Shown here piece by piece: positions 1 to 57,535 of a stretch of 57,535 nt of DNA. The translations under genes and the position numbers were made by a program. The stretch is taken from positions 1-57,535 of the IMG/VR virus record IMGVR_UViG_3300027741_000074, one strand, 5' to 3'. Numbering within the stretch: the first letter of the stretch is position 1; each line of letters opens with the position of its first letter. This stretch comes from a virus (taxonomy: Duplodnaviria > Caudoviricetes). Under the pieces are notes generated by a model. It was not told where the DNA came from, did not search any database, and saw nothing but the letters and a program-made list of their open reading frames with translations.

Positions 1-1
1 C

Positions 2-121
2 CGTGCAGGCGCGAAAAGCCCCGTAGTTCAGCGAGTTCTGATTGCTTCAAAAACAATTGAGGAGAAGATTATAAAAAAGATGGAGGAAAAACGGTTGACA
101 ATGGATACGTTGCATAAGTAA
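2..121 (+). CDS. C-terminal end of an SNF2-type (SF2) helicase, 5'-truncated by the window
   Basis: Frame 2 reads RAGAKSPVVQRVLIASKTIEEKIIKKMEEK...*, matching the SNF2 C-terminal pattern (motif VI RxG followed by V.V.R....TIEE.I). It lies upstream of the replication genes. Confidence 0.7.
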   Translation, partial: RAGAKSPVVQRVLIASKTIEEKIIKKMEEKRLTMDTLHK

Positions 122-206
122 GTAGAAACAGAACGTATTAAAAAACTATTGACAAGCTGGAGAAAAAACGATTGGCTATGGACACACTTCACAAGAAACC
201 GACACC

Positions 207-1346
207 ATGAACATTGAAACCGTAGACCACTCCGAACGAGCGCATGCTGAGTTCGGCCCATCAAGCCTCAAGTACTACTCCATCTGTGCAGGATACCACG
301 GCAAGGAAGGTAGTAATCCCGCTGCCGAAATGGGCACACGTATCCATGAAGCACTTGAAGTACGCAACCCATCTGCTTTGCAGAGTGACGAAGAGCTAGA
401 GATCTACGAACACCTCCTCAAGGATGAGGAGGAGATCTTCCAGTGCGTTTACGGCGGGACTGAGGGAGTAGCCATTCTTCGTGAGATGCGGCTAACTCTG
501 GATCTTGATGCGAAGACCCCGACCTTCGGGACTTGCGACATCGTCGCCACGGATGGGTTAGTTGCTCTTGTGGCCGACTACAAAACAGGAATCAGCAAGA
601 TCGACCCACCGCGTGAAAACTGGCAAGCAATGGCGTACACCCTTGGCGTGTTCCAAACCTTCCCAGACATCCAGACTGTCCACTTTGCTTTCCTTGTTCC
701 CCGTAATGGGGGTGTGATTAACGGAACCTTTGAGCGCAGCGAGATGGGGACTCTACGCGACCGAATCAGCAAGGTCGTTAGTGCCGCCGAAACGACACGT
801 CCTAAATGGGGCAACAAGACAATTGATCTTGACGACCTTAACCCTTCAGTCAACTGCCGCTTCTGTCAGCACGAAGAACACTGTCCAGCATTAGGTGCAG
901 TTGCCATTGAGGTTGCTCGTCGCTATCGTCCTGATCTTTTGCCTGATGGCCCTATCGCTTCTGGTGAGGTTGAAGATATAGAGACTATCGAGAAACTCTA
1001 CATTGTCGCTAAGATCGTAGAGAACTGGGCAGCAGGCATCAAGTTTAAGGCTACAGGAATGGCTCACGATGGCATCGAGTTTGAAACACTTCGGCTCAAG
1101 TCAATGGGTGCCCTCAAGAAAACCAAAGAGAAAAACTATCTCGCACAGCTTGCAGTACGCCACGGATTAGACTTGACTGAAGTCATTGAAGCTGCCGACT
1201 TGACGCTTAACCAACTCTCTAAGGTCTTGCACGAAAAGGCTCCGAAAGGAAAAAAATCTTTTGTCGTTGACAGCTTTGAAAAAGAAGCTATTGATCTTGG
1301 CATCGTTGAAGTAGGCAAGACGCGATACACACTTTCCTCCAAATGA
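207..1346 (+). CDS. DUF2800 / Cas4-like PD-(D/E)xK exonuclease
   Basis: Motifs HAEFGPSS, GTRIHEALE, GTCD...VADYKTG, WQAMAY and a C-terminal CRFC...CP cluster. Typical position before SSB and PolA. Confidence 0.8.
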   Translation: MNIETVDHSERAHAEFGPSSLKYYSICAGYHGKEGSNPAAEMGTRIHEALEVRNPSALQSDEELEIYEHLLKDEEEIFQCVYGGTEGVAILREMRLTLDLDAKTPTFGTCDIVATDGLVALVADYKTGISKIDPPRENWQAMAYTLGVFQTFPDIQTVHFAFLVPRNGGVINGTFERSEMGTLRDRISKVVSAAETTRPKWGNKTIDLDDLNPSVNCRFCQHEEHCPALGAVAIEVARRYRPDLLPDGPIASGEVEDIETIEKLYIVAKIVENWAAGIKFKATGMAHDGIEFETLRLKSMGALKKTKEKNYLAQLAVRHGLDLTEVIEAADLTLNQLSKVLHEKAPKGKKSFVVDSFEKEAIDLGIVEVGKTRYTLSSK

Positions 1347-1420
1347 GGTAATCGGGAGTTATGGTTGTCCCCGCTAGTAAGCATACGCAACAACCAATCG
1401 TAAACCAGAAAACAGAAACC

Positions 1421-2083
1421 ATGAGTAGTAAAAAAGAAAGCACTGATGTGCAAGTAGTAGAAACCGAAACATTGGCGGTCGCGCCAATCAACAATAGCCT
1501 TGCGTTCTCTACGCAAGACATCGACTACCCTCGACTTAACGTCATCCAAAAGATGTCGGAGATCAAGGGACCAATCGGAGCAGTGGTCATTGACCAAGAC
1601 TCCGTGTTGCTTGAAGCTGAACAAAAAGCTCAAGTCATTGTGGTAGGAGCGATTAAGAAGTGGAAGGAGAACGTGCCGTTCGGCGAAGACTATATCCCAA
1701 AGATTGTGTCTTCAGAGTCGGAAGCTAAGGACATTGCGTCTGATAGCAACTACGAAGTAATCGAGTTTGCTGAAATCATTCTCCTGATCCCACAGACAGG
1801 AGACGACGACAGCCTATTCCCCTACCCAATCGGAGATACCAACTACCAGATTGGTCGTATCACCGTTCAGAAGGATGCGTATCGCTTGACCTACAAGCGT
1901 CTATTCACCTTCCAGACGTTCAATCCCGCAATCTCAGTTGCTTCCCGCTTCTGGAACTTCGGTACTGAACTTATGTCGAAAGGCAAGTATAGCTGGTATG
2001 TGCCAACGCTTGCCATCACGAAGAACGAAGTACCTGCTGAAGCGATTGAATTTGCTAACCGCGCAAAGAAAGGATCAAACTAA
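1421..2083 (+). CDS. Putative ssDNA-binding/annealing protein
   Basis: Lies between the DUF2800 nuclease and PolA. Contains PRLNVIQKMS and aromatic KYSWYVP segments seen in phage SSB-like proteins. Start moved to ATG 1421 (A-rich leader). Confidence 0.5.
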   Translation: MSSKKESTDVQVVETETLAVAPINNSLAFSTQDIDYPRLNVIQKMSEIKGPIGAVVIDQDSVLLEAEQKAQVIVVGAIKKWKENVPFGEDYIPKIVSSESEAKDIASDSNYEVIEFAEIILLIPQTGDDDSLFPYPIGDTNYQIGRITVQKDAYRLTYKRLFTFQTFNPAISVASRFWNFGTELMSKGKYSWYVPTLAITKNEVPAEAIEFANRAKKGSN

Positions 2084-2316
2084 TGGAAGCTCTACCTAAT
2101 CCACTGTCGATCCTCAAGCGTGAAGCCGATTCAATTCGTGCAGTCCTGAAGACTATTGATGAAAACATCAAAGGGTTGAACAACCAGATTGAGGAAGTTC
2201 AATTCCAGAAGTCTTCGCTGCAACTCGTTATTCAAGCAATTGACAACGAGATGGATCGAATCCGCATCGCAAACCCAATTGTTGAACAGTTGGATTTTGA
2301 ACTAGACCCTGAGTAA
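2083..2316 (+). CDS. Hypothetical coiled-coil protein
   Basis: 77 aa, heptad-rich; TAATG coupling to the upstream gene. Confidence 0.6.
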   Translation: MEALPNPLSILKREADSIRAVLKTIDENIKGLNNQIEEVQFQKSSLQLVIQAIDNEMDRIRIANPIVEQLDFELDPE

Positions 2317-2325
2317 CACTACACC

Positions 2326-2366
2326 AACCTCACACGCTACACTGAATGAGTGTAGCGTGTGAGGTT
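2326..2366. repeat. Perfect 18-bp inverted repeat upstream of the DNA polymerase gene
   Basis: AACCTCACACGCTACACT-gaatg-AGTGTAGCGTGTGAGGTT. Confidence 0.85.
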
Positions 2367-2387
2367 CCTTTATGCCCACATACTAAA

Positions 2388-4160
2388 ATGAAAACTTACG
2401 CCCTCGATTGGGAGTCTTACTACGATGGAGAATGCTCCATCACAACCCTTGGCCCTAGAGGATATTTTTCTCATCCTCAGTTCGATGCCTACATGATAAC
2501 TATTGCTGGAGATGACGGGTTCCGTTTCGCTGGACATCCCGACGATTTTGACTTTTCGATACTTACGGGCAATCGTGTGTTGTCCCACAACGCATCGTTC
2601 GACGAAAGCCTCTACCTATACGGTGTGGAGGTGGGCTGGTTCAAGTCGTGCAGTCCTGCTGAATGGCATTGCACCGCTGACATGACAGCATTCTTAGGTC
2701 TGCCGCGTTCCCTCAAGAACGCTACGGCATCGGTCTTCGGTACTGAGATCACGAAGACCACTCGTGACAACATGAAGGGCAAGCAGTGGGATGGCATGAC
2801 CGACGACTTCAAGAAAGAGGTCACGGAGTATGCGATTAAGGACGCTGAACTCTGCTTGAGATTATGGCAAGAGTTGTCAGACAGATGGTCTGAGACCGAA
2901 CGTAAGATCAGTCACCTGAACCGAAAGGTAGGTCAGCGCGGCTTGCCAATTGACACTGATCTGTTGCAGAAGAATCTAAGCCAAATCAAAACAGAACTAT
3001 TTGAGGCAGAGCAAAGCATCCCGTGGATCGCAGACTATACTCCGTTATCACGCAAAGCATTTAACGAACAGTGCCGCAAGCAAGGGATTGAACCGCCAGC
3101 ATCACTCGCACAAGATAGCGATGAAGCTGACAAGTGGTTCGCCGCCCACCAGCAAGCCTGTCCTTGGGCGCGTGCTGTGCAAAGCTACCGCCGCATCAAC
3201 GCGTTTCTTCGTAAGCTAGAGGCTTTCGATGCAGGCACAATGCCAGACGGCAGGTACTATGGCGGTCTCATGTATTGCGGTGCAAACCCTACGGCTCGCT
3301 TTAGCGGTAGTGGCGGTAACCTGAACCTTCAGAATTTGCCTCGTGATCCTATGTTCGGCGTGAACTTCCGCCATATGATCAAGCCAAAAGAGGGCTACAA
3401 GCTGATCGTAGCTGACCTTTCGCAGATCGAAGTACGTACGCTTTGCTGGCTGGCAAAGGACCAAAAAGCCCTTGATCTTATCCGTGAGTCTGAAGACATC
3501 TACCACGCATTCGGTGTATTGTTAGGCTTGCATGATCCTGCTAACGGACAACTTAGAGACTTCAGTAAGGAGCTAAGACAGAAGGTCAAGTCAATAATTT
3601 TGGGCTGTGGATTCGGGATGGGACCAAACAAGTTCTCAGCATTCAGCAATATGCCGATGGCAGAAGCTGAGATAGCGGTCAAGACCTATCGTGATAGGAT
3701 GTCGTCTGTCGTCAAGTACTGGCGTAGTCTTGATCAGGATATGGCAATGGCTTATACCTTAGGTGAGCCGTTTGAGTTGGAGCTTCCTTCTGGCAGGTCA
3801 ATGCGCTACGGCACGTTAAAGCGGATGAAAGAGTTGGGGCAAACCAACCGCTTCCGCTATATCGGCAAGCTAGTCCGTAACGGGCAGATGAGAGACTTCG
3901 CCATCTGGGGCGGCGTGCTTACCGAAAATATGTCTCAAGCATTAGCACGAGATATTTTCTCCGACATGATGTTACGGGTTGACGCTGCTGGTTATCCTGT
4001 AATCCTCCACGTACACGATGAAATGGTCTGCGAGGTTCCTGAAGAAAACGCAGAGCAAGCACTCGCTGACATCCTCGGAATCATGCACACAGCACCGTCA
4101 TGGATTCCCGATATTCCAGTTGCCGCTGAAGGGCACATCTTAGATCTCTACTCCAAATGA
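2388..4160 (+). CDS. polA: Family A DNA polymerase with 3'-5' exonuclease
   Basis: ExoI DWESY, ExoII HNASFD, ExoIII YAIKD, motif A DLSQIEVR, motif B RQKVKSIILGCGFG, motif C HVHDE. Start moved to ATG 2388. Confidence 0.95.
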   Translation: MKTYALDWESYYDGECSITTLGPRGYFSHPQFDAYMITIAGDDGFRFAGHPDDFDFSILTGNRVLSHNASFDESLYLYGVEVGWFKSCSPAEWHCTADMTAFLGLPRSLKNATASVFGTEITKTTRDNMKGKQWDGMTDDFKKEVTEYAIKDAELCLRLWQELSDRWSETERKISHLNRKVGQRGLPIDTDLLQKNLSQIKTELFEAEQSIPWIADYTPLSRKAFNEQCRKQGIEPPASLAQDSDEADKWFAAHQQACPWARAVQSYRRINAFLRKLEAFDAGTMPDGRYYGGLMYCGANPTARFSGSGGNLNLQNLPRDPMFGVNFRHMIKPKEGYKLIVADLSQIEVRTLCWLAKDQKALDLIRESEDIYHAFGVLLGLHDPANGQLRDFSKELRQKVKSIILGCGFGMGPNKFSAFSNMPMAEAEIAVKTYRDRMSSVVKYWRSLDQDMAMAYTLGEPFELELPSGRSMRYGTLKRMKELGQTNRFRYIGKLVRNGQMRDFAIWGGVLTENMSQALARDIFSDMMLRVDAAGYPVILHVHDEMVCEVPEENAEQALADILGIMHTAPSWIPDIPVAAEGHILDLYSK

Positions 4161-6316
4161 AATACCGCTACCTCAAAAACAACCGTGCTGTCGCCACGTC
4201 ATCAACCGACGATCTATCCGTACTCAACTACAAGTGCCCGACTTTCGCTAACAAAGCGGAGTATCGGGAGTGGTGTGCGAAGGATACTACTGACCATTGC
4301 TTCTATTCGATGTCGGAGGGCGATGCGCCTTCTGCTCGCGTTAGCACTGACAATCCTGTTAATAAGCTACACGGCTTTGTTGCAGACTTCGACGACGTTC
4401 CTGTAGATTGGGACAACGTAGATCAGATCCTGAAGACCCGCTGTGACGGCACCCCAATGCCAACATGGAGATCCAAGACTTATTCGGGCTTCATCCGATT
4501 GGTATGGGAGTTCGACTCGCCGTTGCCTATCGCCGCTGATCTTGCACCTGCTTTCCTAAAGCGGTTGTGTGATGCGCTGAAAGCCTCAATGCTCTTAGGG
4601 GGGTTCGACAAGACCAGCCTCAAGCCTTCTCAGTACTTTGAGATAGGCACGAACTGGACTAAGATCGGAGACCAGATACCGATTAGCTTCGCCCGTACTA
4701 TCCTACTCAAGTCGGCAAACGATACGCCGATCAAGACTTCGGATACCAACGTGCCGCTCGACGAGATTGCTGCTGAAGTACTCAGTCGCTTCCCTAATCG
4801 CTGGAAGGGCGAGTTTGTAATCGGTGCAAGGGGTCCGTTGTTCTGGATCGACGACGGCATTGATCGTGACGGTTGTCAGGTGCGGGAGGACGGCATGATC
4901 TGCTACTCGGATCGTGCAGGTAAAGGGTTTGCGTCATGGCGTGAGATCTTAGGCAAGCAGTTCCTTGACAAGTTTGAGGAGAAGAAGTTGTCCAATCTCA
5001 TTGACCAGTATTGGTTCAACGGCAAGAGCTACTACAAGATCTTAGGTGGTGGGCCTGTAGCAATCCCGAAGGACCAGCTTATTCTGGAACTCCGTAAGGT
5101 TGGCTTCAGCCCCAGACCTAAGAAGAACCAGCCGATCTCTGAGATTGAGCAGGCAATCTTGTCCATCTCAAACGACTGCCGTGTGGAAGAAGTCGCGCCT
5201 GTCGTGTTTTCTAAGGATCGAGTGGTGAGCTTCAACGGTCGCAAGATTCTCAACAACTGTAGGGCAACGCCTATCCAGCCTGCTGACAACGGCGATCCTG
5301 CAAACTGGCCGTGGATTCATCAGTTCGTTATCCCGTTCTTCGCAGACGATGACAAAGGTAATTCAACGCTGCCGTATTTCCTCGCATGGTATCAACGCTT
5401 GTACGCGGCAATCTTGAATCACCGACTCGATCAAGGGCAACTGTTCATCCTCTTAGGACCAACGGGCCACGGCAAGACGCTACTGACAAACAAGATTATT
5501 GGTGCATCAGTCGGCGGATTTAGTGACGCTTCGGACTACCTGTCAGGCAAGACGAACTTCAACCGTGACCTTTGTGGATCTGCCGCATGGGTTATTGACG
5601 ACCAGACCGCTGCTGCAACTTACGCCGATCAGCGCAAGTTTGTCGAACTTACGAAGCGTTGCGTCGCCAATCCACGGCTTGAGTATCATGCAAAGTACGC
5701 TGATGCTATCCCGCTTCCGTGGTCTGGTAGAGTGATGATGTCCTTGAATCTCGATGCGAACTCCCTTGCGGCACTGCCATCTTTGGATAGTAGCAACCGA
5801 GACAAGATCATCGCACTTCGTATCAATGCAGGGCACAAGGTAAAGTTCGGCTCCAACGAGTTTGTGGAGAACACCATCGCCACTGAGTTGCCCTTCTTCT
5901 TGAGGTGGCTACTGGATTGGCAAGCACCGTTAGAGGTGAAGGATTCCAGTCGGTTTGGCGTAAAGACCTACATCGACTCGTTTATTGAAGCGGCAGCTTA
6001 CGATAATAGCTCACGTTCAGCAATTGCTGAAATGGTGGAATTCTTTGCGAAGAAGGTGCGTGACCATACCGACAAGCCAAAGTGGAGGGGTACGCTCACT
6101 GAGTTTACCGTTGTGCTCCATGATGCAAACGGCGGTCGCAGTGTCGGCAACAGCAATAACCTTGAGTTCGTCCGTCGCGGCATGACCGTGCTTGAAGAAG
6201 TTAGCAAGCACAACAAGACCATCCGTCCTGTACGAAGCAGAGGCGATGGGGGCGGTAAGGTTTGGGAGATTGACTTATCGAAAGACTTCGATATTGACAA
6301 AGGGGGGGACTTCTAA
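4157..6316 (+). CDS. Primase-helicase (AEP/prim-pol-like N-terminus, SF3-type helicase C-terminus)
   Basis: N-terminal VADFDD and SKTYSG...RLVW; Walker A GPTGHGKT; Walker B WVIDD; motif-C-like MSLN. ATGA overlap with polA. Confidence 0.8.
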   Translation: MKYRYLKNNRAVATSSTDDLSVLNYKCPTFANKAEYREWCAKDTTDHCFYSMSEGDAPSARVSTDNPVNKLHGFVADFDDVPVDWDNVDQILKTRCDGTPMPTWRSKTYSGFIRLVWEFDSPLPIAADLAPAFLKRLCDALKASMLLGGFDKTSLKPSQYFEIGTNWTKIGDQIPISFARTILLKSANDTPIKTSDTNVPLDEIAAEVLSRFPNRWKGEFVIGARGPLFWIDDGIDRDGCQVREDGMICYSDRAGKGFASWREILGKQFLDKFEEKKLSNLIDQYWFNGKSYYKILGGGPVAIPKDQLILELRKVGFSPRPKKNQPISEIEQAILSISNDCRVEEVAPVVFSKDRVVSFNGRKILNNCRATPIQPADNGDPANWPWIHQFVIPFFADDDKGNSTLPYFLAWYQRLYAAILNHRLDQGQLFILLGPTGHGKTLLTNKIIGASVGGFSDASDYLSGKTNFNRDLCGSAAWVIDDQTAAATYADQRKFVELTKRCVANPRLEYHAKYADAIPLPWSGRVMMSLNLDANSLAALPSLDSSNRDKIIALRINAGHKVKFGSNEFVENTIATELPFFLRWLLDWQAPLEVKDSSRFGVKTYIDSFIEAAAYDNSSRSAIAEMVEFFAKKVRDHTDKPKWRGTLTEFTVVLHDANGGRSVGNSNNLEFVRRGMTVLEEVSKHNKTIRPVRSRGDGGGKVWEIDLSKDFDIDKGGDF

Positions 6317-6840
6317 ATCCCCAACCGCTTCTTCGTCACCTTAACCGTTGGCGCGTGAAGTTCTGAAATAGGCAACGTGAACTCGTCGGCAAAGGAAAGT
6401 TTTCCATCGTTCGGGTCCACGTTGCCTTTTGGTAGGAAGAGGGCACGCTCAATGAACTCACGAGCAGGCAACCAGCCGACAATCGTCGCTAAGGTCAATT
6501 GTTGGTTACACCTAACGAAATAGTAAACATTACATTTGCTACACAGCTTTTCCTTGTCATCCTCACTACCGTACACACGAGCGACATAATGGGCTTGCGG
6601 GACGGCTGCTGCCTTAGTGGTCTTGACATCGACGGTAACGCCATTAGGAAGAATGAGATCGTAGGCAAAGCAGGTCGCACCGACGCGATCACCTCCAATC
6701 AGTTCCTGAACGAGTACCTCGCCCATCATACCGATCTCGTTGCCCCCGCCTCGCGAAAAAGAATTACGCAAAACACCCATCTGTTTTGAATCAGCGCGTG
6801 CAACTTTGCGTTGCGCGTCTGAAGGCTTAACAATTTTCAT
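6313..6840 (-). CDS. PD-(D/E)xK endonuclease-like protein
   Basis: GMMGEVLV...YDLIL...VDVKT restriction-endonuclease-fold pattern. Confidence 0.55.
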   Translation of the reverse strand: MKIVKPSDAQRKVARADSKQMGVLRNSFSRGGGNEIGMMGEVLVQELIGGDRVGATCFAYDLILPNGVTVDVKTTKAAAVPQAHYVARVYGSEDDKEKLCSKCNVYYFVRCNQQLTLATIVGWLPAREFIERALFLPKGNVDPNDGKLSFADEFTLPISELHAPTVKVTKKRLGI

Positions 6841-7781
6841 TAGTAGATTTGGAACATACGACTCTGCATACCTGTTCCGTATGGGTCGATGTTGAGGCGA
6901 GGAACCGCTGCCCCCCTACTGGAATTAGCTTCCTCTTCCATTAAGAGCATACACTGATTCCAGTGGTACTGAGCGCGTTCGATGTCAGCGTTGTCTTCCA
7001 TCAAACTGCCTAAGAGTCCTTGCTTAATCGCGCCAATGTTTCCAACGTACACGATGTCATTATCATTCTGAAGCAATTGGAATTTACGTTTGCAAAGAAC
7101 GTGTACTACCGTTTTTCCATCGACTGATCCGTTGATGCGGAAACGACGATAGCGAGTTACTCCGCTGTCAGGCCCGATGGTTGCGATTGTAGTATCTGCG
7201 TCATTGGCTGTCGTGCGTAAATCAAACATCCCGTTAAACGCGTCAAATTGAATGCTGACGATACTCGTAATAGGAGTGCTAAAGGTGATACGGAATGGGG
7301 ACGTGGCTAGAGTACCAGTATAAAACTGATCTCCATCACTTCCTACTACAGTAATGTTGCTACCATCAGTGTCGGAAAAAGTACGCACGACGCTTGATCC
7401 AGATGCGGATACAATGAATAGAGTAGAGACGGCGGCATCAAAGAGTTGTTTCGTCGGCGCATATCCAGCATCAATCAGACCCCATTGGATCGTCGGATTG
7501 ACAGATAAGTTGCCAATCCCAATTGATTTGAAGTCGTGCCATAGCGAACGGACAGGGACAGGAAAGCCGTCAACCATCGTGTGCAATATAGAGTCAGCAT
7601 CATCTGGCAGCGTGATGCAACCGTCAACAACAGGCAGGCTGTACTGCACGGTGAGGTCACGGTAGATCCCCATGTTGTAAATGCGTGCCAAAACCTGATT
7701 AAGGCTTAGCCTGAAATCGGCTTCAGGCTCGACGTATTTGTCGAGCATCGGCGCAAGTTGATTTAAGGTATAAGCAGGCAT
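6840..7781 (-). CDS. Putative tail tubular / head-tail adaptor protein
   Basis: 313 aa in the structural block. LNQVLARIY...GCITLP N-terminus and helical AQYHWNQCMLLMEEE C-terminus resemble podovirus adaptor proteins. Confidence 0.45.
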   Translation of the reverse strand: MPAYTLNQLAPMLDKYVEPEADFRLSLNQVLARIYNMGIYRDLTVQYSLPVVDGCITLPDDADSILHTMVDGFPVPVRSLWHDFKSIGIGNLSVNPTIQWGLIDAGYAPTKQLFDAAVSTLFIVSASGSSVVRTFSDTDGSNITVVGSDGDQFYTGTLATSPFRITFSTPITSIVSIQFDAFNGMFDLRTTANDADTTIATIGPDSGVTRYRRFRINGSVDGKTVVHVLCKRKFQLLQNDNDIVYVGNIGAIKQGLLGSLMEDNADIERAQYHWNQCMLLMEEEANSSRGAAVPRLNIDPYGTGMQSRMFQIY

Positions 7782-7784
7782 CAA

Positions 7785-7919
7785 TTATTTCTTTGCGACT
7801 TTGACCTTGCCCGTATGCAACTCGCCTTTAAGTTTCGTCTGTTCCTTACTGGTCAAGGGCGAAACTTTTGAAAGGAGATAGGCAACTTGCTTTTTTGATT
7901 TGGTTGTCGGAGCAGGCAT
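7785..7919 (-). CDS. Small basic protein (44 aa, MPAPTTKSKKQVAYLLSKVSPL...)
   Basis: Translated by hand (below the ORF-track cutoff). Has its own promoter-like element 6 nt upstream and its stop abuts the next gene. Confidence 0.65.
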   Translation of the reverse strand: MPAPTTKSKKQVAYLLSKVSPLTSKEQTKLKGELHTGKVKVAKK

Positions 7920-7925
7920 AAGGCG

Positions 7926-7954
7926 AGATTATTGGGTTAGTTGGGTAAAGTCAA
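7926..7954 (-). promoter_or_regulatory. sigma70-like promoter TTGACT-N17-TAATCT
   Basis: Read on the - strand; ATG 7919 is 6 nt after the -10 box. Confidence 0.6.
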
Positions 7955-7969
7955 GTCAATAAAAGGTTT

Positions 7970-8590
7970 CTACGCGACGGGATATTGAGTCTCCAAGATC
8001 GTAAATACTTCGGTGCTTCCCACCCAGTTAGCCTCTGCGTATATACTGTTCACTCGTACTGTAATCTGGTTCATAGATACCTCTATTCTTGAATTAGGAA
8101 ACCCACCACCAAAATATGCATAGAACTCGTCGTTATACATAAAAAAGCTAAGGCCCAAAAATGTGCCGAGAGGGGTACGCAAGTAAAAGTCACCGTAACC
8201 TTCAAAGCTTGAGTATGTAACATCTATAGACCACCCGAATAAAGTCTCAAAATATACGTCCTCGACAGGTATGTAAATACAGCTAGTTCTAGGGCGTATC
8301 ATGCCGCCTTGAATCTCTATAGCACCAACGTCTTTTTGAGTGAGCGACGTAGTAGCCGTGCCTGTAGCGACTAATATGCCCCCCTCAGGATCGCCTTGAA
8401 ACTGTTGTGCATTTGAAATAGACAGCTTTTTTACATTGTATAGCCAGTTACCAGCTATTTGTGGCGTGATCTTAACAATAGCTGGACTAGCTAAATACTC
8501 TTCAAAGGTGTTATCCCCATATCCAAAATTGTAAAATGGTGCTGTTGAATACCCACTGCCCTTAGGAGCCATTAAGCAAAAGTCGGACAT
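7970..8590 (-). CDS. Hypothetical structural/tail protein
   Basis: 206-aa ORF coupled to the upstream gene in the tail block. Confidence 0.55.
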   Translation of the reverse strand: MSDFCLMAPKGSGYSTAPFYNFGYGDNTFEEYLASPAIVKITPQIAGNWLYNVKKLSISNAQQFQGDPEGGILVATGTATTSLTQKDVGAIEIQGGMIRPRTSCIYIPVEDVYFETLFGWSIDVTYSSFEGYGDFYLRTPLGTFLGLSFFMYNDEFYAYFGGGFPNSRIEVSMNQITVRVNSIYAEANWVGSTEVFTILETQYPVA

Positions 8591-9078
8591 CAGTCTAAAG
8601 GCTTAAAGGCAAAGTCAGTTGTCAAAACAATCGTGCCTACTACACCGTCCTTCCAACAATAAAACTCTGTCGCAAATTTTGTAACACGAGACGGCTTATC
8701 GGGCATCGGCGCAGGCGGGACGACAGGAAATTTTTTCCTTACTTCCCTATCAGGCTTATCGGGATTTAGGTTTGACGGTGGGGCTTTACGTCTTTGGGTT
8801 TGCTCTTTTTCAAACTCATCAATACTACGCTTAACATCTTCCGCGTTTTGAGCACCCTTTTTAATAGCAACGTCAGTAAGTATCTCATCCGTTGACTTAC
8901 GTGCTGTATCGACACCGTTCTCCGCAGCCAGATCCTTAGCCGCCTGTCGGTTGGTTCTAGGCGCGTAGTTGCCGTTGACGAGTCTGTTGTTGGATAAGTA
9001 CTCGCCGTTCAACGGCCTGCCGTTAGATGAGTCAGCGTTGCCGTCGTACGGGCCTCTTTGAATAAAGGGTTCGTCCAT
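8590..9078 (-). CDS. Hypothetical protein
   Basis: 162-aa ORF, tightly packed in the tail operon. Confidence 0.55.
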   Translation of the reverse strand: MDEPFIQRGPYDGNADSSNGRPLNGEYLSNNRLVNGNYAPRTNRQAAKDLAAENGVDTARKSTDEILTDVAIKKGAQNAEDVKRSIDEFEKEQTQRRKAPPSNLNPDKPDREVRKKFPVVPPAPMPDKPSRVTKFATEFYCWKDGVVGTIVLTTDFAFKPLD

Positions 9079-9083
9079 AAGTA

Positions 9084-11018
9084 TTATCGTGCAAACAAAC
9101 TAGCATCAATCACAGAAGCGGTTACTCTGTGCCAGCCCCATTTGTACGGTTCGGATTGGTACCGCAGTAAGTAGTATCCAGATCTAGGGATGTCTTGTGG
9201 GTAAGTGGCGGAGAGTGATTTAGGATTTACACTTGCAAATATATTTGATGGGGAGGACGCATTTGAATTTGCACTACCGCCAAATGGAAGTTGTACGGAA
9301 CAAGAAGCACTAGCTACTACGTACCTATCTGCTGCATCAGACAGATTTATAAGTGGGTGCAGTGTCGGGGGCACATTGGTTACGTTAATAGTAGTATCAA
9401 CAGCTACGCTAAAACCAGAGCCGCTAGTGCTATCTCTATGCTCCTGCTGATCGCTCTTAGCATAACTAAAAGATCCATTGCACTGTGCCGATACGTTTAC
9501 TCTTTTTGCGTTCGTTATGATTCTATGAGATTGAGGTTTAAATACAGGCCAACGCTTCATTCCTGAAGGAGAACTCCTATACGGAGACTTCTCCATTAGT
9601 TTACTAATAACAAGATCTGAGCTTACAAAAGAACCAGCAGTATACTGTCCCTCAACATACGCGTTTTCTGTCGGCTTCACATAGAAGACATGGATGTTAA
9701 TCGGACAGTCTTGACCCCACGGATACTCAATATCTAATAGTACTTCTGGCTCCTGTGAGGCAGAACCATTAGCTTCTCCCCTCTCAGAACCGCTTAGAGA
9801 TACATCGTTGCCTATCGCACTACCGTCCCAATTTGATTCGTATGTCCCTACAGCATTATCAGCAGACCAGATTACTTCGACGCTACGTAATACATTAGGT
9901 AGGTTAATGTCTACGGTAGAACTGTAGGTCATAAAGTAACCTGCCACTACCTCATAAGGTACTGTTTCAGTGACGCGTAAGAATCTATCTTTAGTTACAG
10001 GTGTAAACGAAGTGTCTTGCGCGTATAGATCAGCTTCTGAAGGCGGATCGACAAACTGCTGAATCTTCCTAACCTGTGCCTTGACGTTGTTATCCCAATC
10101 AGAGCCGACAAGTTCAGGCCACTCATTTACGGTAACGGTCTCACGAATGTAGCTGCCGTCGCCTAAGGGGGTCACTTGGGACTGTACCACAAGAAGACCC
10201 TCTTCTGCCGTTAGTTCAGATTGTGAATATGTCTCAGTCGTAGAGGCAACAGTCTGCTCGACGTAGGCACGCGTTCCAACAAGTGTTACGTCATCCTCTG
10301 AAGTGGAGCGAGAAACCGTACGTACCCGTTTGATGTCAGGATTGATCTGATCCTCGCTGATCGAAATCTGATCTCCTGTAGGGACTGGCAAAGATGCTTT
10401 GCCCTCTACGATCTCTTCTGTTACGACAGTAGGTAACGTAGCCCTGAATCTTTCTGGCGTGAGAATTGGCCTCTCAGCAGAGAAGGACAGCTTCTCGTCT
10501 AAGAAGGCACGCTCAATGTACGTCCGCACTTCAGCGACGTAAAGCGAATCAAGCTCTGCCTGATCCATCTTCTTCTGCTGCTTGTCGAAGAAGACGTACT
10601 CGATATTGTCAAACGTACCTTCAGGCACATTGGGCATTGGTGTGCCAAATTCAGGAAAAAGAGGATCAAATTCATCTCTAAGCGTGACGTACTCACGTAG
10701 CACGACACGAAACTCACGACCACCAACATTACCAATTACGTTACGGTAGCCTGAGGAAAAATTGTAGAGGTCTTGATTCTCACGATCAGCAGCGTAAAAG
10801 AACTGGAAAATCTGATTGCGTTCGATGTCAACGGGCTTGATGAAGATCAGCTTGTGGTACGGCCATTTATCTTTATTAGGATGCGGCGTGCCATATAAAG
10901 GAAAATCGTGCATGTTACCGTCACGGATTTCACTGAACAATACATCCGTAACAAGCGGCGTAGGAAATGTCCTACGGTCCTGCCTGTACGGTGCTTGAGG
11001 TAGTGCTGAGATTGGCAT
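9084..11018 (-). CDS. Putative tail structural protein
   Basis: 644 aa, beta/Ser-Thr rich, TAATG-coupled to the fibre gene. Confidence 0.55.
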   Translation of the reverse strand: MPISALPQAPYRQDRRTFPTPLVTDVLFSEIRDGNMHDFPLYGTPHPNKDKWPYHKLIFIKPVDIERNQIFQFFYAADRENQDLYNFSSGYRNVIGNVGGREFRVVLREYVTLRDEFDPLFPEFGTPMPNVPEGTFDNIEYVFFDKQQKKMDQAELDSLYVAEVRTYIERAFLDEKLSFSAERPILTPERFRATLPTVVTEEIVEGKASLPVPTGDQISISEDQINPDIKRVRTVSRSTSEDDVTLVGTRAYVEQTVASTTETYSQSELTAEEGLLVVQSQVTPLGDGSYIRETVTVNEWPELVGSDWDNNVKAQVRKIQQFVDPPSEADLYAQDTSFTPVTKDRFLRVTETVPYEVVAGYFMTYSSTVDINLPNVLRSVEVIWSADNAVGTYESNWDGSAIGNDVSLSGSERGEANGSASQEPEVLLDIEYPWGQDCPINIHVFYVKPTENAYVEGQYTAGSFVSSDLVISKLMEKSPYRSSPSGMKRWPVFKPQSHRIITNAKRVNVSAQCNGSFSYAKSDQQEHRDSTSGSGFSVAVDTTINVTNVPPTLHPLINLSDAADRYVVASASCSVQLPFGGSANSNASSPSNIFASVNPKSLSATYPQDIPRSGYYLLRYQSEPYKWGWHRVTASVIDASLFAR

Positions 11019-12145
11019 TAAAGAATAGCTAAGTAATTATAAGTTTTACCTGCTGAGATACTACCACTAGCAGTAACGGTAAAGCCACCGCTTGCTGCTA
11101 GAGGCATAAGTACGTGAGCTTCTACTCCTGTACTTCCGTACTGTTGTGTAAATACTTTAGAAGTAGCTGTCATTCCAGTTACAGGAACATTAACCTGAGT
11201 TGTTCCTGTTGAAGTCCATGAAAAAGTACCAGTAACAATACCTACTCCAGCCAACGGTAAGCCCGTACAATTAGTAAGCGTACCTGAAGCTGGAGTTCCT
11301 AATACTGGGGTTGTTAAAGTCGGGCTTGTTAAAGTTGGAGAAGTCGAAAGAACAACCCCACCACTACCAGTTGAAGCAGCGGTTACGCCAGTACCGCCGT
11401 TTACAACAGGCAGAGTACCACTAACGTGAGTAGCTAAACCAATCTTACCCCACAGGGGAGCTGATGCAATGCCGCCTGAAATCAACGCATTGCCTGTAGC
11501 TACGTCTGCGAGTTTACTTAATGCTGTTGAACTACTCGCGTATAGAATATCGCCAGTAGTGTATACTGTCTGACCTGTACCGCCTGTGGTTACACTTAAT
11601 GAGTTTTGTGTAGCTAAAGCACCTAAGCCCAAAGTCGAACGCATAGTAGAAGCGTCTCCGTCATCAAGTAAACTAAAAGCAAAGGTAGAGCAGTTAAGTG
11701 CTGATGGGCTTGCAGCACTACTTGTCGAGTTGCCTAAGATCGTACCGCCAGCAATTGTCTCAATCTTGGCGAGAGTGACGTTGTTATTTAGGATCTTTGT
11801 CGTCGTGACTGCGTCAACAGCGAGCTTCGCAGCGGTTACGCCTAAATCAGCGATCTTCGCAGTGGTCACGTTTAGGTCAGTAATCTTTGCAGTCGTGACC
11901 GCGCCAGCCGCGAGCTTATCCGTTGATACGTTGAGGTCGGCGATCTTTGCCGTCGTAACCGCACTAGCAGCGAGCTTCGCAGTGGTCACATTGAGATCTG
12001 TGATCTTAGCAGTCGTAGCTGCACCATCAGCAAGTTTAGCCGTAGTCACAGCGAGGTTGGCGATTTTGCCTGTAGTTACGGATAGGTCAGACGGAGTGCT
12101 AACGCCAACGTCGGAGATGATGAGGGTATACGTATCAGAAGGCAT
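11018..12145 (-). CDS. Tail fibre-like protein with 10-aa VTTAK(I/L)AD repeats
   Basis: About 10 tandem VTTAKIADLN/VTTAKLAAGA units plus the GGTG and LTTPVLGTPASGTLTNCTGLP fibre motifs. Confidence 0.75.
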   Translation of the reverse strand: MPSDTYTLIISDVGVSTPSDLSVTTGKIANLAVTTAKLADGAATTAKITDLNVTTAKLAASAVTTAKIADLNVSTDKLAAGAVTTAKITDLNVTTAKIADLGVTAAKLAVDAVTTTKILNNNVTLAKIETIAGGTILGNSTSSAASPSALNCSTFAFSLLDDGDASTMRSTLGLGALATQNSLSVTTGGTGQTVYTTGDILYASSSTALSKLADVATGNALISGGIASAPLWGKIGLATHVSGTLPVVNGGTGVTAASTGSGGVVLSTSPTLTSPTLTTPVLGTPASGTLTNCTGLPLAGVGIVTGTFSWTSTGTTQVNVPVTGMTATSKVFTQQYGSTGVEAHVLMPLAASGGFTVTASGSISAGKTYNYLAIL

Positions 12146-12150
12146 AATGG

Positions 12151-12513
12151 TTAAGCGTCGTTAGTAGTTTGTGCGCGTGCAGTGAGTGAGCCGTAAAGGA
12201 GTCTGGTACGTACTGTAGGCGAGCCACGATCCATGAAGAGATCCCATTCATAGATGCCGCTGCCAGCTTTAAGCGTTTTGGTTTGGGCTTTGGTAATCGT
12301 AATAAGTACTTGTCCGTTAGTTGCAGTACCTAAGATAGTGGGCGTAAGGTCAAGCACTTCCTTCTTTGTCAAGACTTCACGGACATCAGCATAGAACGTA
12401 GCATTAGATGGCGACCCCAAATCAACAGCAGCACCAGCCTGATTGTTGATCGTAAGCACGAAGCTGTAATCCGCTGCGCGGTCTAAGGTAATGTCGTAGT
12501 TGGCTGCAAGCAT
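12151..12513 (-). CDS. Beta-sandwich tail-fibre adaptor-like protein
   Basis: YDITLDRAADYSF...VDL...GQVLITIT..QT..L...YEWDL...LLYG pattern; paralogous to 14608-14946. Confidence 0.6.
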   Translation of the reverse strand: MLAANYDITLDRAADYSFVLTINNQAGAAVDLGSPSNATFYADVREVLTKKEVLDLTPTILGTATNGQVLITITKAQTKTLKAGSGIYEWDLFMDRGSPTVRTRLLYGSLTARAQTTNDA

Positions 12514-12525
12514 CAGGATAAAGGG

Positions 12526-12855
12526 TTAGGCCCAAAAGGTATTCGGTACGTCGGGATTGAATTCTGGACGTGGTACAGAGATCTCGCTACCTGCATCGTC
12601 GTGTACAACAAAGTCGCTTGCCCAATAGATGAACTGCTCGCCACCTTTAGGAATCGGAATTCCGACAAGATCGCGAAAGAGAACCCAATAGTTGCCGTCT
12701 TTATTATGCTCGCCGATCAAGCACAGTGCGTGGGTGTGGGATGCAAGAGACGAGACAACTACGCCAGACTTTTTGTCAAGCTGCGCGAATCCGTTAGCAA
12801 TTCCAAATTGCTCAGCAATTCCTTTGCTTGGGAATTTGAGAAGGTAGTCGATCAT
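12526..12855 (-). CDS. Hypothetical protein (possible tail assembly factor)
   Basis: 109 aa, ATGA overlap with the preceding tail gene; MIDYLLKF...P..FWA pattern. Confidence 0.5.
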   Translation of the reverse strand: MIDYLLKFPSKGIAEQFGIANGFAQLDKKSGVVVSSLASHTHALCLIGEHNKDGNYWVLFRDLVGIPIPKGGEQFIYWASDFVVHDDAGSEISVPRPEFNPDVPNTFWA

Positions 12856-14105
12856 GTGGTTAAGGTGATTAGTTTTGCATCAGTAACTGCTTTTTTGTAA
12901 ACTCTCACTGATTTAAGATACCCATTGATTGCATTTCCATTCCAAGACCTTCCGATATTCATTTTGCTTATCCCAACTGGCATTGCTCCTGACGTATCAA
13001 GAGTTCCATTTACTCCATTCATTGAAATTTGAAAAGAATTAAGCTTATTGGATGATGCCGCTTTGAAGAAAGTCCCTAAAGTGAGTGGCCTATTTGGTGA
13101 AGCAGAAGTTGTTCCACCAGATACAACATATCCTTGTACTGTATTAGGTGATGGGAATGCAGCTAAAGCAAGCTGATTACTACTAGATGCATTATCTAAT
13201 GAAATTATTGATGGGAAGGAAGAAGTGCTTCCAACTAATGCCTCTACAAATAGAGTTGCTTCAGATGAATTATAAAATGTTGAAACATCACTAATCGAGC
13301 AAACGTCAGCGGAGCGTGTCCGAGAAGCAGAAACAGTTGGAATGTAGCTAGTGGCAAATGCTCCAACTTCAAGTTGTGCAAGCTCAACTGTACCAGTTAC
13401 AGTTAAAATAAGACTGCCAGCAGAAGGTGTAAATGTTAGCTTGGTTCTTGTGGGAAAGTCTCCAGTTCCAGTAACCGTTGCTATAGTTGCTCCTGATAAA
13501 ATAATTGTACCTGTCCCGTAAAAACTTAGAGTGTGGGGAACCGCAGTGACAGTGCGTGTCTGAGTGGTTAAGGCATCACTTGGGAATAATAAATTTGTTC
13601 TCTGCTCCTCAATGAGTAGTCCTTTGCTAATAAGCGTTACTGGATCATAGTCAAATCGCGGTTCATTATTTGCCGCTTTTACAATGTCAAATGAGCTAGT
13701 TGCAGTTACAATAGGGCCAAACCATTGAGCCAAATGAGGGAAATATGTTGAGGTAGGGGCTGATGTAGCTACTACTGCACCTTCGGTGGATAACTGCCAA
13801 GCAGTTCCGGTGTAATAAAATCGTGTAGTTCCATTAGACCATTCCCACTTTCCATTTGTCACAGTTGCTCCCTGCGGGATGTCTACGTTATAGTCAATGT
13901 CTGTATAAGTAAAAATCGCATTTATAACAGATAAGCCAAAGTAAGTCGTACCTCCATTATCTCCGCTCGCACGAGTAAAAACAGGTGTCGGCCCCTTACG
14001 CGCAGTAAGAGTCTTGTCAGCAGCAAACTGGAGATCCAGCGATAATCCATCTGGATTAGATGGACCCTTAGCCTTAACCAGATTATTGCCTAAGCCTAAT
14101 TGCAT
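12852..14105 (-). CDS. Tail/head fibre protein with lectin (LamG)-like C-terminus
   Basis: FTRAS...PRFDYDPVT..SKGLLIEEQRTNLL...AQLEVGAFATSYIPT...TRSAD signature of a common phage fibre/spike family. Confidence 0.7.
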   Translation of the reverse strand: MQLGLGNNLVKAKGPSNPDGLSLDLQFAADKTLTARKGPTPVFTRASGDNGGTTYFGLSVINAIFTYTDIDYNVDIPQGATVTNGKWEWSNGTTRFYYTGTAWQLSTEGAVVATSAPTSTYFPHLAQWFGPIVTATSSFDIVKAANNEPRFDYDPVTLISKGLLIEEQRTNLLFPSDALTTQTRTVTAVPHTLSFYGTGTIILSGATIATVTGTGDFPTRTKLTFTPSAGSLILTVTGTVELAQLEVGAFATSYIPTVSASRTRSADVCSISDVSTFYNSSEATLFVEALVGSTSSFPSIISLDNASSSNQLALAAFPSPNTVQGYVVSGGTTSASPNRPLTLGTFFKAASSNKLNSFQISMNGVNGTLDTSGAMPVGISKMNIGRSWNGNAINGYLKSVRVYKKAVTDAKLITLTT

Positions 14106-14366
14106 TTAGAGTGCTTTGTAAGCGATTGCTGTGCCGCTTGCAAGAACGGCAGAAGTAAACGGGGTAAAAATGGTGAAGCCAGCAGGATACGTAATTCCCG
14201 TTACGGCTACGCTGCTTGCGCTATTGAGGGGGGCAGCGATACTTGTAAGCGTAGAATCAGTTACAAAGCTAATGGCGCAGTAGTCATCCGTAGTGAATGT
14301 GGCTGAACCAGTACGCATTTCAAATCCAGCTTCGCCGAAGCTTTGTTTGTCGATATTGTTTGTCAT
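14106..14366 (-). CDS. Small structural protein
   Basis: 86 aa, ending TYPAGFTIFTPFTSAVLASGTAIAY, a pattern seen in small virion proteins. Confidence 0.55.
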   Translation of the reverse strand: MTNNIDKQSFGEAGFEMRTGSATFTTDDYCAISFVTDSTLTSIAAPLNSASSVAVTGITYPAGFTIFTPFTSAVLASGTAIAYKAL

Positions 14367-14384
14367 AGAGGTATAGAGTTGGGA

Positions 14385-14606
14385 TTAAAGTTTGATTCGA
14401 AGTTCGCCTGTAGCGGTCTTGTAAATTGTTCCAGATGTAAGATTAGCTGCTACGGCAGCGGCTTCATTAGCGTACGTTGAGAGTGAAGTAGTAGTCTGCG
14501 AAGTAATCGTATTTGGGCCTGACGGACCAGCAGGACCATTCAAGGACAGCGTTAGTGACTGTGAGTCTACAGTACGAATGAAATTATTGTTCTTTGTACT
14601 AGCCAT
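14385..14606 (-). CDS. Small fibre-motif protein
   Basis: 73 aa with GPAGPSGP and YANEAAAVAANLTSGTIYKTATGELRI. Confidence 0.5.
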   Translation of the reverse strand: MASTKNNNFIRTVDSQSLTLSLNGPAGPSGPNTITSQTTTSLSTYANEAAAVAANLTSGTIYKTATGELRIKL

Positions 14607-14607
14607 A

Positions 14608-14946
14608 TTAAGTTAGATTAGTGATGTTTGCATAAGCATCGGCATTACCGACAAGTAGTTTATGGGACAAATTATTGGTGTCAAACCAGAATAAGTCCCA
14701 CAAATAACGCTTGTTCGTGTCTAGGGTTAGTGTCTGTGCCCTAGTTAGGGATAGCTTTATTGTCCCATTGCCTAACGACGTAATGGTAAAGGCGGCAGCT
14801 AAAGGCTTACGGTCGGCTTCACGAATCTCAGCCTTGCCATAAGGCGCGGTTAAACCGACAGGCTCATCCAATGAGTCAAGAATCCGAATTGAGAAGTTGA
14901 AGTCTTCACCTTTTGGGATTATAATATCGTAAACGGCGGTAGGCAT
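14608..14946 (-). CDS. Beta-sandwich tail-fibre adaptor-like protein
   Basis: YDIIIPKGEDFNF...GTIKLSLTRAQT..L...YLWDL; start moved to ATG 14946 because the TTG at 14985 is part of a -35 box. Confidence 0.6.
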   Translation of the reverse strand: MPTAVYDIIIPKGEDFNFSIRILDSLDEPVGLTAPYGKAEIREADRKPLAAAFTITSLGNGTIKLSLTRAQTLTLDTNKRYLWDLFWFDTNNLSHKLLVGNADAYANITNLT

Positions 14947-14956
14947 TACGTCGGAT

Positions 14957-14985
14957 AAGGTACGGCAAGCCGCACAAAATGTCAA
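14957..14985 (-). promoter_or_regulatory. sigma70-like promoter TTGACA-N17-TACCTT
   Basis: Consensus -35, 17-nt spacer, ATG 10 nt after the -10 box. Confidence 0.65.
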
Positions 14986-14986
14986 G

Positions 14987-15574
14987 CTATTGTATAGCTT
15001 TTAACGCATTACTCGCCAACCAGTTTAAGATTCCATCGGCGTACGCCCTAGCAAGTTCTCCCCTATGCCCAAAAAAGAACTCGTTCTCTTTGGCGTTGCT
15101 ACCAAAGAAAGGCTCGCAGATTACAGCAGGGCAGTGGGTCTTACTTAAAAAAAGACCGCCACGATCATCCGCATTGATCTGTTTCAAGCCCCTGTTCTTC
15201 TGTTGTGGAAACGCTTTGGCAAAGCTTTGGGTTAGCTCATCGGCAAGCTTTAGTCCCTTGGGGCTACTGAACCAGTGCAAGAACTCATAGCCATTGGCTT
15301 TGCCGTCGTCGGAGCAATTGAAGTGTAGCTCTACGGCTACGTCTGCTTTGATCTCCTGCAAGTGACGCGCTAGCCAGTTCATAGCAGTGCCGTAGCCTGA
15401 TCCATTGTACAGGCTTATCACCACTGCATCGTGACCTGTTTGCTGGATTAGTTCGCAAACGCGTTTAGCGAGCGGTTGATTGAACGACCACTCTGTTACG
15501 TTATCCACATTTACTGCACCTTTGTCGCCTGCACGGCTATGGCCTACGCATACTGCTACAAGTTTTTTGTTCAT
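14987..15574 (-). CDS. Endolysin, N-acetylmuramoyl-L-alanine amidase (Amidase_3)
   Basis: Zn-ligand and catalytic motifs VGHS, VTEWSFN, VELHFN and ICEPFF. Confidence 0.9.
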   Translation of the reverse strand: MNKKLVAVCVGHSRAGDKGAVNVDNVTEWSFNQPLAKRVCELIQQTGHDAVVISLYNGSGYGTAMNWLARHLQEIKADVAVELHFNCSDDGKANGYEFLHWFSSPKGLKLADELTQSFAKAFPQQKNRGLKQINADDRGGLFLSKTHCPAVICEPFFGSNAKENEFFFGHRGELARAYADGILNWLASNALKAIQ

Positions 15575-15714
15575 TTTGGCTGGTTCAACAAGCTCATCTC
15601 CAATAGAAAAGAGCCGATCCCATTCAGTTTAGAACGGAACCAGCTTTGTTTCGCGCTACCTAAGCAGCCATTTGGCATACTCAAAGCGCGTAAGAGCACT
15701 TGCTGTGAGCGCAT
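15571..15714 (-). CDS. Possible 47-aa ORF between the holin-like gene and the endolysin
   Basis: TAATG and ATGA overlaps at both ends, but the translation is unremarkable and it may be a decayed gene. Confidence 0.3.
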   Translation of the reverse strand: MRSQQVLLRALSMPNGCLGSAKQSWFRSKLNGIGSFLLEMSLLNQPK

Positions 15715-15866
15715 TACTTCGCGTCAGCAGCTTTGATAAGTCCAACGCCAACAGTAACGCTAGTGATGAGCGTCCCAATATCAAACGTACCTGTCTTCAG
15801 GAAAGAGATAGCGGTGAAACTGACGCTAGAAACAATAGTGAGGATTCCAATGATAGTAGTCTTCAT
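15714..15866 (-). CDS. Holin-like membrane peptide (50 aa, two hydrophobic helices)
   Basis: MKTTIIGILTIVSSVSFTAISFLKTGTFDIGTLITSVTVGVGLIKAADAK, upstream of the amidase. Hand-translated. Confidence 0.65.
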   Translation of the reverse strand: MKTTIIGILTIVSSVSFTAISFLKTGTFDIGTLITSVTVGVGLIKAADAK

Positions 15867-15872
15867 CTGGAA

Positions 15873-15901
15873 AGAGTACTATTTACTGACCAGCTAGTCA
15901 A
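15873..15901 (-). promoter_or_regulatory. sigma70-like promoter TTGACT-N17-TACTCT
   Basis: ATG 15866 is 6 nt after the -10 box. Confidence 0.6.
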
Positions 15902-15908
15902 GCAAAAA

Positions 15909-16271
15909 TCACTTACGCTTCATCGACCGCTCAATGGCAATAACAAATGAATTACCCTTATGTTTAGAGTCACCCATATCACCCATATCCTCCATATCTT
16001 CCATACCACCCATTTTGCCGCTTCCACCACAAGCACTACAACATTCTCCTTCACCTTCGTGTCCTTCAGATTCAGAAGCCTCGTAGGCTGGACCTTCTTG
16101 GGCTTCATGCTCAGGATCTTCACCAGCATCCTTCTCCAGCATAACTGGTTTGCCACCTAATTGTAATGGCAATAGACTATTACCAATAGAAATAAATGTT
16201 CCTTCTAACTTAAATGGTTTGACATTTGCGTCAGACGGAAGTTGAATACCTTCAGGAATTGGAATATACAT
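15909..16271 (-). CDS. Hypothetical acidic protein, paralogue of 16442-16696
   Basis: MYIPIPEGIQLP N-terminus and NSFVIAIERSMK C-terminus match the neighbouring paralogue; internal CCSACGGSG and MEDMEDMGDMGD. Confidence 0.65.
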   Translation of the reverse strand: MYIPIPEGIQLPSDANVKPFKLEGTFISIGNSLLPLQLGGKPVMLEKDAGEDPEHEAQEGPAYEASESEGHEGEGECCSACGGSGKMGGMEDMEDMGDMGDSKHKGNSFVIAIERSMKRK

Positions 16272-16275
16272 AGAA

Positions 16276-16440
16276 TTAGAGCTTACGGATCACGTTATAG
16301 AGGGAGATCAAACCAATGATCAAGCCCAATACCAAAGAGGCAGTACGAAGATGAGCGTCAAGCTGCTCTTGAAATGAGACTACTACCCCTAAAGCAGGGG
16401 CAGCAGACCCAGTTACTGAGTTGAAGCAACGCTCAAACAT
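16276..16440 (-). CDS. Small membrane protein, holin-like (54 aa)
   Basis: MFERCFNSVTGSAAPALGVVVSFQEQLDAHLRTASLVLGLIIGLISLYNVIRKL; fills the gap between neighbours almost exactly. Hand-translated. Confidence 0.55.
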   Translation of the reverse strand: MFERCFNSVTGSAAPALGVVVSFQEQLDAHLRTASLVLGLIIGLISLYNVIRKL

Positions 16441-16441
16441 C

Positions 16442-16696
16442 TTACTTCATTGGCTTTTTCATTGCCATCTCAACGGCGGAAGCAAAAGAATTTGGTCCTT
16501 CAGGCATCTCTTTGCCAGTTGCCATTTCCTTTCGTTCAACGGCTTTCTCTTCAGGTGCTTCGACATCTGGAAAGGGGATACCATCTACAGCAATAGGGTA
16601 GAGTTGACCTTCGTCAATCGTGTACGTTGTCATAAGGTCAAAGGTCTCGCCTTTCGGCACTTGGAGACCTTCAGGAATAGGTAGATAGGCAGGCAT
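16442..16696 (-). CDS. Hypothetical acidic protein, paralogue of 15909-16271
   Basis: MPAYLPIPEGLQVP...NSFASAVEMAMKK. Confidence 0.65.
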   Translation of the reverse strand: MPAYLPIPEGLQVPKGETFDLMTTYTIDEGQLYPIAVDGIPFPDVEAPEEKAVERKEMATGKEMPEGPNSFASAVEMAMKKPMK

Positions 16697-16717
16697 AATT
16701 TAGAAAGGGGTTCCTAC

Positions 16718-16775
16718 ATCCTGTTTCAAGATGCCTGCTGTAAAGATACATAAGGCAAGAGTCTTGAAACAGGAT
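16718..16775. other. Long intergenic stem-loop
   Basis: 14-bp arms ATCCTGTTTCAAGA / TCTTGAAACAGGAT plus an inner TGCCT/AGGCA pair. Confidence 0.65.
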
Positions 16776-16789
16776 ACAGGGTTTAGGGT

Positions 16790-17227
16790 TTAGTGAGTAC
16801 GGTACCAGTTGGTTCCGTCGCTAAGATAGCGTGCAGTAGTCGCAATAGCAATAACGCTAGTAGCAGATGGCGTGGCCGATGCTGAGGTGTATATGTTGGC
16901 CGAAGGGCTAGTCACAGTAACTGCGCCTGAAGAAGTATTAGCATTCTGAATGATAATGTCACGAAGAACGCCACTAGCCGCAGGAATAGTTGCAGCAGTT
17001 GCAGCAGTACGACCCGAAAAGATAACAAGTCGTGTTGCAACTACAGCACCATCGCCAGCACCAAGAACAACATCGTTAGCACTAACGCCATTGATCTGGT
17101 TCAAAGAAACTTTACGTACTTTAGACGAGCCAGTGCCCGTCAAGTCGTAGATTGGAAGCAAGTCATCGCCAGTTGGCACAGCGATTTGAGCGAGTGTTGG
17201 AAGATCGTCGAGGCTTGGAGGACACAT
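16790..17227 (-). CDS. Putative capsid decoration / minor virion protein
   Basis: Directly follows the major capsid gene; Ala/Thr rich, ending YLSDGTNWY. Confidence 0.5.
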   Translation of the reverse strand: MCPPSLDDLPTLAQIAVPTGDDLLPIYDLTGTGSSKVRKVSLNQINGVSANDVVLGAGDGAVVATRLVIFSGRTAATAATIPAASGVLRDIIIQNANTSSGAVTVTSPSANIYTSASATPSATSVIAIATTARYLSDGTNWYRTH

Positions 17228-17252
17228 AAGTTTTAAGTAGGTAAAAGATGAA

Positions 17253-17287
17253 GCTAAGGGGTATCCTTTTTAGGGATACCCCTTAGC
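17253..17287 (-). terminator. Probable intrinsic terminator after the major capsid gene
   Basis: 14-bp stem GCTAAGGGGTATCC/GGATACCCCTTAGC, followed on the - strand by TTCATCTTTT. Confidence 0.7.
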
Positions 17288-17296
17288 GTTTAGGGT

Positions 17297-18583
17297 TTAG
17301 GCAGCAGGAGTGGTGCTGGTGCGCTTGAAGAGGATCACGTAACCGAATTCGGTTTTGATCGGCTTCGTTGCGCTAGCAAGAACGCCACGGAAGAATCCAA
17401 TTGTGCCATCAGGATTGAGGTCAACTGAAGGAATGTTCTTCCAGTTGAACTTACCACGATAGTTGACGGGATCGAAGGTCAGACCGTTAGAGCCAGAGAT
17501 AGGCTCAGGGATCTGGCTCTCCATAACGTCCATGTGGAGCACGTAGGCTGCTTCATAGCCAGCAGTTTCATACGAGGTATTGAGGGTGATAACACCACTC
17601 GTTGCAGTATAAGGCTGGACACGAGTAAGGGTTCCAGAACCAGAGTCCGTCGAGTGCGTGAAGCGAGGAGCAAGGTCATCAATCAAGTGATAGAAACCAC
17701 GGAAAGACTTCTCGATACCCAACGGTGCGATCAGATCGCTGACCTTAGAATTGTTGTAGCGAACGTCGTCGCGGAAACCAGCTTCAGTTTGCAACGCGTA
17801 GGAAAGTTCCGACGAGCAGACAAGGGCAAAGACAGGACGAGCATTCTCACGACCGTAAGCGTTCGTTCCAGCACCTGCACGAACCAACTTGAAGTAGATC
17901 GAATCGAGGATCTTGTTCGATCCATTAGCTGTAGGAGCAACAACAGTAGAACCACCAGTAGCCGTTCCTTCGTAGGAAGTAGAGGTAGTAGACGAAGTAG
18001 CAAGACAGACAACAAGGTTACCAGAAACCTTGTCATATTGATCGCGATAACGCTCTTCCCACGAATACTTCGTAGAATCCGTCATGGCATCCATGATGGC
18101 GCGAAGTTGTTCGGTACGGTAAGCAGCAAAGCGGAGGTCTTCCACGTTGATCTTAGGGGATTCAACGGTAGCGCGTTCCAGTGAGTACTGTTTGAGTTGG
18201 CGACCGAAAGCAACGAAGCTCTTGCCCGTACCAGCACCGATATTGGTATCTTGCGCTCCAGTCAGAATCTGATCGAGAGTGCTTGAGGTAGTAATCGAAG
18301 CAGCAGAATCACCGCCGATACCAGTCCAGACTGAACTGCCAGCAAGCGTAGAGCCGTTAGCGGTAGTAGTGGGGAGGGCGCGGTCGTAAATCAGCGTGCC
18401 AAGGGTGTAGCCCATTCCATCAGGGAATGAGGTCTGCTTGATGAGATCCATCCACGGAGACGTGTGGAGGGTACGACGATAGATGTCTTGACCGATACGG
18501 TTAGCCTCTTGAGTGAGGATCGTGTCGATTGCGGTAGTCGAATTAGTAGGATTCGAGAAAGTTTGTCCAGCGTTTACAGCCAT
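17297..18583 (-). CDS. Major capsid protein
   Basis: 428 aa following portal and scaffold, with a strong downstream hairpin; motifs SPWMDLIKQTSFPDGMG and NPDGTIGFFRGVL. Confidence 0.75.
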   Translation of the reverse strand: MAVNAGQTFSNPTNSTTAIDTILTQEANRIGQDIYRRTLHTSPWMDLIKQTSFPDGMGYTLGTLIYDRALPTTTANGSTLAGSSVWTGIGGDSAASITTSSTLDQILTGAQDTNIGAGTGKSFVAFGRQLKQYSLERATVESPKINVEDLRFAAYRTEQLRAIMDAMTDSTKYSWEERYRDQYDKVSGNLVVCLATSSTTSTSYEGTATGGSTVVAPTANGSNKILDSIYFKLVRAGAGTNAYGRENARPVFALVCSSELSYALQTEAGFRDDVRYNNSKVSDLIAPLGIEKSFRGFYHLIDDLAPRFTHSTDSGSGTLTRVQPYTATSGVITLNTSYETAGYEAAYVLHMDVMESQIPEPISGSNGLTFDPVNYRGKFNWKNIPSVDLNPDGTIGFFRGVLASATKPIKTEFGYVILFKRTSTTPAA

Positions 18584-18778
18584 AAGAGTAGTTAGTTAAG
18601 AAGTTAAAAGGTTGTTGAAAGTTAAAGAAGAATACACGGTTGTCGCAGAAGCAGGCGACAGGCGCATAGGCCCAAGCTTCAAGTAACCCTTACATCCACT
18701 CTACTACTAGAACCAAGTTTTCCCTTTCGGGACGGCATGGAGCGAGCCGATAGCTTCGTAAAATTTCAGGTCGAGAGA

Positions 18779-18827
18779 AGCTTCGTATAAAATTGATTAC
18801 TTGTCAACTCAAATTTTATACGAAGCT
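18779..18827. repeat. Perfect 16-bp inverted repeat with a 17-nt spacer containing TTGACA (- strand)
   Basis: AGCTTCGTATAAAATT-N17-AATTTTATACGAAGCT; a partial third half-site AGCTTCGTAAAATTT at 18752. Confidence 0.8.
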
Positions 18828-18838
18828 GTAACTTTTAT

Positions 18839-19957
18839 TTAGCCGCCGAAGGCAGCAGCAACGGCATCGACAAAGGATTTGCCATCCAATGCAGCAGGGG
18901 CAGAGCTACTATTGAGCGATCCGCCGCCTGCTTTAGGTGCGGAGCGGTCGTAGTCTGCAAGGCGAGAGGTCAAGGAATCAATCTCCTTTTGCAGGTTAAT
19001 GTACTGAGCGGCCATCTTTGGCAGTAGCTTTGCAGCCATAGCCTGATAGGTTCCAGTTACAGGATCAAGCGACGATGGATCAAGCTGTGCGGCTTCGTTT
19101 GCCATTGCGGCTAAGTCAACACCCTCAACGCCGCTAAGGAATGCCAGTTTATTCTGTAGCTTACTGGCTACGGCATTAGCTGCTTCTTGGCGTTGTTGAA
19201 CACGCGCAACAAGATGTTGCTGCTGTTGTTGTGCTTCAAGTTGTTCAGCTTCACGCAACGCCGCTTCAGAGTTCTCCTGTAGGATTTGACGCTGTTGTAG
19301 GATAGGCTGGGTCTCCTCAATGATTTTGTAGATGCGGAACTTGTCCCGATCACTAGCGTTAGCAAGCAGTTCAGAGAGTTGTTCTTCCTGCATGGCTTCA
19401 TCGCTATTGGCGATAGCTTCAATCAAAAGGTTGGAATCAACTGAATACTTCTCAGCAATCGCATCGGCTTCGGAGACAAGCTGCATGAGCGGCTGCTCGA
19501 CAAGTTGCTTGTACGCCTGACTCTGCTCAAGTTTACTGATAACCATTTGCTGCTCATACTCAGCAACACGGTCTTGTAGTTGCTGGTACTCAGGATTATT
19601 GGCAAGGGCTTCAAGCTCCTGCAAACGACTGGATTGTTGCGTTGAACTCTGCTCAAGCTCTTCGGCACGAGTCTTGTAGGTCTTCAACTCAGCCTTGAGT
19701 TCTTTGAACCTACGTGCTGCTTGGGGAGTCCAGTCCTTCGCGTCGTCTCCGAAATCAAGATCCGAGAGGGGGTCGTTAGATTGCGGTGTTTCGATTGGGG
19801 TCTCAATTACTGCTTCAGCAGCAGGCGTTGGGGTTTCAATCTGTGGGTTATCCAATGAATCGAAGAACGAATCAAGGGACTCTACAAACCCACCGTTGTC
19901 GGTAGGGGCGGACTCCATTGACGGAGCTTCAGTTGGTACGGCTTCAGGTGCGCTCAT
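18839..19957 (-). CDS. Capsid scaffolding protein
   Basis: Acidic Pro-rich N-terminus, long Gln/Glu coiled coil, located between portal and capsid. Confidence 0.7.
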   Translation of the reverse strand: MSAPEAVPTEAPSMESAPTDNGGFVESLDSFFDSLDNPQIETPTPAAEAVIETPIETPQSNDPLSDLDFGDDAKDWTPQAARRFKELKAELKTYKTRAEELEQSSTQQSSRLQELEALANNPEYQQLQDRVAEYEQQMVISKLEQSQAYKQLVEQPLMQLVSEADAIAEKYSVDSNLLIEAIANSDEAMQEEQLSELLANASDRDKFRIYKIIEETQPILQQRQILQENSEAALREAEQLEAQQQQQHLVARVQQRQEAANAVASKLQNKLAFLSGVEGVDLAAMANEAAQLDPSSLDPVTGTYQAMAAKLLPKMAAQYINLQKEIDSLTSRLADYDRSAPKAGGGSLNSSSAPAALDGKSFVDAVAAAFGG

Positions 19958-19973
19958 AATTTATGGTAGGAGA

Positions 19974-20264
19974 TTATTCAATGTGTGACCACTCTTCAGG
20001 TACCGTGGTGCGTGACGTTGGAGGCTTAGTCAGCTTTTGCAGATCACGGTAGAAATCATTGTACCCGCCTAACCAGCACATACGATTTTCATTATTCACG
20101 CCACTTACAATAGTAGAGTAAGTCGGCTGTGCAGCGTTGGTCAGAGTAGCACAAGCAAGCTGATAGATGGGGTCATTAAGGATTTCCCTTAGTCTTTCAA
20201 TAGCGGCAAGATCATTGAACCAGTGGTCCAACTGCTTAGGTACAGTAGCTTTGCGAGCAGGCAT
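19974..20264 (-). CDS. Small head-assembly-region protein
   Basis: 96 aa between portal and scaffold, a conserved position in podoviruses. Confidence 0.55.
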   Translation of the reverse strand: MPARKATVPKQLDHWFNDLAAIERLREILNDPIYQLACATLTNAAQPTYSTIVSGVNNENRMCWLGGYNDFYRDLQKLTKPPTSRTTVPEEWSHIE

Positions 20265-20270
20265 GAATGA

Positions 20271-20299
20271 ATAAAACCACGGAGTTCGCGGTTTGTCAA
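20271..20299 (-). promoter_or_regulatory. sigma70-like promoter TTGACA-N17-TTTTAT (TGn extension)
   Basis: ATG 20264 is 6 nt after the -10 box. Confidence 0.55.
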
Positions 20300-20308
20300 A
20301 TAATTTAT

Positions 20309-22564
20309 TTAGCTAGTTGCGTTGCCTGAAAGCTTCAATGCGCGTTCAGCATCCTTCAAAGCAAGATCCTGATCTGCTTTGGCTTGCTTAATCTGCATCT
20401 CGATCTGCGCCTTCTGTTGGGCAATCTGCATCTTGAGTTGATGCTCTTGCATCTTCATTTCCGTAGGAGACTGGCCTGCTGGCTGTCCTTCTTGCGGCTG
20501 CTGCCCTTCGGCTTGACCTGCTTCCATAGCCTTGCGTTGCTCGGCTTGCAGCTTACGGTTGAAGTTAGTGATGATCTCTTGCGCGATCTGCATCAGTTGG
20601 TTGGACTCAGCGACTTGCGCCCTTGCCGACGGATCGGCAGAGAGGTACTGCAAGTGTTCCCCGCAATGCTGGAAGATTGCCTCAACCAACGGAAGAGCTT
20701 GCATCGGATCGACCTCGCCTGAATCAATGCCAGCAACAAGTTGTTGCAGCAAAGGATTGTGGATGCGTAGGTGCATTCCGTGTAGCTCACTATCGAGAAC
20801 GGTAACAGGTTGGCCTGATTGCATTGCTTGATTTTCGAGCATAGCGATCTTCGCATCAACAGTCATTCGTGGCTCTGGATTTGCTGGCGCGTAGCGATCA
20901 ACAAGGTCACGACCAACCCGTTCCGAAGTGATGTCGCGGATCAAGTTACGACGACCTACTTCATCGTAGCTGCCAGCAATTTGATTAAGCTCACGGAGAG
21001 CGAGCAAACGGTTGGCAGCAGAGCCAGCACCGATTGCCCTTACAGCAACAGTCTTGTTGTGATCAATCGACTTGATGATCTGTTCGGTCACGCCACGTTC
21101 AGCGCAACGGGCAAAGAATGCCTTAGTACGATCATTACGCCTAGGACTGCTCACAGCGCGTCGTACGACCTCCTTGAGGAGTCGTGACCAGCTAGAGTAA
21201 AACAGATTGATTGTAGAGCCTGTCAGGCGTGAAGAAACGGCAAGGTCGTGTTCGGTCTGAAGCTGGTTACGGTAAGGGGAAGATTGGTTGCCGTACGTCG
21301 ATACCAAATCGACATTGGCTGCAAGCTGACTCTGCAAATCGTTTAGTGCAGGAACCATGTTCTGAGACAGGTTCGGTGCAGCCTTCTCGATCACCTTCAC
21401 GTTAGGTGAGAGGATCGAATACGGACCGTACATCGTAAACGACAAGTCCTCAAGCGCACGCTGCGTCTCAGGCTGGATCATCACTGCGCCAGACATCATC
21501 GCGCTATCGAGCATCTGGCAACGGATACGGTTGCTTGTCTGGACGTGATTGAAAATGCGGTGGCCTAAGCCTCTAACAGAATGGTACGTGCCGTTTGTTC
21601 CTACGCCGTACGAGAACATCACATAGGCTTGTTCGGGCTTGTCAAACATCGACGTTTGTTTGAACATGAAGGACTTCGGAGTCTCTTCGGCAAACATGAG
21701 TAGCGAGACAGAGCCATCGAACTCACGCACCCACATGTGAACGACTTGAACGGTCGTGTTCTCTAAACCAGTATAGAGGTCATTGTTCTTCATCTCGCGT
21801 TGGGTCACTTCCCAATCTGCGTAGGTGTTGCTGCCGTTACGGCCTGACGTGCGTGCGTTCTTGACGATGACACGTTTGACTTCCTCTACGTCCCAGCCGA
21901 TCTTCGCTGCGGCTTCAGGATTCTTGATGAAGGCGTAGAGTTCGTGTAAGAGGTACTGACGACGGGCACAAGCCACTTCGACGTACTCTTCGGATGCAGG
22001 GGTTTGACGTGGGATCAGGAAGTCGCCCAAACCACAAACACGGAAGTTCCAATTGTGTGGGTCTTCAAAGTAAGCAACGCCCACGCCGTGCTTTGTGAAC
22101 TCAGTGCAAAGCCTAAGGTAGCTGCTGTGGAACTCGGGCCACTCTCGCAACATCTGCGTCAACTCTTCGGCAATAATGTCGTTCGCGTCTTGCCGTGCGG
22201 CAGGATCGCCCAACTGCGTCTTGACGTGCATCAGCTTGTCAAGCGAGGTGTAGAGGTCAACGTAGGCGGACATCGACACGTCAAGGTATCGCTGCGCCTC
22301 GCCGAAGTTTAGGTTCGTACGATTGCCTTGGCCTGTCGAGTACAGAACCCTTTGATCATACGGCGGCGCACCATCAAACATAGCATCAGTACGCGCACGA
22401 TTACTTGAAGACTTTTCATCTGCTTTTCGGAGTGTGTCGTAAATCGAACGCGCAGCTTTCACGTCACGCAACCGCGATTCAGGCGGCGTAAGCGTATCGG
22501 GATCAAGGTTCAACAAGTCAAACTCGTTGAGACCTGAAGGTGTCACTGGCGGATTATTCGTCAC
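20309..22564 (-). CDS. Portal protein
   Basis: 751 aa, first gene of the head operon, with a long Gln-rich C-terminal coiled coil (barrel-like) as in P22-type portals. Confidence 0.75.
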   Translation of the reverse strand: MTNNPPVTPSGLNEFDLLNLDPDTLTPPESRLRDVKAARSIYDTLRKADEKSSSNRARTDAMFDGAPPYDQRVLYSTGQGNRTNLNFGEAQRYLDVSMSAYVDLYTSLDKLMHVKTQLGDPAARQDANDIIAEELTQMLREWPEFHSSYLRLCTEFTKHGVGVAYFEDPHNWNFRVCGLGDFLIPRQTPASEEYVEVACARRQYLLHELYAFIKNPEAAAKIGWDVEEVKRVIVKNARTSGRNGSNTYADWEVTQREMKNNDLYTGLENTTVQVVHMWVREFDGSVSLLMFAEETPKSFMFKQTSMFDKPEQAYVMFSYGVGTNGTYHSVRGLGHRIFNHVQTSNRIRCQMLDSAMMSGAVMIQPETQRALEDLSFTMYGPYSILSPNVKVIEKAAPNLSQNMVPALNDLQSQLAANVDLVSTYGNQSSPYRNQLQTEHDLAVSSRLTGSTINLFYSSWSRLLKEVVRRAVSSPRRNDRTKAFFARCAERGVTEQIIKSIDHNKTVAVRAIGAGSAANRLLALRELNQIAGSYDEVGRRNLIRDITSERVGRDLVDRYAPANPEPRMTVDAKIAMLENQAMQSGQPVTVLDSELHGMHLRIHNPLLQQLVAGIDSGEVDPMQALPLVEAIFQHCGEHLQYLSADPSARAQVAESNQLMQIAQEIITNFNRKLQAEQRKAMEAGQAEGQQPQEGQPAGQSPTEMKMQEHQLKMQIAQQKAQIEMQIKQAKADQDLALKDAERALKLSGNATS

Positions 22565-22571
22565 AGGTTGG

Positions 22572-22600
22572 ATAGTGGGGTTAGTTATTCAGAAAGTCAA
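22572..22600 (-). promoter_or_regulatory. sigma70-like promoter TTGACT-N17-CACTAT
   Basis: GTG 22564 is 7 nt after the -10 box. Confidence 0.55.
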
Positions 22601-23154
22601 GAAATTGTTTCTGCGTCTCCAAAGATGCTGATGACGAGTTTCTTGATCGGCAAACGCTTCCGCTTACCGTCATCGTCCGTTAGCTGTACGCACCACTGAT
22701 GGCCGCGAGGATGGATGACAGGCGTGACACGATGTTGCATACCTGCTGTGCGTCCTCTTGACGCAGGCTGGACGCGGAACACAGAGCCGTCAGAGGCAAT
22801 GGCATATTTCGAGTAGTTCGGGATTACGGTGAGGTCAAGTGGTGTAGTCATATCGGAGTCGATCTTAGGGGCGTATGGCAGCTTGTCAATTTCTTTCTGA
22901 ATTATTCTTCGGATGGGCTTGCGTCTACGACGTATCGGAAACAGGTCAGATACAAACCGCTCGTTCTTTGGTTTCTTATGTTTCAGTCTAAGGTGATTGG
23001 TCTCATGGTATCGCGTGACTCTCGTTAAACGAATCAACTCAAACCGCTCACGCGGAACCCAACGCTCACCGCCCTTGCAAGATGGGTGATAGCCCACAAA
23101 AACAAAACCATCCTCTCTTGTGTCGCCGTGGCGTAATCGTCGTGCAGTCTCCAT
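22597..23154 (-). CDS. NUMOD4-like domain protein (homing-endonuclease-associated domains, no HNH seen)
   Basis: C-terminal half IPNYSKYAIASDGSV...VQLTDDDGKRKRL is NUMOD4-like; N-terminal GDTREDGFVFVGY...ERW. Start moved to ATG 23154. Confidence 0.5.
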   Translation of the reverse strand: METARRLRHGDTREDGFVFVGYHPSCKGGERWVPRERFELIRLTRVTRYHETNHLRLKHKKPKNERFVSDLFPIRRRRKPIRRIIQKEIDKLPYAPKIDSDMTTPLDLTVIPNYSKYAIASDGSVFRVQPASRGRTAGMQHRVTPVIHPRGHQWCVQLTDDDGKRKRLPIKKLVISIFGDAETIS

Positions 23155-23161
23155 AAGCAAA

Positions 23162-23190
23162 ACGGTACGGCAAAACCCAAAACCCGTCAA
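23162..23190 (-). promoter_or_regulatory. sigma70-like promoter TTGACG-N17-TACCGT
   Basis: ATG 23154 is 7 nt after the -10 box. Confidence 0.6.
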
Positions 23191-23240
23191 GTATTTTGTT
23201 CAATTAAAATAATAATGTGAATTACCGTTAGTATAAACCT

Positions 23241-23372
23241 TATAAATACTCTTTCCTTTAGGTAATTCATATTATCTCAATAATTCAGTTAATTGAAATT
23301 TAATTGAATTATTGATTTACATTGAATTACAGTGTTCTGGGAAACTCTTCAGATTTTTCTCCCGTGCTGAAA
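23241..23372. repeat. AT-rich inverted-iteron element, copy 1 (copy 2 at 50254-50385)
   Basis: Shared blocks TATAAATACTCT.TCCTTTAGGTAATTCATATTA, TAATTCAGTT, TGAATTACAGT and TGGGAAACTCTTCAGATTTT. Confidence 0.85.
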
Positions 23373-23508
23373 GTCCTCTCAAATTATTTCTGACTGACAC
23401 TTTAACCCTGAATCCTGTATCCTAAACCCGCGATGCGAACCGTGCGTCTGCGTCTGCGCGAGTGCTTAAATCTGCTAGATAACTGTTAGATCTAACATAA
23501 TACTAACA

Positions 23509-23538
23509 GAAAAGGCACCACTTTCGTGATGCCTTTTC
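23509..23538 (-). terminator. Intrinsic terminator with GAAA tetraloop
   Basis: The - strand reads GAAAAGGCATCAC-GAAA-GTGGTGCCTTTTC, downstream of ORF 23585-23812. Confidence 0.7.
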
Positions 23539-23584
23539 GCTGATTCCTGTATCTTGCTACAGGATTAAGGGTACAGGGTGCAGG

Positions 23585-23812
23585 TTACGCGCTTTTCGCG
23601 TCGTTATAGCGTAACCGTTTGCGATCCAGTAGCTTCTGACGGTTTGTCAAGTAGTAATTTCGCTGATAATTGCGATTTTTTTCTTGCTTTTCAGGATTTA
23701 ACTCCGCTTCAAGCTCCCTTTTTCGGCGCAAATCGCCCTTTTTGGCTTCATAATACGCCTTCTGGTACTCTTTGCGAGCCTCTTTGTTCCTATCGTAGTA
23801 GCTTTTGTCCAT
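23585..23812 (-). CDS. Small basic helical protein (YY..N.E repeats, nucleic-acid-binding-like)
   Basis: MDKSYYDRNKEARKEYQKAYYEAKK...; has a promoter upstream and a terminator downstream. Confidence 0.6.
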   Translation of the reverse strand: MDKSYYDRNKEARKEYQKAYYEAKKGDLRRKRELEAELNPEKQEKNRNYQRNYYLTNRQKLLDRKRLRYNDAKSA

Positions 23813-23835
23813 AGAATTTTGCGTGTGCGACCCCC

Positions 23836-23864
23836 ATTCTGCCAATTCTTTGCTTATCCGTCAA
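23836..23864 (-). promoter_or_regulatory. sigma70-like promoter TTGACG-N17-CAGAAT (TGn extension)
   Basis: 17-nt spacer, 23 nt upstream of ATG 23812. Confidence 0.5.
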
Positions 23865-24114
23865 CCTCAATTATTTTTTTCTCACGTAGTTACCTATCGG
23901 TACCGCCCCTGCAAAAAACATGCCACCCCCACCCGTAGCCTGTACCCTGATTCCTGCATCTTGTGCCTGATTCCGATGACGGATACAGGATACAGGGTTC
24001 TTGCTGCATGATCCATGCGCGGGGCGAGGACGGGGCTATTCCCTAGTCTATGAAGGGTGACGCTAGTTAAGTTACCTAACTAACAAACAAACAAACACAC
24101 AAACACACAAACGT

Positions 24115-24624
24115 ATGAAAGCAAACAAAGCAAACAAAGCAAACAAAGCAAACAAAGCAAACAAAGCAAACAAAGCAAACAAAGCAAACAAAGCAAACAA
24201 AGCAAACAAAGCAAACAAAGTAAATAGATATGCAAAGGTGGACTTCTCATCACTTCTCCCACTTATGGCGGGAGTGTGGGAAAGAGAAACGAGTTTGATG
24301 CAAGCGTTCCTTGCGATGTGGAATAAGCAGAAAGATAAGTCGGCTCCGTTAGAATTCCGAGAAGTCTTCTGTGCTTTCGCGCTAGCCAAGGGCTATTGTG
24401 ATAAGTGGGCAGGTGCTGTTGCCCGCGATGCTGATAGAGAATTGTTCGGTATCCGTGGCGTAAGATCCGACAAGGGCAAGCCGAAGGACAAGCCAAAGGC
24501 GGACAAGCCAAAGGCGGACAAGCCTGCGAGTGGCAAGGTTACGCCGCAACAGCTTGCTCACATGGCGAAGGCATTAGATCAAGAAGGCATCGACACCCTC
24601 ATCGGTCTTCTCGTCGCAATGTAA
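24115..24624 (+). CDS. First early-region gene; basic protein with an N-terminal (KAN)11 repeat
   Basis: 169 aa with an A/C-rich leader and internal DKPKA repeats. Confidence 0.65.
   Translation: MKANKANKANKANKANKANKANKANKANKANKANKVNRYAKVDFSSLLPLMAGVWERETSLMQAFLAMWNKQKDKSAPLEFREVFCAFALAKGYCDKWAGAVARDADRELFGIRGVRSDKGKPKDKPKADKPKADKPASGKVTPQQLAHMAKALDQEGIDTLIGLLVAM
24118..24216 (+). repeat. Tandem repeat (AAAGCAAAC)x11
   Basis: Eleven perfect 9-bp units counted directly, followed by a degenerate AAAGTAAAT. Confidence 0.95.
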
Positions 24625-24690
24625 CCTGAATCCTGTAACCTGAATCCTGTAACCTGTAACCTGTAACCTGAATCCGTAATCCTGCATCCT
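24625..24690 (+). repeat. Heptamer array CCTG(A/T/C)A(T/A)
   Basis: CCTGAAT CCTGTAA CCTGAAT CCTGTAA CCTGTAA CCTGTAA CCTGAAT CCGTAAT CCTGCAT. Confidence 0.9.
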
Positions 24691-24776
24691 TAGTTAGGTT
24701 GACTAACTAAGGATGCTGATTGCCTGCTGCTCTTAGTTAGGTAACTAACTAAGGGCATAAGGCAGTTAGTAAACTG
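24684..24776 (+). repeat. Intergenic hairpin unit 1 (hairpins A+B+C)
   Basis: A: GCATCCTTAGTTAG-gttga-CTAACTAAGGATGC. B: TGATTGCCT-gc-TGCTCTTAGTTAG-gtaa-CTAACTAAGGGCA-ta-AGGCAGTTA. C: GCAGTT-agta-AACTGC. Confidence 0.9.
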
Positions 24777-24786
24777 CTATTAAAAT

Positions 24787-25005
24787 ATGAAAACAAAAAT
24801 GAATCCACCTCACTATGAGGTAGCTAGAGGTGCTTCTACCTACGGGATAGAGTACCTAATCCAAGAGGGTATGTTCGACTTCTCAAGAAGAAGCATACCC
24901 AAGAAGTTCAAGGGTCGTAAGTCTGCTGAGCGAGAGGCACGTAAGTACGCTGGTGCTTGGGTCGAAGCGGGTATGCGTCCGTATAGACGTTGGGAGGGAT
25001 ACTGA
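24787..25005 (+). CDS. Small early hypothetical protein
   Basis: 72 aa; its TGA stop is the first 3 nt of hairpin B in unit 2. Confidence 0.7.
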   Translation: MKTKMNPPHYEVARGASTYGIEYLIQEGMFDFSRRSIPKKFKGRKSAEREARKYAGAWVEAGMRPYRRWEGY

Positions 25006-25066
25006 TTGCCCGTTGCTCTTATTCCGCTCCAACGGAATAAGGGCATAGGGCAGTTAGTAACCTGCA
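25003..25066 (+). repeat. Intergenic hairpin unit 2 (B+C)
   Basis: TGATTGCCC-gt-TGCTCTTATTCCG-ctccaa-CGGAATAAGGGCA-ta-GGGCAGTTA. Confidence 0.9.
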
Positions 25067-25073
25067 ACATAAC

Positions 25074-25241
25074 ATGACAACAAATAGAATAGACAACGCA
25101 ATCAAATACCTCATGTCTCGCAATCCAAAGGCATTGCTAGACATGACAACCCCAACCCCAATCCTCGGTCGCCAGATCGTGCTGTGGCTACCTAAGAAGG
25201 TATCCAGTCTGGCATTCGACTTGCCGCCTCTCAAGCGGTGA
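25074..25241 (+). CDS. Small early hypothetical protein (55 aa, MTTNRIDNAIKYLMSRNPK...)
   Basis: Hand-translated; fills the space between units 2 and 3, and its TGA stop starts unit 3. Confidence 0.65.
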   Translation: MTTNRIDNAIKYLMSRNPKALLDMTTPTPILGRQIVLWLPKKVSSLAFDLPPLKR

Positions 25242-25303
25242 TTGCCCGTTGCTCTTAGTTAGCTCACCTAACTAAGGGCATAGGACAGTTCATGTTGGAC
25301 TGC
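25239..25303 (+). repeat. Intergenic hairpin unit 3 (B+C)
   Basis: TGATTGCCC-gt-TGCTCTTAGTTAG-ctcac-CTAACTAAGGGCA-ta-GGACAGTTCA. Confidence 0.9.
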
Positions 25304-25327
25304 AACTAAACCATAATAAATAAAAAT

Positions 25328-25564
25328 ATGAAAAACAAAGAATGTAGTTTACGACAACTCATTATTGAATCCCTGACAGATGCCCTTGCAAAGGGGAAAT
25401 GCGAATGGGAAGCTGCGTTCCCTGAGGGCTTACCCATTGATGTACCCATTGATGACAAGGGTTATATCCAATACTCACGGATTCCAAGGTCATTTGTCGA
25501 AAAGCAAAACGACGAAACCCTGTTTCGTCTTTATACGGCCAACTGCTGTTTAGCTTTTCGCTGA
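25328..25564 (+). CDS. Small early hypothetical protein
   Basis: 78 aa between units 3 and 4, with an A-rich leader. Confidence 0.7.
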   Translation: MKNKECSLRQLIIESLTDALAKGKCEWEAAFPEGLPIDVPIDDKGYIQYSRIPRSFVEKQNDETLFRLYTANCCLAFR

Positions 25565-25569
25565 ACCCT

Positions 25570-25668
25570 GTATCCTTAGTTAGTCAACCTAACTAAGGAT
25601 ACTGATTGCCTGCTGCTCTTAGTTAGGTAACTAACTAACTAAGGGCACAAGGCAGTTATGAAGACTGC
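25570..25668 (+). repeat. Intergenic hairpin unit 4 (A+B+C)
   Basis: A: GTATCCTTAGTTAG-tcaac-CTAACTAAGGATAC. B: TGATTGCCT-gc-TGCTCTTAGTTAG-gtaactaa-CTAACTAAGGGCA-ca-AGGCAGTTA. Confidence 0.9.
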
Positions 25669-25695
25669 AACTAAACCATAAATACAAATAGAAAT

Positions 25696-26817
25696 ATGAA
25701 AACAAGAGCACAGATAGAAATCACACACGATGACATCGAAGGTGATGTCATCGACATTATCAATGAAGCGATCTACGAAGCGCGGGGAATCCGCGTCTCG
25801 CTTGACGCTTTCTTATTCAATAGCAAGACTCGCTTGCTATCTCACTCATTGGAAGTCCGTGACAACTGCGGTTCCATAAGCAGTTACTGCTTCCATGAGC
25901 ATGTGAAGCTCTCATACCGAGGGTTGCCGATTACTCTTCACCTACCGCCAGTCATGTCAGAAGGTAGACAGGTAGATTATTACGCCACAGATCCACAGTC
26001 TTTAGTTGACTATGCCCGTTGGGCTAACGTCGTGTTACCCTTCAACCCTTTAGACGAGAAGAGCGGCCTTCGGTTTGTCTCGCGTCATACCACAAGCGTT
26101 TACAGTTCCGACAATCACGCTAGGTTCACTGACCCAAAGCGCATTGTCTCTTGCGTCAACGACTTGATGAAGCACCTAAATAGAGAAGCCTTGAGTCAGC
26201 TCGTCACTAACCCCATGCTTGCTCGCATCGAGTCCGCGATTGCCAATCAAGGTTATCATTGTGAGTTCATCTCCGACGATGTTACCATCTCAGAGGTCTA
26301 CTACAACGAGAGCAGCACGACGAACAAGTTCGTTAGCTGCATGGCAGGCAAGTCTGCTGCATGGTTTGAGATCTACGATGATCTTCAATCACATGACCGT
26401 CTGACGATGGTTCGCCTAGTCAATGGTAGCGGCGAGTTTAAGGGTCGCGCCTTGTGCTGGAAAGGTAGTAATCCAGATGACTTGTATCTCGATAGGCTCT
26501 ACGTTCCTGAGTCCAACGGCGTGCAGCTCGTCGATGCGTTAGATGCTTTCAAGAAGTTCTGCGCTGAGAATAACATCCGCAAGACTACGTTCAGCAAGAC
26601 TGCTGAGTCCATCGGCTTAGAGTACAAGCCGATCTCCATTGAGGTGCCGCAACGTCTCAACTTCTACGATTACTTCCCGTATGCTGATTCCATGTATCGG
26701 TTCTGTTCCGATGGCAAGCTACGCAACCACTCGAACTATCCTTCAGGTGTGTATCTTGTATCGGAGTTGCGTTGTACTGACGGCACCGTCGAAGGTAACG
26801 ACGATCAAGATGTTTAA
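25696..26817 (+). CDS. Conserved phage protein with SCM...GRALxW...DRLY motifs (function unknown)
   Basis: FVSCMAGK, GRALCW, YLDRLY and FPYADS motifs, which I recall from phage early genes next to M28 peptidases. Confidence 0.55.
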   Translation: MKTRAQIEITHDDIEGDVIDIINEAIYEARGIRVSLDAFLFNSKTRLLSHSLEVRDNCGSISSYCFHEHVKLSYRGLPITLHLPPVMSEGRQVDYYATDPQSLVDYARWANVVLPFNPLDEKSGLRFVSRHTTSVYSSDNHARFTDPKRIVSCVNDLMKHLNREALSQLVTNPMLARIESAIANQGYHCEFISDDVTISEVYYNESSTTNKFVSCMAGKSAAWFEIYDDLQSHDRLTMVRLVNGSGEFKGRALCWKGSNPDDLYLDRLYVPESNGVQLVDALDAFKKFCAENNIRKTTFSKTAESIGLEYKPISIEVPQRLNFYDYFPYADSMYRFCSDGKLRNHSNYPSGVYLVSELRCTDGTVEGNDDQDV

Positions 26818-26830
26818 CAGAATAACCAAT

Positions 26831-27847
26831 ATGAAAATCAATACACAACTATTACTCGATGTCTTCGCAATCCAAAATCCATCACGCAATGTTGCGTGTA
26901 ACAATGAGGCAATGCGTGTCATCCAATCCCTGATTCCTGAATCCTGCACCGTGGTTCGGTGTGCTGGCAACATGATCGTTCGCAAAGGTGACACGTCCAA
27001 GATCCATCCGTTCTTCGTTGCGCACATGGATCAGGTACATGACTATGTGCCGTTCATGCGGCTCAGCATCGACAACAATATCCTGTCAGCGTATGACGGC
27101 AACGGCGCGCAATGCGGGACGGGCGGTGACGACAAGTGTGGCATCTATCTAGCACTCGAAATGCTACATCGTTTGCCCACTGTATCCTGTGTCTTCGTCC
27201 GTGACGAGGAGGTCGGTTGCCTAGGCTCGGCTATCGTGCCGATGGAGTGGTTCGCCAATGCGGCCTTTGTCCTGCAAGCTGACCGCAACAATCGTACCTT
27301 CGACATCATCCGCGATACTAACGGTATGTGCTGCGCTAGTGACGACTTCATGGATGCGCTGTTCGACCTGCCTGTTGCATCGAAGCACGGAGAGGATACA
27401 GGTAGCATCACTGACATTGGCGAGCTAGCAAGACGCAAGCTGCACGTCTCTTGTGTCAACATCTCATCAGGCTACCACCGCCCGCATCAGTCAAAGGAGA
27501 TCGTCAACCTTATCGAGTTGGCTATTGCTTGTGAGCTAGCCTTGCAGGCCGCGACTAACTACGGACATAAGCAGTGGTTGCACACCGCTACTAGCTCGAA
27601 CAATAACTATGGATACGAGAGCCACTTCAAGAAGTACAGTCGCTTCGATGACTTCGACAATGATTATCTAGCCTCTGATGATGTAACCGAAGACGTGTTC
27701 GAGCTTACGCCAGAACGCGAGTCGCTTATCAGTATGCTCGAAGATTTAGGTTATGACCGCCACTTCGATTTACTGGAGGCGTACGACACCGACGAGTTGA
27801 TCAAGTGGGTAGAAGGAGAGACCAGAAGGGGGACAACCTTAGTCTAA
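26831..27847 (+). CDS. M28/M20-family zinc peptidase
   Basis: Metal-ligand motifs AHMD, GGDDKCG, DEEVG, QADR and GYHRPH. Start moved to ATG 26831. Confidence 0.85.
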   Translation: MKINTQLLLDVFAIQNPSRNVACNNEAMRVIQSLIPESCTVVRCAGNMIVRKGDTSKIHPFFVAHMDQVHDYVPFMRLSIDNNILSAYDGNGAQCGTGGDDKCGIYLALEMLHRLPTVSCVFVRDEEVGCLGSAIVPMEWFANAAFVLQADRNNRTFDIIRDTNGMCCASDDFMDALFDLPVASKHGEDTGSITDIGELARRKLHVSCVNISSGYHRPHQSKEIVNLIELAIACELALQAATNYGHKQWLHTATSSNNNYGYESHFKKYSRFDDFDNDYLASDDVTEDVFELTPERESLISMLEDLGYDRHFDLLEAYDTDELIKWVEGETRRGTTLV

Positions 27848-27898
27848 TGACAAACCAATGCGTAGCTTACCGCATAGTTGGAGCACAACACAAACACA
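27847..27898 (+). repeat. 52-bp direct repeat, copy 1 (identical copy at 28235-28286)
   Basis: ATGACAAACCAATGCGTAGCTTACCGCATAGTTGGAGCACAACACAAACACA. Confidence 0.95.
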
Positions 27899-27913
27899 TA
27901 ACACAACAAACAT

Positions 27914-28222
27914 ATGATATACATTGACCAAAAATTCACAATCTGGGAGCGTTTCTCAATCGAGGACGAAAACAAAGAAGCACTTGAGTCTTTTCTGAAA
28001 GAGAATCCTCAAGCCTCAAGCCTCGACATTTACGATTGGGCGCACGAACAAGGTTTAGATCCTCATTGCGAAATCTTGGAAGGCACTCAAGAATCACTTG
28101 ATTCACAAGACAACGACGGCCAAGCAACTCTTGAGATTACCCAAGATCGAAAACCTTTGTGGAATAATAGCCCCGAATCGTGCTTCCCTACGGATTTCAC
28201 GATATGCGGAACAGACATCTAA
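27914..28222 (+). CDS. Small acidic early protein
   Basis: 102 aa, flanked by the two 52-bp repeats. Confidence 0.7.
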   Translation: MIYIDQKFTIWERFSIEDENKEALESFLKENPQASSLDIYDWAHEQGLDPHCEILEGTQESLDSQDNDGQATLEITQDRKPLWNNSPESCFPTDFTICGTDI

Positions 28223-28234
28223 CAAGTCATAAAT

Positions 28235-28286
28235 ATGACAAACCAATGCGTAGCTTACCGCATAGTTGGAGCACAACACAAACACA
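28235..28286 (+). repeat. 52-bp direct repeat, copy 2
   Basis: Identical to 27847-27898. Confidence 0.95.
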
Positions 28287-28302
28287 CAACATAACTAAAC
28301 CA

Positions 28303-28482
28303 ATGAGACTTAAAGTATTCAAGAAAAAACTTACAGGCTATTACATCCTCAAAGAAATCGCCATCCTTAAAGGTTTCTGGGACGACATCAAACAAGAGGC
28401 AGTGATACCAGAAGGTTACACGGTAGAGACCGACGGTATCTTATGGTCGATCAGACTCAGTAGCGACGGGGAGCAAGGTTAG
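28303..28482 (+). CDS. Small early hypothetical protein (59 aa, MRLKVFKKK...)
   Basis: Start moved to the ATG after the repeated leader. Confidence 0.6.
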   Translation: MRLKVFKKKLTGYYILKEIAILKGFWDDIKQEAVIPEGYTVETDGILWSIRLSSDGEQG

Positions 28483-28512
28483 ACTATACAAACACACAAC
28501 ATAACTAAACCA

Positions 28513-28758
28513 ATGAGTGAAGAACCCACACTAAACGACAACGAGGCAAACGTAACACGGATCGTCCGTGCCGTGTGCCCGAACGGCAAGCCCATGATTG
28601 TGCAAGCAGAGTACTGCGACGACAGGGGCATAGACATCGACACCCTTAATGTCTTTCCTGTATTTGGAGATAAGGTAGGTGAACGCTTGCCCATCGACGA
28701 CGAGACTAGATACCATGCCGCCTTAGGGTTTACACAAATTCTTGACAAAATGTCTTGA
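28513..28758 (+). CDS. Small early hypothetical protein
   Basis: 81 aa; shares a 30-nt leader/start sequence with the previous gene. Confidence 0.65.
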   Translation: MSEEPTLNDNEANVTRIVRAVCPNGKPMIVQAEYCDDRGIDIDTLNVFPVFGDKVGERLPIDDETRYHAALGFTQILDKMS

Positions 28759-28847
28759 ACTTTTCAGGCAACTGAATTACAACACGAACGCAACACCGAC
28801 TGCGTCAGCACAAATGGTCGGCACCTTACACAGATAGACACAACATT

Positions 28848-29942
28848 ATGACAACGACAAACACTGCTATTAACTCCATCAAACCATCCGAACTCTTGCC
28901 TCTTGCGGAAGCGGCAAGCATGATCGACCGCTTCCTTATGATCGTAGGGTCAGGCGGTGCAGGCAAGACCTCAATGGTCTGCAATGTCCTCGGCCCTGCA
29001 ATGGGACGTGAGGTATGGGAAGTCAACCTCAACGGACAAGGCCCACAAGAAACGACAGGCTACCTTGTGCCTGACTCCGTCACGAGGGATGGCTGGTTCT
29101 CCGCTCCTGAAATCTGGCCTACGCTAGATCGAGTCGGTGATCGGCCTGTCCTCCTGTTCCTCGATGAGGTCAATGACTACGACTCGCAAGTCAGAGCCTT
29201 GCTTCGTAGCCTGTACCCTGCATCTGGCAAGCGGAAGATTGGTTCCCATACCTTAGGCACTAACGTCTTCGTTGTGTGTGCCACTAACCGACGTTGCGAT
29301 GGTACTCGTTCAGCGGTAGAGGATGCCCCGTTCACTGAACGCTGTATCAAAGTCACGCTTGAGCCTAACGTCAGCGACTGGCTCGACTGGTACGACACGA
29401 ACCCCAAGCTCACCGCTAGTGGTTCTCATGTGCCCTCGTTCCTCCGCTTCGGTACTACAGGCGGCGATGGTCTCGACCACTTCAACCCGCCTGTCGTCAT
29501 GCCGTATGACGGAGCACCGCATCCTTGTCCTCGTACATGGGAGGCAGTCGCATTGCTTGAGCCGATCCGTACTACGGCACGAGACATCTACCGCAAAGCA
29601 GTCAAAGGTTGCATCGGTGACCGTGCAGCGTCTGCGTTCTTCGGGTTCCTGCAACACGTTGACAAGTTGCCTGACATCGCCGCCCTTCGTGCCAATGCTG
29701 ACACGTTCCAAGTGCCTGACGATCCTGCCAGTCAGTTCGCCCTTGTGTCGGCTTGTTTGAGCGGTGCAACGAGGGGCGTGAAGGACATACCGATTGCCGT
29801 GCATAGCGGTGGGTTCGACTGGCTTGTTACCCTACTGCTCAAGTGCAGAGGTGACATCCGTGAGTTCGGTGCACGCTCCGCTGAACGTAGAGGCATCCCA
29901 CTCAGCGAGCATCCTAAATCCCATGCCTTGATCTTAGGCTAA
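28848..29942 (+). CDS. MoxR/dynein-like AAA+ ATPase
   Basis: Walker A GSGGAGKT, Walker B LLFLDE, sensor ATN, and PCPRTWE. Confidence 0.85.
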   Translation: MTTTNTAINSIKPSELLPLAEAASMIDRFLMIVGSGGAGKTSMVCNVLGPAMGREVWEVNLNGQGPQETTGYLVPDSVTRDGWFSAPEIWPTLDRVGDRPVLLFLDEVNDYDSQVRALLRSLYPASGKRKIGSHTLGTNVFVVCATNRRCDGTRSAVEDAPFTERCIKVTLEPNVSDWLDWYDTNPKLTASGSHVPSFLRFGTTGGDGLDHFNPPVVMPYDGAPHPCPRTWEAVALLEPIRTTARDIYRKAVKGCIGDRAASAFFGFLQHVDKLPDIAALRANADTFQVPDDPASQFALVSACLSGATRGVKDIPIAVHSGGFDWLVTLLLKCRGDIREFGARSAERRGIPLSEHPKSHALILG

Positions 29943-29949
29943 ATGGATC

Positions 29950-29971
29950 TGCGTAGCTTACCGCATAGTTG
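29950..29971 (+). repeat. Third copy of the core motif TGCGTAGCTTACCGCATAGTTG
   Basis: 22-nt exact match to the core of the 52-bp repeat; intergenic. Confidence 0.9.
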
Positions 29972-30010
29972 AAGCGTTCATTAACAACACAACAAACTAG
30001 ATACAATACT

Positions 30011-30886
30011 ATGACAACTACTACATTGAACCTCGGCACTGCTCAATCACTCGTGCTCTGCCACTACTCGACAACAGCACCTGCTACCACTGCGCTCAAC
30101 CGCTCCGCTTCGGCACGAGCGATCACGTCAGCAGGTGCAGAGAAGGATGCGGCCCGACTATACAACACGATCCTTGCCGCCAAAGGTACGGCGGTGGGCA
30201 AAGCAATCAGTCTGCAACAGCGGACGGGCGTTGCAGTTCGCCGCTTCGGTATGCTCTGCCAGACTGGCGGGTTCTACCTACGCATCAAGGATGTGGACGC
30301 AGTGCAGAACGTGTTCGACGATGCCATTGCAGAACTCGACACGATTCGTGAGGACATCCTCGCAACGTACCCTGACCTGCTCAACATCGTGAAGAGCAGA
30401 CTCGCTAGCTTCGCAACTGAGGTCAGCATCCCGACTGCTACCGAAGTGGCAAGCAAGTTCACGATGCGCTTGTCTGTCATCAATCGACCTGTCGCAGTCA
30501 ATGAGGCAGTGCTCGTTGGCTTAACCGAAGAGGTAGCTAATCGGGTACGAGCAGACAGCCAACGTCAGATCGAAGAGGACTTCCGCGCATCTCATGCTGG
30601 TCCTGTTCGTGACCTCAAGAAGGTGATCGAGGACTTCACCGACGCGATGCGTAACGCTGACCGCTTGCACCTCACGCAGTTCGACAAGCTGCGCGACGAG
30701 GCAAAGCGTGTGAAGAACCTGAACTTCCTTGACCTGCCTGAGATTGATGCGGTAGTAAAGCTCGCTGCCGAAGCTGCCGCCTCACCTATCGGTGTGCCTA
30801 CTAAGTCAGAGCGTGAGACCATCGCCGCCAAAGCGGAGAAGGCTATCACCAAAGCAGACGAGACGCTTGCCGCCCTCGGCCTGTAA
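30011..30886 (+). CDS. Helical protein, DUF3150-like partner of the AAA+/VWA module
   Basis: Located between the AAA+ and VWA genes; GGFYL...F...IAEL...IP...EVASKF pattern. Start moved to ATG 30011. Confidence 0.5.
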   Translation: MTTTTLNLGTAQSLVLCHYSTTAPATTALNRSASARAITSAGAEKDAARLYNTILAAKGTAVGKAISLQQRTGVAVRRFGMLCQTGGFYLRIKDVDAVQNVFDDAIAELDTIREDILATYPDLLNIVKSRLASFATEVSIPTATEVASKFTMRLSVINRPVAVNEAVLVGLTEEVANRVRADSQRQIEEDFRASHAGPVRDLKKVIEDFTDAMRNADRLHLTQFDKLRDEAKRVKNLNFLDLPEIDAVVKLAAEAAASPIGVPTKSERETIAAKAEKAITKADETLAALGL

Positions 30887-30898
30887 CATAACACGAAT

Positions 30899-31069
30899 AT
30901 GGACAAGAATAACTACACACTATTAGAAGAAGCAACCGCCAGACTTATGCAATGCTTTGGAGTTCTGGAAGGTACTATCTTTAAATCCGACTGGAGTGAC
31001 TTTGGGATTACTCCTGAGATGGCAATGCTTCTGGAGGAAGCATGGGCCAAACACTACGTTAACCTGTAA
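30899..31069 (+). CDS. Small hypothetical protein (56 aa, MDKNNYTLLEEA...)
   Basis: Hand-translated; fills an intergenic gap and has an A/C-rich leader. Confidence 0.55.
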   Translation: MDKNNYTLLEEATARLMQCFGVLEGTIFKSDWSDFGITPEMAMLLEEAWAKHYVNL

Positions 31070-31119
31070 CCTGTATCAGGAGGTCCGACCCCTCCTTACT
31101 CTAACCTAAATACATACAT

Positions 31120-32586
31120 ATGAAATCGAATACAATAGATCCAACATCGTTCCCTTCGGAGCATCCACTTGCCGTTGCCATGCGTAACGTCAGCCGTCAC
31201 TGGTTCCTTGCATACAGCAAGCTCATGTCGATGGAGTGGAAGTGGTCCGACTCAATCCCATACGGCGCGACTGATGGTCGCTACCTGCTACTCAACAAAG
31301 CAGGTATCGACAAGCTATGCCGCCAGCCTAACGCATCAGGACTGATCGCATTCCTGCTAGTGCACGAGTCCCTTCATGCCTTGTTAGGTCACGGCTGGAG
31401 GCTAGCCAAGATGGCTGACTTGCATCGTGCCAACGTCGCCGCTGACTACGTCATCAACGCGATGATCGCAATGCGTAACCGTGAGTTGAAGCGTGAGGTA
31501 TTCCCCTTCATCGAGGGCGTGCTGCTTGACGAAGTCTTGTCTGGCGACAAGTCAGTTGAGCAACTCTATCGTGAACTGAGTAAGCCACAACCTAAAGAAG
31601 AACCGAAACCTGAAGTTAACCCCAAGCCATCACAGCCAAAGCCCGACGAGCAAGACGATGATGACGGTGAGCAACCTGAAGTTAACCCCAAGCCATCACA
31701 GCCAAAGCCCGACAAGCAGGATGGTGACAAGCAAGACGGTGACGGCAGCGACAAGCAAGACAGCAAGCCTGACGAGCAAGACGGTGATAGTGGCGACAAG
31801 CAAGACAGCAAGCCTGACGAGCAAGACGGTGATAGTGGCGACAAGCAAGACGGCGATGACCTCTCCGACTTCGTAGGTACTGGCTCGCTAGATAACCTTG
31901 AGCCAGAAGCCGAAGACGGAGAGACACAAGCCGAAGCAATCGACAAGATCGAAGAGGACAATGATCGTATCCTAATAGCTGACGAGATTGATAGGAGGCA
32001 ACAGTCTGACAACGGCATGACAGGTCAGCGCATCGGTAGTCAGCGCGGACATGGCTCGATTTTAGGTTGGCCTGACCTGCTACGTCAGTGGCTCACAAGC
32101 AAGTCACGTTGCGGATGGGACGCGCCGTTCAACGCGCCGATCTATTCCACAACAGGAGTTGTCGGTGCAGGCAGACGCAACAAGAAGGCTGGCGAGATCG
32201 TACTGGTACTGGATACGTCAGGCTCAATCGGTCAGCATACCTACGACCGTTTCCTGCAAGAGGCACAAGCCGTACTCGACGAACTCAAACCTGAACGCTT
32301 GCACCTGTTGTCGGTATCCCATGTCGTAGCTGACGTTGTAACACTGCAAGAGGGTGATGCCGTACCGAACAAGCTGAAGGGCGGGGGCGGTACTGCATTC
32401 AAGCCAGCCTTTGATTGGGTCAGAGATAACGTGGACGACATGGACGTGATGGTCTACCTCACCGACGGATGGTCATGTGACCTGCAAACGCTACCGCAAG
32501 TGGAGTTCCCCCTGCTTTGGCTCACGACACAACGTGCTGTCGCTGACTTTAAAGTGGGCGAGGCTCTTGAGATCACCGAACTATAA
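31120..32586 (+). CDS. DUF2201-type metallopeptidase + VWA domain protein
   Basis: ATDG, HESLH (HExxH), N.AADY.IN, an acidic linker, then MIDAS DTSGS, GGGT and LTDG. Confidence 0.85.
   Translation: MKSNTIDPTSFPSEHPLAVAMRNVSRHWFLAYSKLMSMEWKWSDSIPYGATDGRYLLLNKAGIDKLCRQPNASGLIAFLLVHESLHALLGHGWRLAKMADLHRANVAADYVINAMIAMRNRELKREVFPFIEGVLLDEVLSGDKSVEQLYRELSKPQPKEEPKPEVNPKPSQPKPDEQDDDDGEQPEVNPKPSQPKPDKQDGDKQDGDGSDKQDSKPDEQDGDSGDKQDSKPDEQDGDSGDKQDGDDLSDFVGTGSLDNLEPEAEDGETQAEAIDKIEEDNDRILIADEIDRRQQSDNGMTGQRIGSQRGHGSILGWPDLLRQWLTSKSRCGWDAPFNAPIYSTTGVVGAGRRNKKAGEIVLVLDTSGSIGQHTYDRFLQEAQAVLDELKPERLHLLSVSHVVADVVTLQEGDAVPNKLKGGGGTAFKPAFDWVRDNVDDMDVMVYLTDGWSCDLQTLPQVEFPLLWLTTQRAVADFKVGEALEITEL
31607..31860 (+). 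repeat. In-frame duplications in the acidic linker
   Basis: PEVNPKPSQPKPD x2 and DKQDSKPDEQDGDSG x2 (45-bp unit). Confidence 0.85.
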
Positions 32587-32614
32587 CAAATAAAAACTAA
32601 ACAAATATAATACT

Positions 32615-33274
32615 ATGAGTCAACTTAAGAGTAACTTCATCAGCAAGTACAAGATCAATGACCGAAGGCAAGTAGAGCGAGATATCGTGCAGTGGCAGAC
32701 CGACATCCTGAATGGGGACGACACTGCCGTACGCCTTACTGACTTTGTAGTTAATATGTATAAGCCTACTGGCAAGGTGCGTAGAGGTGGGGTAGATGCA
32801 CACGTCACCAAAGTACAAGGATACCAGATTGTAATGATCGAACGTGGGTACATTAGACCGATGTCAATCTACTCGCCGTTAGCCAAGCAGATGCTAGGAC
32901 ACTACGATCCTTTGAGTAGCTACGACGCATCAGTGATACCTACCTATCCAGCGCAGACCCACTACGCGGTACATGATATTGGACTCGACCCGCTCGATGA
33001 CGACATGACTAAGCGACTAATGGTTGCAGGTAAAATACCGAACTATGGTTTTGTTAATCTATGCGTCGAGAAAAGAGGTAGTGCTAATCACTATACTAGA
33101 TGGATATGCAATGATAGGAAGATCGAAGACCCTTTGCTTGCAATGGTAAGCTTGATCAACACACTGCCAGTAGACGAACGTAAAAGAATACTAGACGTGT
33201 ACAATAGCTACGGAACTATCGACACGTTAGTAGGTGATGCGCTTAATCACCTTGACAAGTTCCGTACCTTATAA
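32615..33274 (+). CDS. Hypothetical protein
   Basis: 219-aa ORF with an A-rich leader. Confidence 0.65.
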   Translation: MSQLKSNFISKYKINDRRQVERDIVQWQTDILNGDDTAVRLTDFVVNMYKPTGKVRRGGVDAHVTKVQGYQIVMIERGYIRPMSIYSPLAKQMLGHYDPLSSYDASVIPTYPAQTHYAVHDIGLDPLDDDMTKRLMVAGKIPNYGFVNLCVEKRGSANHYTRWICNDRKIEDPLLAMVSLINTLPVDERKRILDVYNSYGTIDTLVGDALNHLDKFRTL

Positions 33275-33295
33275 CTAACTCAACAACCACACACT

Positions 33296-33586
33296 ATGAA
33301 TACTATGAACACTAAGAATACTCAGTTCGATGCAGGCCACACCGTCGTCAATATGTACGCCGAGAATACCAAGCATGGCTTAACCTGCACCGCTTACATC
33401 AATGGCTTGTCCGTCAAGTCGCCCTCACTCAAGCTCGCTCGCATCGTCCGTGTCTTCATCGACACCGTCATTGCCGCTTGCGATTTCCCTGAGGACGCAT
33501 ACTCAGACAGCCACATCGAACGCCTGAGCCGTGAGCTTGAGGCGTACATCGACGGAGTGCACAAGCTCCATGACATTAACAACTAA
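33296..33586 (+). CDS. Hypothetical protein
   Basis: 96-aa ORF with an A/C-rich leader. Confidence 0.6.
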   Translation: MNTMNTKNTQFDAGHTVVNMYAENTKHGLTCTAYINGLSVKSPSLKLARIVRVFIDTVIAACDFPEDAYSDSHIERLSRELEAYIDGVHKLHDINN

Positions 33587-33599
33587 TAGATATAAGACA

Positions 33600-33818
33600 A
33601 TGAAGATAACGAAACAACACCATAAGAATAGTCAGATACATAGCATACCGTTTAAGGATACAGGTTGTGAGCACACTGCTGATCTCAACTGCGGGTGTGG
33701 TATGCAGCTTGAGATGAACAACGGACACATCATGGTAGAGCATACTCGTTGCGGCGGACGCAGTAACAAGTGGTCTGTTAAGGTAAACAACTTCGGCACT
33801 AAACTAAAACTGAAATGA
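33600..33818 (+). CDS. Small Cys/His-rich hypothetical protein
   Basis: Start moved to ATG 33600; contains GCEH..DLNCGCG...HTRC. Confidence 0.5.
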   Translation: MKITKQHHKNSQIHSIPFKDTGCEHTADLNCGCGMQLEMNNGHIMVEHTRCGGRSNKWSVKVNNFGTKLKLK

Positions 33819-34003
33819 CCACAAAGAAACTAGACTCCTTTGTGTCTTCGGTTGCTAGCAAGAAGAACATCAAGTCGCCACACCAGAAGTTCGCAGAGAA
33901 AAGCCAGATGCTACGTTGGTTTGGTGAACGCAGTGTGAAGGAGCTCAAGGCAATGCAGTCAGCACTACTCGCAATGCAAGCAGCTAGAGGAGGAGCAAAG
34001 TAA
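33815..34003 (+). CDS. Small basic hypothetical protein
   Basis: 62 aa, ATGA-coupled to the upstream gene. Confidence 0.55.
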   Translation: MTTKKLDSFVSSVASKKNIKSPHQKFAEKSQMLRWFGERSVKELKAMQSALLAMQAARGGAK

Positions 34004-34098
34004 TGGGTATGCTATTGCTCCTCCTAATCGGAGGCTGGTTCCTATGGATTGTAGCCTGCTTCCTACTTGAGATCATCCATTACTTAATGAATGGTTGA
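34003..34098 (+). CDS. 31-aa membrane peptide (MGMLLLLLIGGWFLWIVACFLLEIIHYLMNG)
   Basis: TAATG-coupled, single hydrophobic helix; overlaps the 3' end of the giant gene. Confidence 0.45.
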   Translation: MGMLLLLLIGGWFLWIVACFLLEIIHYLMNG

Positions 34099-37000
34099 GC
34101 TACGTTATAGTTGATGGGTTTATTAGGGACAGTAACTCTAATAAGCTCATCAACTAATGGCATAGGATCTTGCTCTCCGCCTCTAGTCTTGTTCTCGATT
34201 ATCTTCTTGAACGCTGCTTCGTTCGGAACCCATGAGTAGTTCTCACCTGCAATGGCATAGCCTAAGCGTTGGTTGCTGATGCGTGCCCTCTTGCCAGTCG
34301 TTATCAAACCTTCCTCAGTTGAGCCGAGTGACTTCATACCTTGGATGAAATCATAGAGGCGACCTTGCGTGACGTTAGTGGCTGACTGGTACTTGCCCAC
34401 TTGGTCTCCGACATTACCAACATCGAAGCCCTTCGCAGAGTAGATCGGATTGAGCAATGCCAAGTCTTCATCCATTGCACTTCTGATCTTACTCATTGCA
34501 CGATACTCGATATCCGACTTCTTCATTATAGTAGGTCGCGCTCCTGTAAGCTCACCTGCAATGAGGAGTCCTGCATCCTGTTGCCCGTATCGGAATACTT
34601 CATAACCCTTCTTAGCAATTGACGGGAGGAATGCACTCTTCCCTAAGTGTGCGAGTAGTTTTCCGTATGCTTGAACGACGTTGTCGGACTGCAAAGCGAT
34701 TGGGTTACCAAAGCCATCTTGGTTCTTTGACACTTCGAACAGTGCGTTGGCTGCGATCTGTGTGCCGATAAGGTCCTTAGCGATGTACTCTCCGATGCCT
34801 TTGACATTACCTTGTGCACCTAACTTAACAATATCTGTAAGCTGACTGTGTGGTAAGATATTGGACATATCAATAACTTGAATGCCATCCTTGCCAACCA
34901 ATCGGGCGAACACACCGTGATTCTTTTGCCAATCAGGCAAGCCCTCACGCAGTGTGCTAAGTTCTTCATTGGTAAGTACACGACCCAATGCTTTATCTTC
35001 ATCGTCCTTACCCCCTGAAAGTAGGCTGAACAGCGTACCGAATACGAGACCGAATGCAGTGCCGCCCCCTGCAACAGTAGAAGAGAAACCAACTAAGCGT
35101 TTAATGCCGCGAGCTTTCATCACGTCATTGCCTGAGTTGATCTCCTCCATTGCAAGAGGTACGGTATTGATCATTGTGCGAAGCACTTCCGATTTCCATC
35201 GGACGAAAGGCAGAACGATCATAGCGAACGGAGACTTATTGAAAGACTTCGCAACGCTAACTTGATCGGAGTGCGTTGGGAACGTGAGCTTAACCTTACG
35301 GGCAGCTCTCACCTCCAATGAACTAAGAGACTCAGTACCGTATGCTTTCTTAAGCTGGTCAAGTTCATACATATAAGCATTAACTTTGAACGCGCTATCA
35401 ATAACATTGTTCAGACTAGCAAGAAACTCGACTGTAACTTTAGTACCTTTCTTTAGGTTAAACCTTTTAGCAATCTTGCTGATATCACCTGTAGCCTGTA
35501 CCTCTACGAGTTCATTAAGTAGGTCATCTAGTTGCTCGTCCACTCCAGCAGTAAAGCCGTTAAGCATATCCATCGCCATACGACCACGAGTTTCGTCACG
35601 TAAAATCTGAAGCTCAGTCAATCGACGGATCGTGTCACGTTGTTCTTGTGATTCCGCAGCAAGTATGTTTGCCCTAATTGATAGTCTCGCTGCTTCTCTA
35701 GCGTACAATGGATTGATAATACCTTGTGCTGCGGATAATGCCATGCCGCCTAAGATGTTACGAGGGTAGAAACCAACGGAACCTAAGGTCTGCGTTGTGA
35801 CAGCCGCGCCTGATACCCACGCTAATCCTTTACCAATGCTATTGATTAGCTCCATTGAACGGGTATCCTGATCCCTATTCTTCGGTCCGAGTTCCTGTCT
35901 GACAGCAGCAGCTACGTCACTGCGAACATAGAGTCCTGCAAGCTCACCTAACTCAGCATTCTGACTTGGATGGAACAACAACTCCATACTATCTGTGCGC
36001 TCGCGGCTCGCTAGTCCAGTCTTAACAGCCTCCCTTGCAAAGTTGCGAAGGAACCTATCGTTGGCAGCAAGTCGTCCGACACTGTAGATAGTACGAACAG
36101 CATTTTCAAACGGATCAGTTACCTCACCTAAGAGTTCTCGTAGAGGCGCATCGAAATCTTTTTTGTGAAGTAAAAGATTAACGTCGCGCTTAACGGTATT
36201 GAAAGTGCCGAGTTCTTTAGACTCTGCTGCTTGTTCGTCTAGCTTCTTTAGATACTTGTCAAGATATGCAATAGTCTTACTCGCAACTTGTTCCTCAGTA
36301 AGCGTCTGCCCTTCTTGCTTTGCGTCAAAGAGAACCTCTGCTTTAAAGTGGTCAGCGGCAGCGGAGCGTAGCTTGTTGAAGTCAACGGTCTTGCCGTCAA
36401 TCTCAACAACCCCTCCCTTACTTGCAGCTAGCGACCAGCCTTCTGTTGTGAAGTAGTTGAAGGTACGTGTGAGGTACACGTCATTGGACTCATCGAAGTT
36501 AATGATTTGCTTATACTTGTTGATCTCTTGTCGGAACTCCACAAGGTAGTCTACTAACGTACCAAACCCTCTAGCCCTAAGTTGATTTTCCATTGCCATC
36601 TGCTCCTTGCGGAACTCAACGTAGAACTGATCGGCAATCGGTTGCGATAGTTTTGCCTCGTAGTCTTCAGCTAGTCTCGTAATGTTTGGGTCTTCAGCAT
36701 TGTCCGCTTTGAACTGGCGCACTTTGCGTTGCAGTTCTTTGCGTGCCTCGCCTTGTACAGCAGGAGCAGTAGTACCTAAGATGGTCCCGATGTCCTCGAT
36801 TGCAATGCCTGCACTGAGTGCTTCATCTCTCAGCTTAGGGTATTTCTTAGCGAAGTCTGACATTGTGTACTCAATACTTCCGAGAGACCCATCACGCTGA
36901 TTGATAAACCTACGCAACTCAAGTGGCATATCGTACATCTTCTCTTGCGCCTTCTTCCAGAACTCAGCAACCTTCGATGGGTTGGTAGATGCAATCGGCA

Positions 37001-40000
37001 GGTTGAAGCTGGTGCGATCCTCTTGTCCTTCAGCGATGTTGCCCTCGACGGCATTGATGAAGTGCGTCGTGTCACCTAACTCGCCTGCCGTTGATAGTTC
37101 AGGAGCAGGCAGTACGCCGCCGTTACGCAATGAGCGGAACTCACGCGATGCCATTGAGATCTTAGCGGCAGTGCTTGCCGTAGGGTTAGTAGCAAACTGA
37201 GCTTTTAGTTTAGTAACGAATGCTCTTACTGCTTCTACGAACTTAGCAAGTAGCGATGGGTTCGTGCGAAGGAATGCAAGGTTCTCCTCACGCGAACGAC
37301 CGACAGCGATGCGGGTCATCTCAGAGCGCACCCATTCAGCGGCGATGTCGGACTCCCTCAGTGCTCCTGATTCCAGATCAGCGGCGATCATTGCCTGACG
37401 TTTCGTGTAGTCAGACTCTGAGTTGGAGTAGAGCATATCAGCAACGAGACCACGCATACCCTCGCCCATGCCCTTTGCAATGTTTGCGAAGTCATCCTCA
37501 GTGAAAGTCCTGTAAGATGCTAAGTGCGCTAACTCTTCGTCAACGAAGGTGCGTACAGCAGAGCGTGCGTTAGCAGGAGTCAGGCCGTAGACGAGATCGT
37601 TGACCGTATCTGGGTTCACGATAATTGAATTAGGCTTAGAGCGTCGTGCGCCCAACTGACCTAACATCGTGTTGTCAAACTCAAGCGTGATACCTTCAGG
37701 CAGGATGCGTTGCATCTCGCTGACGACGTCTACTCTACCTGATGGTGTTGTAGTAGCTAAGAGAATTGCGTCACTACCTTCTGCCGCATTGCGTAGCGTC
37801 TGTTGGATCTTCTCAGCAGCTTTGAGTCTCGTGATGTTCGATGCCTTAGCGTTCTCCGACGGTACGTTAGGTAGCGTGCTTGCCCAACGTGAGTCCATGT
37901 TGAACGTGTTGGAGTGGGCGAGGGACATCTTCGTGAAGTCGAGAAGCTCATTGATTGCGTTGGCAGTCTGCGGTTTCGACTTCGCTTCAAACCCAAAGAT
38001 CGAAAGTACAGCGTCAATCATGCGGCGAAGGATCGTACGCTCTTGCGGTTTGGTAAGACCGTTCAGCAGCGGCGTAAACTCAGGCGCAGTAAGTGCATAC
38101 GTGACAAACTCTTCAAGACTCGACAGACCCAACTGCATCGTTGGATCAGTGTCGATCCCGTTCTTAATTGCGTTAGCCAATGCGAAGTTGCGGATCTGCT
38201 CAAGGCGTTGCACCGCTGCACTTTGTTGCGCCGTCGTAGGGTTGTTGATTACCTTGACGGTGACAGCATGGATCAGTTCGTGCAACAACACGTCAGCAAG
38301 ACCGCGACCGTTGTGCTCGCTAAGGTTAAGCAGAATCGTGTTATTCGACTTGTCGTATAGACCTGCAAAGCTCGCTTGCATATCGACAATGCCGATGTTC
38401 ACCGAACGGATAAGGTCTGGCGCAGCATTCAGGATAGATACGATGGCTTGCTGTTGTGCTGTGCCTCTATTGCCCAACACAGATAGTGCCCTAAGGATAC
38501 TGTTGGAGTCCTCTGATACGAGACCCAACTCGTTCATCATCCTGATGTTCTCCTGACGGGCAACTTCTCTGAGTGCTGGATCAAGAGTAGATAGGGAGAA
38601 GTCAATCGTCATGCGCTCAATTGAGCGAGTCTTTGGAAGTGCTCTGACAACTCCTTCGTTGGTCATCCGCGTTGCATAGTCAACGGCATTGGATGGGATC
38701 TCGGACTCGTAGGATACAGGACGTACCTTACTGAGTACCTTAGTCTGACCGCCTTCAGTTACTCGCGTCGGCAGTTCAGTTACTTCGACCGCATTTGGGT
38801 TGACATTTACCCCTCCAGTAATGGCACTAAGGCTCTCACCAAATTGTTGCAAATTCTGAGCGATCTCTTCAGGGGTTCTCGTTGTGGTCACCTCTTCAAA
38901 AAACTCGGAGGGCACAACGTCTACGGGATCTACATATGTTGTGAGTAGATCAGAACCAAATACATTAACACCGTTTGTGATTAAAGCGTTACGCAGATCT
39001 TCTTTTCGTTGGGTAGCAAATGCATCATACGCCTGTCTAACCTCAAGAGATTTGATGTACTTATCAACCCGACTCCGTTGTTCTGGAGTAAGTTTCGTTT
39101 TAAATCTAAGTTGAGCGGGATGGTTCTCCGTTGCTTTGGCAAGCCGTTCCCATTCAGGTAATGACATCAAATACTCAATACGCTTTACAGCAATATCAAT
39201 AACTTCTTTTGACTTATCTGAAAGTCTAGCTACATACTCACGGTTATTCTTGAGTTGTCGGAAACTTGATTCAATATCAAGTATTACCGAATCAAGTAAC
39301 TCGGCACCGTTACCTGTACGTTTATTGATCCCATCAATTTGGCTTTGCCTAAGTGCAATAGAGTTTTTTAATCCATCAATAATAGCCTGACCATTAAAGA
39401 TGATATGATACTTCAAGCTACTTAACTCATCGTACTTCTGCCTAAAGATTATTTTTTTATCTGAATCATTTGGTAGGCGCGGATCTTTTAGAGCTTTAAC
39501 ATATCTTGCAATTGCTTTGTCAATGCGCGATAGTTCTTTTGTACGTTCCTTTCGTCCTGACTTTTGAAGTTTCTCATAGTTGGATAGTTTTGTTTTTAAA
39601 GAGCCTATTTCGCCGTTGAGCGCATCTAGTTGTTCTTTAGTAAAACGAGAGATAATGCGATTTACAGTTCCGCTGTTATTCCAAAAATCAGTATTAGCTA
39701 GATTGAGTACATCTTCTCCTGCTTCAGGTTGGATGATAGCCTCTAATATCTTAAACCCATCGGAGATACGAGCACGAGCATCTTCGATAGTCTGAAGAGC
39801 GATGGCTTTTTCTTCTCCTAAGTTTGTAAGTGTGCCAGCCACTTTAGCTAAAGCCTTGTCCCTATTGGCTTGATACCTTTCAGCTTCTTCAATCGTAGTG
39901 ACATGCTGCCCTTTAGCTTCCGCCTCACGAACTCGTTTACCCTCCTCCACAATAACGAATCCTACTGGGGAAGCATTAGGTGGGGTTGGTGGGGAAGCAG

Positions 40001-43000
40001 GTGTTTTGTTCTCCCGCTCAGAAGGAGAACGCAGTGGCACTTGCACAAGTCTATTATCACGCGTCTCGATCATTACAGGAGGTAGCCAACCCTTCAGGAT
40101 CATTAGTCCTGCGGCTCTTTGTCCCACTTCTGTCTCAGACAGAAGAGCCATAGTTATATTTGCATAGCCATTGTTTGTCCTAAACAGGGAATCATCACTC
40201 AGTTTCTTTGCGAGCACACTGACAAGAACATCATCGGATATTTTTGCAAGTTCTGCTGGCGTGTCTAGCCCAACCATTTTTGCAATATCCCTAAAGGCTT
40301 TTCCTAATTCTTTATTTCCTTTTACAGTGTTCTCTAACTCAGCAGCGAGGAGTTGTCCTCGATCATGGAACACACTATCAAAAGGAGATAGGGCAACACC
40401 AAAACGCTCACTATAAGTATTATCTGTATAGTCATTTAGGGTTAAGCCCATCTCTCTACGCTGCTGGGTAGCGTCTAAAAGAATCTGCCAATCGGGCCTG
40501 CCTCCTGCAATTAAATCAGAAAACTCAAAGTCACCACCAAAGGTTTCTTGGAGAGCATCAATGCTTATTGAAGGTAGGTTCGTACTATCCGCTCTTTCGC
40601 GTTTTGCGTGTTTATTTGCAATTGTAAAGAAGTCTCTTCCTAGATTAGTCTTTGCTTTACCGTCAACAATTTGAGTTGTCGTAAGATATTTTCTAGGATC
40701 AGGCATCGTGTAAAACTTGCCTTCGATATTCGTGGCGTTTTGGAATAGGTACATTCCATACTGCTTCATTACAGATGTTGGGTCTGTGCCTTGGAAACCG
40801 ATACCCAATTTTACAATGTTATTGGCAATCGTTTTATCATCTAAGCCACTAAACATCTCCCTCACATAGTAGGTAAGGTTTGAATTCTTTACAGCATCAG
40901 TGAGATTATTGGAGTCTTCCTTGATTAAAAGTCTACGTAAATTTTGAGGTAAATCCCCAAACTCAATCTTGGTATCTGAGACATTAGTATCTATGGCTCT
41001 TGCGACTAGCTCTCTACCTTCTTCATTTTTAATTCGTGCTTTCCAGTCAAGAGACGCAATTACTTTTTTAACAACGTGTTGAGCTAGTCGATACTCATTA
41101 AGTTGGGAAGTAAAATCAACAAGGGCATCGCTTGCTGCGTCCTCTATACCTTCAGTTGTAAGCGGTAATTTAACATCTGGATTAGGACTATAAGCATTTG
41201 ATGTTAGGAATCGTGTAGCCCCATCAAATACTAATTTGATAAGACCTGATGTCCCTAAATCAAACTTTTTAATGTCCGACGGCTTAACCATATTATCCAC
41301 AAACAACTCTGCCCGAACATCGTATTTAGTCCTTCTATCTTTATCATCAGGATCTTCGCTGCTGTTGCGTCGAGTATCTAGTTTACTGCGGTACTGTCCG
41401 ATCAGTACAGGGTTATCCCTTGCAGGCTCAAAGTACCCGTCTACAGTAACGCCATCCGAAGCAACATGGATTGCAGGATTTAGAACTCCTTTGAAGCTTG
41501 CAGGAATTACAATACGTAATCCGTCAGCAATCTGTGCGCGTGTAATTTCAAGATCATTAGTGAATACGCCATACGTTACAGCTTCGTTATTTAGATAGCC
41601 TCTTTCAACAGGATAAAATTGATCAGTAAATTCTTGGCTGCGGACCATATCAAAAGCCGCTTTACCGATGTTGTATTTAGGTACATCTTTAACTTTCTTT
41701 CTTAGTTCAGCAATTTCCTTTTCAATTGTAGCAATCTGCGTTGACGCATTATAATTTTTAGCTTCGGCTTTTGTTTTTATGTTTGATAGCTCGACACGTT
41801 TAGACTCCAATTGAGAAGCTAGTTTGGCATTTACTTGTGTGCCTTGTGGCCCTTCAAATACGTATTTAACTGATCCTGTAGGCGGATATAGTTTATGTAC
41901 TCGCTCACGAAGTAAGTTATTCTTATCCTTAATGTATGCATTAGGATTAGCTACCTCTTGTCCTTCGTTCTCTACTCGCTCTATGATAGCTTCAGAGAAA
42001 GCGGGATATGTAAGCAAACCATTATTAGTAGTAAACATATTAGCTGCGGATGCAATAGTTGCACCCACAGTAGGAAGGTTTACTACTTGTCCTGATTGGA
42101 CAAGCTGGTTAAAGAAGTCCTCCTCAGTACTCACACGGAACTTATCTGCTGGATAGACTACTGACTTAGTCTTGAGTCCTACAGACGGCTCGATGATCTT
42201 ACCGAACTGTGCCTTACTACCTGATACAGGAACGAAGCCACCTTTGCCGAAGATTGATGCAGTAATCTGGTCTACCATCTCACGACGTAGTCCTTCTTGC
42301 AAATCATTACGCTCTTTGATTTCAGCAACTAACGAGGTAAGGGTATCCTTGATTGCTTGATTGGCTTCTGAACGAATGACTTTAAGTTCAGCTTGAACGC
42401 GAGCTTTGTCAGTACGACTCTTCTTGAGCGTTTCAATTCTACCATTCAACTCGTTGACGCGACCAACATAGCCGTTGACCAACGTCAAGAAACTTGTGAC
42501 CCGCTCGTCCAAAGGGATCTCAGGTTCGACTTCAGGCTCAGGCGCATTTGCAGCAGCCTTTGCCGCTGCTTTCTCTTCCTTAATAAACGCCTTAGCATTT
42601 GCTTCATTCTGCGATAGCTTCTTCTGGATCTCCTTAGAAGAAATATCCACGTTGCTAAGTGGGAAGTAAATCACATTGCCGTCCGCATCATTGAACTCGA
42701 TCTCACGAGTTTCTGGAATGTACTTAAATCCTGTAAGCGTTTGCCTTGTTAAAGGTCCTGTAGCTCCTTCAGCCTCTAGTCCTGCAACAATATCTACCGT
42801 CTTCAGCTTACCCTTTGAGATCAGGTAATGCAGGATATTGGTTACAGGATAGGGTTTAGGTTCTGGTTTTTGGAGTTGTTGAGTTACTTTGATCCCCTCC
42901 TTTTCAAGATCGTACTTAATGCTTTCAATATCACGTTCGTCAATGTATTCGCGCACAAGATCAATCCTATTACTTAGATTCCCATAGTAACTAAGAGTCT

Positions 43001-46000
43001 CTTTTCTGATCTTATCAGATACTTGGTTATCTGTGTCCGAAGCAAAGGAGATAATATCGTCTGCCATACTCTGTACGACATCAAGAAGATCGGAGTCGAT
43101 GCTCTCAAACGTACTAGCTGTGACGTATTTATTATTTAGCTTACCGTTTAGGATCTTGCTAACTACTGGCGAGATGTCTTGAGTAAGCTCATACGAGTTG
43201 CGGATCTGATCAAGTTGGGTATTCCACTCCACATCAGGCGAATTATAGAGTGCCTGTTGGTCAGGAGTAAGCATACCCATTTGGATAGTCTCAGCACTGT
43301 AATTACGTCGTGCTTTCTGAAGACTTTTCAATCGAACCTGAAGACCAACCTTCCGCACTTCATTAAGCTTAGGGTCTTTGATCCTCTCTTTGAGGTCTGC
43401 AATCTTTTTATCGTAGTCAGTAAGTACTGCTTGAGTTGCTTGTTGTTCAGGCGTTTGATCGAGATTGAACTCCAACTGTCCTTCGGTTCTTTTAGCTACC
43501 TCTTCCTCTGTTGGGGCTTCAGCATCTTTGATTTCACCTTCGGCGAAGCCAAACTGCAACTGCCCGTCAACAAGTTCAGGTGCTGGTGGTGCAATATCAA
43601 TGTTGTACTCTTTTGCAAAGGCACGAATCATCGACGGATTTGTTACCGATACGGGCATCGAGACAATGCCATTGTTAAGAGATACGGCATCTTTGATCGT
43701 AATGGACCGAACAATTCCATCATCGTCGCGCATTACTTCAAAGCGATTATCGACCACTTGACCTTCAGGTAAGGGTTTAGGTGCAAACTTCTGTTTGGAT
43801 TTCCCTACAAGAACATAAGGTGTTCCCGCTTTAACGCCATAGAGGTCATCACCAGTACGCATGAGCGTTGGGTATTTAGTAATGACATTATCAGCGTTCT
43901 GGAGCCTCGGACCTAGGTTCATGTGCGTGATAGTCACGCCTCCTTTTTGCGTGTAAGGCTTATCTAGTTTAAGCCTTACCTCCTCTTGATCATCGGCTAA
44001 CTCAAGTGTTCCTGAGAACTCCCCAACGGAGGCAGGCTCACCGATGAGATCATTTAAAAACGTGACAGTTTCTGGTTGTGCTTCCTCTTGCGTCTGAGGC
44101 TTACCAAAGAATGCCTGCAAGAAAGTATCAATTGGTACTACTGGTTTCTCTTTGGCATCAGCTACAACTTCAGTAGACTTCCCCTTAGAAACTCCTTCTT
44201 GTGCTTTAATATCAGCTTGTGTTGCGGCGTTAGCCTTAGAACGAGCATCGTCGATCATGCGTTGCACATAATCTGCTGTTGCATTACTATTAGTTTTGCG
44301 TAGTTGGTTTGCAACATTCTCAAGTGCAGACGCACGACCCTCATATACAAGAGCTTGTTCCGACTTGTTGACTTTTCCGAACTGCATAGCTCCGCTAGTC
44401 GCGCCACCCATTACACCACCAATAAAACCCGCCGTAAATACTTGTGCAACTTTTTCGGAAAGTGGTGTCTCTTTGTCAAGAGCCGCATCCTCTAGCTTCA
44501 TCTGGACTCCTTGATCCAATGCTTCTTCAACAGACTCGTGTAATGCTCCACCTATAGTAGTACGCATCCAGTTCTTGTACGTCCCGCTAATTGCACCACG
44601 CATTGCTTTCTGGAAAGCAGCATCTGATACAAACTGACCATCGTTCTTCAGGTTTTCATAAACTTGTTTAGCCTGACGATAGTTCATCTTATCTACAGGA
44701 ACCACTTTGCCCCCTGAAGCTAGTACGGACTCTTCAGTCTCACCTGCAAACATTGCACGAACGCGATTCGTTGCAACTTCTTCAACACCTCCGTGACCTA
44801 AAAGACCCATGCCGCTTGTGATAACACCTGTCGAGAGGCCTGCGGCCAGAGCATAACCTAAAGCATTCTTGTGCTTTTCTTCGTGGCTCATCGTATCAGG
44901 CAACTGACTGTAGATTGATCCGTAGGTTGACGTAGCGGAACGAATAAACGAAGTCGTGAACACAGGAGATTGTTCCGCAAACTTAGTCGCAAGACTCGCG
45001 CCTACAGATTTGATTGCGTTCCCAATACCTGCCTCACCACCTGCTGCTGCTGCTGACTTAAAAGCAAGTGCTGCGGCCTCATCTACATTTGACAAAGCGA
45101 ATTTAGCCGAAGTACGGAGCATTGATTTCGCAGAGAGAGCACCTGTTTTAGCAAGAGTCTTAGCTCCTGCAAATACACCGCCTGTACCAATGGTAAGCGC
45201 GATGTCGGTTGCCACTTGAGGTATGGTATTGATAATCTGGAATCCTAAACCAAACTGGTCACCAAATAGCTTTGCGTATTCTTCACGGCGTGATTGGTCT
45301 TTAGCCATATCACTCATGTACTTTGCAGCTTGTTCGTTGCCGCTAAGGGCCGCAATACCTACAGGGAATTCAACAACATTCTTCCATGCGCTTTTTCCAA
45401 ACTGCTCTAAACGAGTATTGAATCCATCGTAGTTTTTTGAGTTACCTACCCACTGCTCGACGAACTGTGCGTCGGTAAGTCCATCAGCCTTAGCCTTAGC
45501 GTAAGCACCTACAGCTTCAGGTTCTTCCTCAAGGATAACACGTTTGAGATCAGGAGCGTTCTGCTCCAGCAACACACCGCGTTCAAAACGAGCCTGTTTC
45601 TGCTGCTCTTTATTTAGTGGGGCTGCGGTGACGGCAGCCTCAAACGCTTGTTTATTTGCAAGTAGTTGTGGGGCAATAAGAGTATTGCCCATTGAGTCTG
45701 TTGCGATACCTGTCTCAGGTCGGTCAGCACGATACACTGCACCTGCTGCCGTTGTCGTTAAGTCATTACTAAACTTCTCGATCTCTTCAGCGGAGAACTT
45801 CTTGCGAATCTCATCGTTACCTGCAAGAATATCTGAGACCTTTGTGTCAGGTGCGTAAGCAGGCTCTTTGGTTTCTTTACCCATCAAGAAGTTTCCTGTG
45901 TCTACTACGGCTTCACCAAACTTAATGAATGGGTACGAAACTACTGTCTTAGCTCCCTCAAAGATTGCTTCTCCAGTAGTGCGTTGCTCTGCCGTTTTAG

Positions 46001-46769
46001 CCTCACGCTTTGCGCTAGCGGATGATTGGATGAGATCGCCGAGGTCTTTATCGTTCTTGGCAAGTTCGCCAACAGTACGGCGGAACATATCAAACCTGAA
46101 ACTCTCCGAAGTATTACTGAGACCACCGTTAATTGGTTTTACCGATTGGTCAATACGGTATAGATCAGACGTAGAGATTGCGCCTGAAGCAAGCAACGAA
46201 TCTACTTCGCCCTTGACGCTATCGGGCTTTGCCGTAGGGCCAGTATACAACGAACGACTGCCATCGTCCTCATCAATTGCTGCAACGCTATACTCACCGC
46301 GATCTACAGCGGACATCTTCGCACGTTTGACGAGCGACTTGTCTGCGAGCATCTCATCAACCAAAGGCTGAAGGTCGGCAACTTGCTCAGGAGCATTCGG
46401 TTTGAGTGCAAGATACTTATTAAGGGTAGCTACCTTAGCATCATTTGGGTCAATCCCGCTCTCACTTCCAGTGCGAAGATGGTCCAATACAAATCGTGCA
46501 TTGGTATCGCTATTCTGTGTGGGGCCAACAAGACTGCCGAGAAAACTATTTTGCTCATCCTCTGGAGCGTCTGGAGAAATAAGCCCATCACTAATAGCGC
46601 GCTCTTGAACGCCTGAGATAATCTCTCTTTCGTTATCCTCATTAAGCATTCCTGCTTTGTAGTACCCTGATCGAACATAGTTTGCGTAGTTCTTCAGGTT
46701 ATCGACTGGATCAGGTTGAAGTTGGTCTTCGGTGTTTGTCCAGTCGTCGTATGATTTAATTTCCAGCAT
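34080..46769 (-). CDS. Giant (4229 aa) putative internal virion/ejection protein with a zincin-like metallopeptidase domain
   Basis: Single 12.7-kb ORF at the end of an operon of Ala/Gln-rich genes. Contains AGLYD...HELIH...EEF, a degenerate EELAH copy, Gly/Ala-rich hydrophobic helices and a C-terminal GFYPRN...PFVRW region. Confidence 0.7.
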   Translation of the reverse strand: MLEIKSYDDWTNTEDQLQPDPVDNLKNYANYVRSGYYKAGMLNEDNEREIISGVQERAISDGLISPDAPEDEQNSFLGSLVGPTQNSDTNARFVLDHLRTGSESGIDPNDAKVATLNKYLALKPNAPEQVADLQPLVDEMLADKSLVKRAKMSAVDRGEYSVAAIDEDDGSRSLYTGPTAKPDSVKGEVDSLLASGAISTSDLYRIDQSVKPINGGLSNTSESFRFDMFRRTVGELAKNDKDLGDLIQSSASAKREAKTAEQRTTGEAIFEGAKTVVSYPFIKFGEAVVDTGNFLMGKETKEPAYAPDTKVSDILAGNDEIRKKFSAEEIEKFSNDLTTTAAGAVYRADRPETGIATDSMGNTLIAPQLLANKQAFEAAVTAAPLNKEQQKQARFERGVLLEQNAPDLKRVILEEEPEAVGAYAKAKADGLTDAQFVEQWVGNSKNYDGFNTRLEQFGKSAWKNVVEFPVGIAALSGNEQAAKYMSDMAKDQSRREEYAKLFGDQFGLGFQIINTIPQVATDIALTIGTGGVFAGAKTLAKTGALSAKSMLRTSAKFALSNVDEAAALAFKSAAAAGGEAGIGNAIKSVGASLATKFAEQSPVFTTSFIRSATSTYGSIYSQLPDTMSHEEKHKNALGYALAAGLSTGVITSGMGLLGHGGVEEVATNRVRAMFAGETEESVLASGGKVVPVDKMNYRQAKQVYENLKNDGQFVSDAAFQKAMRGAISGTYKNWMRTTIGGALHESVEEALDQGVQMKLEDAALDKETPLSEKVAQVFTAGFIGGVMGGATSGAMQFGKVNKSEQALVYEGRASALENVANQLRKTNSNATADYVQRMIDDARSKANAATQADIKAQEGVSKGKSTEVVADAKEKPVVPIDTFLQAFFGKPQTQEEAQPETVTFLNDLIGEPASVGEFSGTLELADDQEEVRLKLDKPYTQKGGVTITHMNLGPRLQNADNVITKYPTLMRTGDDLYGVKAGTPYVLVGKSKQKFAPKPLPEGQVVDNRFEVMRDDDGIVRSITIKDAVSLNNGIVSMPVSVTNPSMIRAFAKEYNIDIAPPAPELVDGQLQFGFAEGEIKDAEAPTEEEVAKRTEGQLEFNLDQTPEQQATQAVLTDYDKKIADLKERIKDPKLNEVRKVGLQVRLKSLQKARRNYSAETIQMGMLTPDQQALYNSPDVEWNTQLDQIRNSYELTQDISPVVSKILNGKLNNKYVTASTFESIDSDLLDVVQSMADDIISFASDTDNQVSDKIRKETLSYYGNLSNRIDLVREYIDERDIESIKYDLEKEGIKVTQQLQKPEPKPYPVTNILHYLISKGKLKTVDIVAGLEAEGATGPLTRQTLTGFKYIPETREIEFNDADGNVIYFPLSNVDISSKEIQKKLSQNEANAKAFIKEEKAAAKAAANAPEPEVEPEIPLDERVTSFLTLVNGYVGRVNELNGRIETLKKSRTDKARVQAELKVIRSEANQAIKDTLTSLVAEIKERNDLQEGLRREMVDQITASIFGKGGFVPVSGSKAQFGKIIEPSVGLKTKSVVYPADKFRVSTEEDFFNQLVQSGQVVNLPTVGATIASAANMFTTNNGLLTYPAFSEAIIERVENEGQEVANPNAYIKDKNNLLRERVHKLYPPTGSVKYVFEGPQGTQVNAKLASQLESKRVELSNIKTKAEAKNYNASTQIATIEKEIAELRKKVKDVPKYNIGKAAFDMVRSQEFTDQFYPVERGYLNNEAVTYGVFTNDLEITRAQIADGLRIVIPASFKGVLNPAIHVASDGVTVDGYFEPARDNPVLIGQYRSKLDTRRNSSEDPDDKDRRTKYDVRAELFVDNMVKPSDIKKFDLGTSGLIKLVFDGATRFLTSNAYSPNPDVKLPLTTEGIEDAASDALVDFTSQLNEYRLAQHVVKKVIASLDWKARIKNEEGRELVARAIDTNVSDTKIEFGDLPQNLRRLLIKEDSNNLTDAVKNSNLTYYVREMFSGLDDKTIANNIVKLGIGFQGTDPTSVMKQYGMYLFQNATNIEGKFYTMPDPRKYLTTTQIVDGKAKTNLGRDFFTIANKHAKRERADSTNLPSISIDALQETFGGDFEFSDLIAGGRPDWQILLDATQQRREMGLTLNDYTDNTYSERFGVALSPFDSVFHDRGQLLAAELENTVKGNKELGKAFRDIAKMVGLDTPAELAKISDDVLVSVLAKKLSDDSLFRTNNGYANITMALLSETEVGQRAAGLMILKGWLPPVMIETRDNRLVQVPLRSPSERENKTPASPPTPPNASPVGFVIVEEGKRVREAEAKGQHVTTIEEAERYQANRDKALAKVAGTLTNLGEEKAIALQTIEDARARISDGFKILEAIIQPEAGEDVLNLANTDFWNNSGTVNRIISRFTKEQLDALNGEIGSLKTKLSNYEKLQKSGRKERTKELSRIDKAIARYVKALKDPRLPNDSDKKIIFRQKYDELSSLKYHIIFNGQAIIDGLKNSIALRQSQIDGINKRTGNGAELLDSVILDIESSFRQLKNNREYVARLSDKSKEVIDIAVKRIEYLMSLPEWERLAKATENHPAQLRFKTKLTPEQRSRVDKYIKSLEVRQAYDAFATQRKEDLRNALITNGVNVFGSDLLTTYVDPVDVVPSEFFEEVTTTRTPEEIAQNLQQFGESLSAITGGVNVNPNAVEVTELPTRVTEGGQTKVLSKVRPVSYESEIPSNAVDYATRMTNEGVVRALPKTRSIERMTIDFSLSTLDPALREVARQENIRMMNELGLVSEDSNSILRALSVLGNRGTAQQQAIVSILNAAPDLIRSVNIGIVDMQASFAGLYDKSNNTILLNLSEHNGRGLADVLLHELIHAVTVKVINNPTTAQQSAAVQRLEQIRNFALANAIKNGIDTDPTMQLGLSSLEEFVTYALTAPEFTPLLNGLTKPQERTILRRMIDAVLSIFGFEAKSKPQTANAINELLDFTKMSLAHSNTFNMDSRWASTLPNVPSENAKASNITRLKAAEKIQQTLRNAAEGSDAILLATTTPSGRVDVVSEMQRILPEGITLEFDNTMLGQLGARRSKPNSIIVNPDTVNDLVYGLTPANARSAVRTFVDEELAHLASYRTFTEDDFANIAKGMGEGMRGLVADMLYSNSESDYTKRQAMIAADLESGALRESDIAAEWVRSEMTRIAVGRSREENLAFLRTNPSLLAKFVEAVRAFVTKLKAQFATNPTASTAAKISMASREFRSLRNGGVLPAPELSTAGELGDTTHFINAVEGNIAEGQEDRTSFNLPIASTNPSKVAEFWKKAQEKMYDMPLELRRFINQRDGSLGSIEYTMSDFAKKYPKLRDEALSAGIAIEDIGTILGTTAPAVQGEARKELQRKVRQFKADNAEDPNITRLAEDYEAKLSQPIADQFYVEFRKEQMAMENQLRARGFGTLVDYLVEFRQEINKYKQIINFDESNDVYLTRTFNYFTTEGWSLAASKGGVVEIDGKTVDFNKLRSAAADHFKAEVLFDAKQEGQTLTEEQVASKTIAYLDKYLKKLDEQAAESKELGTFNTVKRDVNLLLHKKDFDAPLRELLGEVTDPFENAVRTIYSVGRLAANDRFLRNFAREAVKTGLASRERTDSMELLFHPSQNAELGELAGLYVRSDVAAAVRQELGPKNRDQDTRSMELINSIGKGLAWVSGAAVTTQTLGSVGFYPRNILGGMALSAAQGIINPLYAREAARLSIRANILAAESQEQRDTIRRLTELQILRDETRGRMAMDMLNGFTAGVDEQLDDLLNELVEVQATGDISKIAKRFNLKKGTKVTVEFLASLNNVIDSAFKVNAYMYELDQLKKAYGTESLSSLEVRAARKVKLTFPTHSDQVSVAKSFNKSPFAMIVLPFVRWKSEVLRTMINTVPLAMEEINSGNDVMKARGIKRLVGFSSTVAGGGTAFGLVFGTLFSLLSGGKDDEDKALGRVLTNEELSTLREGLPDWQKNHGVFARLVGKDGIQVIDMSNILPHSQLTDIVKLGAQGNVKGIGEYIAKDLIGTQIAANALFEVSKNQDGFGNPIALQSDNVVQAYGKLLAHLGKSAFLPSIAKKGYEVFRYGQQDAGLLIAGELTGARPTIMKKSDIEYRAMSKIRSAMDEDLALLNPIYSAKGFDVGNVGDQVGKYQSATNVTQGRLYDFIQGMKSLGSTEEGLITTGKRARISNQRLGYAIAGENYSWVPNEAAFKKIIENKTRGGEQDPMPLVDELIRVTVPNKPINYNVAQPFIK

Positions 46770-46795
46770 GGTGGGAATTTAGTTGTGTGTTGGTG

Positions 46796-47560
46796 TTATG
46801 GTGAGAGAGTCGGTTGTTTTGCGAAAAGAGATTTTGGTCCTGCTTGAGCTTGTGGTGTTACCCCTTGGACTTTAGATTTCATGTACTTGCTACGGATAGT
46901 GCGTGCAATGCCGAACTTATCAATAGGGGATGCTTCAGCGGCAGCTTGTTGTTCTTCAGGTGTTCCAAAAATGTCGATGATGTCAGTTACCTTACCAGCA
47001 CTGACGGGATCTTTGAACTCATTGATAGGCCGCTTTGCAATGTCTTCGCCCATCTTAACTGAGTCGAGACCGCTCATCATGCTGGTAACGGCTTTGTCAT
47101 CTGAGGTGGCACGCGATGTACCTGTAGTGGCACTTAGTGCCGCGTTGTATCTAAACTTTGCTGTTTCGTTGTTAACGATAAGCGGAGCTAAGTTGATTCC
47201 AATCTGAGCTACAAGAGGTTTACGCTGCTCCTCAGGGGCTTTAAGGGCCATAGTGAGTTGCTGTCCCAAAGTGTCAACAGCTTCATTCATACCTAAAGCA
47301 GAAGCAGATTTCCTGCGTGCGTCCTCAAGCTGCAAACGGGTAACTTCAAATTGCTGTGCTCTTTGCTTGAGTTCAAGATCACGAGCGGCACTTACCTGAA
47401 GCCGATTACGCTCTGCCTCAACTGCACGAATCTGAGCACCACCACTTAAACCGCTATTCGACATAGCGTTAAAGTAATTACTCACAAGGGGTTGAATGTC
47501 CCCCTCGTAAGTCATTGGTTGTTCTTCTGTAGCACTTCGATAGCTTGGCATATTATTCAA
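46796..47560 (-). CDS. Putative internal virion protein
   Basis: 254 aa, helical, directly upstream of the giant gene. Confidence 0.5.
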   Translation of the reverse strand: MNNMPSYRSATEEQPMTYEGDIQPLVSNYFNAMSNSGLSGGAQIRAVEAERNRLQVSAARDLELKQRAQQFEVTRLQLEDARRKSASALGMNEAVDTLGQQLTMALKAPEEQRKPLVAQIGINLAPLIVNNETAKFRYNAALSATTGTSRATSDDKAVTSMMSGLDSVKMGEDIAKRPINEFKDPVSAGKVTDIIDIFGTPEEQQAAAEASPIDKFGIARTIRSKYMKSKVQGVTPQAQAGPKSLFAKQPTLSP

Positions 47561-49037
47561 TTACTTTGAACTTCTTACGGAGACCTGTCATGTACTTTGA
47601 CCGTTCAGCATTAGACAAAGCTTTGTACTCTTCGTCCGAGTACTGCTGCCTACGCGCATTCAAGATAGCTTCCTCCTTGCGTTGCATTGTATTTAACCCT
47701 GCTTCCGCAGCTTTAGTGGCTGTGTCTTGTTGGAGTGTTTCGCCAATAATCTTGCCTGTTCCTAAGATAGTTTTCATAGGACTTAGTGCGCCTGCTGCTC
47801 CGCTGTATAGCATACCTTTATCAGCAGCATCACGTACTTCATTAGTCATCGCTTCACGTTGTTCTGGCGAGAGAGCAAACCTGCCTACGTCAACTAGCTC
47901 AGATGCGACAGCAAGCGGTACTGCTGCTTTACCTAAGACCTTACCTGTTTTGCTTGCTACAGAAGCAACACCAGCAAAAGGCTCAACGATCTTTGCAACT
48001 TTAGCAAGTCGTGATGCCTCTGCCGCAGCTTTAGATGCAGCCGAAGTTGCGGCCATAGCGTTCTCTGCCGCCGCTACCGAAACCCTCCCCCCTTTGGCTA
48101 GCTTACGTAAAAGCTCTTCTTTTCTTTGAACATCCGCTAGATCTTTAGCTAACGCCGCAGAATTTCTTGCTGCTCCAGCAGCGTCCATTCCTTTAGTAAT
48201 GTTAAGTGCATCTGCTGCTTTTGCACCTAAAGCTGTACGACCTACCATGCCAGTGCCGAGTTTAGCTAATGCCGCACCTACAACAGCAGGTCTAGCAATA
48301 GAGTACCCCTCACTAATAAGTGATGCTTCGGGTTGCGTTGCTTCAATTTCTGTAACGTCAGATGGTGAAGCTCCTACAGCCCTCTTTGGGGTAGGTGTAG
48401 TCGTAGCACTGCCAGCAGCCGTTGGGGCGGCAGCAGCAGCAGCCGCTTTAGCAATCGCGCCTTCACGTTTACTGACAGCCTGAAGATTCTTAAAGGCATT
48501 CTGCACAGCTTGATCGGCATCGGCAAAGGACAGACCTGACTGGACTCCTGCTGCCGTAGCACGCTTGCGACCTTCTGGCGTATTGAGTGCACTCGTAGCA
48601 CCGACAGCCATCGACTTATTAACATCGCCGTAGAACTGTTCAGGATTAGAGTAGAGTTCCTTCTCGCCTCTTAGCTTACGCAAAGCATTCTGCGTTTCAA
48701 AACCGCTTTTGTCACCGAAGCTTTTGAATCTACCCAACTGCGCTCGATCAACGGCGCGACCTTCTGAAAAGAACTTATCTTTTTCAGACATACCTGTTGT
48801 GCTTTCAGGTTGTCCTAAAAGGTTCATGCCCGTCTTCGTAATCGACTCGCCTGCATCCCGCAACTGCTTTTCTTTTTCAGCAGCCAAACGACCTTCCCTA
48901 AATGTTTTTAAGGCTTCTGCACTAGGCAAGTTAGTGCCGAGGATAGCTTTCTCTTCGTCGGTAGCAGCGTTAGAATCAGCATAAACAATGCGGTCCTTAG
49001 GTTCTGCTTCTGCGCGTCTAGTAATTGTTTTAGCCAT
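47553..49037 (-). CDS. Putative internal virion protein (Ala/Gly-rich)
   Basis: 494 aa with Ala-rich amphipathic helices typical of ejection proteins. Confidence 0.5.
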   Translation of the reverse strand: MAKTITRRAEAEPKDRIVYADSNAATDEEKAILGTNLPSAEALKTFREGRLAAEKEKQLRDAGESITKTGMNLLGQPESTTGMSEKDKFFSEGRAVDRAQLGRFKSFGDKSGFETQNALRKLRGEKELYSNPEQFYGDVNKSMAVGATSALNTPEGRKRATAAGVQSGLSFADADQAVQNAFKNLQAVSKREGAIAKAAAAAAAPTAAGSATTTPTPKRAVGASPSDVTEIEATQPEASLISEGYSIARPAVVGAALAKLGTGMVGRTALGAKAADALNITKGMDAAGAARNSAALAKDLADVQRKEELLRKLAKGGRVSVAAAENAMAATSAASKAAAEASRLAKVAKIVEPFAGVASVASKTGKVLGKAAVPLAVASELVDVGRFALSPEQREAMTNEVRDAADKGMLYSGAAGALSPMKTILGTGKIIGETLQQDTATKAAEAGLNTMQRKEEAILNARRQQYSDEEYKALSNAERSKYMTGLRKKFKVIE

Positions 49038-49048
49038 AGTAGTTTAGA

Positions 49049-49549
49049 TTATTTGTAGTACCCTTTTTTGGTGCCGTTATCAAAGGGGATATTGGGTGCA
49101 GGTGCTTGGTACTGGTAAGGGTTTGCAGCAGATGCTGCTTTGTTCATTGCTTGGAGTTGCCGAAGGTAACTAATGTGATCTTGTTGTTGCTCAGGAGTTT
49201 CGTACATTCCTTTCATATATCCAGCACCGCCTTTTTGTTTCGGGTTAAACAGAGTACCAGCATCAGCCATTTTTAATTTCCTATCTACCTCAGTAGAAAG
49301 GCGGTTTCTGCGGATCTGATCCATTGCAGATTTTTCAATACCGCTAGCATAGGCATCATCTTGACCGAAAGACTTATTACGCAACCCGCCGTAATCCGCT
49401 TTCTCTTGCATTGGTTGCAGACGGATGCCTGATTGATACTGTGCCTCTTCTAATTTTTTCTTAGAATCAAACCCACCGTATAAAGACATTCCATTATTGC
49501 TATACGTAGGTTTAGCATTATTGAAAAACGAGGGTTGTTGCATAGCCAT
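49049..49549 (-). CDS. Hypothetical (possible internal virion) protein
   Basis: Gln/Gly/Tyr-rich ORF in the same operon. Confidence 0.5.
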   Translation of the reverse strand: MAMQQPSFFNNAKPTYSNNGMSLYGGFDSKKKLEEAQYQSGIRLQPMQEKADYGGLRNKSFGQDDAYASGIEKSAMDQIRRNRLSTEVDRKLKMADAGTLFNPKQKGGAGYMKGMYETPEQQQDHISYLRQLQAMNKAASAANPYQYQAPAPNIPFDNGTKKGYYK

Positions 49550-49564
49550 AATCAATTATTAGTG

Positions 49565-49855
49565 TTACCAGTTGTAGTGGCAAGCCCACCACTTAGGGGT
49601 TGTTTTGTCCTTCTCAGATGAACAGTTCATGCGAGACTTGAAATTAGCGCGACGTTTGCTGTCATGGTGCTGCAAGAAGTCTTGGTAGCCCCTTTGCCCA
49701 AACTTAACTTTGGCGACCTTAGAGCCATCCTTAGCGAGCACCACGTACTTCTTAGGGTCTCCAGCAGGTGCCTTCTTCGGCTTGTTGAAGCCAGCAAAAA
49801 TCTCGCCGTGGTATTTGATCTTACCATCTGGGGTTCTTTTGAATTGAGTAGGCAC
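49565..49855 (-). CDS. Small basic conserved viral protein (KVKFG..GY.DF...RR.NF..R..C...WW.C...W family)
   Basis: Motif pattern recalled from small basic proteins of aquatic phages and large DNA viruses; function unknown. Confidence 0.6.
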   Translation of the reverse strand: MPTQFKRTPDGKIKYHGEIFAGFNKPKKAPAGDPKKYVVLAKDGSKVAKVKFGQRGYQDFLQHHDSKRRANFKSRMNCSSEKDKTTPKWWACHYNW

Positions 49856-49862
49856 TCACGGA

Positions 49863-49891
49863 ATCATGCACCAGTCAAATCAAAATTGCAA
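49863..49891 (-). promoter_or_regulatory. sigma70-like promoter TTGCAA-N17-CATGAT
   Basis: GTG 49855 is 7 nt after the -10 box. Confidence 0.55.
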
Positions 49892-49941
49892 GTAATTATT
49901 TTACCCTGTACCTTGTATCCTGAATCCTGTACGCTTCATCA

Positions 49942-50232
49942 GTGGTTCCGAAGAGCGTTCAAATTGCAGGGTACAGGATTCCGATTAAGGTCAAGGACCT
50001 TAGCGGCGATCCGTACGGGCAATACCTTCCTGATAAGAAGATCATCGAACTGGATAAGGATACGGTTAAGGACAAGAAGCTCTTGCGCGAAACCCTACGG
50101 CACGAAATGGTTGAGGCATCGCTGTGCATCTCAGGCGTAAGCTGGAGCGAAAGATATGAGCAAGAGCCTATCGTTCGCGCTCTCGACGAGATCTTCTGGC
50201 CTGCTTGGGATAAGGTCTCAGGCAAGCTCTGA
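49942..50232 (+). CDS. Small zincin-fold (metallopeptidase-like) protein
   Basis: PKSVQIAG..I.I...YGQY.....I.L...ETLRHEMVEA; the HExxH motif is altered to HExxE. Confidence 0.55.
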   Translation: MVPKSVQIAGYRIPIKVKDLSGDPYGQYLPDKKIIELDKDTVKDKKLLRETLRHEMVEASLCISGVSWSERYEQEPIVRALDEIFWPAWDKVSGKL

Positions 50233-50253
50233 AAATTTCCGCTACAGGATACC

Positions 50254-50385
50254 TATAAATACTCTCTCCTTTAGGTAATTCATATTAACTCACTAATTCA
50301 GTTCTTTTAATTTCTTCTGAATTACTGAATTATTATGAATTACAGTAGTTTGGGAAACTCTTCAGATTTTCCTGCCGTGTAGAAA
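50254..50385. repeat. AT-rich inverted-iteron element, copy 2
   Basis: Same orientation and conserved blocks as 23241-23372, with a divergent centre. Confidence 0.85.
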
Positions 50386-50401
50386 AGCCCATTCTAAGAC
50401 C

Positions 50402-52213
50402 TCAATCGTAGATCGCATGAGAGTGTTTTGACCTGCTTACGACATCAAGATCTCTCAGCGTGCGTGGCTGTCTTGCGCCAAACATTGTGTGCTCCTTGTT
50501 CTTCGGCGCGTCAACCGCGACCAGTCCGTGCCTCTGTCTTGCCAGATCGAGTGCAATAAACGCTGCGTCCGCGATGTCAGGCGACTGGCCTGAACGCTGC
50601 TTGAGTTCTGCTTTGGTCTCGACCTTCACCTTCAACGTGCCAGACTTGACCATATCGTAGCGTCTCGTACACATTTCCTTTGCAAGATCGGCGTTAATGC
50701 CACAGATCTGTTGCGTCCGCATAAACTCCTTGCCGACGAACCAAAGCTCTGAGACTCGATTGGTGTACAACTCCTCGCCAGTAAGCTGACTGTTCATGCT
50801 TACCCTACGCTCCGATGCTTTGCCACCGAACTGCACGCGCAAGAACTGATCTGACCACTCGCCTGCAAGCACGTCACAAAACGGCGAGCCTGCTCCTGTA
50901 GAGTCAATCGCTACGTTTTCAGGCTTAATGCCAAACTTGAGGCAGTGATCCCGAATCTGATGCACGATCTGATATGTCCTCGGCACAGCCTTATTTGTTG
51001 TGTCGTCGTTTAGTGTGATGAAGTCCTCAAACTTTAAGCCGTATTGCCCATTAGTGAACGTACCAACCCTTGCCGTGTACATGACCGTCCTGTCCCCGCC
51101 ATTTGTAAAGGCTGGATCGACTCCTGCAATCAGCGTCGTCGGACCACTGAAGTCCCATGACTTCGTTGCGCCTGACTTGATCATTTCCGCTTCGCCGTAG
51201 ATGCCTTCGTTCTCGTCTGAGTCAAAGAAGACGGCACGAACCATTCGATAGTACGCCCTACTCGTCTCTCCTAAGAGGGCTTTATCCTCCTCAATCTTTT
51301 CGGTCGTAGGTAAGAATGGGTACAGAGTCTGTCCTGCAAGCACGTTAGGGCTACGTTCGCCGTCGAGTCGGATGTATTTGCCACCCCACTTTGTGACCCA
51401 CTCGTCATCCACTTCGGGCGTGACCGACTCCCATCCGTCTTTTGGCGTAGACCAGTCACCGAATGCATCGAAGCGACTTGAGGGGTTACTCGCGCCCTTA
51501 AACTCAAATCTCGGATTCTTACTCAAGTTGGCGAGTGCCGCTTGCTTAATGGCTGGCGAGAGTTCGCCCAACTCGTCACCAATCAAGATGACGTGTTTCT
51601 GTTTAAGACCGATGAACTTGCCGATAGCCTCACGCGTCCTGCTTTTTTCGGCAGCAATCAACGACAAGCCAGCCCTATCAAAGGTCTGCCCGTTCTCATC
51701 GACGTAGTTTGCAGAGCCAATCGAGTCCCGAATGTTTATCGGTGCTCCGTCAATGACGGACAACAAAGAGATCACGGAACCCCACACCCGCTTACGAGCC
51801 TCACGCAAAGTGGTTGAGGTCATCAAGACGAGCGTGTCCCTCGGAGCGGCAAGCCAACTGATGATGCCATAACCTGCAAGGGTATGTGATTTGCCTGACG
51901 ATGCAGCCCCACCAATTGCAAGATACTTGTTGTTGATGCACTCGTGAACGATCTTGTCTGCCCACGGATGACGGACAAACATGTGTTCAGGCAGGTCGTC
52001 CTTGTTCCACAATAGGTCCGCAACGCGCCAGAAGTAGAACTCACGAGCCTTCGGTGACGGATGGTTCGCAAAGCCCCACAGCAAAGCGGTAAGCGTACTG
52101 GTGATGGGGATCAGGTACCCACCGACATCCATCTTCTTGCTTACGGAATCAATCCTCGGCTCCAGTACTGAATTAGTAATCTTATCTGGATTCTGTTTCT
52201 TGGGCCTGCCCAT
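50402..52213 (-). CDS. terL: Terminase large subunit
   Basis: Walker A GAASSGKS, Walker B ILIGDE, coupling motif ASNP, and nuclease acidic motifs GVDPA, IDSTG and SPDIADA. Start moved to ATG 52213. Confidence 0.9.
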   Translation of the reverse strand: MGRPKKQNPDKITNSVLEPRIDSVSKKMDVGGYLIPITSTLTALLWGFANHPSPKAREFYFWRVADLLWNKDDLPEHMFVRHPWADKIVHECINNKYLAIGGAASSGKSHTLAGYGIISWLAAPRDTLVLMTSTTLREARKRVWGSVISLLSVIDGAPINIRDSIGSANYVDENGQTFDRAGLSLIAAEKSRTREAIGKFIGLKQKHVILIGDELGELSPAIKQAALANLSKNPRFEFKGASNPSSRFDAFGDWSTPKDGWESVTPEVDDEWVTKWGGKYIRLDGERSPNVLAGQTLYPFLPTTEKIEEDKALLGETSRAYYRMVRAVFFDSDENEGIYGEAEMIKSGATKSWDFSGPTTLIAGVDPAFTNGGDRTVMYTARVGTFTNGQYGLKFEDFITLNDDTTNKAVPRTYQIVHQIRDHCLKFGIKPENVAIDSTGAGSPFCDVLAGEWSDQFLRVQFGGKASERRVSMNSQLTGEELYTNRVSELWFVGKEFMRTQQICGINADLAKEMCTRRYDMVKSGTLKVKVETKAELKQRSGQSPDIADAAFIALDLARQRHGLVAVDAPKNKEHTMFGARQPRTLRDLDVVSRSKHSHAIYD

Positions 52214-52220
52214 ACGATTG

Positions 52221-52271
52221 ACCCTACCAAAATAAAAAAGGTTTGACAAGTAATTGTTTTTGCGTTTATCT
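52221..52271. promoter_or_regulatory. Overlapping divergent promoters for terL (-) and the terS-like gene (+)
   Basis: - strand TTGTCA-N17-TAGGGT, 7 nt before ATG 52213; + strand TTGACA-N17-TTATCT, 9 nt before GTG 52281. The two -35 boxes overlap at 52243-52249. Confidence 0.55.
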
Positions 52272-52280
52272 CGACTCGTT

Positions 52281-52868
52281 GTGCGAAAGATCGGAAGCAA
52301 GAAACCAAAACAGACCAAAGCTCAAGTCGAAGCTGAGAAGCGTCAGGCAAGAGCAGATAAGGTAGTTCGTGCCAAGCAGCTATTTGCCGAGGGCTGGAAG
52401 AAGGTCCGCATTGCCGAAGAGTTGGGCGTTAGCTTTGACACCATATGCCGTTGGCTCGCCAATGTTTCTGCACCCACCGACGAACCTGAAAGGGAACCCT
52501 TTGAGAAGAATCTGGAAGACGTCGCCGCTAGCGTCGTAACGGATTCAAGACTCAACGCACGCGACGAAGAGCAGCAAACCCTCTTAGAAGTTGCCGAGAA
52601 TCAGGCAAGCCCTTCCGATAAGTACCAAGCCTACGTCGCCGCATCTGCAATCAAGATGCTACGCGACAACCTGATGAACGTCAGAGGTCCGAGGACTGTG
52701 CGTGAGTTGTCGGAGCTAGACCAGCTTATCCGCCGTAACTTAGGCTTGAACCCCAAAGGTGGCAGCGGTAGCAGCGGCGGTCTCTCGATTGATATTTCAA
52801 TACTCAACAATGCCAAAGCTGCAAACGGTGGGTCGAGCGTAGTTGTCGAAGCGGAAGAAATCGAGTGA
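52281..52868 (+). CDS. HTH protein, probable terminase small subunit
   Basis: HTH AKQLFAEGWKKVRIAEELGVSFDTICRWL, helical core, C-terminal IDISIL strand; adjacent to terL. Confidence 0.55.
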   Translation: MRKIGSKKPKQTKAQVEAEKRQARADKVVRAKQLFAEGWKKVRIAEELGVSFDTICRWLANVSAPTDEPEREPFEKNLEDVAASVVTDSRLNARDEEQQTLLEVAENQASPSDKYQAYVAASAIKMLRDNLMNVRGPRTVRELSELDQLIRRNLGLNPKGGSGSSGGLSIDISILNNAKAANGGSSVVVEAEEIE

Positions 52869-53368
52869 ACGACGTGCAGGTCATCGTAGGTATTGACAAC
52901 GGCGTGAGCGGTGGCTTGTGCGCTATCAGTAGCTTCGACGGATCTGTCATTGACTTCACTCCAATGCCCACTCAGAAAGTAGGTGACAAGCCTGAAGTCT
53001 ACGTCAAAGGCGTTCTGTACTGGCTTGATCAGTTCTCGCCGTTGAGCACTGCCATCGCGATTGAAGAACCACTGAGGCACGCGAAGTCCTCACAAGCCAT
53101 GAGATCCATGAGCATCTCATTTGGCAAGATCATCGGTCTCTGCGAGACGGTCCTGTATTCAACGTACAGGATACAGGTTAAGGAATGGCAGGATGTCGAG
53201 TTAGGCAAGCGTCTTGCAAAGGGGCAGACCAAAGTTGTTGCGCTTGCTAAGGCACAACAGTACTGGCCTGACGAGAACTGGCTTGCTACAAGCAGGAGCA
53301 AAGTGCCCCATGATGGAATAGTTGACTCTGCGTTAATAGCCCGATACTATCTACACCATAGACAATGA
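52865..53368 (+). CDS. RuvC-like Holliday junction resolvase
   Basis: VGIDNG, IAIEE, SFGK..G and HDGIVDSALIA motifs. Confidence 0.85.
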   Translation: MNDVQVIVGIDNGVSGGLCAISSFDGSVIDFTPMPTQKVGDKPEVYVKGVLYWLDQFSPLSTAIAIEEPLRHAKSSQAMRSMSISFGKIIGLCETVLYSTYRIQVKEWQDVELGKRLAKGQTKVVALAKAQQYWPDENWLATSRSKVPHDGIVDSALIARYYLHHRQ

Positions 53369-53598
53369 ACCGACTCTATATCATTGAAGCTCTCTCAGCA
53401 ATGCTGGAGGACATCTTCCGCCATCCAATCACGTTCCCTTACCGTGAGGAATTTGAGGCGTTCTTTGAGCCTGAAGAGTTTGATCAGTTCTGTCGAATGG
53501 TGCAGCAAGAGTTCGATCTTGAGAGTGACGCGATCATTGAATCCGCTGAAACTTTCAATGAATTGATCGCCCTCTTAGAGGACGAATTATTTTTCTGA
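53365..53598 (+). CDS. Acidic acyl-carrier-protein-like protein lacking the DSL serine
   Basis: 77 aa, very acidic, with a QQEFDL...ETFNELIALLE ACP-like C-terminal pattern. Confidence 0.4.
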   Translation: MNRLYIIEALSAMLEDIFRHPITFPYREEFEAFFEPEEFDQFCRMVQQEFDLESDAIIESAETFNELIALLEDELFF

Positions 53599-53663
53599 AA
53601 AAAAGTATTGACGGTCTGAGGCTTGTCTGGTAGTTGGTGGTGCGAAACAAAACACACCACACA

Positions 53664-53876
53664 ATGTCATTTGGAACTGGAGCAGGAAAAGGGGATTTGC
53701 CACGCGCCGTAAAGGGCAAAGCATTCCGTGCCGCATACGACAGCATCAAGAAACCTGAATCGTGGCCTTTGCTTTTAGCAAAGTTCCATGAAGCGGTGAA
53801 CAACAAAGACTCTGCGCTTGCTGAAGAGCTGCAAGCGCGGATTAAGGAACATCCGTTTTATACAGGAAAGCCATGA
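53664..53876 (+). CDS. Small hypothetical protein (GKGD.PR motif)
   Basis: MSFGTGAGKGDLPRAV...YDSI; start moved to ATG 53664. Confidence 0.55.
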   Translation: MSFGTGAGKGDLPRAVKGKAFRAAYDSIKKPESWPLLLAKFHEAVNNKDSALAEELQARIKEHPFYTGKP

Positions 53877-54064
53877 ACATAGACGAAGTACTCACTAGCC
53901 CCGAATGGAAACAAGCTATTGAAGACTCTTTAGGGTTTGATCTATCAAAAGCCAAACTTTCAGATAATTGGAAGAACCCTTTTATGGGGGTTTTACCAAA
54001 ACACGATTCTTTTAGGGGTATTGAATTGGGTGAACCTATTACAGAGTTTAAATTTTATCCTTAA
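53873..54064 (+). CDS. Hypothetical protein
   Basis: 63 aa, ATGA-coupled to the upstream gene. Confidence 0.5.
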   Translation: MNIDEVLTSPEWKQAIEDSLGFDLSKAKLSDNWKNPFMGVLPKHDSFRGIELGEPITEFKFYP

Positions 54065-54073
54065 ATAACAAAA

Positions 54074-54144
54074 CAGCGTTCGACTCGACCGAAGTCGCCC
54101 TGACCGATAAACAGGGAAACGTGCGTCGCTAACCGCACACGCTG
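54074..54144 (+). ncRNA. Candidate cloverleaf (four-way junction) RNA, not a canonical tRNA
   Basis: A CAGCGT/ACGCTG closing stem encloses three 5-bp hairpins: CGACT/AGTCG, CCCTG/CAGGG and GTGCG/CGCAC. Fully intergenic. Confidence 0.55.
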
Positions 54145-54165
54145 ACCTTCTCACCTAAAAACACT

Positions 54166-54348
54166 ATGGAAAAGAAAACCAAATCGACAGTAAACGCTGC
54201 TGGCAATTACACTAAGCCCACTATGCGTAAAGCCCTCTTTGAGAAAATCAAAGCAGGAACAAAAGGCGGCGACCCTAACGAGTGGTCCGCCCGTAAGGCA
54301 CAGCTACTCGCAACAGAGTACAAGAAAAAGGGAGGAGGTTATAAGTGA
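54166..54348 (+). CDS. Small basic protein, NYTKP...WSARKAQL...GGGY family (DUF5872-like)
   Basis: Recognisable motif string; family name recalled from memory. Confidence 0.65.
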   Translation: MEKKTKSTVNAAGNYTKPTMRKALFEKIKAGTKGGDPNEWSARKAQLLATEYKKKGGGYK

Positions 54349-54587
54349 AAGACCCACAGAAATCACTTAAAGATTGGGGCGACCAGAAATGGCGTACCTC
54401 TGACGGCAAGCCGAGTGGAGGCAAGAAGCGGTACTTACCTGATAAAGCATGGGATAAGTTAAGCGCGTCAGAGAAAGCGGCTACCAACAAAGCAAAAGCT
54501 GAAGGTAACGCCAAAGGCAAGCAGTTCGTAGCGCAGCCAAAAAGCATTGCTGAGAAAACGGCTAGACTACTAAGGAAAACAAAATGA
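54345..54587 (+). CDS. Small basic protein, QKSL..W..QKW...RYLP..AW family
   Basis: GTGA overlap with the previous gene. Confidence 0.65.
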   Translation: MKDPQKSLKDWGDQKWRTSDGKPSGGKKRYLPDKAWDKLSASEKAATNKAKAEGNAKGKQFVAQPKSIAEKTARLLRKTK

Positions 54588-54763
54588 AAGAAGCAGCAAC
54601 ATTCTTCCTAATAGGGATCTTTGCCGCTTCAATAACGCTGACTACAATGAAAGAAGTAATAACCTTTGGCCTAATCTGGATCTTCATTGCCTTAGTTACT
54701 GCTACTCTGTGGCACGCAGCAGTTGGAGGAAACGATGACGATAACTACCCACCAAAAATATGA
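54584..54763 (+). CDS. 59-aa membrane protein with an internal duplication
   Basis: MKEAATFFLIGIFAA...MKEVITFGLIWIFIA...; ATGA overlaps at both ends. Hand-translated. Confidence 0.55.
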   Translation: MKEAATFFLIGIFAASITLTTMKEVITFGLIWIFIALVTATLWHAAVGGNDDDNYPPKI

Positions 54764-55425
54764 ACACACTAGAATTCAAACCATTCCCGAAAATGGCTCG
54801 CCTCCGCCGCGATTGCCTGATTACTGAAAAAATCGACGGCACGAACGCCAGTATCTATATTTGTCACTTAGACGAACAGGACAACAGAAACATTATTGAT
54901 GCGTGGGTTAGCGATAAAGACCACAGAGCTATAGCAATGTATGCAGGAAGTCGCACCCGCTGGATTAACCCCCAAAACGATAATTTTGGATTTGCTCAAT
55001 GGGTGAAAGAAAATCAAATTGCTTTGCGCGGATTAGGCGAAGGCCATCACTTTGGCGAGTGGTGGGGCAGCGGTATCCAGCGCGGCTACGGCTTTAAGAA
55101 CGGCGAGCGATTCTTCAGCCTTTTCAATGCGGCCCGTTGGGTTGAGCATGACCAGCCAACGTATGCAATCGAGCAGGACAATCCAAAGGCAGAACCAAAA
55201 TTCACCGAACACGCGCCTGTTTGCTGCAAGGTGGTTCCTGTACTGTATGATGGATTATTCAGCACTCTTGCCGCAAGAAGTGAATTAAACCGACTTGCGG
55301 ATTTGGGCAGCGTAGCTGCACCAGAATACATGAATCCAGAAGGCATTGTAGTGTACCACAAAGCTGCCGCTACTGGATTTAAGATGACTATTAAAGATGA
55401 CGATAAACCGAAAGGCAAACAATGA
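54760..55425 (+). CDS. ATP-dependent RNA ligase (Rnl2-like nucleotidyltransferase domain)
   Basis: Motif I TEKIDGTN, III FGEWWG.GIQ, IIIa FSLFN, IV PEGIVV, V FK. Confidence 0.85.
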   Translation: MNTLEFKPFPKMARLRRDCLITEKIDGTNASIYICHLDEQDNRNIIDAWVSDKDHRAIAMYAGSRTRWINPQNDNFGFAQWVKENQIALRGLGEGHHFGEWWGSGIQRGYGFKNGERFFSLFNAARWVEHDQPTYAIEQDNPKAEPKFTEHAPVCCKVVPVLYDGLFSTLAARSELNRLADLGSVAAPEYMNPEGIVVYHKAAATGFKMTIKDDDKPKGKQ

Positions 55426-55646
55426 ACACACAATACAATAAGGTATGAAGAAAGTTAAGATCCACAAGTTATTATTCAAACAGAGTCATCAGTTAGCGCA
55501 TCAAGATATAGACTATTTGTAGCAAAGACCGATTATGATCATGCAATCAAACGGATCAAAAGGCTTGAAGCCGTGCTTGAAGCAAAGCTAGAATCCGAAG
55601 ATGCTTTTTGGACACGATATGCTCCAGCAGAATTCACATCTACTTT

Positions 55647-56273
55647 ATGAACACACAATACAACGACCCCAAAGGCGCAGCAGGCGCACTTAAAACGCCA
55701 TTAGGCTTAATCCCCTCCTACGCAATGGAGCAAACCGCGTGGGTACATAAGTTAGGCGCAGAAAAATACGGTCCTTTCAACTGGCGTAAAACTGGAGTAT
55801 GTGCCAGCACCTACGTCAACGCTATCTTGCGACACCTTAACGCATGGCGTGACGGCGAAACAGTCGATCCTGAATCTGGCATCAGCCATCTGGCACACGT
55901 TGCCTGTAGCTGTAACATCTTACTTGATGCAGGTTTCTGCGGCACGTTGCAGGATGATCGGAACATTACGCCGCCCAATACGGCTGCGAGTAAAATGGAT
56001 AAGCCTATGCCGATTCAGCATACAGAGTACAGGCTTCTTGAGGTAGGAGAGATTGTACAAGAAGGCGATCAGTTCTATGCGGAACCAGTAGATGAATGGT
56101 TCTTTACACATGTTGGGCATATGTCGATTCGCAATACTGGTGAGGCAAAGTACCGCCGCAAAGTGGAAGCGAACGAGCCTGATCTCTGCACTTGCGGCAG
56201 GATCAAAGTTTACCACTTCATGTTTGGCTTAATCTGCGAAGACTGCGAAATTCAATGGCAAGATCCCTATTGA
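55647..56273 (+). CDS. dATP/dGTP diphosphohydrolase-domain (DUF5664-like) protein with a C-terminal extension
   Basis: K..LGLIP...GAEKYG.FNWR...AILRHL.AW..GE..DPESG.SHLAH.AC. Start moved to ATG 55647. Confidence 0.8.
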   Translation: MNTQYNDPKGAAGALKTPLGLIPSYAMEQTAWVHKLGAEKYGPFNWRKTGVCASTYVNAILRHLNAWRDGETVDPESGISHLAHVACSCNILLDAGFCGTLQDDRNITPPNTAASKMDKPMPIQHTEYRLLEVGEIVQEGDQFYAEPVDEWFFTHVGHMSIRNTGEAKYRRKVEANEPDLCTCGRIKVYHFMFGLICEDCEIQWQDPY

Positions 56274-56310
56274 TTTTACTGCACACTAAAACCACTAATT
56301 TTACTGACCA

Positions 56311-56682
56311 ATGAGAATACCAGATCCCATTAAGATTAAAGGCCATTACGGCACGCACACCTGTACAGCGATCCCGCTTTCGGATTCACTGTTCCAGCTA
56401 AAATTTGAAGGCTATGGAGATGTTGTTCGTTGTGGCGGATTTGCCGACGACCCAACAGGCAAACAGGGCTTGAGCTACATTGATCCAGCAGGAGGACCAT
56501 TTATCGGTGTCGGCTCCATTGCACAGAAGTACCATAATGATTTGCCGAACCGCCGCATTAAACGGATTGTAAGCAACGAAGGCGCAACGCTTATCCATGT
56601 TGAGTCCGTTGACGATGATCTGGATGAGCCGTTGGGCGAAGCCTGTGCGCTTACTGATCCTGACTGCGAAAGCTGCCAATAA
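56311..56682 (+). CDS. Hypothetical protein with a C-terminal ACALTDPDCESCQ tail
   Basis: 123 aa; contains an IDPAGGPFI.VG motif. Confidence 0.65.
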   Translation: MRIPDPIKIKGHYGTHTCTAIPLSDSLFQLKFEGYGDVVRCGGFADDPTGKQGLSYIDPAGGPFIGVGSIAQKYHNDLPNRRIKRIVSNEGATLIHVESVDDDLDEPLGEACALTDPDCESCQ

Positions 56683-56847
56683 GAAAATAATTTGAAATTT
56701 TTCTTGCGCTATGCTGGCAAAAGAACTATGACTGATTCCGTTGGTGCTGTTGTGGGCGTGGCCCGTCCCACAATGTAAAGGTTCCATGCTCCTCCAAACT
56801 AGCAGAAAGTCAACGGGCCGCCACTCTACTAAAACCGAAACACAAGC

Positions 56848-57039
56848 ATGAAAATAACATTAACACTCTGGGATGACCAGACCGAAAGCACTGAGGAGCC
56901 TAACTCGTCACTTTGGATCATGAAACTCAATGGGGTAGATTTTCCAGAGGGAAAAAACTCACTTATGACATTGGATGTTGCCCATAAAATCGTCACAAAA
57001 CTAATGGAAATTGAGGAAATAGCTTACCAAGAATTATGA
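56848..57039 (+). CDS. Hypothetical protein
   Basis: 63 aa with an A/C-rich leader. Confidence 0.55.
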   Translation: MKITLTLWDDQTESTEEPNSSLWIMKLNGVDFPEGKNSLMTLDVAHKIVTKLMEIEEIAYQEL

Positions 57040-57293
57040 AAAAAGAATACTGGATAATTGATACCGATCCCAGCCATGGTACAACAAATACTCGTGAAGC
57101 TATCGGCCCATACCCATCAAAAAAAGCAGCAGAGACAGCCGCTCTGAATGACATCCGTGACGTGTGGCATGAAAGTTGCACCTGCCTTAAAACTGATACC
57201 CAAACCGATTGGTGCGCTCCATTGCTCATCGTTGAGGTACTACGATCAGTCTTACCAAAAATCACCGCAAAAATCGAACTTGTAGACGCATGA
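57036..57293 (+). CDS. Hypothetical protein
   Basis: 85 aa, ATGA-coupled to the upstream gene. Confidence 0.55.
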   Translation: MKKEYWIIDTDPSHGTTNTREAIGPYPSKKAAETAALNDIRDVWHESCTCLKTDTQTDWCAPLLIVEVLRSVLPKITAKIELVDA

Positions 57294-57535
57294 ACAAAGA
57301 AAACGCATACTTATACCTGCCACTTGTGCAGGCATTGGCAGATGGGAAAACAATCCAACACAGTCCTTATGATGGAAGGTGGGACGATGTTGAAGAAGAT
57401 ATATCTTTTTGGGATGAGCTAAAACATTACCGAATCAAGCCAGAACCGCGCACGTTTGTAATATACATCAACAAACATACCCATCAAATTTGCCATCAAA
57501 ATCGAAGCGATTCAAATTGGGAACGCATCACAGTG
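57290..57535 (+). CDS. Phage protein with A.A.GK.IQ...W...YRIKP motif, 3'-truncated
   Basis: MNKENAYLYLPLVQALADGKTIQ...HYRIKPEP, open to the window end. Confidence 0.6.
   Translation, partial: MNKENAYLYLPLVQALADGKTIQHSPYDGRWDDVEEDISFWDELKHYRIKPEPRTFVIYINKHTHQICHQNRSDSNWERITV

Follow-up and report, generated by a model that had tools for sequence, protein, structure and literature searches.

The window analysed in the present study, that is, the whole stretch of 57,535 nucleotides, is a complete 57.5-kb virus record of an uncultured freshwater phage, in which four plus-strand hairpins, H1 to H4, occupy four consecutive gene junctions (Table 1). ORF A gave no match in Pfam or PHROG, and its homologues are also the first gene of the corresponding arrays in the relatives L012, L016, L022 and L024. 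ORF B and ORF D have a homologue in none of the compared arrays, and ORF C is the sole small gene common to seven of them. ORF E is common to L016, L011, L020 and L023, and an unrelated gene of about 440 residues takes its position in L008, L012, L022 and L024. An ATPase gene and a VWA-type gene follow the same order in the phage as in the Schitoviridae, and the phage is only distantly N4-like; their position, and synteny with an N4-like phage, suggest that the array genes may be "early" or "host-takeover" genes. At the position expected for a virion polymerase, the phage encodes a protein of 4229 residues, which had no match in Pfam, PHROG or the atlas and whose residues 1000-2799 returned nothing in tblastn; its assignment as a virion RNA polymerase was rejected, as no polymerase domain was detected. 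A six-frame search with PF00940 was blank, as was its control in every genome. No RNase III gene was found in the phage.

Table 1. Features of the hairpin array and its surroundings (positions are those of the window; MFE, minimum free energy in kcal/mol; z, fold z-score)
Feature	Position	Strand	Description
ORF A, 169 aa	24115-24624	+	N-terminal KAN repeats; first gene of the plus-strand block
7-nt repeat run (CCTGTAA / CCTGAAT type)	24620-24684	+	from the ORF A stop to h1; repeat family D2, spacing 14
h1, short 14-bp hairpin	24684-24716	+	directly 5' of H1; MFE -23.2, z -8.8; exact pattern match
H1	24714-24771	+	ORF A/ORF B junction; 4-nt apical loop; MFE (RNA) -37.9, z -8.6; model R1 86.9 bits
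Downstream segment AACTGC	24772-24777	+	complementary to the lower-stem 3' arm of H1
ORF B, 72 aa	24787-25005	+	stop is the TGA of H2
H2	25000-25059	+	ORF B/ORF C junction; MFE (RNA) -41.5, z -10.5; 86.7 bits
Downstream-segment equivalent for H2	25062-25065	+	
ORF C, 55 aa	25074-25241	+	stop is the TGA of H3
H3	25235-25295	+	ORF C/ORF D junction; one lower-stem pair broken; MFE (RNA) -26.4, z -4.6; 79.5 bits
Downstream-segment equivalent for H3	25299-25302	+	
ORF D, 78 aa	25328-25564	+	between H3 and H4
h2, short 14-bp hairpin	25570-25602	+	directly 5' of H4; MFE -19.7, z -7.0; repeat family D7
H4	25603-25658	+	ORF D/ORF E junction; 8-nt apical loop; MFE (RNA) -32.4, z -7.5; 80.5 bits
Downstream-segment equivalent for H4	25664-25668	+	
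ORF E, 373 aa	25696-26817	+	first large gene past the array

The 5' half of the element, TGATTGCCYGYTGCTCTTA, matches at 24717, 25003, 25239 and 25603, on the plus strand only (four matches against 0.03 expected), and a covariance-model scan of the whole window with filters off returned H1 to H4 as the only full-length copies, at 79.5-86.9 bits, besides weaker reverse-strand images and partial matches on three short hairpins. Both results agree with an earlier sequence-only reading of this DNA, which had placed four copies at these junctions. The frame that it had proposed for all four is shared by copies 1, 2 and 4, and copy 3 departs from it by one 3' base, which breaks one pair. Its estimate of a hairpin of about 22 bp was too low: the RNA fold consists of a lower stem of 12 bp, a 2x2 internal loop, an upper stem of 13 bp and an apical loop of 4-8 nt, giving a helix of about 25-26 bp plus loop and 56-61 nt overall. 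As had been described, the variable apical loop and the fixed 2x2 internal loop recur in all four folds, copy 2 alters three upper-stem pairs on both sides with pairing retained, C-G replaces a T-A pair (copies 2 and 3), and three wobble positions are G-U or U-G in 4/4 copies (alignment A3, columns 8-62, 10-60 and 22-49). None of 200 shuffles equalled the fold of any copy, and the reverse strand of H1 to H4 folds 3.6-15 kcal/mol less stably.

Two short hairpins that the sequence-only reading did not mention, h1 and h2, share upper-stem sequence with the full hairpins that they precede; the 9-nt arms of h1 are the same as those of the H1 upper stem (partial model match, 19.9 bits), and h2 together with H4 is an 89% copy of h1 together with H1 across 75 nt. 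The first 29 nt (5') of H4 are identical to those of H1 (repeat family D6, 100% identity). DNA contigs from four sets break at 24723-24745 and 25609-25631, which correspond to this H1/H4 repeat. Heptamer runs comparable to the one ahead of h1 were also observed ahead of hairpins in relatives.

The same hairpin family was found with a covariance-model search, as the sequence-only reading had suggested, in 8 of 15 related whole virus records and in 4 of 22 metagenome loci, and the family alignment holds 27 copies from 12 records. Wherever the family occurs, its copies are found at this same locus and on the coding strand, which carries the best matches in 27/27 cases. All copies of a genome fall within a single 1-3-kb region, the rest of each 57-66-kb record having none, and relatives with flanking genes 55-99% identical have from 0 to 5 of them. 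Seven of the 15 related virus records lack the hairpin despite having the same region, and the hairpin is therefore dispensable. Copies are more alike within one genome than between genomes (alignment A5), and many of the 27 are paralogues or orthologues, falling into about five sequence classes, so that counts over the 27 overstate the number of independent events. Searches further afield yielded no new members. GenBank phages gave no DNA match to positions 24000-27000, ORF E as a query for relatives found none, and the ATPase profile found no relative in bacterial and archaeal genomes. In viral contigs, the two-arm pattern of the window gave 0 stretches; the pattern with a gap of 4-6 gave 30, including eight beyond the scan with a gap of 5-7 (23 stretches, 0 model matches), and members among these eight were present only in the known relative G002. 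A stretch in L131 reached 29.1 bits and was rejected as a plain perfect hairpin by inspection. The upper-stem pattern matched 46 stretches of bacterial and archaeal genomes, close to the chance expectation; none of them is a full-length member by model R2, the best scoring 33.5 bits over part of the model versus 60-79 bits for members. Rfam returned 0 matches at the gathering score in the window and 0 at E <= 1 in four related loci, and it also had no match to a pseudoknot-like leader of the relatives.

The family alignment indicates that pairing has been maintained while sequence has changed. Across the 27 copies, 87.4% of pair cells are paired versus 31-51% with the partners slid, compensatory changes on both sides were observed at 16 of 26 pairs, and the covariation score was 0.403 versus 0.166 in shuffles, a value that 0 of 500 shuffles reached. 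A set of 16 copies agrees with this picture of pairing. In addition, G-U cells outnumber A-C cells by 82 to 10, indicating that the selected form is the single-stranded plus strand, as had been argued from the wobble positions of the window; the hairpin is thus supported as a plus-strand single-stranded element, most simply RNA. Several positions are conserved in sequence as well as in structure. A U-G wobble at columns 11-62 of the family alignment is present in 27/27 copies and has a near-invariant G-C and C-G beside it in the lower stem, a U-A pair closes the base of the upper stem in 27/27, and the upper stem carries CUUA/UAAG in 22-27 of 27. In 26/27 copies, the internal loop (2x2 or 3x2) is separated from the helix base by 11-12 bp and from the apical loop by 13-14 bp; the exception, L095_a, is fully paired. 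RNase III substrates are usually degenerate in sequence, and the sequence-conserved pairs therefore hint at a more sequence-specific reader.

The hairpins are strictly intercistronic. In 22/27 copies, an upstream ORF of 30 aa or more ends between -60 and +14 relative to the helix, the upstream stop codon starts -5 to +4 from the first paired base in 15/27, and a downstream ORF starts 15-92 nt after the helix in 27/27. In the window, the leading TGA of two copies is the upstream stop codon, as previously noticed: that of ORF B at 25003-25005, starting +3 from the first paired base of H2, and that of ORF C at 25239-25241, starting +4 from that of H3. The sequence following the four helices reads AGTAAAC, AGTAACC, CATGTTG and ATGAAGA, respectively, with no U-run after any copy, and H1 to H4 lack the G+C-rich stem followed by a U-tract that defines an intrinsic terminator. 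A scan for U-tract terminators flagged none of the hairpins, except that one spurious 5-bp match (25234-25250) fell on the H3 5' arm. No sigma-70-like plus-strand promoter was found between 24100 and 25700 in a scan for the sigma-70 consensus only. A stimulator of stop-codon read-through or frameshifting was also considered, for which the spacing of about 8 nt from TGA to the upper stem, with the lower stem unwound, would fit; it was ruled out, as the frame past the TGA closes after 6-33 codons at varied places and never joins the next ORF.

The genes between the hairpins differ among relatives, and most such ORFs are unique to one genome. Array homology between genomes is largely confined to the hairpins, in agreement with the proposal that relatives would carry different ORFs between like hairpins, and insertions and deletions between relatives have their ends in hairpins. 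For example, the window aligns with L074 and L083 at hairpins only. The alignment also takes in ORF C for L008, and both the leader and the shared ORF C for L022, relative to which the window has two additional [ORF + hairpin] units. In L074, a post-hairpin leader of about 90 nt is duplicated and flanks one [ORF + hairpin] unit, and a 159-aa gene lies within the array in L017 and adjoins the ATPase gene in L016. These end points suggest recombination as the probable cause of the cassette differences. A tyrosine integrase, which the sequence-only reading had held to be absent, was indeed not detected: a six-frame search of the entire record with PF00589 found nothing, and the control matched in 14/14 genomes.

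Herein, we propose that the hairpins are lineage-specific cis-acting RNA elements on the transcript of the first plus-strand genes, where they would serve as RNase III processing and stability signals and also as crossover joints, a reading that we consider about evenly balanced between right and wrong. It draws on the observed structure, strand, covariation, intercistronic placement, variable gene content and indel ends in hairpins. First, the first plus-strand genes would be transcribed as one polycistronic early message, in which each hairpin would fill one intercistronic gap, starting at or near the upstream stop codon. Second, RNase III would cut the helix of about 26 bp, whose mismatched central 2x2 (or 3x2) loop gives it a geometry that the bacterial enzyme cleaves, and thereby split the early message into single-gene mRNAs; each upstream mRNA would retain the upper stem-loop as its 3' end, which might protect it from exonucleases. 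Third, since the copies are the only conserved sequence among otherwise unrelated small genes, they might act as homologous crossover joints, so that [gene + hairpin] units would come, go and be swapped with no need for a site-specific recombinase. The sequence-only reading, which had arrived at a similar interpretation, is thus upheld in part: the plus-strand RNA element, its covariation, the intercistronic site, the gene turnover and the lack of an integrase stand, and cleavage of H1 to H4 by RNase III is plausible by analogy.

This analogy is drawn from phage T7, whose RNase III sites are R0.3, R0.5, R1, R1.1 and R1.3. PMC3867540 describes five such signals in a polycistronic early precursor of about 7000 nt, an ideal substrate of 22 bp with central cleavage sites, and internal loops that direct single-strand cuts leaving stabilising 3' hairpins. 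H1 to H4 resemble the T7 signals as intercistronic hairpins that span roughly two helical turns around an internal loop at mid-helix, apparently on an early polycistronic mRNA, and the expected result, single-gene mRNAs with a protective 3' hairpin, would be alike. The helix (12 + 13 bp; 26 modelled pairs) exceeds the substrate length of at least 20-22 bp, and the central internal loop is present as a matter of structure only. In contrast to the T7 signals, with which they have no sequence homology, the hairpins are near-identical repeats within a genome, often hold a stop codon in the helix base and have sequence-conserved helix positions; the likeness is, on this comparison, one of architecture, not homology. 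The conserved pairs and the invariant U-G would be as compatible with a different, sequence-specific reader as with RNase III. They could also be proximal or distal box preferences of the host RNase III; the antideterminant rules for these boxes (PMC3867540) are known for the E. coli enzyme only, which may not be that of the host.

A less likely but possible alternative is that the hairpins act without RNase III, either as REP-like 3' exonuclease blocks or insulators, or as U-tract-independent terminators or attenuators that grade expression along the array. Very stable plus-strand hairpins right after stop codons would suit this role; according to PMC2839356, the PeSL stem-loops that occupy the same setting in T4-type genomes terminate transcription effectively, and according to PMC9163698, only 14 of 61 mapped termination sites of the N4-like phage LUZ7 are predicted to be intrinsic. 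Termination is made doubtful by the lack of a U-run behind any copy in the window, and a terminator at each junction without a promoter behind it would silence the distal genes, large conserved ones included. A simple exonuclease block, in turn, needs neither the fixed central internal loop nor the invariant wobble.

PeSL (promoter-early stem-loop) is also a close precedent for the crossover role of the hairpins. It is a repeated intergenic motif (PMC2839356, PMC4122927) of a hypervariable region of small ORFans, extends from the upstream stop to the next start, contains G-T pairs in its stem and marks the ends of indels and replacements between close relatives, with recombination between copies as the proposed shuffling mechanism. 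A hyperplastic region, ORFan flanks and indels ending in the motif were likewise found here. Unlike the present hairpins, PeSL combines a strong sigma-70-like promoter with a terminator stem-loop; here, neither a promoter-like site nor a U-tract was found, the stem-loop being present with no T-run after it, and the hairpin has a far longer helix, which is interrupted centrally by an internal loop and covaries clearly.

It is unlikely, in our estimation, that a sequence-specific protein of phage or host, such as a dedicated endoribonuclease or a translational repressor, uses the hairpin as its operator or cleavage site. Such a protein could recognise the conserved U-G wobble, the G-A mismatch of the loop and the CUUA/UAAG box; the wobble and the box are strongly conserved in the family. 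Homologues of ORF A open the arrays in the five genomes with at least two hairpins and the array start covered, and none was found in four relatives without hairpins, but this correlation is between kin, L008 is an exception, and no candidate has a recognisable RNA-binding or nuclease domain. The conserved pairs, moreover, are open to the box-preference explanation given above. A similarly unlikely extension is a three-part RNA device, composed of the 5' arm with its stop codon, the 3' arm and, farther downstream, a Watson-Crick duplicate of the 5' arm, and read by a sequence-specific factor via the invariant U-G, which would make the array an integrase-free, integron-like cassette system of N4-like phages. 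A ribosome terminating in the 5' arm, or a cut, would release the 3' arm, which could then pair with the downstream segment and give the next cistron a 5' hairpin, and the built-in stop codon would let any promoterless gene enter the array by homologous exchange. The downstream segments in Table 1 could form such an alternative small hairpin with the 3' arm, or could be partial 5'-arm copies. In folding, the alternative hairpin appears in nearly all 27 3' tails; in a duplex test, in which three rows were mis-parsed, the difference was modest (matched -6.6, other class -5.1, shuffled -4.1 +/- 1.9 kcal/mol).

An improbable reading is that the element works as DNA, either as an N4-type hairpin promoter for a virion or phage RNA polymerase, or as an attC-like folded single-strand recombination site. 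The Schitoviridae-like gene order, the large gene where a virion polymerase is expected and the cassette-like gene turnover are consistent with it. Integron attC sites are structured imperfect palindromes at the 3' end of promoterless gene cassettes, with structure conserved above sequence; here, there is no integrase, no attC-type core sites were noticed in the sequence, and there is no sign of site-specific excision. The promoters of this distantly related group (P1-P3 of N4, early and middle promoters of LUZ7; PMC4496689, PMC9163698) are likewise repeated hairpins ahead of early genes. They are DNA hairpins read on the template strand, with stems of 4-7 bp and a conserved 3-nt loop, whereas the present helices of 25 bp have variable loops of 4-8 nt and a wobble bias for the non-template strand (82 to 10), and no polymerase domain was detected in the 4229-aa protein. 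A separate short hairpin motif with a 3-nt loop, different from H1 to H4 and located in the same operon, is closer to the N4-type definition and fits a promoter better.

A selfish, MITE-like palindromic repeat without function for the phage is very improbable: patchy distribution, variable copy number and the greater likeness of copies within a genome (alignment A5) would agree with it, but all copies are co-oriented with transcription, strictly intercistronic and restricted to one short region per genome, their pairing is kept by compensatory change with a plus-strand wobble bias, and no full-length copy was found in the sampled bacterial genomes or unrelated viral contigs. Known bacterial repeats also differ in this respect. 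REP/BIME-type stabiliser hairpins are repeated palindromes in transcribed intergenic gaps that confer segmental mRNA stability, and the Correia elements of Neisseria are palindromic repeats processed as double-stranded RNA and cut by RNase III; both are dispersed genome-wide in both orientations, unlike the present hairpins, which are limited to one phage operon and one orientation.

Taken together, we conclude that the hairpins are genuine and represent an uncatalogued member, specific to this lineage, of a known class of elements, in which T7-style processing hairpins and T4 PeSL-like shuffling joints would be combined; that is, a familiar phage device in a new lineage. The finding adds a well-supported structured RNA family, with 27 copies and strong covariation, from uncultured freshwater phages distantly related to the N4-like phages. 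If cleavage by RNase III is confirmed, the element would be a small natural insulator that carries its own stop codon. Its invariant wobble offers a clear mutational target for identifying the reader of the helix. The hairpins also provide a practical annotation marker of the hypervariable accessory-gene array of this clade, in which a design seen in T7 and in T4-type phages recurs: repeated hairpins separate the first small genes from one another and mark where these are exchanged.

Each of the four gaps among five successive ORFs (A-E) in the putative early region holds one copy of a large hairpin, H1-H4. Folded as RNA, H1-H4 consist of a 12-bp lower stem, a 2x2 internal loop and a 13-bp upper stem, with apical loops of 4, 6, 5 and 8 nt and energies of -37.9, -41.5, -26.4 and -32.4 kcal/mol, respectively, and no shuffle out of 200 reached such stability. 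On the complementary strand the wobble pairs turn into A-C mismatches, which makes the fold worse by 3.6 to 15 kcal/mol. No extra full-length copy was found in the entire 57.5 kb using a four-copy covariance model with filters off. The details of the sequence-only reading hold, save that the helix, put there at ~22 bp, is about 25-26 bp long and that the frame described as shared by the four copies generally holds, with one broken pair in copy 3. Two features escaped that reading. First, short 14-bp hairpins (h1 and h2) precede H1 and H4, and their 9-nt arms match the neighbouring upper stem. Second, the whole h+H unit is duplicated in the window (89% identity across 75 nt).

Features of the hairpin region, other elements of the genome and hairpin copies in related virus records (G and L numbers are compared records and loci)
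Feature	Position	Strand	Detail
ORF A	24115-24624	+	first of five successive ORFs, 24.6-25.7 kb array
ORF B	24787-25005	+	array ORF
ORF C	25074-25241	+	array ORF
ORF D	25328-25564	+	array ORF
ORF E	25696-26817	+	last of five ORFs
Large hairpins H1-H4	24714-24771, 25000-25059, 25235-25295, 25603-25658	+
Short hairpins h1, h2	24684-24716, 25570-25602
Start of ORF A	24115-24230	+	eleven 9-nt repeats encoding KAN KAN ...; KPKADKPKAD stretch further along
Post-hairpin segments	24772-24777, 25062-25065, 25299-25302, 25664-25668		8-20 nt past each hairpin
7-nt repeats, CCTGTAA / CCTGAAT type	24620-24684, 23395-23429, 23531-23588, 23927-23999, 26917-26951		runs and inverted pairs
AT-rich inverted repeat	23262-23330		31 nt, 7-nt spacer, in 0.9-kb divergent intergenic region
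Second intergenic repeat	27859-27880, 28247-28268, 29950-29971	+	flanks about 27846-27917, 28234-28306, 29940-30000
ATPase gene	28848-29942
gp35-like product	31120-32586		488 aa
Strong hairpin	33985-34030		GGAGGAGCAA...TTGCTCCTCC
Giant ORF	34080-46769	-	4229 aa
Pseudoknot-like leader	L074 1-90, 365-455; L022 5375-5460; L008 4700-4780; L083 185-230, 2720-2765; L095 6100-6145		absent from window
Record G000			4 hairpin copies
Record G001			1 hairpin copy
Record G002			2 hairpin copies
Record G005			2-3 hairpin copies
Record G006			3-4 hairpin copies
Record G008			4-5 hairpin copies
Record G009			3 hairpin copies
Record G012			1 hairpin copy

The pairing is maintained while the sequence changes. 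In an alignment of 27 copies from 12 records (A5), standard pairs occupy 87.4% of cells, compared with 31-51% after the 3' partners are shifted by 1-3 columns, and in 16 of 26 pairs both sides have changed. The covariation score was 0.403 versus 0.166 +/- 0.013 for shuffled alignments (0/500 shuffles reach 0.403); these figures overstate the independent events because many of the 27 copies are paralogues or close orthologues, with about five independent sequence classes by count. A 16-copy set gave similar values (89.9% paired cells, 12/26 pairs changed on both sides, score 0.400). The lower stem varies between genomes as a block (UUGCC/GGCAG, UCGCU/AGCGG, UAGCG/CGCUG). Other positions are conserved, including a U-G wobble at columns 11-62 and a U-A pair at the upper-stem base in all 27 copies, the G-C and C-G pairs beside the wobble in 26, and a CUUA/UAAG box in 22-27. 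Over all cells, 82 G-U pairs were counted against 10 A-C mismatches, which argues that the + strand single strand is the form under selection, RNA being the simplest reading. The compensatory changes and G-U bias thus uphold, across 27 copies, the covariation and strandedness originally proposed from four.

The hairpins are closely fitted between genes. In 22/27 copies, an ORF that starts with ATG and spans 30 aa or more ends between -60 and +14 from the first paired base, and in 15/27 the stop codon (TGA 12, TAA 3) starts at -5 to +4, so that the stop lies in, or next to, the helix base; a downstream ORF of at least 30 aa begins 15-92 nt past the helix in every copy. Past each window hairpin, a short segment repeats the lower-stem 5' arm in Watson-Crick form and follows the lower-stem class in relatives. 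Pairing of this segment with the 3' arm may give an alternative small hairpin, for which the energy test gave modest support, and the segment may represent a 5' hairpin for the mRNA downstream or a scar of recombination. The 7-nt repeats occupy the control region and also precede hairpins; in relatives they precede hairpins or ORFs.

Relatives were gathered through the ATPase, yielding 16 IMG/VR loci and 30 metagenome-contig loci, of which 22 were searched (the other eight were set aside: three duplicated IMG/VR records, and five were short or had no sequence upstream). With a second covariance model built from 16 copies, 8 of the 15 whole virus records and 4 of the 22 metagenome loci were found to carry the hairpin, always clustered in the 1-3 kb upstream of the ATPase and on its strand. 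The same model found no hairpin in the other 7 records, and in four of these the equivalent region is covered, with flanking genes 75-91% identical to those of the window.

The genes between hairpins differ from genome to genome. Small genes had been proposed to be swapped there, and most inter-hairpin ORFs in the compared arrays are indeed genome-specific: in an all-against-all comparison across eight arrays, wide sharing was limited to ORF A (5 arrays) and the 55-aa ORF C (7 arrays), and ORF B, ORF D and most inter-hairpin ORFs of L016 and L017 were confined to single genomes. In L017 a 159-aa gene is enclosed by two hairpins, and in L016 it is outside the array, adjoining the ATPase; two alternative large-gene pairs occur past the last hairpin. 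The window array aligns with L074 and L083 at the hairpins only, with L022 into the leader and start of ORF C, and with L008 over ORF C. L022 is arranged as A, h+H, C, H, large gene, and the window, with two more [ORF + hairpin] units, as A, h+H, B, H, C, H, D, h+H, E; in L074, a ~90-nt post-hairpin leader in two copies flanks one such unit. ORF A homologues open the arrays of five genomes having at least two hairpins and a covered array start, and none was seen in four hairpin-free relatives, a correlation that is weak because the compared genomes are kin. This cassette turnover is the pattern described for PeSL-mediated gene shuffling in T4-type phages (PMC2839356; PMC4122927), but the promoter that defines PeSLs is absent from the window array.

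The IMG/VR record of the phage (57,535 bases) is whole and rated 100% complete, and it encodes a DNA polymerase, exonuclease, tail proteins and terminase; no GenBank phage matched its 24000-27000 stretch at the DNA level. By tblastn, the ATPase matched 393 phage records, every one below 60% identity, and the top matches (23-27%) include Pseudomonas phage Pa2 (Schitoviridae). Both phages have the ATPase, one gene and a VWA-type gene in that order, and the 488-aa product of 31120-32586 matches Pa2 gp35 (27% over 244 residues, E 3e-13). From these matches and the gene order, we take the phage to be distantly related to the N4-like phages. Searches with the giant ORF, 35-76% identical in relatives, against Pfam, PHROG and the atlas and by tblastn gave no match, and no polymerase domain was detected; from its position and size it could be an N4-kind virion RNA polymerase. 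The DNA derives from freshwater metagenomes, and bacterial genomes yielded no relative. Leaders after the hairpins are A-rich, without a Shine-Dalgarno sequence, as is typical of Bacteroidota.

Several other elements were observed. The inverted repeat, kept in relatives with blastn matches in both orientations, is a candidate operator or origin, and the strong hairpin at the junction of the + strand block with the giant - strand gene probably serves as a bidirectional terminator. Past the last hairpin, upstream of a ~440-aa gene, relatives carry an H-type pseudoknot-like leader in which the loop of a 5-bp stem pairs with sequence beyond an A-rich stretch. Both pairings show compensatory change across five genomes, Rfam gave no match at E <= 1, and the leader may be an unknown cis-regulatory RNA. 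The second intergenic repeat, which lies in the hairpins' operon, has a 22-nt core identical in three copies (0 expected), comprising a short stem with one bulged C, a 3-nt loop and a conserved tail; its DNA fold alone is weak (-5.8 to -6.2 kcal/mol). All compared relatives carry several copies per genome, 84-100% conserved.

PMC3867540 describes an idealised RNase III substrate of 22 bp with central cleavage sites, loops or mismatches at the target that limit cutting to one strand so that stabilising 3' hairpins remain, and five such signals in the ~7000-nt T7 early precursor. The hairpins fit the geometry of bacterial RNase III substrates, with 11-12 bp between the helix base and the mismatched loop and 13-14 bp between that loop and the apical one. 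From this helix geometry and loop position, we favour, at about an even chance, the reading that host RNase III would cut the hairpin at the internal loop and that the copies would double as recombination joints. The phage genome has no RNase III gene, and the whole genome yielded no tyrosine integrase (control positive in 14/14 genomes), in line with the swapping "without an integrase" originally suggested. An RNase III-independent stabiliser or terminator is rather unlikely; against a terminator, none of the hairpins scored as a U-tract terminator, bar a spurious 5-bp match in the H3 5' arm (25234-25250). The conserved pairs and invariant wobble suggest a sequence-specific reader of the hairpin, which we consider improbable. 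A promoter or recombination site acting as DNA is more doubtful still. An N4-type promoter became a serious candidate once the N4 link emerged, but in promoters of this type a short DNA hairpin carrying a conserved 3-nt loop is recognised on the template strand (PMC4496689; PMC9163698), whereas the array has 25-bp helices, variable loops of 4-8 nt and a wobble bias to the non-template strand. The array has no sigma-70-like promoter on the + strand. The second repeat fits much better the N4 and LUZ7 definition (a short stem, a 3-nt loop that is conserved, and a start some 13-15 nt further downstream; PMC4496689; PMC9163698), and is the better candidate for a phage-polymerase promoter. That the array is a selfish repeat is scarcely credible.

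No Rfam family matches the large hairpin, and neither this family nor such arrays in N4-like phages were found described in the open literature searched. Taken on this analysis, the hairpin observation is solid and the family new to catalogues, and the mechanism would be a conventional one.

Follow-up and report, generated by a model that had tools for sequence, protein, structure and literature searches.

Hairpin units between early genes of an uncultured phage hold one RNA strand complementary to two alternative partners and resemble the RNase III sites of T7

The stretch of DNA considered here, which we call the window, comprises 57,535 nucleotides, positions 1 to 57,535 of a Caudoviricetes virus record (IMGVR_UViG_3300027741_000074). 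Between the first small genes of this phage lie four hairpin units on the plus strand (24716-24777, 25000-25065, 25240-25302 and 25603-25668), and their place between five ORFs of the same strand can be seen from the ORFs alone. All four window units share one design, in which a lower stem of 9-12 bp, a 2x2 internal loop and an upper stem of 13 bp form a big hairpin, followed by a small hairpin, an A/C-rich leader and then an ATG. We refer to the 5' and 3' arms of the big hairpin's lower stem as L5 and L3, and to the next 4-7 nt after L3 as S3, and it is the pairing of L3 with S3 that makes the small hairpin. The small stems of the four copies are located exactly where an initial annotation of this DNA had placed them, and the spacers from small stem to ATG are 8, 8, 19 and 27 nt in units 1-4. 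The two folds are also mutually exclusive as that annotation had proposed, since the small stem takes its 5' arm from within L3 (Table 1).

Table 1. Positions of the hairpin units and associated features in the window
Feature	Position	Strand	Details
Early gene block	24115-26817	+	ORFs 24115-24624, 24787-25005, 25074-25241, 25328-25564, 25696-26817; punctuated by units
Accessory hairpin A1	24684-24716	+	perfect 14-bp stem GCATCCTTAGTTAG / CTAACTAAGGATGC; immediately 5' of unit 1
Unit 1 big hairpin	24716-24769	+	lower stem 24716-24725 / 24760-24769, 10 bp, 2 G.U; 2x2 internal loop 24726-27 / 24758-59; upper stem 24728-24740 / 24745-24757; from inverted-repeat scan, folding and covariation
Unit 1 small hairpin	24761-24778	+	(G)GCAGTT-agta-AACTGC(T); GCAGTT 24762-24767, loop AGTA, AACTGC 24772-24777, plus G24761.U24778 pair; dG -8.2; 0/300 shuffles as good; ATG 24787 of 72-aa ORF
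Unit 2 big hairpin	25000-25059	+	12-bp lower stem 25000-25011 / 25048-25059; upper stem 25014-25026 / 25033-25045; stop TGA 25003-25005 of ORF 24787-25005 in 5' arm
Unit 2 small hairpin	25050-25065	+	GCAG-ttagtaac-CTGC, 4 bp; GCAG 25050-25053, CTGC 25062-25065; dG -4.5; ATG 25074
Unit 3 big hairpin	25240-25290	+	lower stem 25240-25247 / 25283-25290, weakened by C.A mismatch; upper stem 25250-25262 / 25268-25280; stop TGA 25239-25241 of ORF 25074-25241 at 5' edge
Unit 3 small hairpin	25286-25302	+	CAGTTCA-tgt-TGGACTG, 7 bp, one U.G; CAGTTCA 25286-25292, loop TGT, TGGACTG 25296-25302; ATG 25328
Accessory hairpin A2	25570-25602	+	perfect 14-bp stem; immediately 5' of unit 4
Unit 4 big hairpin	25603-25658	+	lower stem 25603-25611 / 25650-25658; internal loop 25612-13 / 25648-49; upper stem 25614-25626 / 25635-25647
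Unit 4 small hairpin	25652-25668	+	GCAGTT-atgaa-GACTGC, 6 bp, one U.G; GCAGTT 25652-25657, GACTGC 25663-25668; ATG 25696 of 373-aa ORF
Giant ORF	34080-46769	-	4229 aa

The upper sequence of accessory hairpin A1 is identical to the upper stem of the big hairpin, and GTTAG/CTAAC is common to three of the units and both accessory hairpins, with TTCCG/CGGAA in its place in unit 2. The TGA embedded in the hairpin had been read as the stop of the upstream ORF, and this is correct for just two of the copies, 2 and 3; the upstream ORF of copies 1 and 4 stops earlier and another 14-bp hairpin intervenes. None of the five ORFs of the block has a Shine-Dalgarno motif, their leaders being A/C-rich, and domain and profile scans placed the early ORFs in no recognizable family. 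The ORF after unit 2 is conserved in a relative (L007), and the 373-aa ORF has two weak matches only in the phage collection, where we found no DNA match to 24000-27000 and no protein match to the terminase. Among viral contigs the exact unit motif had 0 matches and the 373-aa ORF no relatives.

The unit motif, TGATTGCCYGYTGCTCTTA, occurs four times in the window, always on the plus strand, where 0.03 occurrences are expected, and four were reached in 0 of 100 shuffles. For the small stems, the first 13 nt of the truncated RNA were held fixed and the remainder was shuffled, and the fraction of shuffles with a fold as good as or better than the native one was 0.000-0.004 for copy 1, 0.268-0.287 for copy 2, 0.022-0.023 for copy 3 and 0.013-0.018 for copy 4. 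Given its fraction, the 4-bp stem of copy 2 is not significant when taken alone. As the four window copies are paralogous and thus not independent, the decisive test is that of conservation and covariation in relatives, and it came out positive. For this we added 40 units from related uncultured phages to the four of the window, giving 44, of which the first 28 form an earlier subset. We dropped the matches of the search model R1 that were of another kind (L016_3268, L016_2735, L010_1278, L012_4179, L012_1629 and L009_3964), one locus identical to another (L006, to L005), two apparent duplicates (L054 and L055, of L053 and L012), the cut-off match L051:1-63 and every antisense match.

In the MAFFT alignment of 28 units, 91.6% of the 700 cells of the big hairpin are paired as compared to 30-51% with slid partners, and compensatory changes on both sides are seen for 12 of its 25 pairs. 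None of 500 shuffles matched its percentage paired, its pairs or cells with two-sided change, or its covariation score. Across units the lower stem measures 9-12 bp and the upper stem 13-14 bp, with no U-tract. Together they give the sense RNA a hairpin of about two helical turns (about 20-22 bp or more). The internal loop is 2x2, sometimes 3x2, in 42 of the 44 units and missing in the other 2; two relatives have a 22-bp helix without interruption.

The small stem is just as persistent. All 44 homologous units retain the ACTGC block singled out by the initial annotation, and there is covariation between it and L3 at three positions, so the lack of conservation or covariation that was to count against the claim is not what we find. 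At those same three positions of the 44 units L3 covaries with L5 as well. At index 2 the L5/L3/S3 triples are U/A/U in 18 units, C/G/C in 17 and A/U/A in 7, and at indices 4 and 5 locus L056 contributes extra C/G/C, G/C/G and U/A/U variants, although the independent events behind the small-stem covariation are few, about two for index 2 plus a further two confined to phage L056. Small-stem cells are 94.6% paired, versus 23-30% when slid, and RNAalifold predicts the four outer pairs of the small hairpin from 28 truncated RNAs. Wobble pairs are informative about the strand, as G.U far exceeds A.C in the big stem (83 versus 3 cells) and in the small stem (16 versus 2), from which it follows that both stems act in sense RNA. 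In a swap test the mean was -7.59 kcal/mol for the native combination of L3 and S3, -7.39 for chimeras of the same type and -5.19 for those across types, and a foreign L3 type paired with S3 at least as well as the native one in 7 of 28 units. Both stems exist, are conserved, covary, act on the sense strand and exclude each other, and the data support the small stem as a conserved alternative to the base of the big stem.

Some of the comparative results are weaker. Taken individually, the small stem folds better than 95% of shuffles in 26 of the 44 units, the shuffle fraction being above 0.05 in 18, and in one unit (L007_3550) it is broken by one A.C mismatch. RNAalifold returned no consensus pairs from the MAFFT alignment of all 44 truncated RNAs, which is explained by the S3 of five L051 units lying one column out of register. 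Sense rows of a model-fitted alignment have 83.7% of the small helix paired, a figure that we discount as weak evidence because antisense rows reach 74.1%. This last number, the paralogy of the window units and the individually non-significant 4-bp stems of window copy 2 and many relatives are what one would expect if the small stem were functionless, S3 having come with the repeat as an incomplete copy of L5 and a short complementarity beside a GC-rich arm being easy to find. We give little credence to this explanation, since S3 tracks L3 at three positions despite the free divergence of loops and leaders, the stem takes seven or more sequence forms whose loops measure 3-9 nt, its start position is constant in 44 of 44 units, and an analogue of unrelated sequence exists in a distant relative (L018).

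We compared full and 5'-truncated folds, as the initial annotation had suggested. Intact RNA prefers the big fold in 27 of 28 units (ddG -14.8 to +0.7), and therefore the small hairpin requires that L5 be removed or covered, while the truncated RNA forms the small hairpin in 44 of 44. In all 44 this hairpin begins 0-4 nt past the 3' end of the upper stem, a constancy in keeping with a hairpin that would become 5'-terminal once the internal loop is cut. The commonest small hairpin has 4 bp (15 of 44 units) and is weaker than the lower stem by some 6 kcal/mol (ddG about -6). In a second, long class, with 8-10 bp, small hairpin and lower stem are almost equal in energy (ddG -0.5 to -2.4, once +0.7), and in window unit 3 the big and small folds differ by -0.2 kcal/mol.

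This near balance could be used by a switch that works in uncut RNA, in which lower stem and small hairpin interchange, either at equilibrium or when a ribosome terminates in L5, and so tune translation of the next gene or nuclease access. The small hairpin of window unit 3 is indeed present already in the minimum free energy (MFE) fold of the intact RNA. Among the first 28 units, the stop of an ORF of at least 25 aa lies in L5 or at most 5 nt away in 21, and in 15 it is the conserved TGA itself. However, no ORF ends at L5 in the remaining 7, among them two of the four window units, and there is nothing for the switch to mask or unmask, as leader and ATG are unpaired under both folds. The 13-14 bp upper stem separates the stop from the next start in either state. 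The commonest, 4-bp form uses just the four loop-proximal bases of L3, so the distal part would be left as a toehold for the return of L5 and make this form a poor trap once the ribosome leaves. The upstream stop is no argument for a switch either, given that T7 RNase III sites also have one in the lower stem. We consider a switch of this kind unlikely. The alternative offered in the initial annotation, that a ribosome on the TGA flips the structure and couples translation, has the 21 of 28 stops in its favor, but the 7 units without one and a start that is open in both folds leave it weakly supported.

To our minds the best explanation is that the units are T7-type, RNase III-like intercistronic processing sites with a built-in protective hairpin for the 5' end, and on the sequence analysis we rate the chance of this being right as about even. 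They would serve as processing signals of a polycistronic early transcript, with a helix of about 23-26 bp, usually interrupted 2x2, like the T7 early sites. A double-strand-specific endonuclease would cut in or beside the internal loop, and this would most likely be host RNase III, an assignment drawn solely from the likeness to T7. We infer not only the enzyme but also the cut, its position and the protective effect of the small hairpin. The upstream mRNA would retain the upper stem as a 3' hairpin, while the freed L3 would refold onto S3 into a small hairpin 1-4 nt from the new 5'-monophosphate end. There it would shield the downstream mRNA against 5'-end-dependent decay, and the unstructured A/C-rich leader and ATG would remain open to ribosomes.

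The likeness to the T7 early RNase III sites (R0.3, R0.5, R1, R1.1 and R1.3) is one of architecture, with no likeness of sequence. Both are long hairpins between genes of an early operon, a presumed one in the case of the units, with an upper and a lower stem split by an internal loop, an upper-stem sequence common to the sites of one genome and the next start codon a few tens of nucleotides downstream. T7 genes 0.4 and 0.7 have their stop codons within the 5' arm of a lower stem, as do the upstream ORFs of many of the units. The idealized substrate of E. coli RNase III is given as 22 bp in the pertinent section of PMC3867540, and according to relevant sections of PMC3867540 and PMC6121014, loops or mismatches at the target lead to a single-strand cut that leaves a stabilizing 3' hairpin, as at the T7 sites; for the present units cleavage is predicted. 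The units differ in having a 13-14 bp upper stem and a symmetric 2x2 loop, missing in 2 of 44, as opposed to the asymmetric 4/5 loop of T7 R1.1 (PMC6121014, in its account of that site), and in that no Shine-Dalgarno motif follows. With a loop so small and symmetric, and sometimes missing, a cut of both strands or elsewhere in the helix is possible, and such a double-strand or displaced cut could remove part of L3. In MFE folds of five T7 intergenic stretches, a comparison that is not exhaustive, we found none in which the 3' arm of a lower stem is used again by another hairpin.

The big hairpin may alternatively be bound or cut by a sequence-specific protein that is not RNase III, such as an early product of the phage or a further nuclease or RNA-binding protein of the host, with the small hairpin again serving the downstream fragment. 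Throughout the 44 units the upper stem keeps its CUUA/UAAG and the lower stem its GC/GC with little or no variation while the adjoining pairs covary, upper-stem variants are homogenized within each genome, and early ORFs that belong to no recognizable family could include such a protein. But an upper-stem sequence common to the sites is found in T7 as well, which makes this conservation unspecific, and a helix of about two turns is what RNase III requires. Among the window ORFs scanned we found no nuclease or RNA-binding domain, no phage RNase III and no RNA polymerase. This possibility therefore strikes us as quite unlikely.

A transcription boundary is another way to account for the arrangement. 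The big hairpin would then end or stabilize the upstream transcript and a promoter in or behind it would start a new one at the small hairpin, possibly an N4-type promoter. In N4 the virion RNA polymerase uses template-strand DNA hairpins of 5-7 bp with a 3-nt loop. Like these, the small hairpins immediately precede early genes, and the phage has a giant ORF whose 4229 aa are a size that virion RNA polymerases are known to have. Some have 3-nt loops (TGT in window unit 3, CGT in L051, TGG in the long class), and a transcript beginning at L3 would likewise be without L5. However, the unit stem is one of the sense strand, where G.U outnumbers A.C 16 to 2 and a template-strand DNA hairpin would show A.C mismatches; its loops vary from 3 to 9 nt, and the giant ORF lacks a DxDxD motif and any noteworthy match in Pfam or PHROG. 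An N4-type promoter was rejected on these grounds. Covariation of L5 with L3 through G.U pairs also indicates that RNA holding both arms is under selection. Candidates of the more usual kinds were rejected too, as there is no sigma-70-like site inside the units, and a consensus scan for intrinsic terminators flags none of the four big hairpins, no T-run following the units. On the plus strand that scan has a single hit within the units, a stem of 5 bp in unit 3 (25234-25250). We regard a transcription boundary as highly improbable.

The refolding has a parallel in hok-type mRNA, where removal of one RNA end frees a partner strand for an alternative helix with a new function. There the trigger is 3' trimming and the outcome is activated toxin translation, with no dsRNA-type site and no repeated units, so that the two are alike in processing-triggered refolding and unlike in trigger, outcome, dsRNA-type site and repeats. 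A self-cleaving ribozyme or other known RNA family was rejected, with 0 Rfam matches at gathering in the whole window. Four matches fall below threshold (E 0.068-0.48), to miRNA-precursor hairpins and to sok, the latter at chance level (E 0.48, 16.5 bits versus a gathering score of 59).

Stabilizing stem-loops at the 5' terminus of the E. coli ompA and papA mRNAs were reportedly the subject of work by Emory et al. in 1992 and by Bouvet and Belasco in 1992. As a general rule, 5'-terminal stabilizers of this kind tolerate only a few unpaired 5' nucleotides. A B. subtilis counterpart comes from the early RNA of phage SP82 (Hue et al. 1995, as named in a passage of PMC7509114). In these systems too an element at the extreme 5' end blocks 5'-end-dependent decay. 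They differ from the units in that ompA/papA-type elements sit at primary 5' ends and SP82 acts via ribosome binding to a purine-rich site, whereas the hairpin of a unit would form only once a cut frees one arm of another helix. Ribosome-based 5' stabilizers are unavailable to the hosts, because these use no Shine-Dalgarno sites. A precedent for the principle, that a cut in a long hairpin leaves a stable short 5' hairpin, is S. aureus cspA, where RNase III cuts in the long 5'-UTR hairpin and the half-life of the processed RNA, which is better translated, rises from less than 2.5 min to more than 16 min (PMC3386247, in the part devoted to this transcript). It is a single chromosomal gene with a Shine-Dalgarno-dependent start, unlike the repeated intercistronic module described here, and the account of cspA in that part of PMC3386247 describes no three-way covariation. 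A non-exhaustive search of the full text of articles brought up no description of an intercistronic phage hairpin that contains its own alternative 5' hairpin.

The units represent a conserved RNA family of uncultured phages that is absent from Rfam, and the comparative evidence is unusually clear in that one strand stays complementary to two alternative partners. The T7 sites are the textbook case of intercistronic processing and secure the upstream product only. If the cut is confirmed, the units would provide a natural way to stabilize both products of a single cleavage, and builders of synthetic operons would gain a compact element for keeping genes apart. More tentatively, each unit may be a self-contained, two-sided mRNA insulator cassette, in which one cut caps both products, by the upper stem at the 3' end and by the refold at the 5' end, and the strength of the back-up stem sets the share of cutting at each junction and hence the ratio of early proteins, without Shine-Dalgarno sites.

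In relatives, no back-up stem accompanies the hairpin that precedes the first early gene, which is represented by four homologous model matches that we dropped. The search model R1 had no match in five further records (four fragments at 66-69% and the complete L018 record), and at loci with a portal identity of at most 65% there was no R1 match and, by inverted-repeat scan, no comparable long hairpins. The distant relative L018, with 61% portal identity, has two units of the same design and unrelated sequence, in the order ...AAGGACAC, then GGAC-acaa-GUCC, then the leader and AUG.

The window contains exactly four copies of the motif TGATTGCCYGYTGCTCTTA, on the plus strand only (0.03 expected by chance; four reached in 0 of 100 shuffles), and every copy starts a long hairpin. 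The window, which comprises an uncultured virus's complete record of 57,535 bp, also encodes terminase and DNA polymerase; no named relative was found in the phage collection searched. Its early block on the plus strand, four small ORFs followed by a 373-aa ORF, is preceded by about 900 nt of non-coding DNA. Each big hairpin has a lower stem of 9-12 bp (CUGAUUGCCY / RGGCAGUUAG, including G.U pairs), which a 2x2 internal loop separates from an upper stem of 13 bp. The upper stem of unit 2 has TTCCG/CGGAA versus GTTAG/CTAAC in the other units, thus both arms have changed together. An additional perfect 14-bp hairpin lies upstream of units 1 and 4. The initial annotation had proposed that a small hairpin before the next ATG is exclusive with the base of the big one. 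On rereading the sequence its positions were exact in all four units, and its 5' arm falls within L3, the lower stem's 3' arm, so that the two folds do exclude each other. In constrained folds, blocking S3, the 4-7 nt that follow L3, gave the big fold, and blocking the lower stem's 5' arm (L5) yielded the upper stem together with the small hairpin. For units 1 to 4 the big fold is favoured by 7.8, 14.8, 0.2 and 5.9 kcal/mol, respectively, and in either fold the leader and ATG stay single-stranded.

A portal-based search yielded 14 viral loci, on which a covariance model built on the four window units was run. In nine of them it detected numerous copies on the sense strand, always within a block of small genes upstream of a portal gene that lies on the opposite strand. 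It gave no match in five other records, which are four fragments and the complete but distant L018. A metagenome scan with the portal alignment gave additional loci (L040-L113), with further units found by the model in L051, L052, L053, L056 and L060. Our count of distinct units is 44, made up of the window's 4 and 40 from relatives; it leaves out six model matches of another kind, duplicates, one cut-off match and all antisense matches.

Both helices exist, exclude each other and are selected in the sense RNA. When the first 28 units are aligned with plain MAFFT, the big hairpin has standard pairs in 91.6% of 700 cells versus 30-51% with partners slid by 1-3 columns. Both sides have changed in 12 of its 25 pairs (75 cells), and 0 of 500 column shuffles match its percentage paired, its both-side-changed pairs or cells, or its covariation score. 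It has 83 G.U cells against 3 A.C cells, and is therefore selected in gene-sense RNA rather than in antisense RNA or as a palindrome in DNA.

In the same alignment the small hairpin, described by 10 pairs, is 87% paired versus 29-42% when slid, and the 6-pair stem of the initial annotation is 70.8% paired. From 28 truncated RNAs that begin past the upper stem, RNAalifold predicted the small hairpin's four outer pairs, which are 94.6% paired versus 23-30% when slid. Among 23 distinct rows, one of these pairs occurs as G-C (8 rows), A-U (6) and U-A (5). G.U exceeds A.C here as well (16 versus 2). The stem takes many forms, among them GCAGUU-agua-AACUGC, CAGUUCA-ugu-UGGACUG, GCAGUU-cgu-AACUGC, GCGG-uucauaac-CCGC, stems of 8-10 bp with a UGG loop, and in L056 GCAGGCA-ugu-UGCCUGC, GCAGU-gcuu-ACUGC and GCAGCA-aucc-UGCUGC. 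All 44 truncated RNAs fold a hairpin close to the end of the upper stem: its first pair follows after 3 nt in 33 units, after 4 nt in 9 and after 0 nt in 2, and 26 of the 44 fold better than 95% of their own shuffles. Stability tends to rise with distance from the ATG (Spearman -0.46, n = 41), which is indicative only since the units are related. RNAalifold gave no consensus on the 44-row MAFFT alignment of truncated RNAs because S3 of five L051 units sits one column out of register. In a model-fitted alignment the small helix is paired in 83.7% of sense cells (221/264) versus 18.6-48.1% when slid, a value to which we give little weight because antisense rows reach 74.1%. That the small stem has no function we consider improbable.

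The partners of L3 were then compared across the 44 units, taking the L5 partner from the S3-blocked fold and the S3 partner from the L5-blocked fold. At L3 index 2 the L5/L3/S3 triples are U/A/U (18), C/G/C (17) and A/U/A (7), with one C/G/U and one U/A/unpaired as exceptions; few independent events lie behind such triples, and drawing them from each sequence's own constrained fold biases them towards pairing. Index 4 is most commonly A/U/A, with C/G/C and G/C/G also occurring, and index 5 is A/U/A or G/U/A, plus G/C/G and U/A/U. The ACTGC block of the initial annotation, which is S3, therefore covaries with L3 at all three indices, and one strand is kept complementary to two alternative partners. 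A swap test is in agreement: the mean energy is -7.59 kcal/mol for native L3 and S3, against -7.39 for same-type and -5.19 for cross-type chimeras, and the native pair beats all cross-type partners in 21 of 28 units and fails to in 7.

Our preferred reading, to which we give about an even chance, is that each unit is a T7-type processing site with an added back-up 5' hairpin; it agrees with the anatomy, position, strand and covariation. We infer that a cut would occur within the big hairpin, as well as its place and enzyme, and the small 5' hairpin would protect the downstream RNA from 5'-end-dependent decay. Passages of a review of RNase III (PMC3867540) describe a T7 early precursor of about 7000 nt with five RNase III signals, an idealised RNase III substrate of 22 bp, cutting of just one strand where the target has loops or mismatches, and stabilisation of the product by the resulting 3' hairpin. 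The internal loop of T7 R1.1 appears as 4/5 and asymmetric in a section of PMC6121014, and what we propose for the downstream product has a precedent in S. aureus cspA, as portrayed in part of PMC3386247. When the five stretches between genes in T7's early region were folded, the hairpins showed internal loops and a shared upper-stem sequence, and genes 0.4 and 0.7 have their stop codons (1431-1433 and 3098-3100) within the lower stem's 5' arm. Unlike the window units, none of these folds has a hairpin reusing the lower stem's 3' arm. Rfam holds no family matching the units. Action on them by another sequence-specific protein seems to us quite unlikely.

Among the first 28 units, the stop codon of an ORF of at least 25 aa lies in L5 or within 5 nt of it in 21; 15 units have the conserved TGA as this stop, and 7 are without such an ORF end. 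Stops so placed bear on the rival reading of a switch in uncut RNA, thrown by the terminating ribosome, which we regard as unlikely. Neither a U-tract nor a sigma-70-like promoter was found within the units, and their being a transcription boundary or a hairpin promoter is very improbable.

Coordinates of features in the window and in related loci
Feature	Coordinates	Strand	Remark
Portal gene	20309-22564	minus	
7-nt repeats	23400-23990		scattered over the non-coding stretch ahead of the early genes
Counterpart of relatives' first-early-gene hairpin	~24040-24085		folds weakly
First early ORF (start of block)	24115-24624	plus	
9-nt repeats	24119-24217		eleven tandem AAGCAAACA, encoding (KAN)n
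7-nt repeats	24620-24682		between first early ORF and A1
Accessory hairpin A1	24684-24716		
Unit 1	24716-24777	plus	motif at 24717
Unit 2	25000-25065	plus	motif at 25003
Unit 3	25240-25302	plus	motif at 25239
Accessory hairpin A2	25570-25602		
Unit 4	25603-25668	plus	motif at 25603
4229-aa ORF	34080-46769	minus	
ORF	54760-55425	plus	matches RNA_ligase (1.3e-11)
ORF	55608-56273	plus	resembles N-terminal domain of dATP/dGTP diphosphohydrolase (PF18909, 3.6e-29)
Unit without nearby ATG	L007:3532-3609	minus	last of its series
Unit without nearby ATG	L005:3348-3422	minus	
Unit without nearby ATG	L060:11-87	minus	last of its series
Unit without nearby ATG	L051:858-931	minus	
Unit without nearby ATG	L056:2544-2615	minus	fully paired ~22-bp helix
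Unit	L051:3089-3164	minus	fully paired ~22-bp helix
First-early-gene hairpin	L016:3268-3370	minus	
First-early-gene hairpin	L010:1278-1359	minus	
First-early-gene hairpin	L012:4179-4264	minus	
First-early-gene hairpin	L009:3964-4046	minus	
Two units of L018	L018:1903-2375	minus	61% portal identity

In unit 1 (24676-24722) GAUUGC of the lower stem's 5' arm can pair with GUAAUC upstream of A1, extending A1, so that a cut could re-pair both freed arms; no equivalent pairing was seen in the fold of unit 4. In the two fully paired helices compensating bases close the internal loop. The five units without a nearby ATG are followed by GCAAGUGAG/GCAAUGGG and another hairpin, with the next long ORF beginning at least 42-43 nt downstream. 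The hairpins ahead of the first early gene share the CUUAUUCGG/CCGAAUAAG upper stem with the units and have a longer, different lower part; no back-up stem is evident in these four.

The two units of L018 are unrelated in sequence to those of the window and lie in the same place. Their layout is a hairpin, a longer hairpin GUGUCCUU...AAGGACAC, GGAC-acaa-GUCC, an A/C-rich leader and AUG, and the long hairpin's 3' foot is followed by its own complement as in the window units. The truncated RNAs form the 4-bp GGAC/GUCC stem at -5.3 kcal/mol (7 and 6 of 200 shuffles are as good), and L018 counts as one weak extra case because its two copies are nearly identical.

Across the whole window, a Shine-Dalgarno-like purine run is absent before all 37 ORF starts inspected. 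G is scarce in the leaders, which are A/C/U-rich, and this suggests a host whose translation starts do not depend on Shine-Dalgarno sites. For the 4229-aa ORF, Pfam gave nothing at E 0.01 or below and PHROG no more than two matches, both at chance level (E 0.033, 0.066); it has no DxDxD motif. The matches of the two ORFs at 54760-56273 together hint at nucleotide-pool or base-modification functions. The 7-nt repeats are CCTGTAA / CCTGAAT / CCTGATT, and a similar run lies upstream of a unit in L017. The first early ORF begins with its 9-nt repeats, and first ORFs in relatives are likewise K/N/Q-rich.
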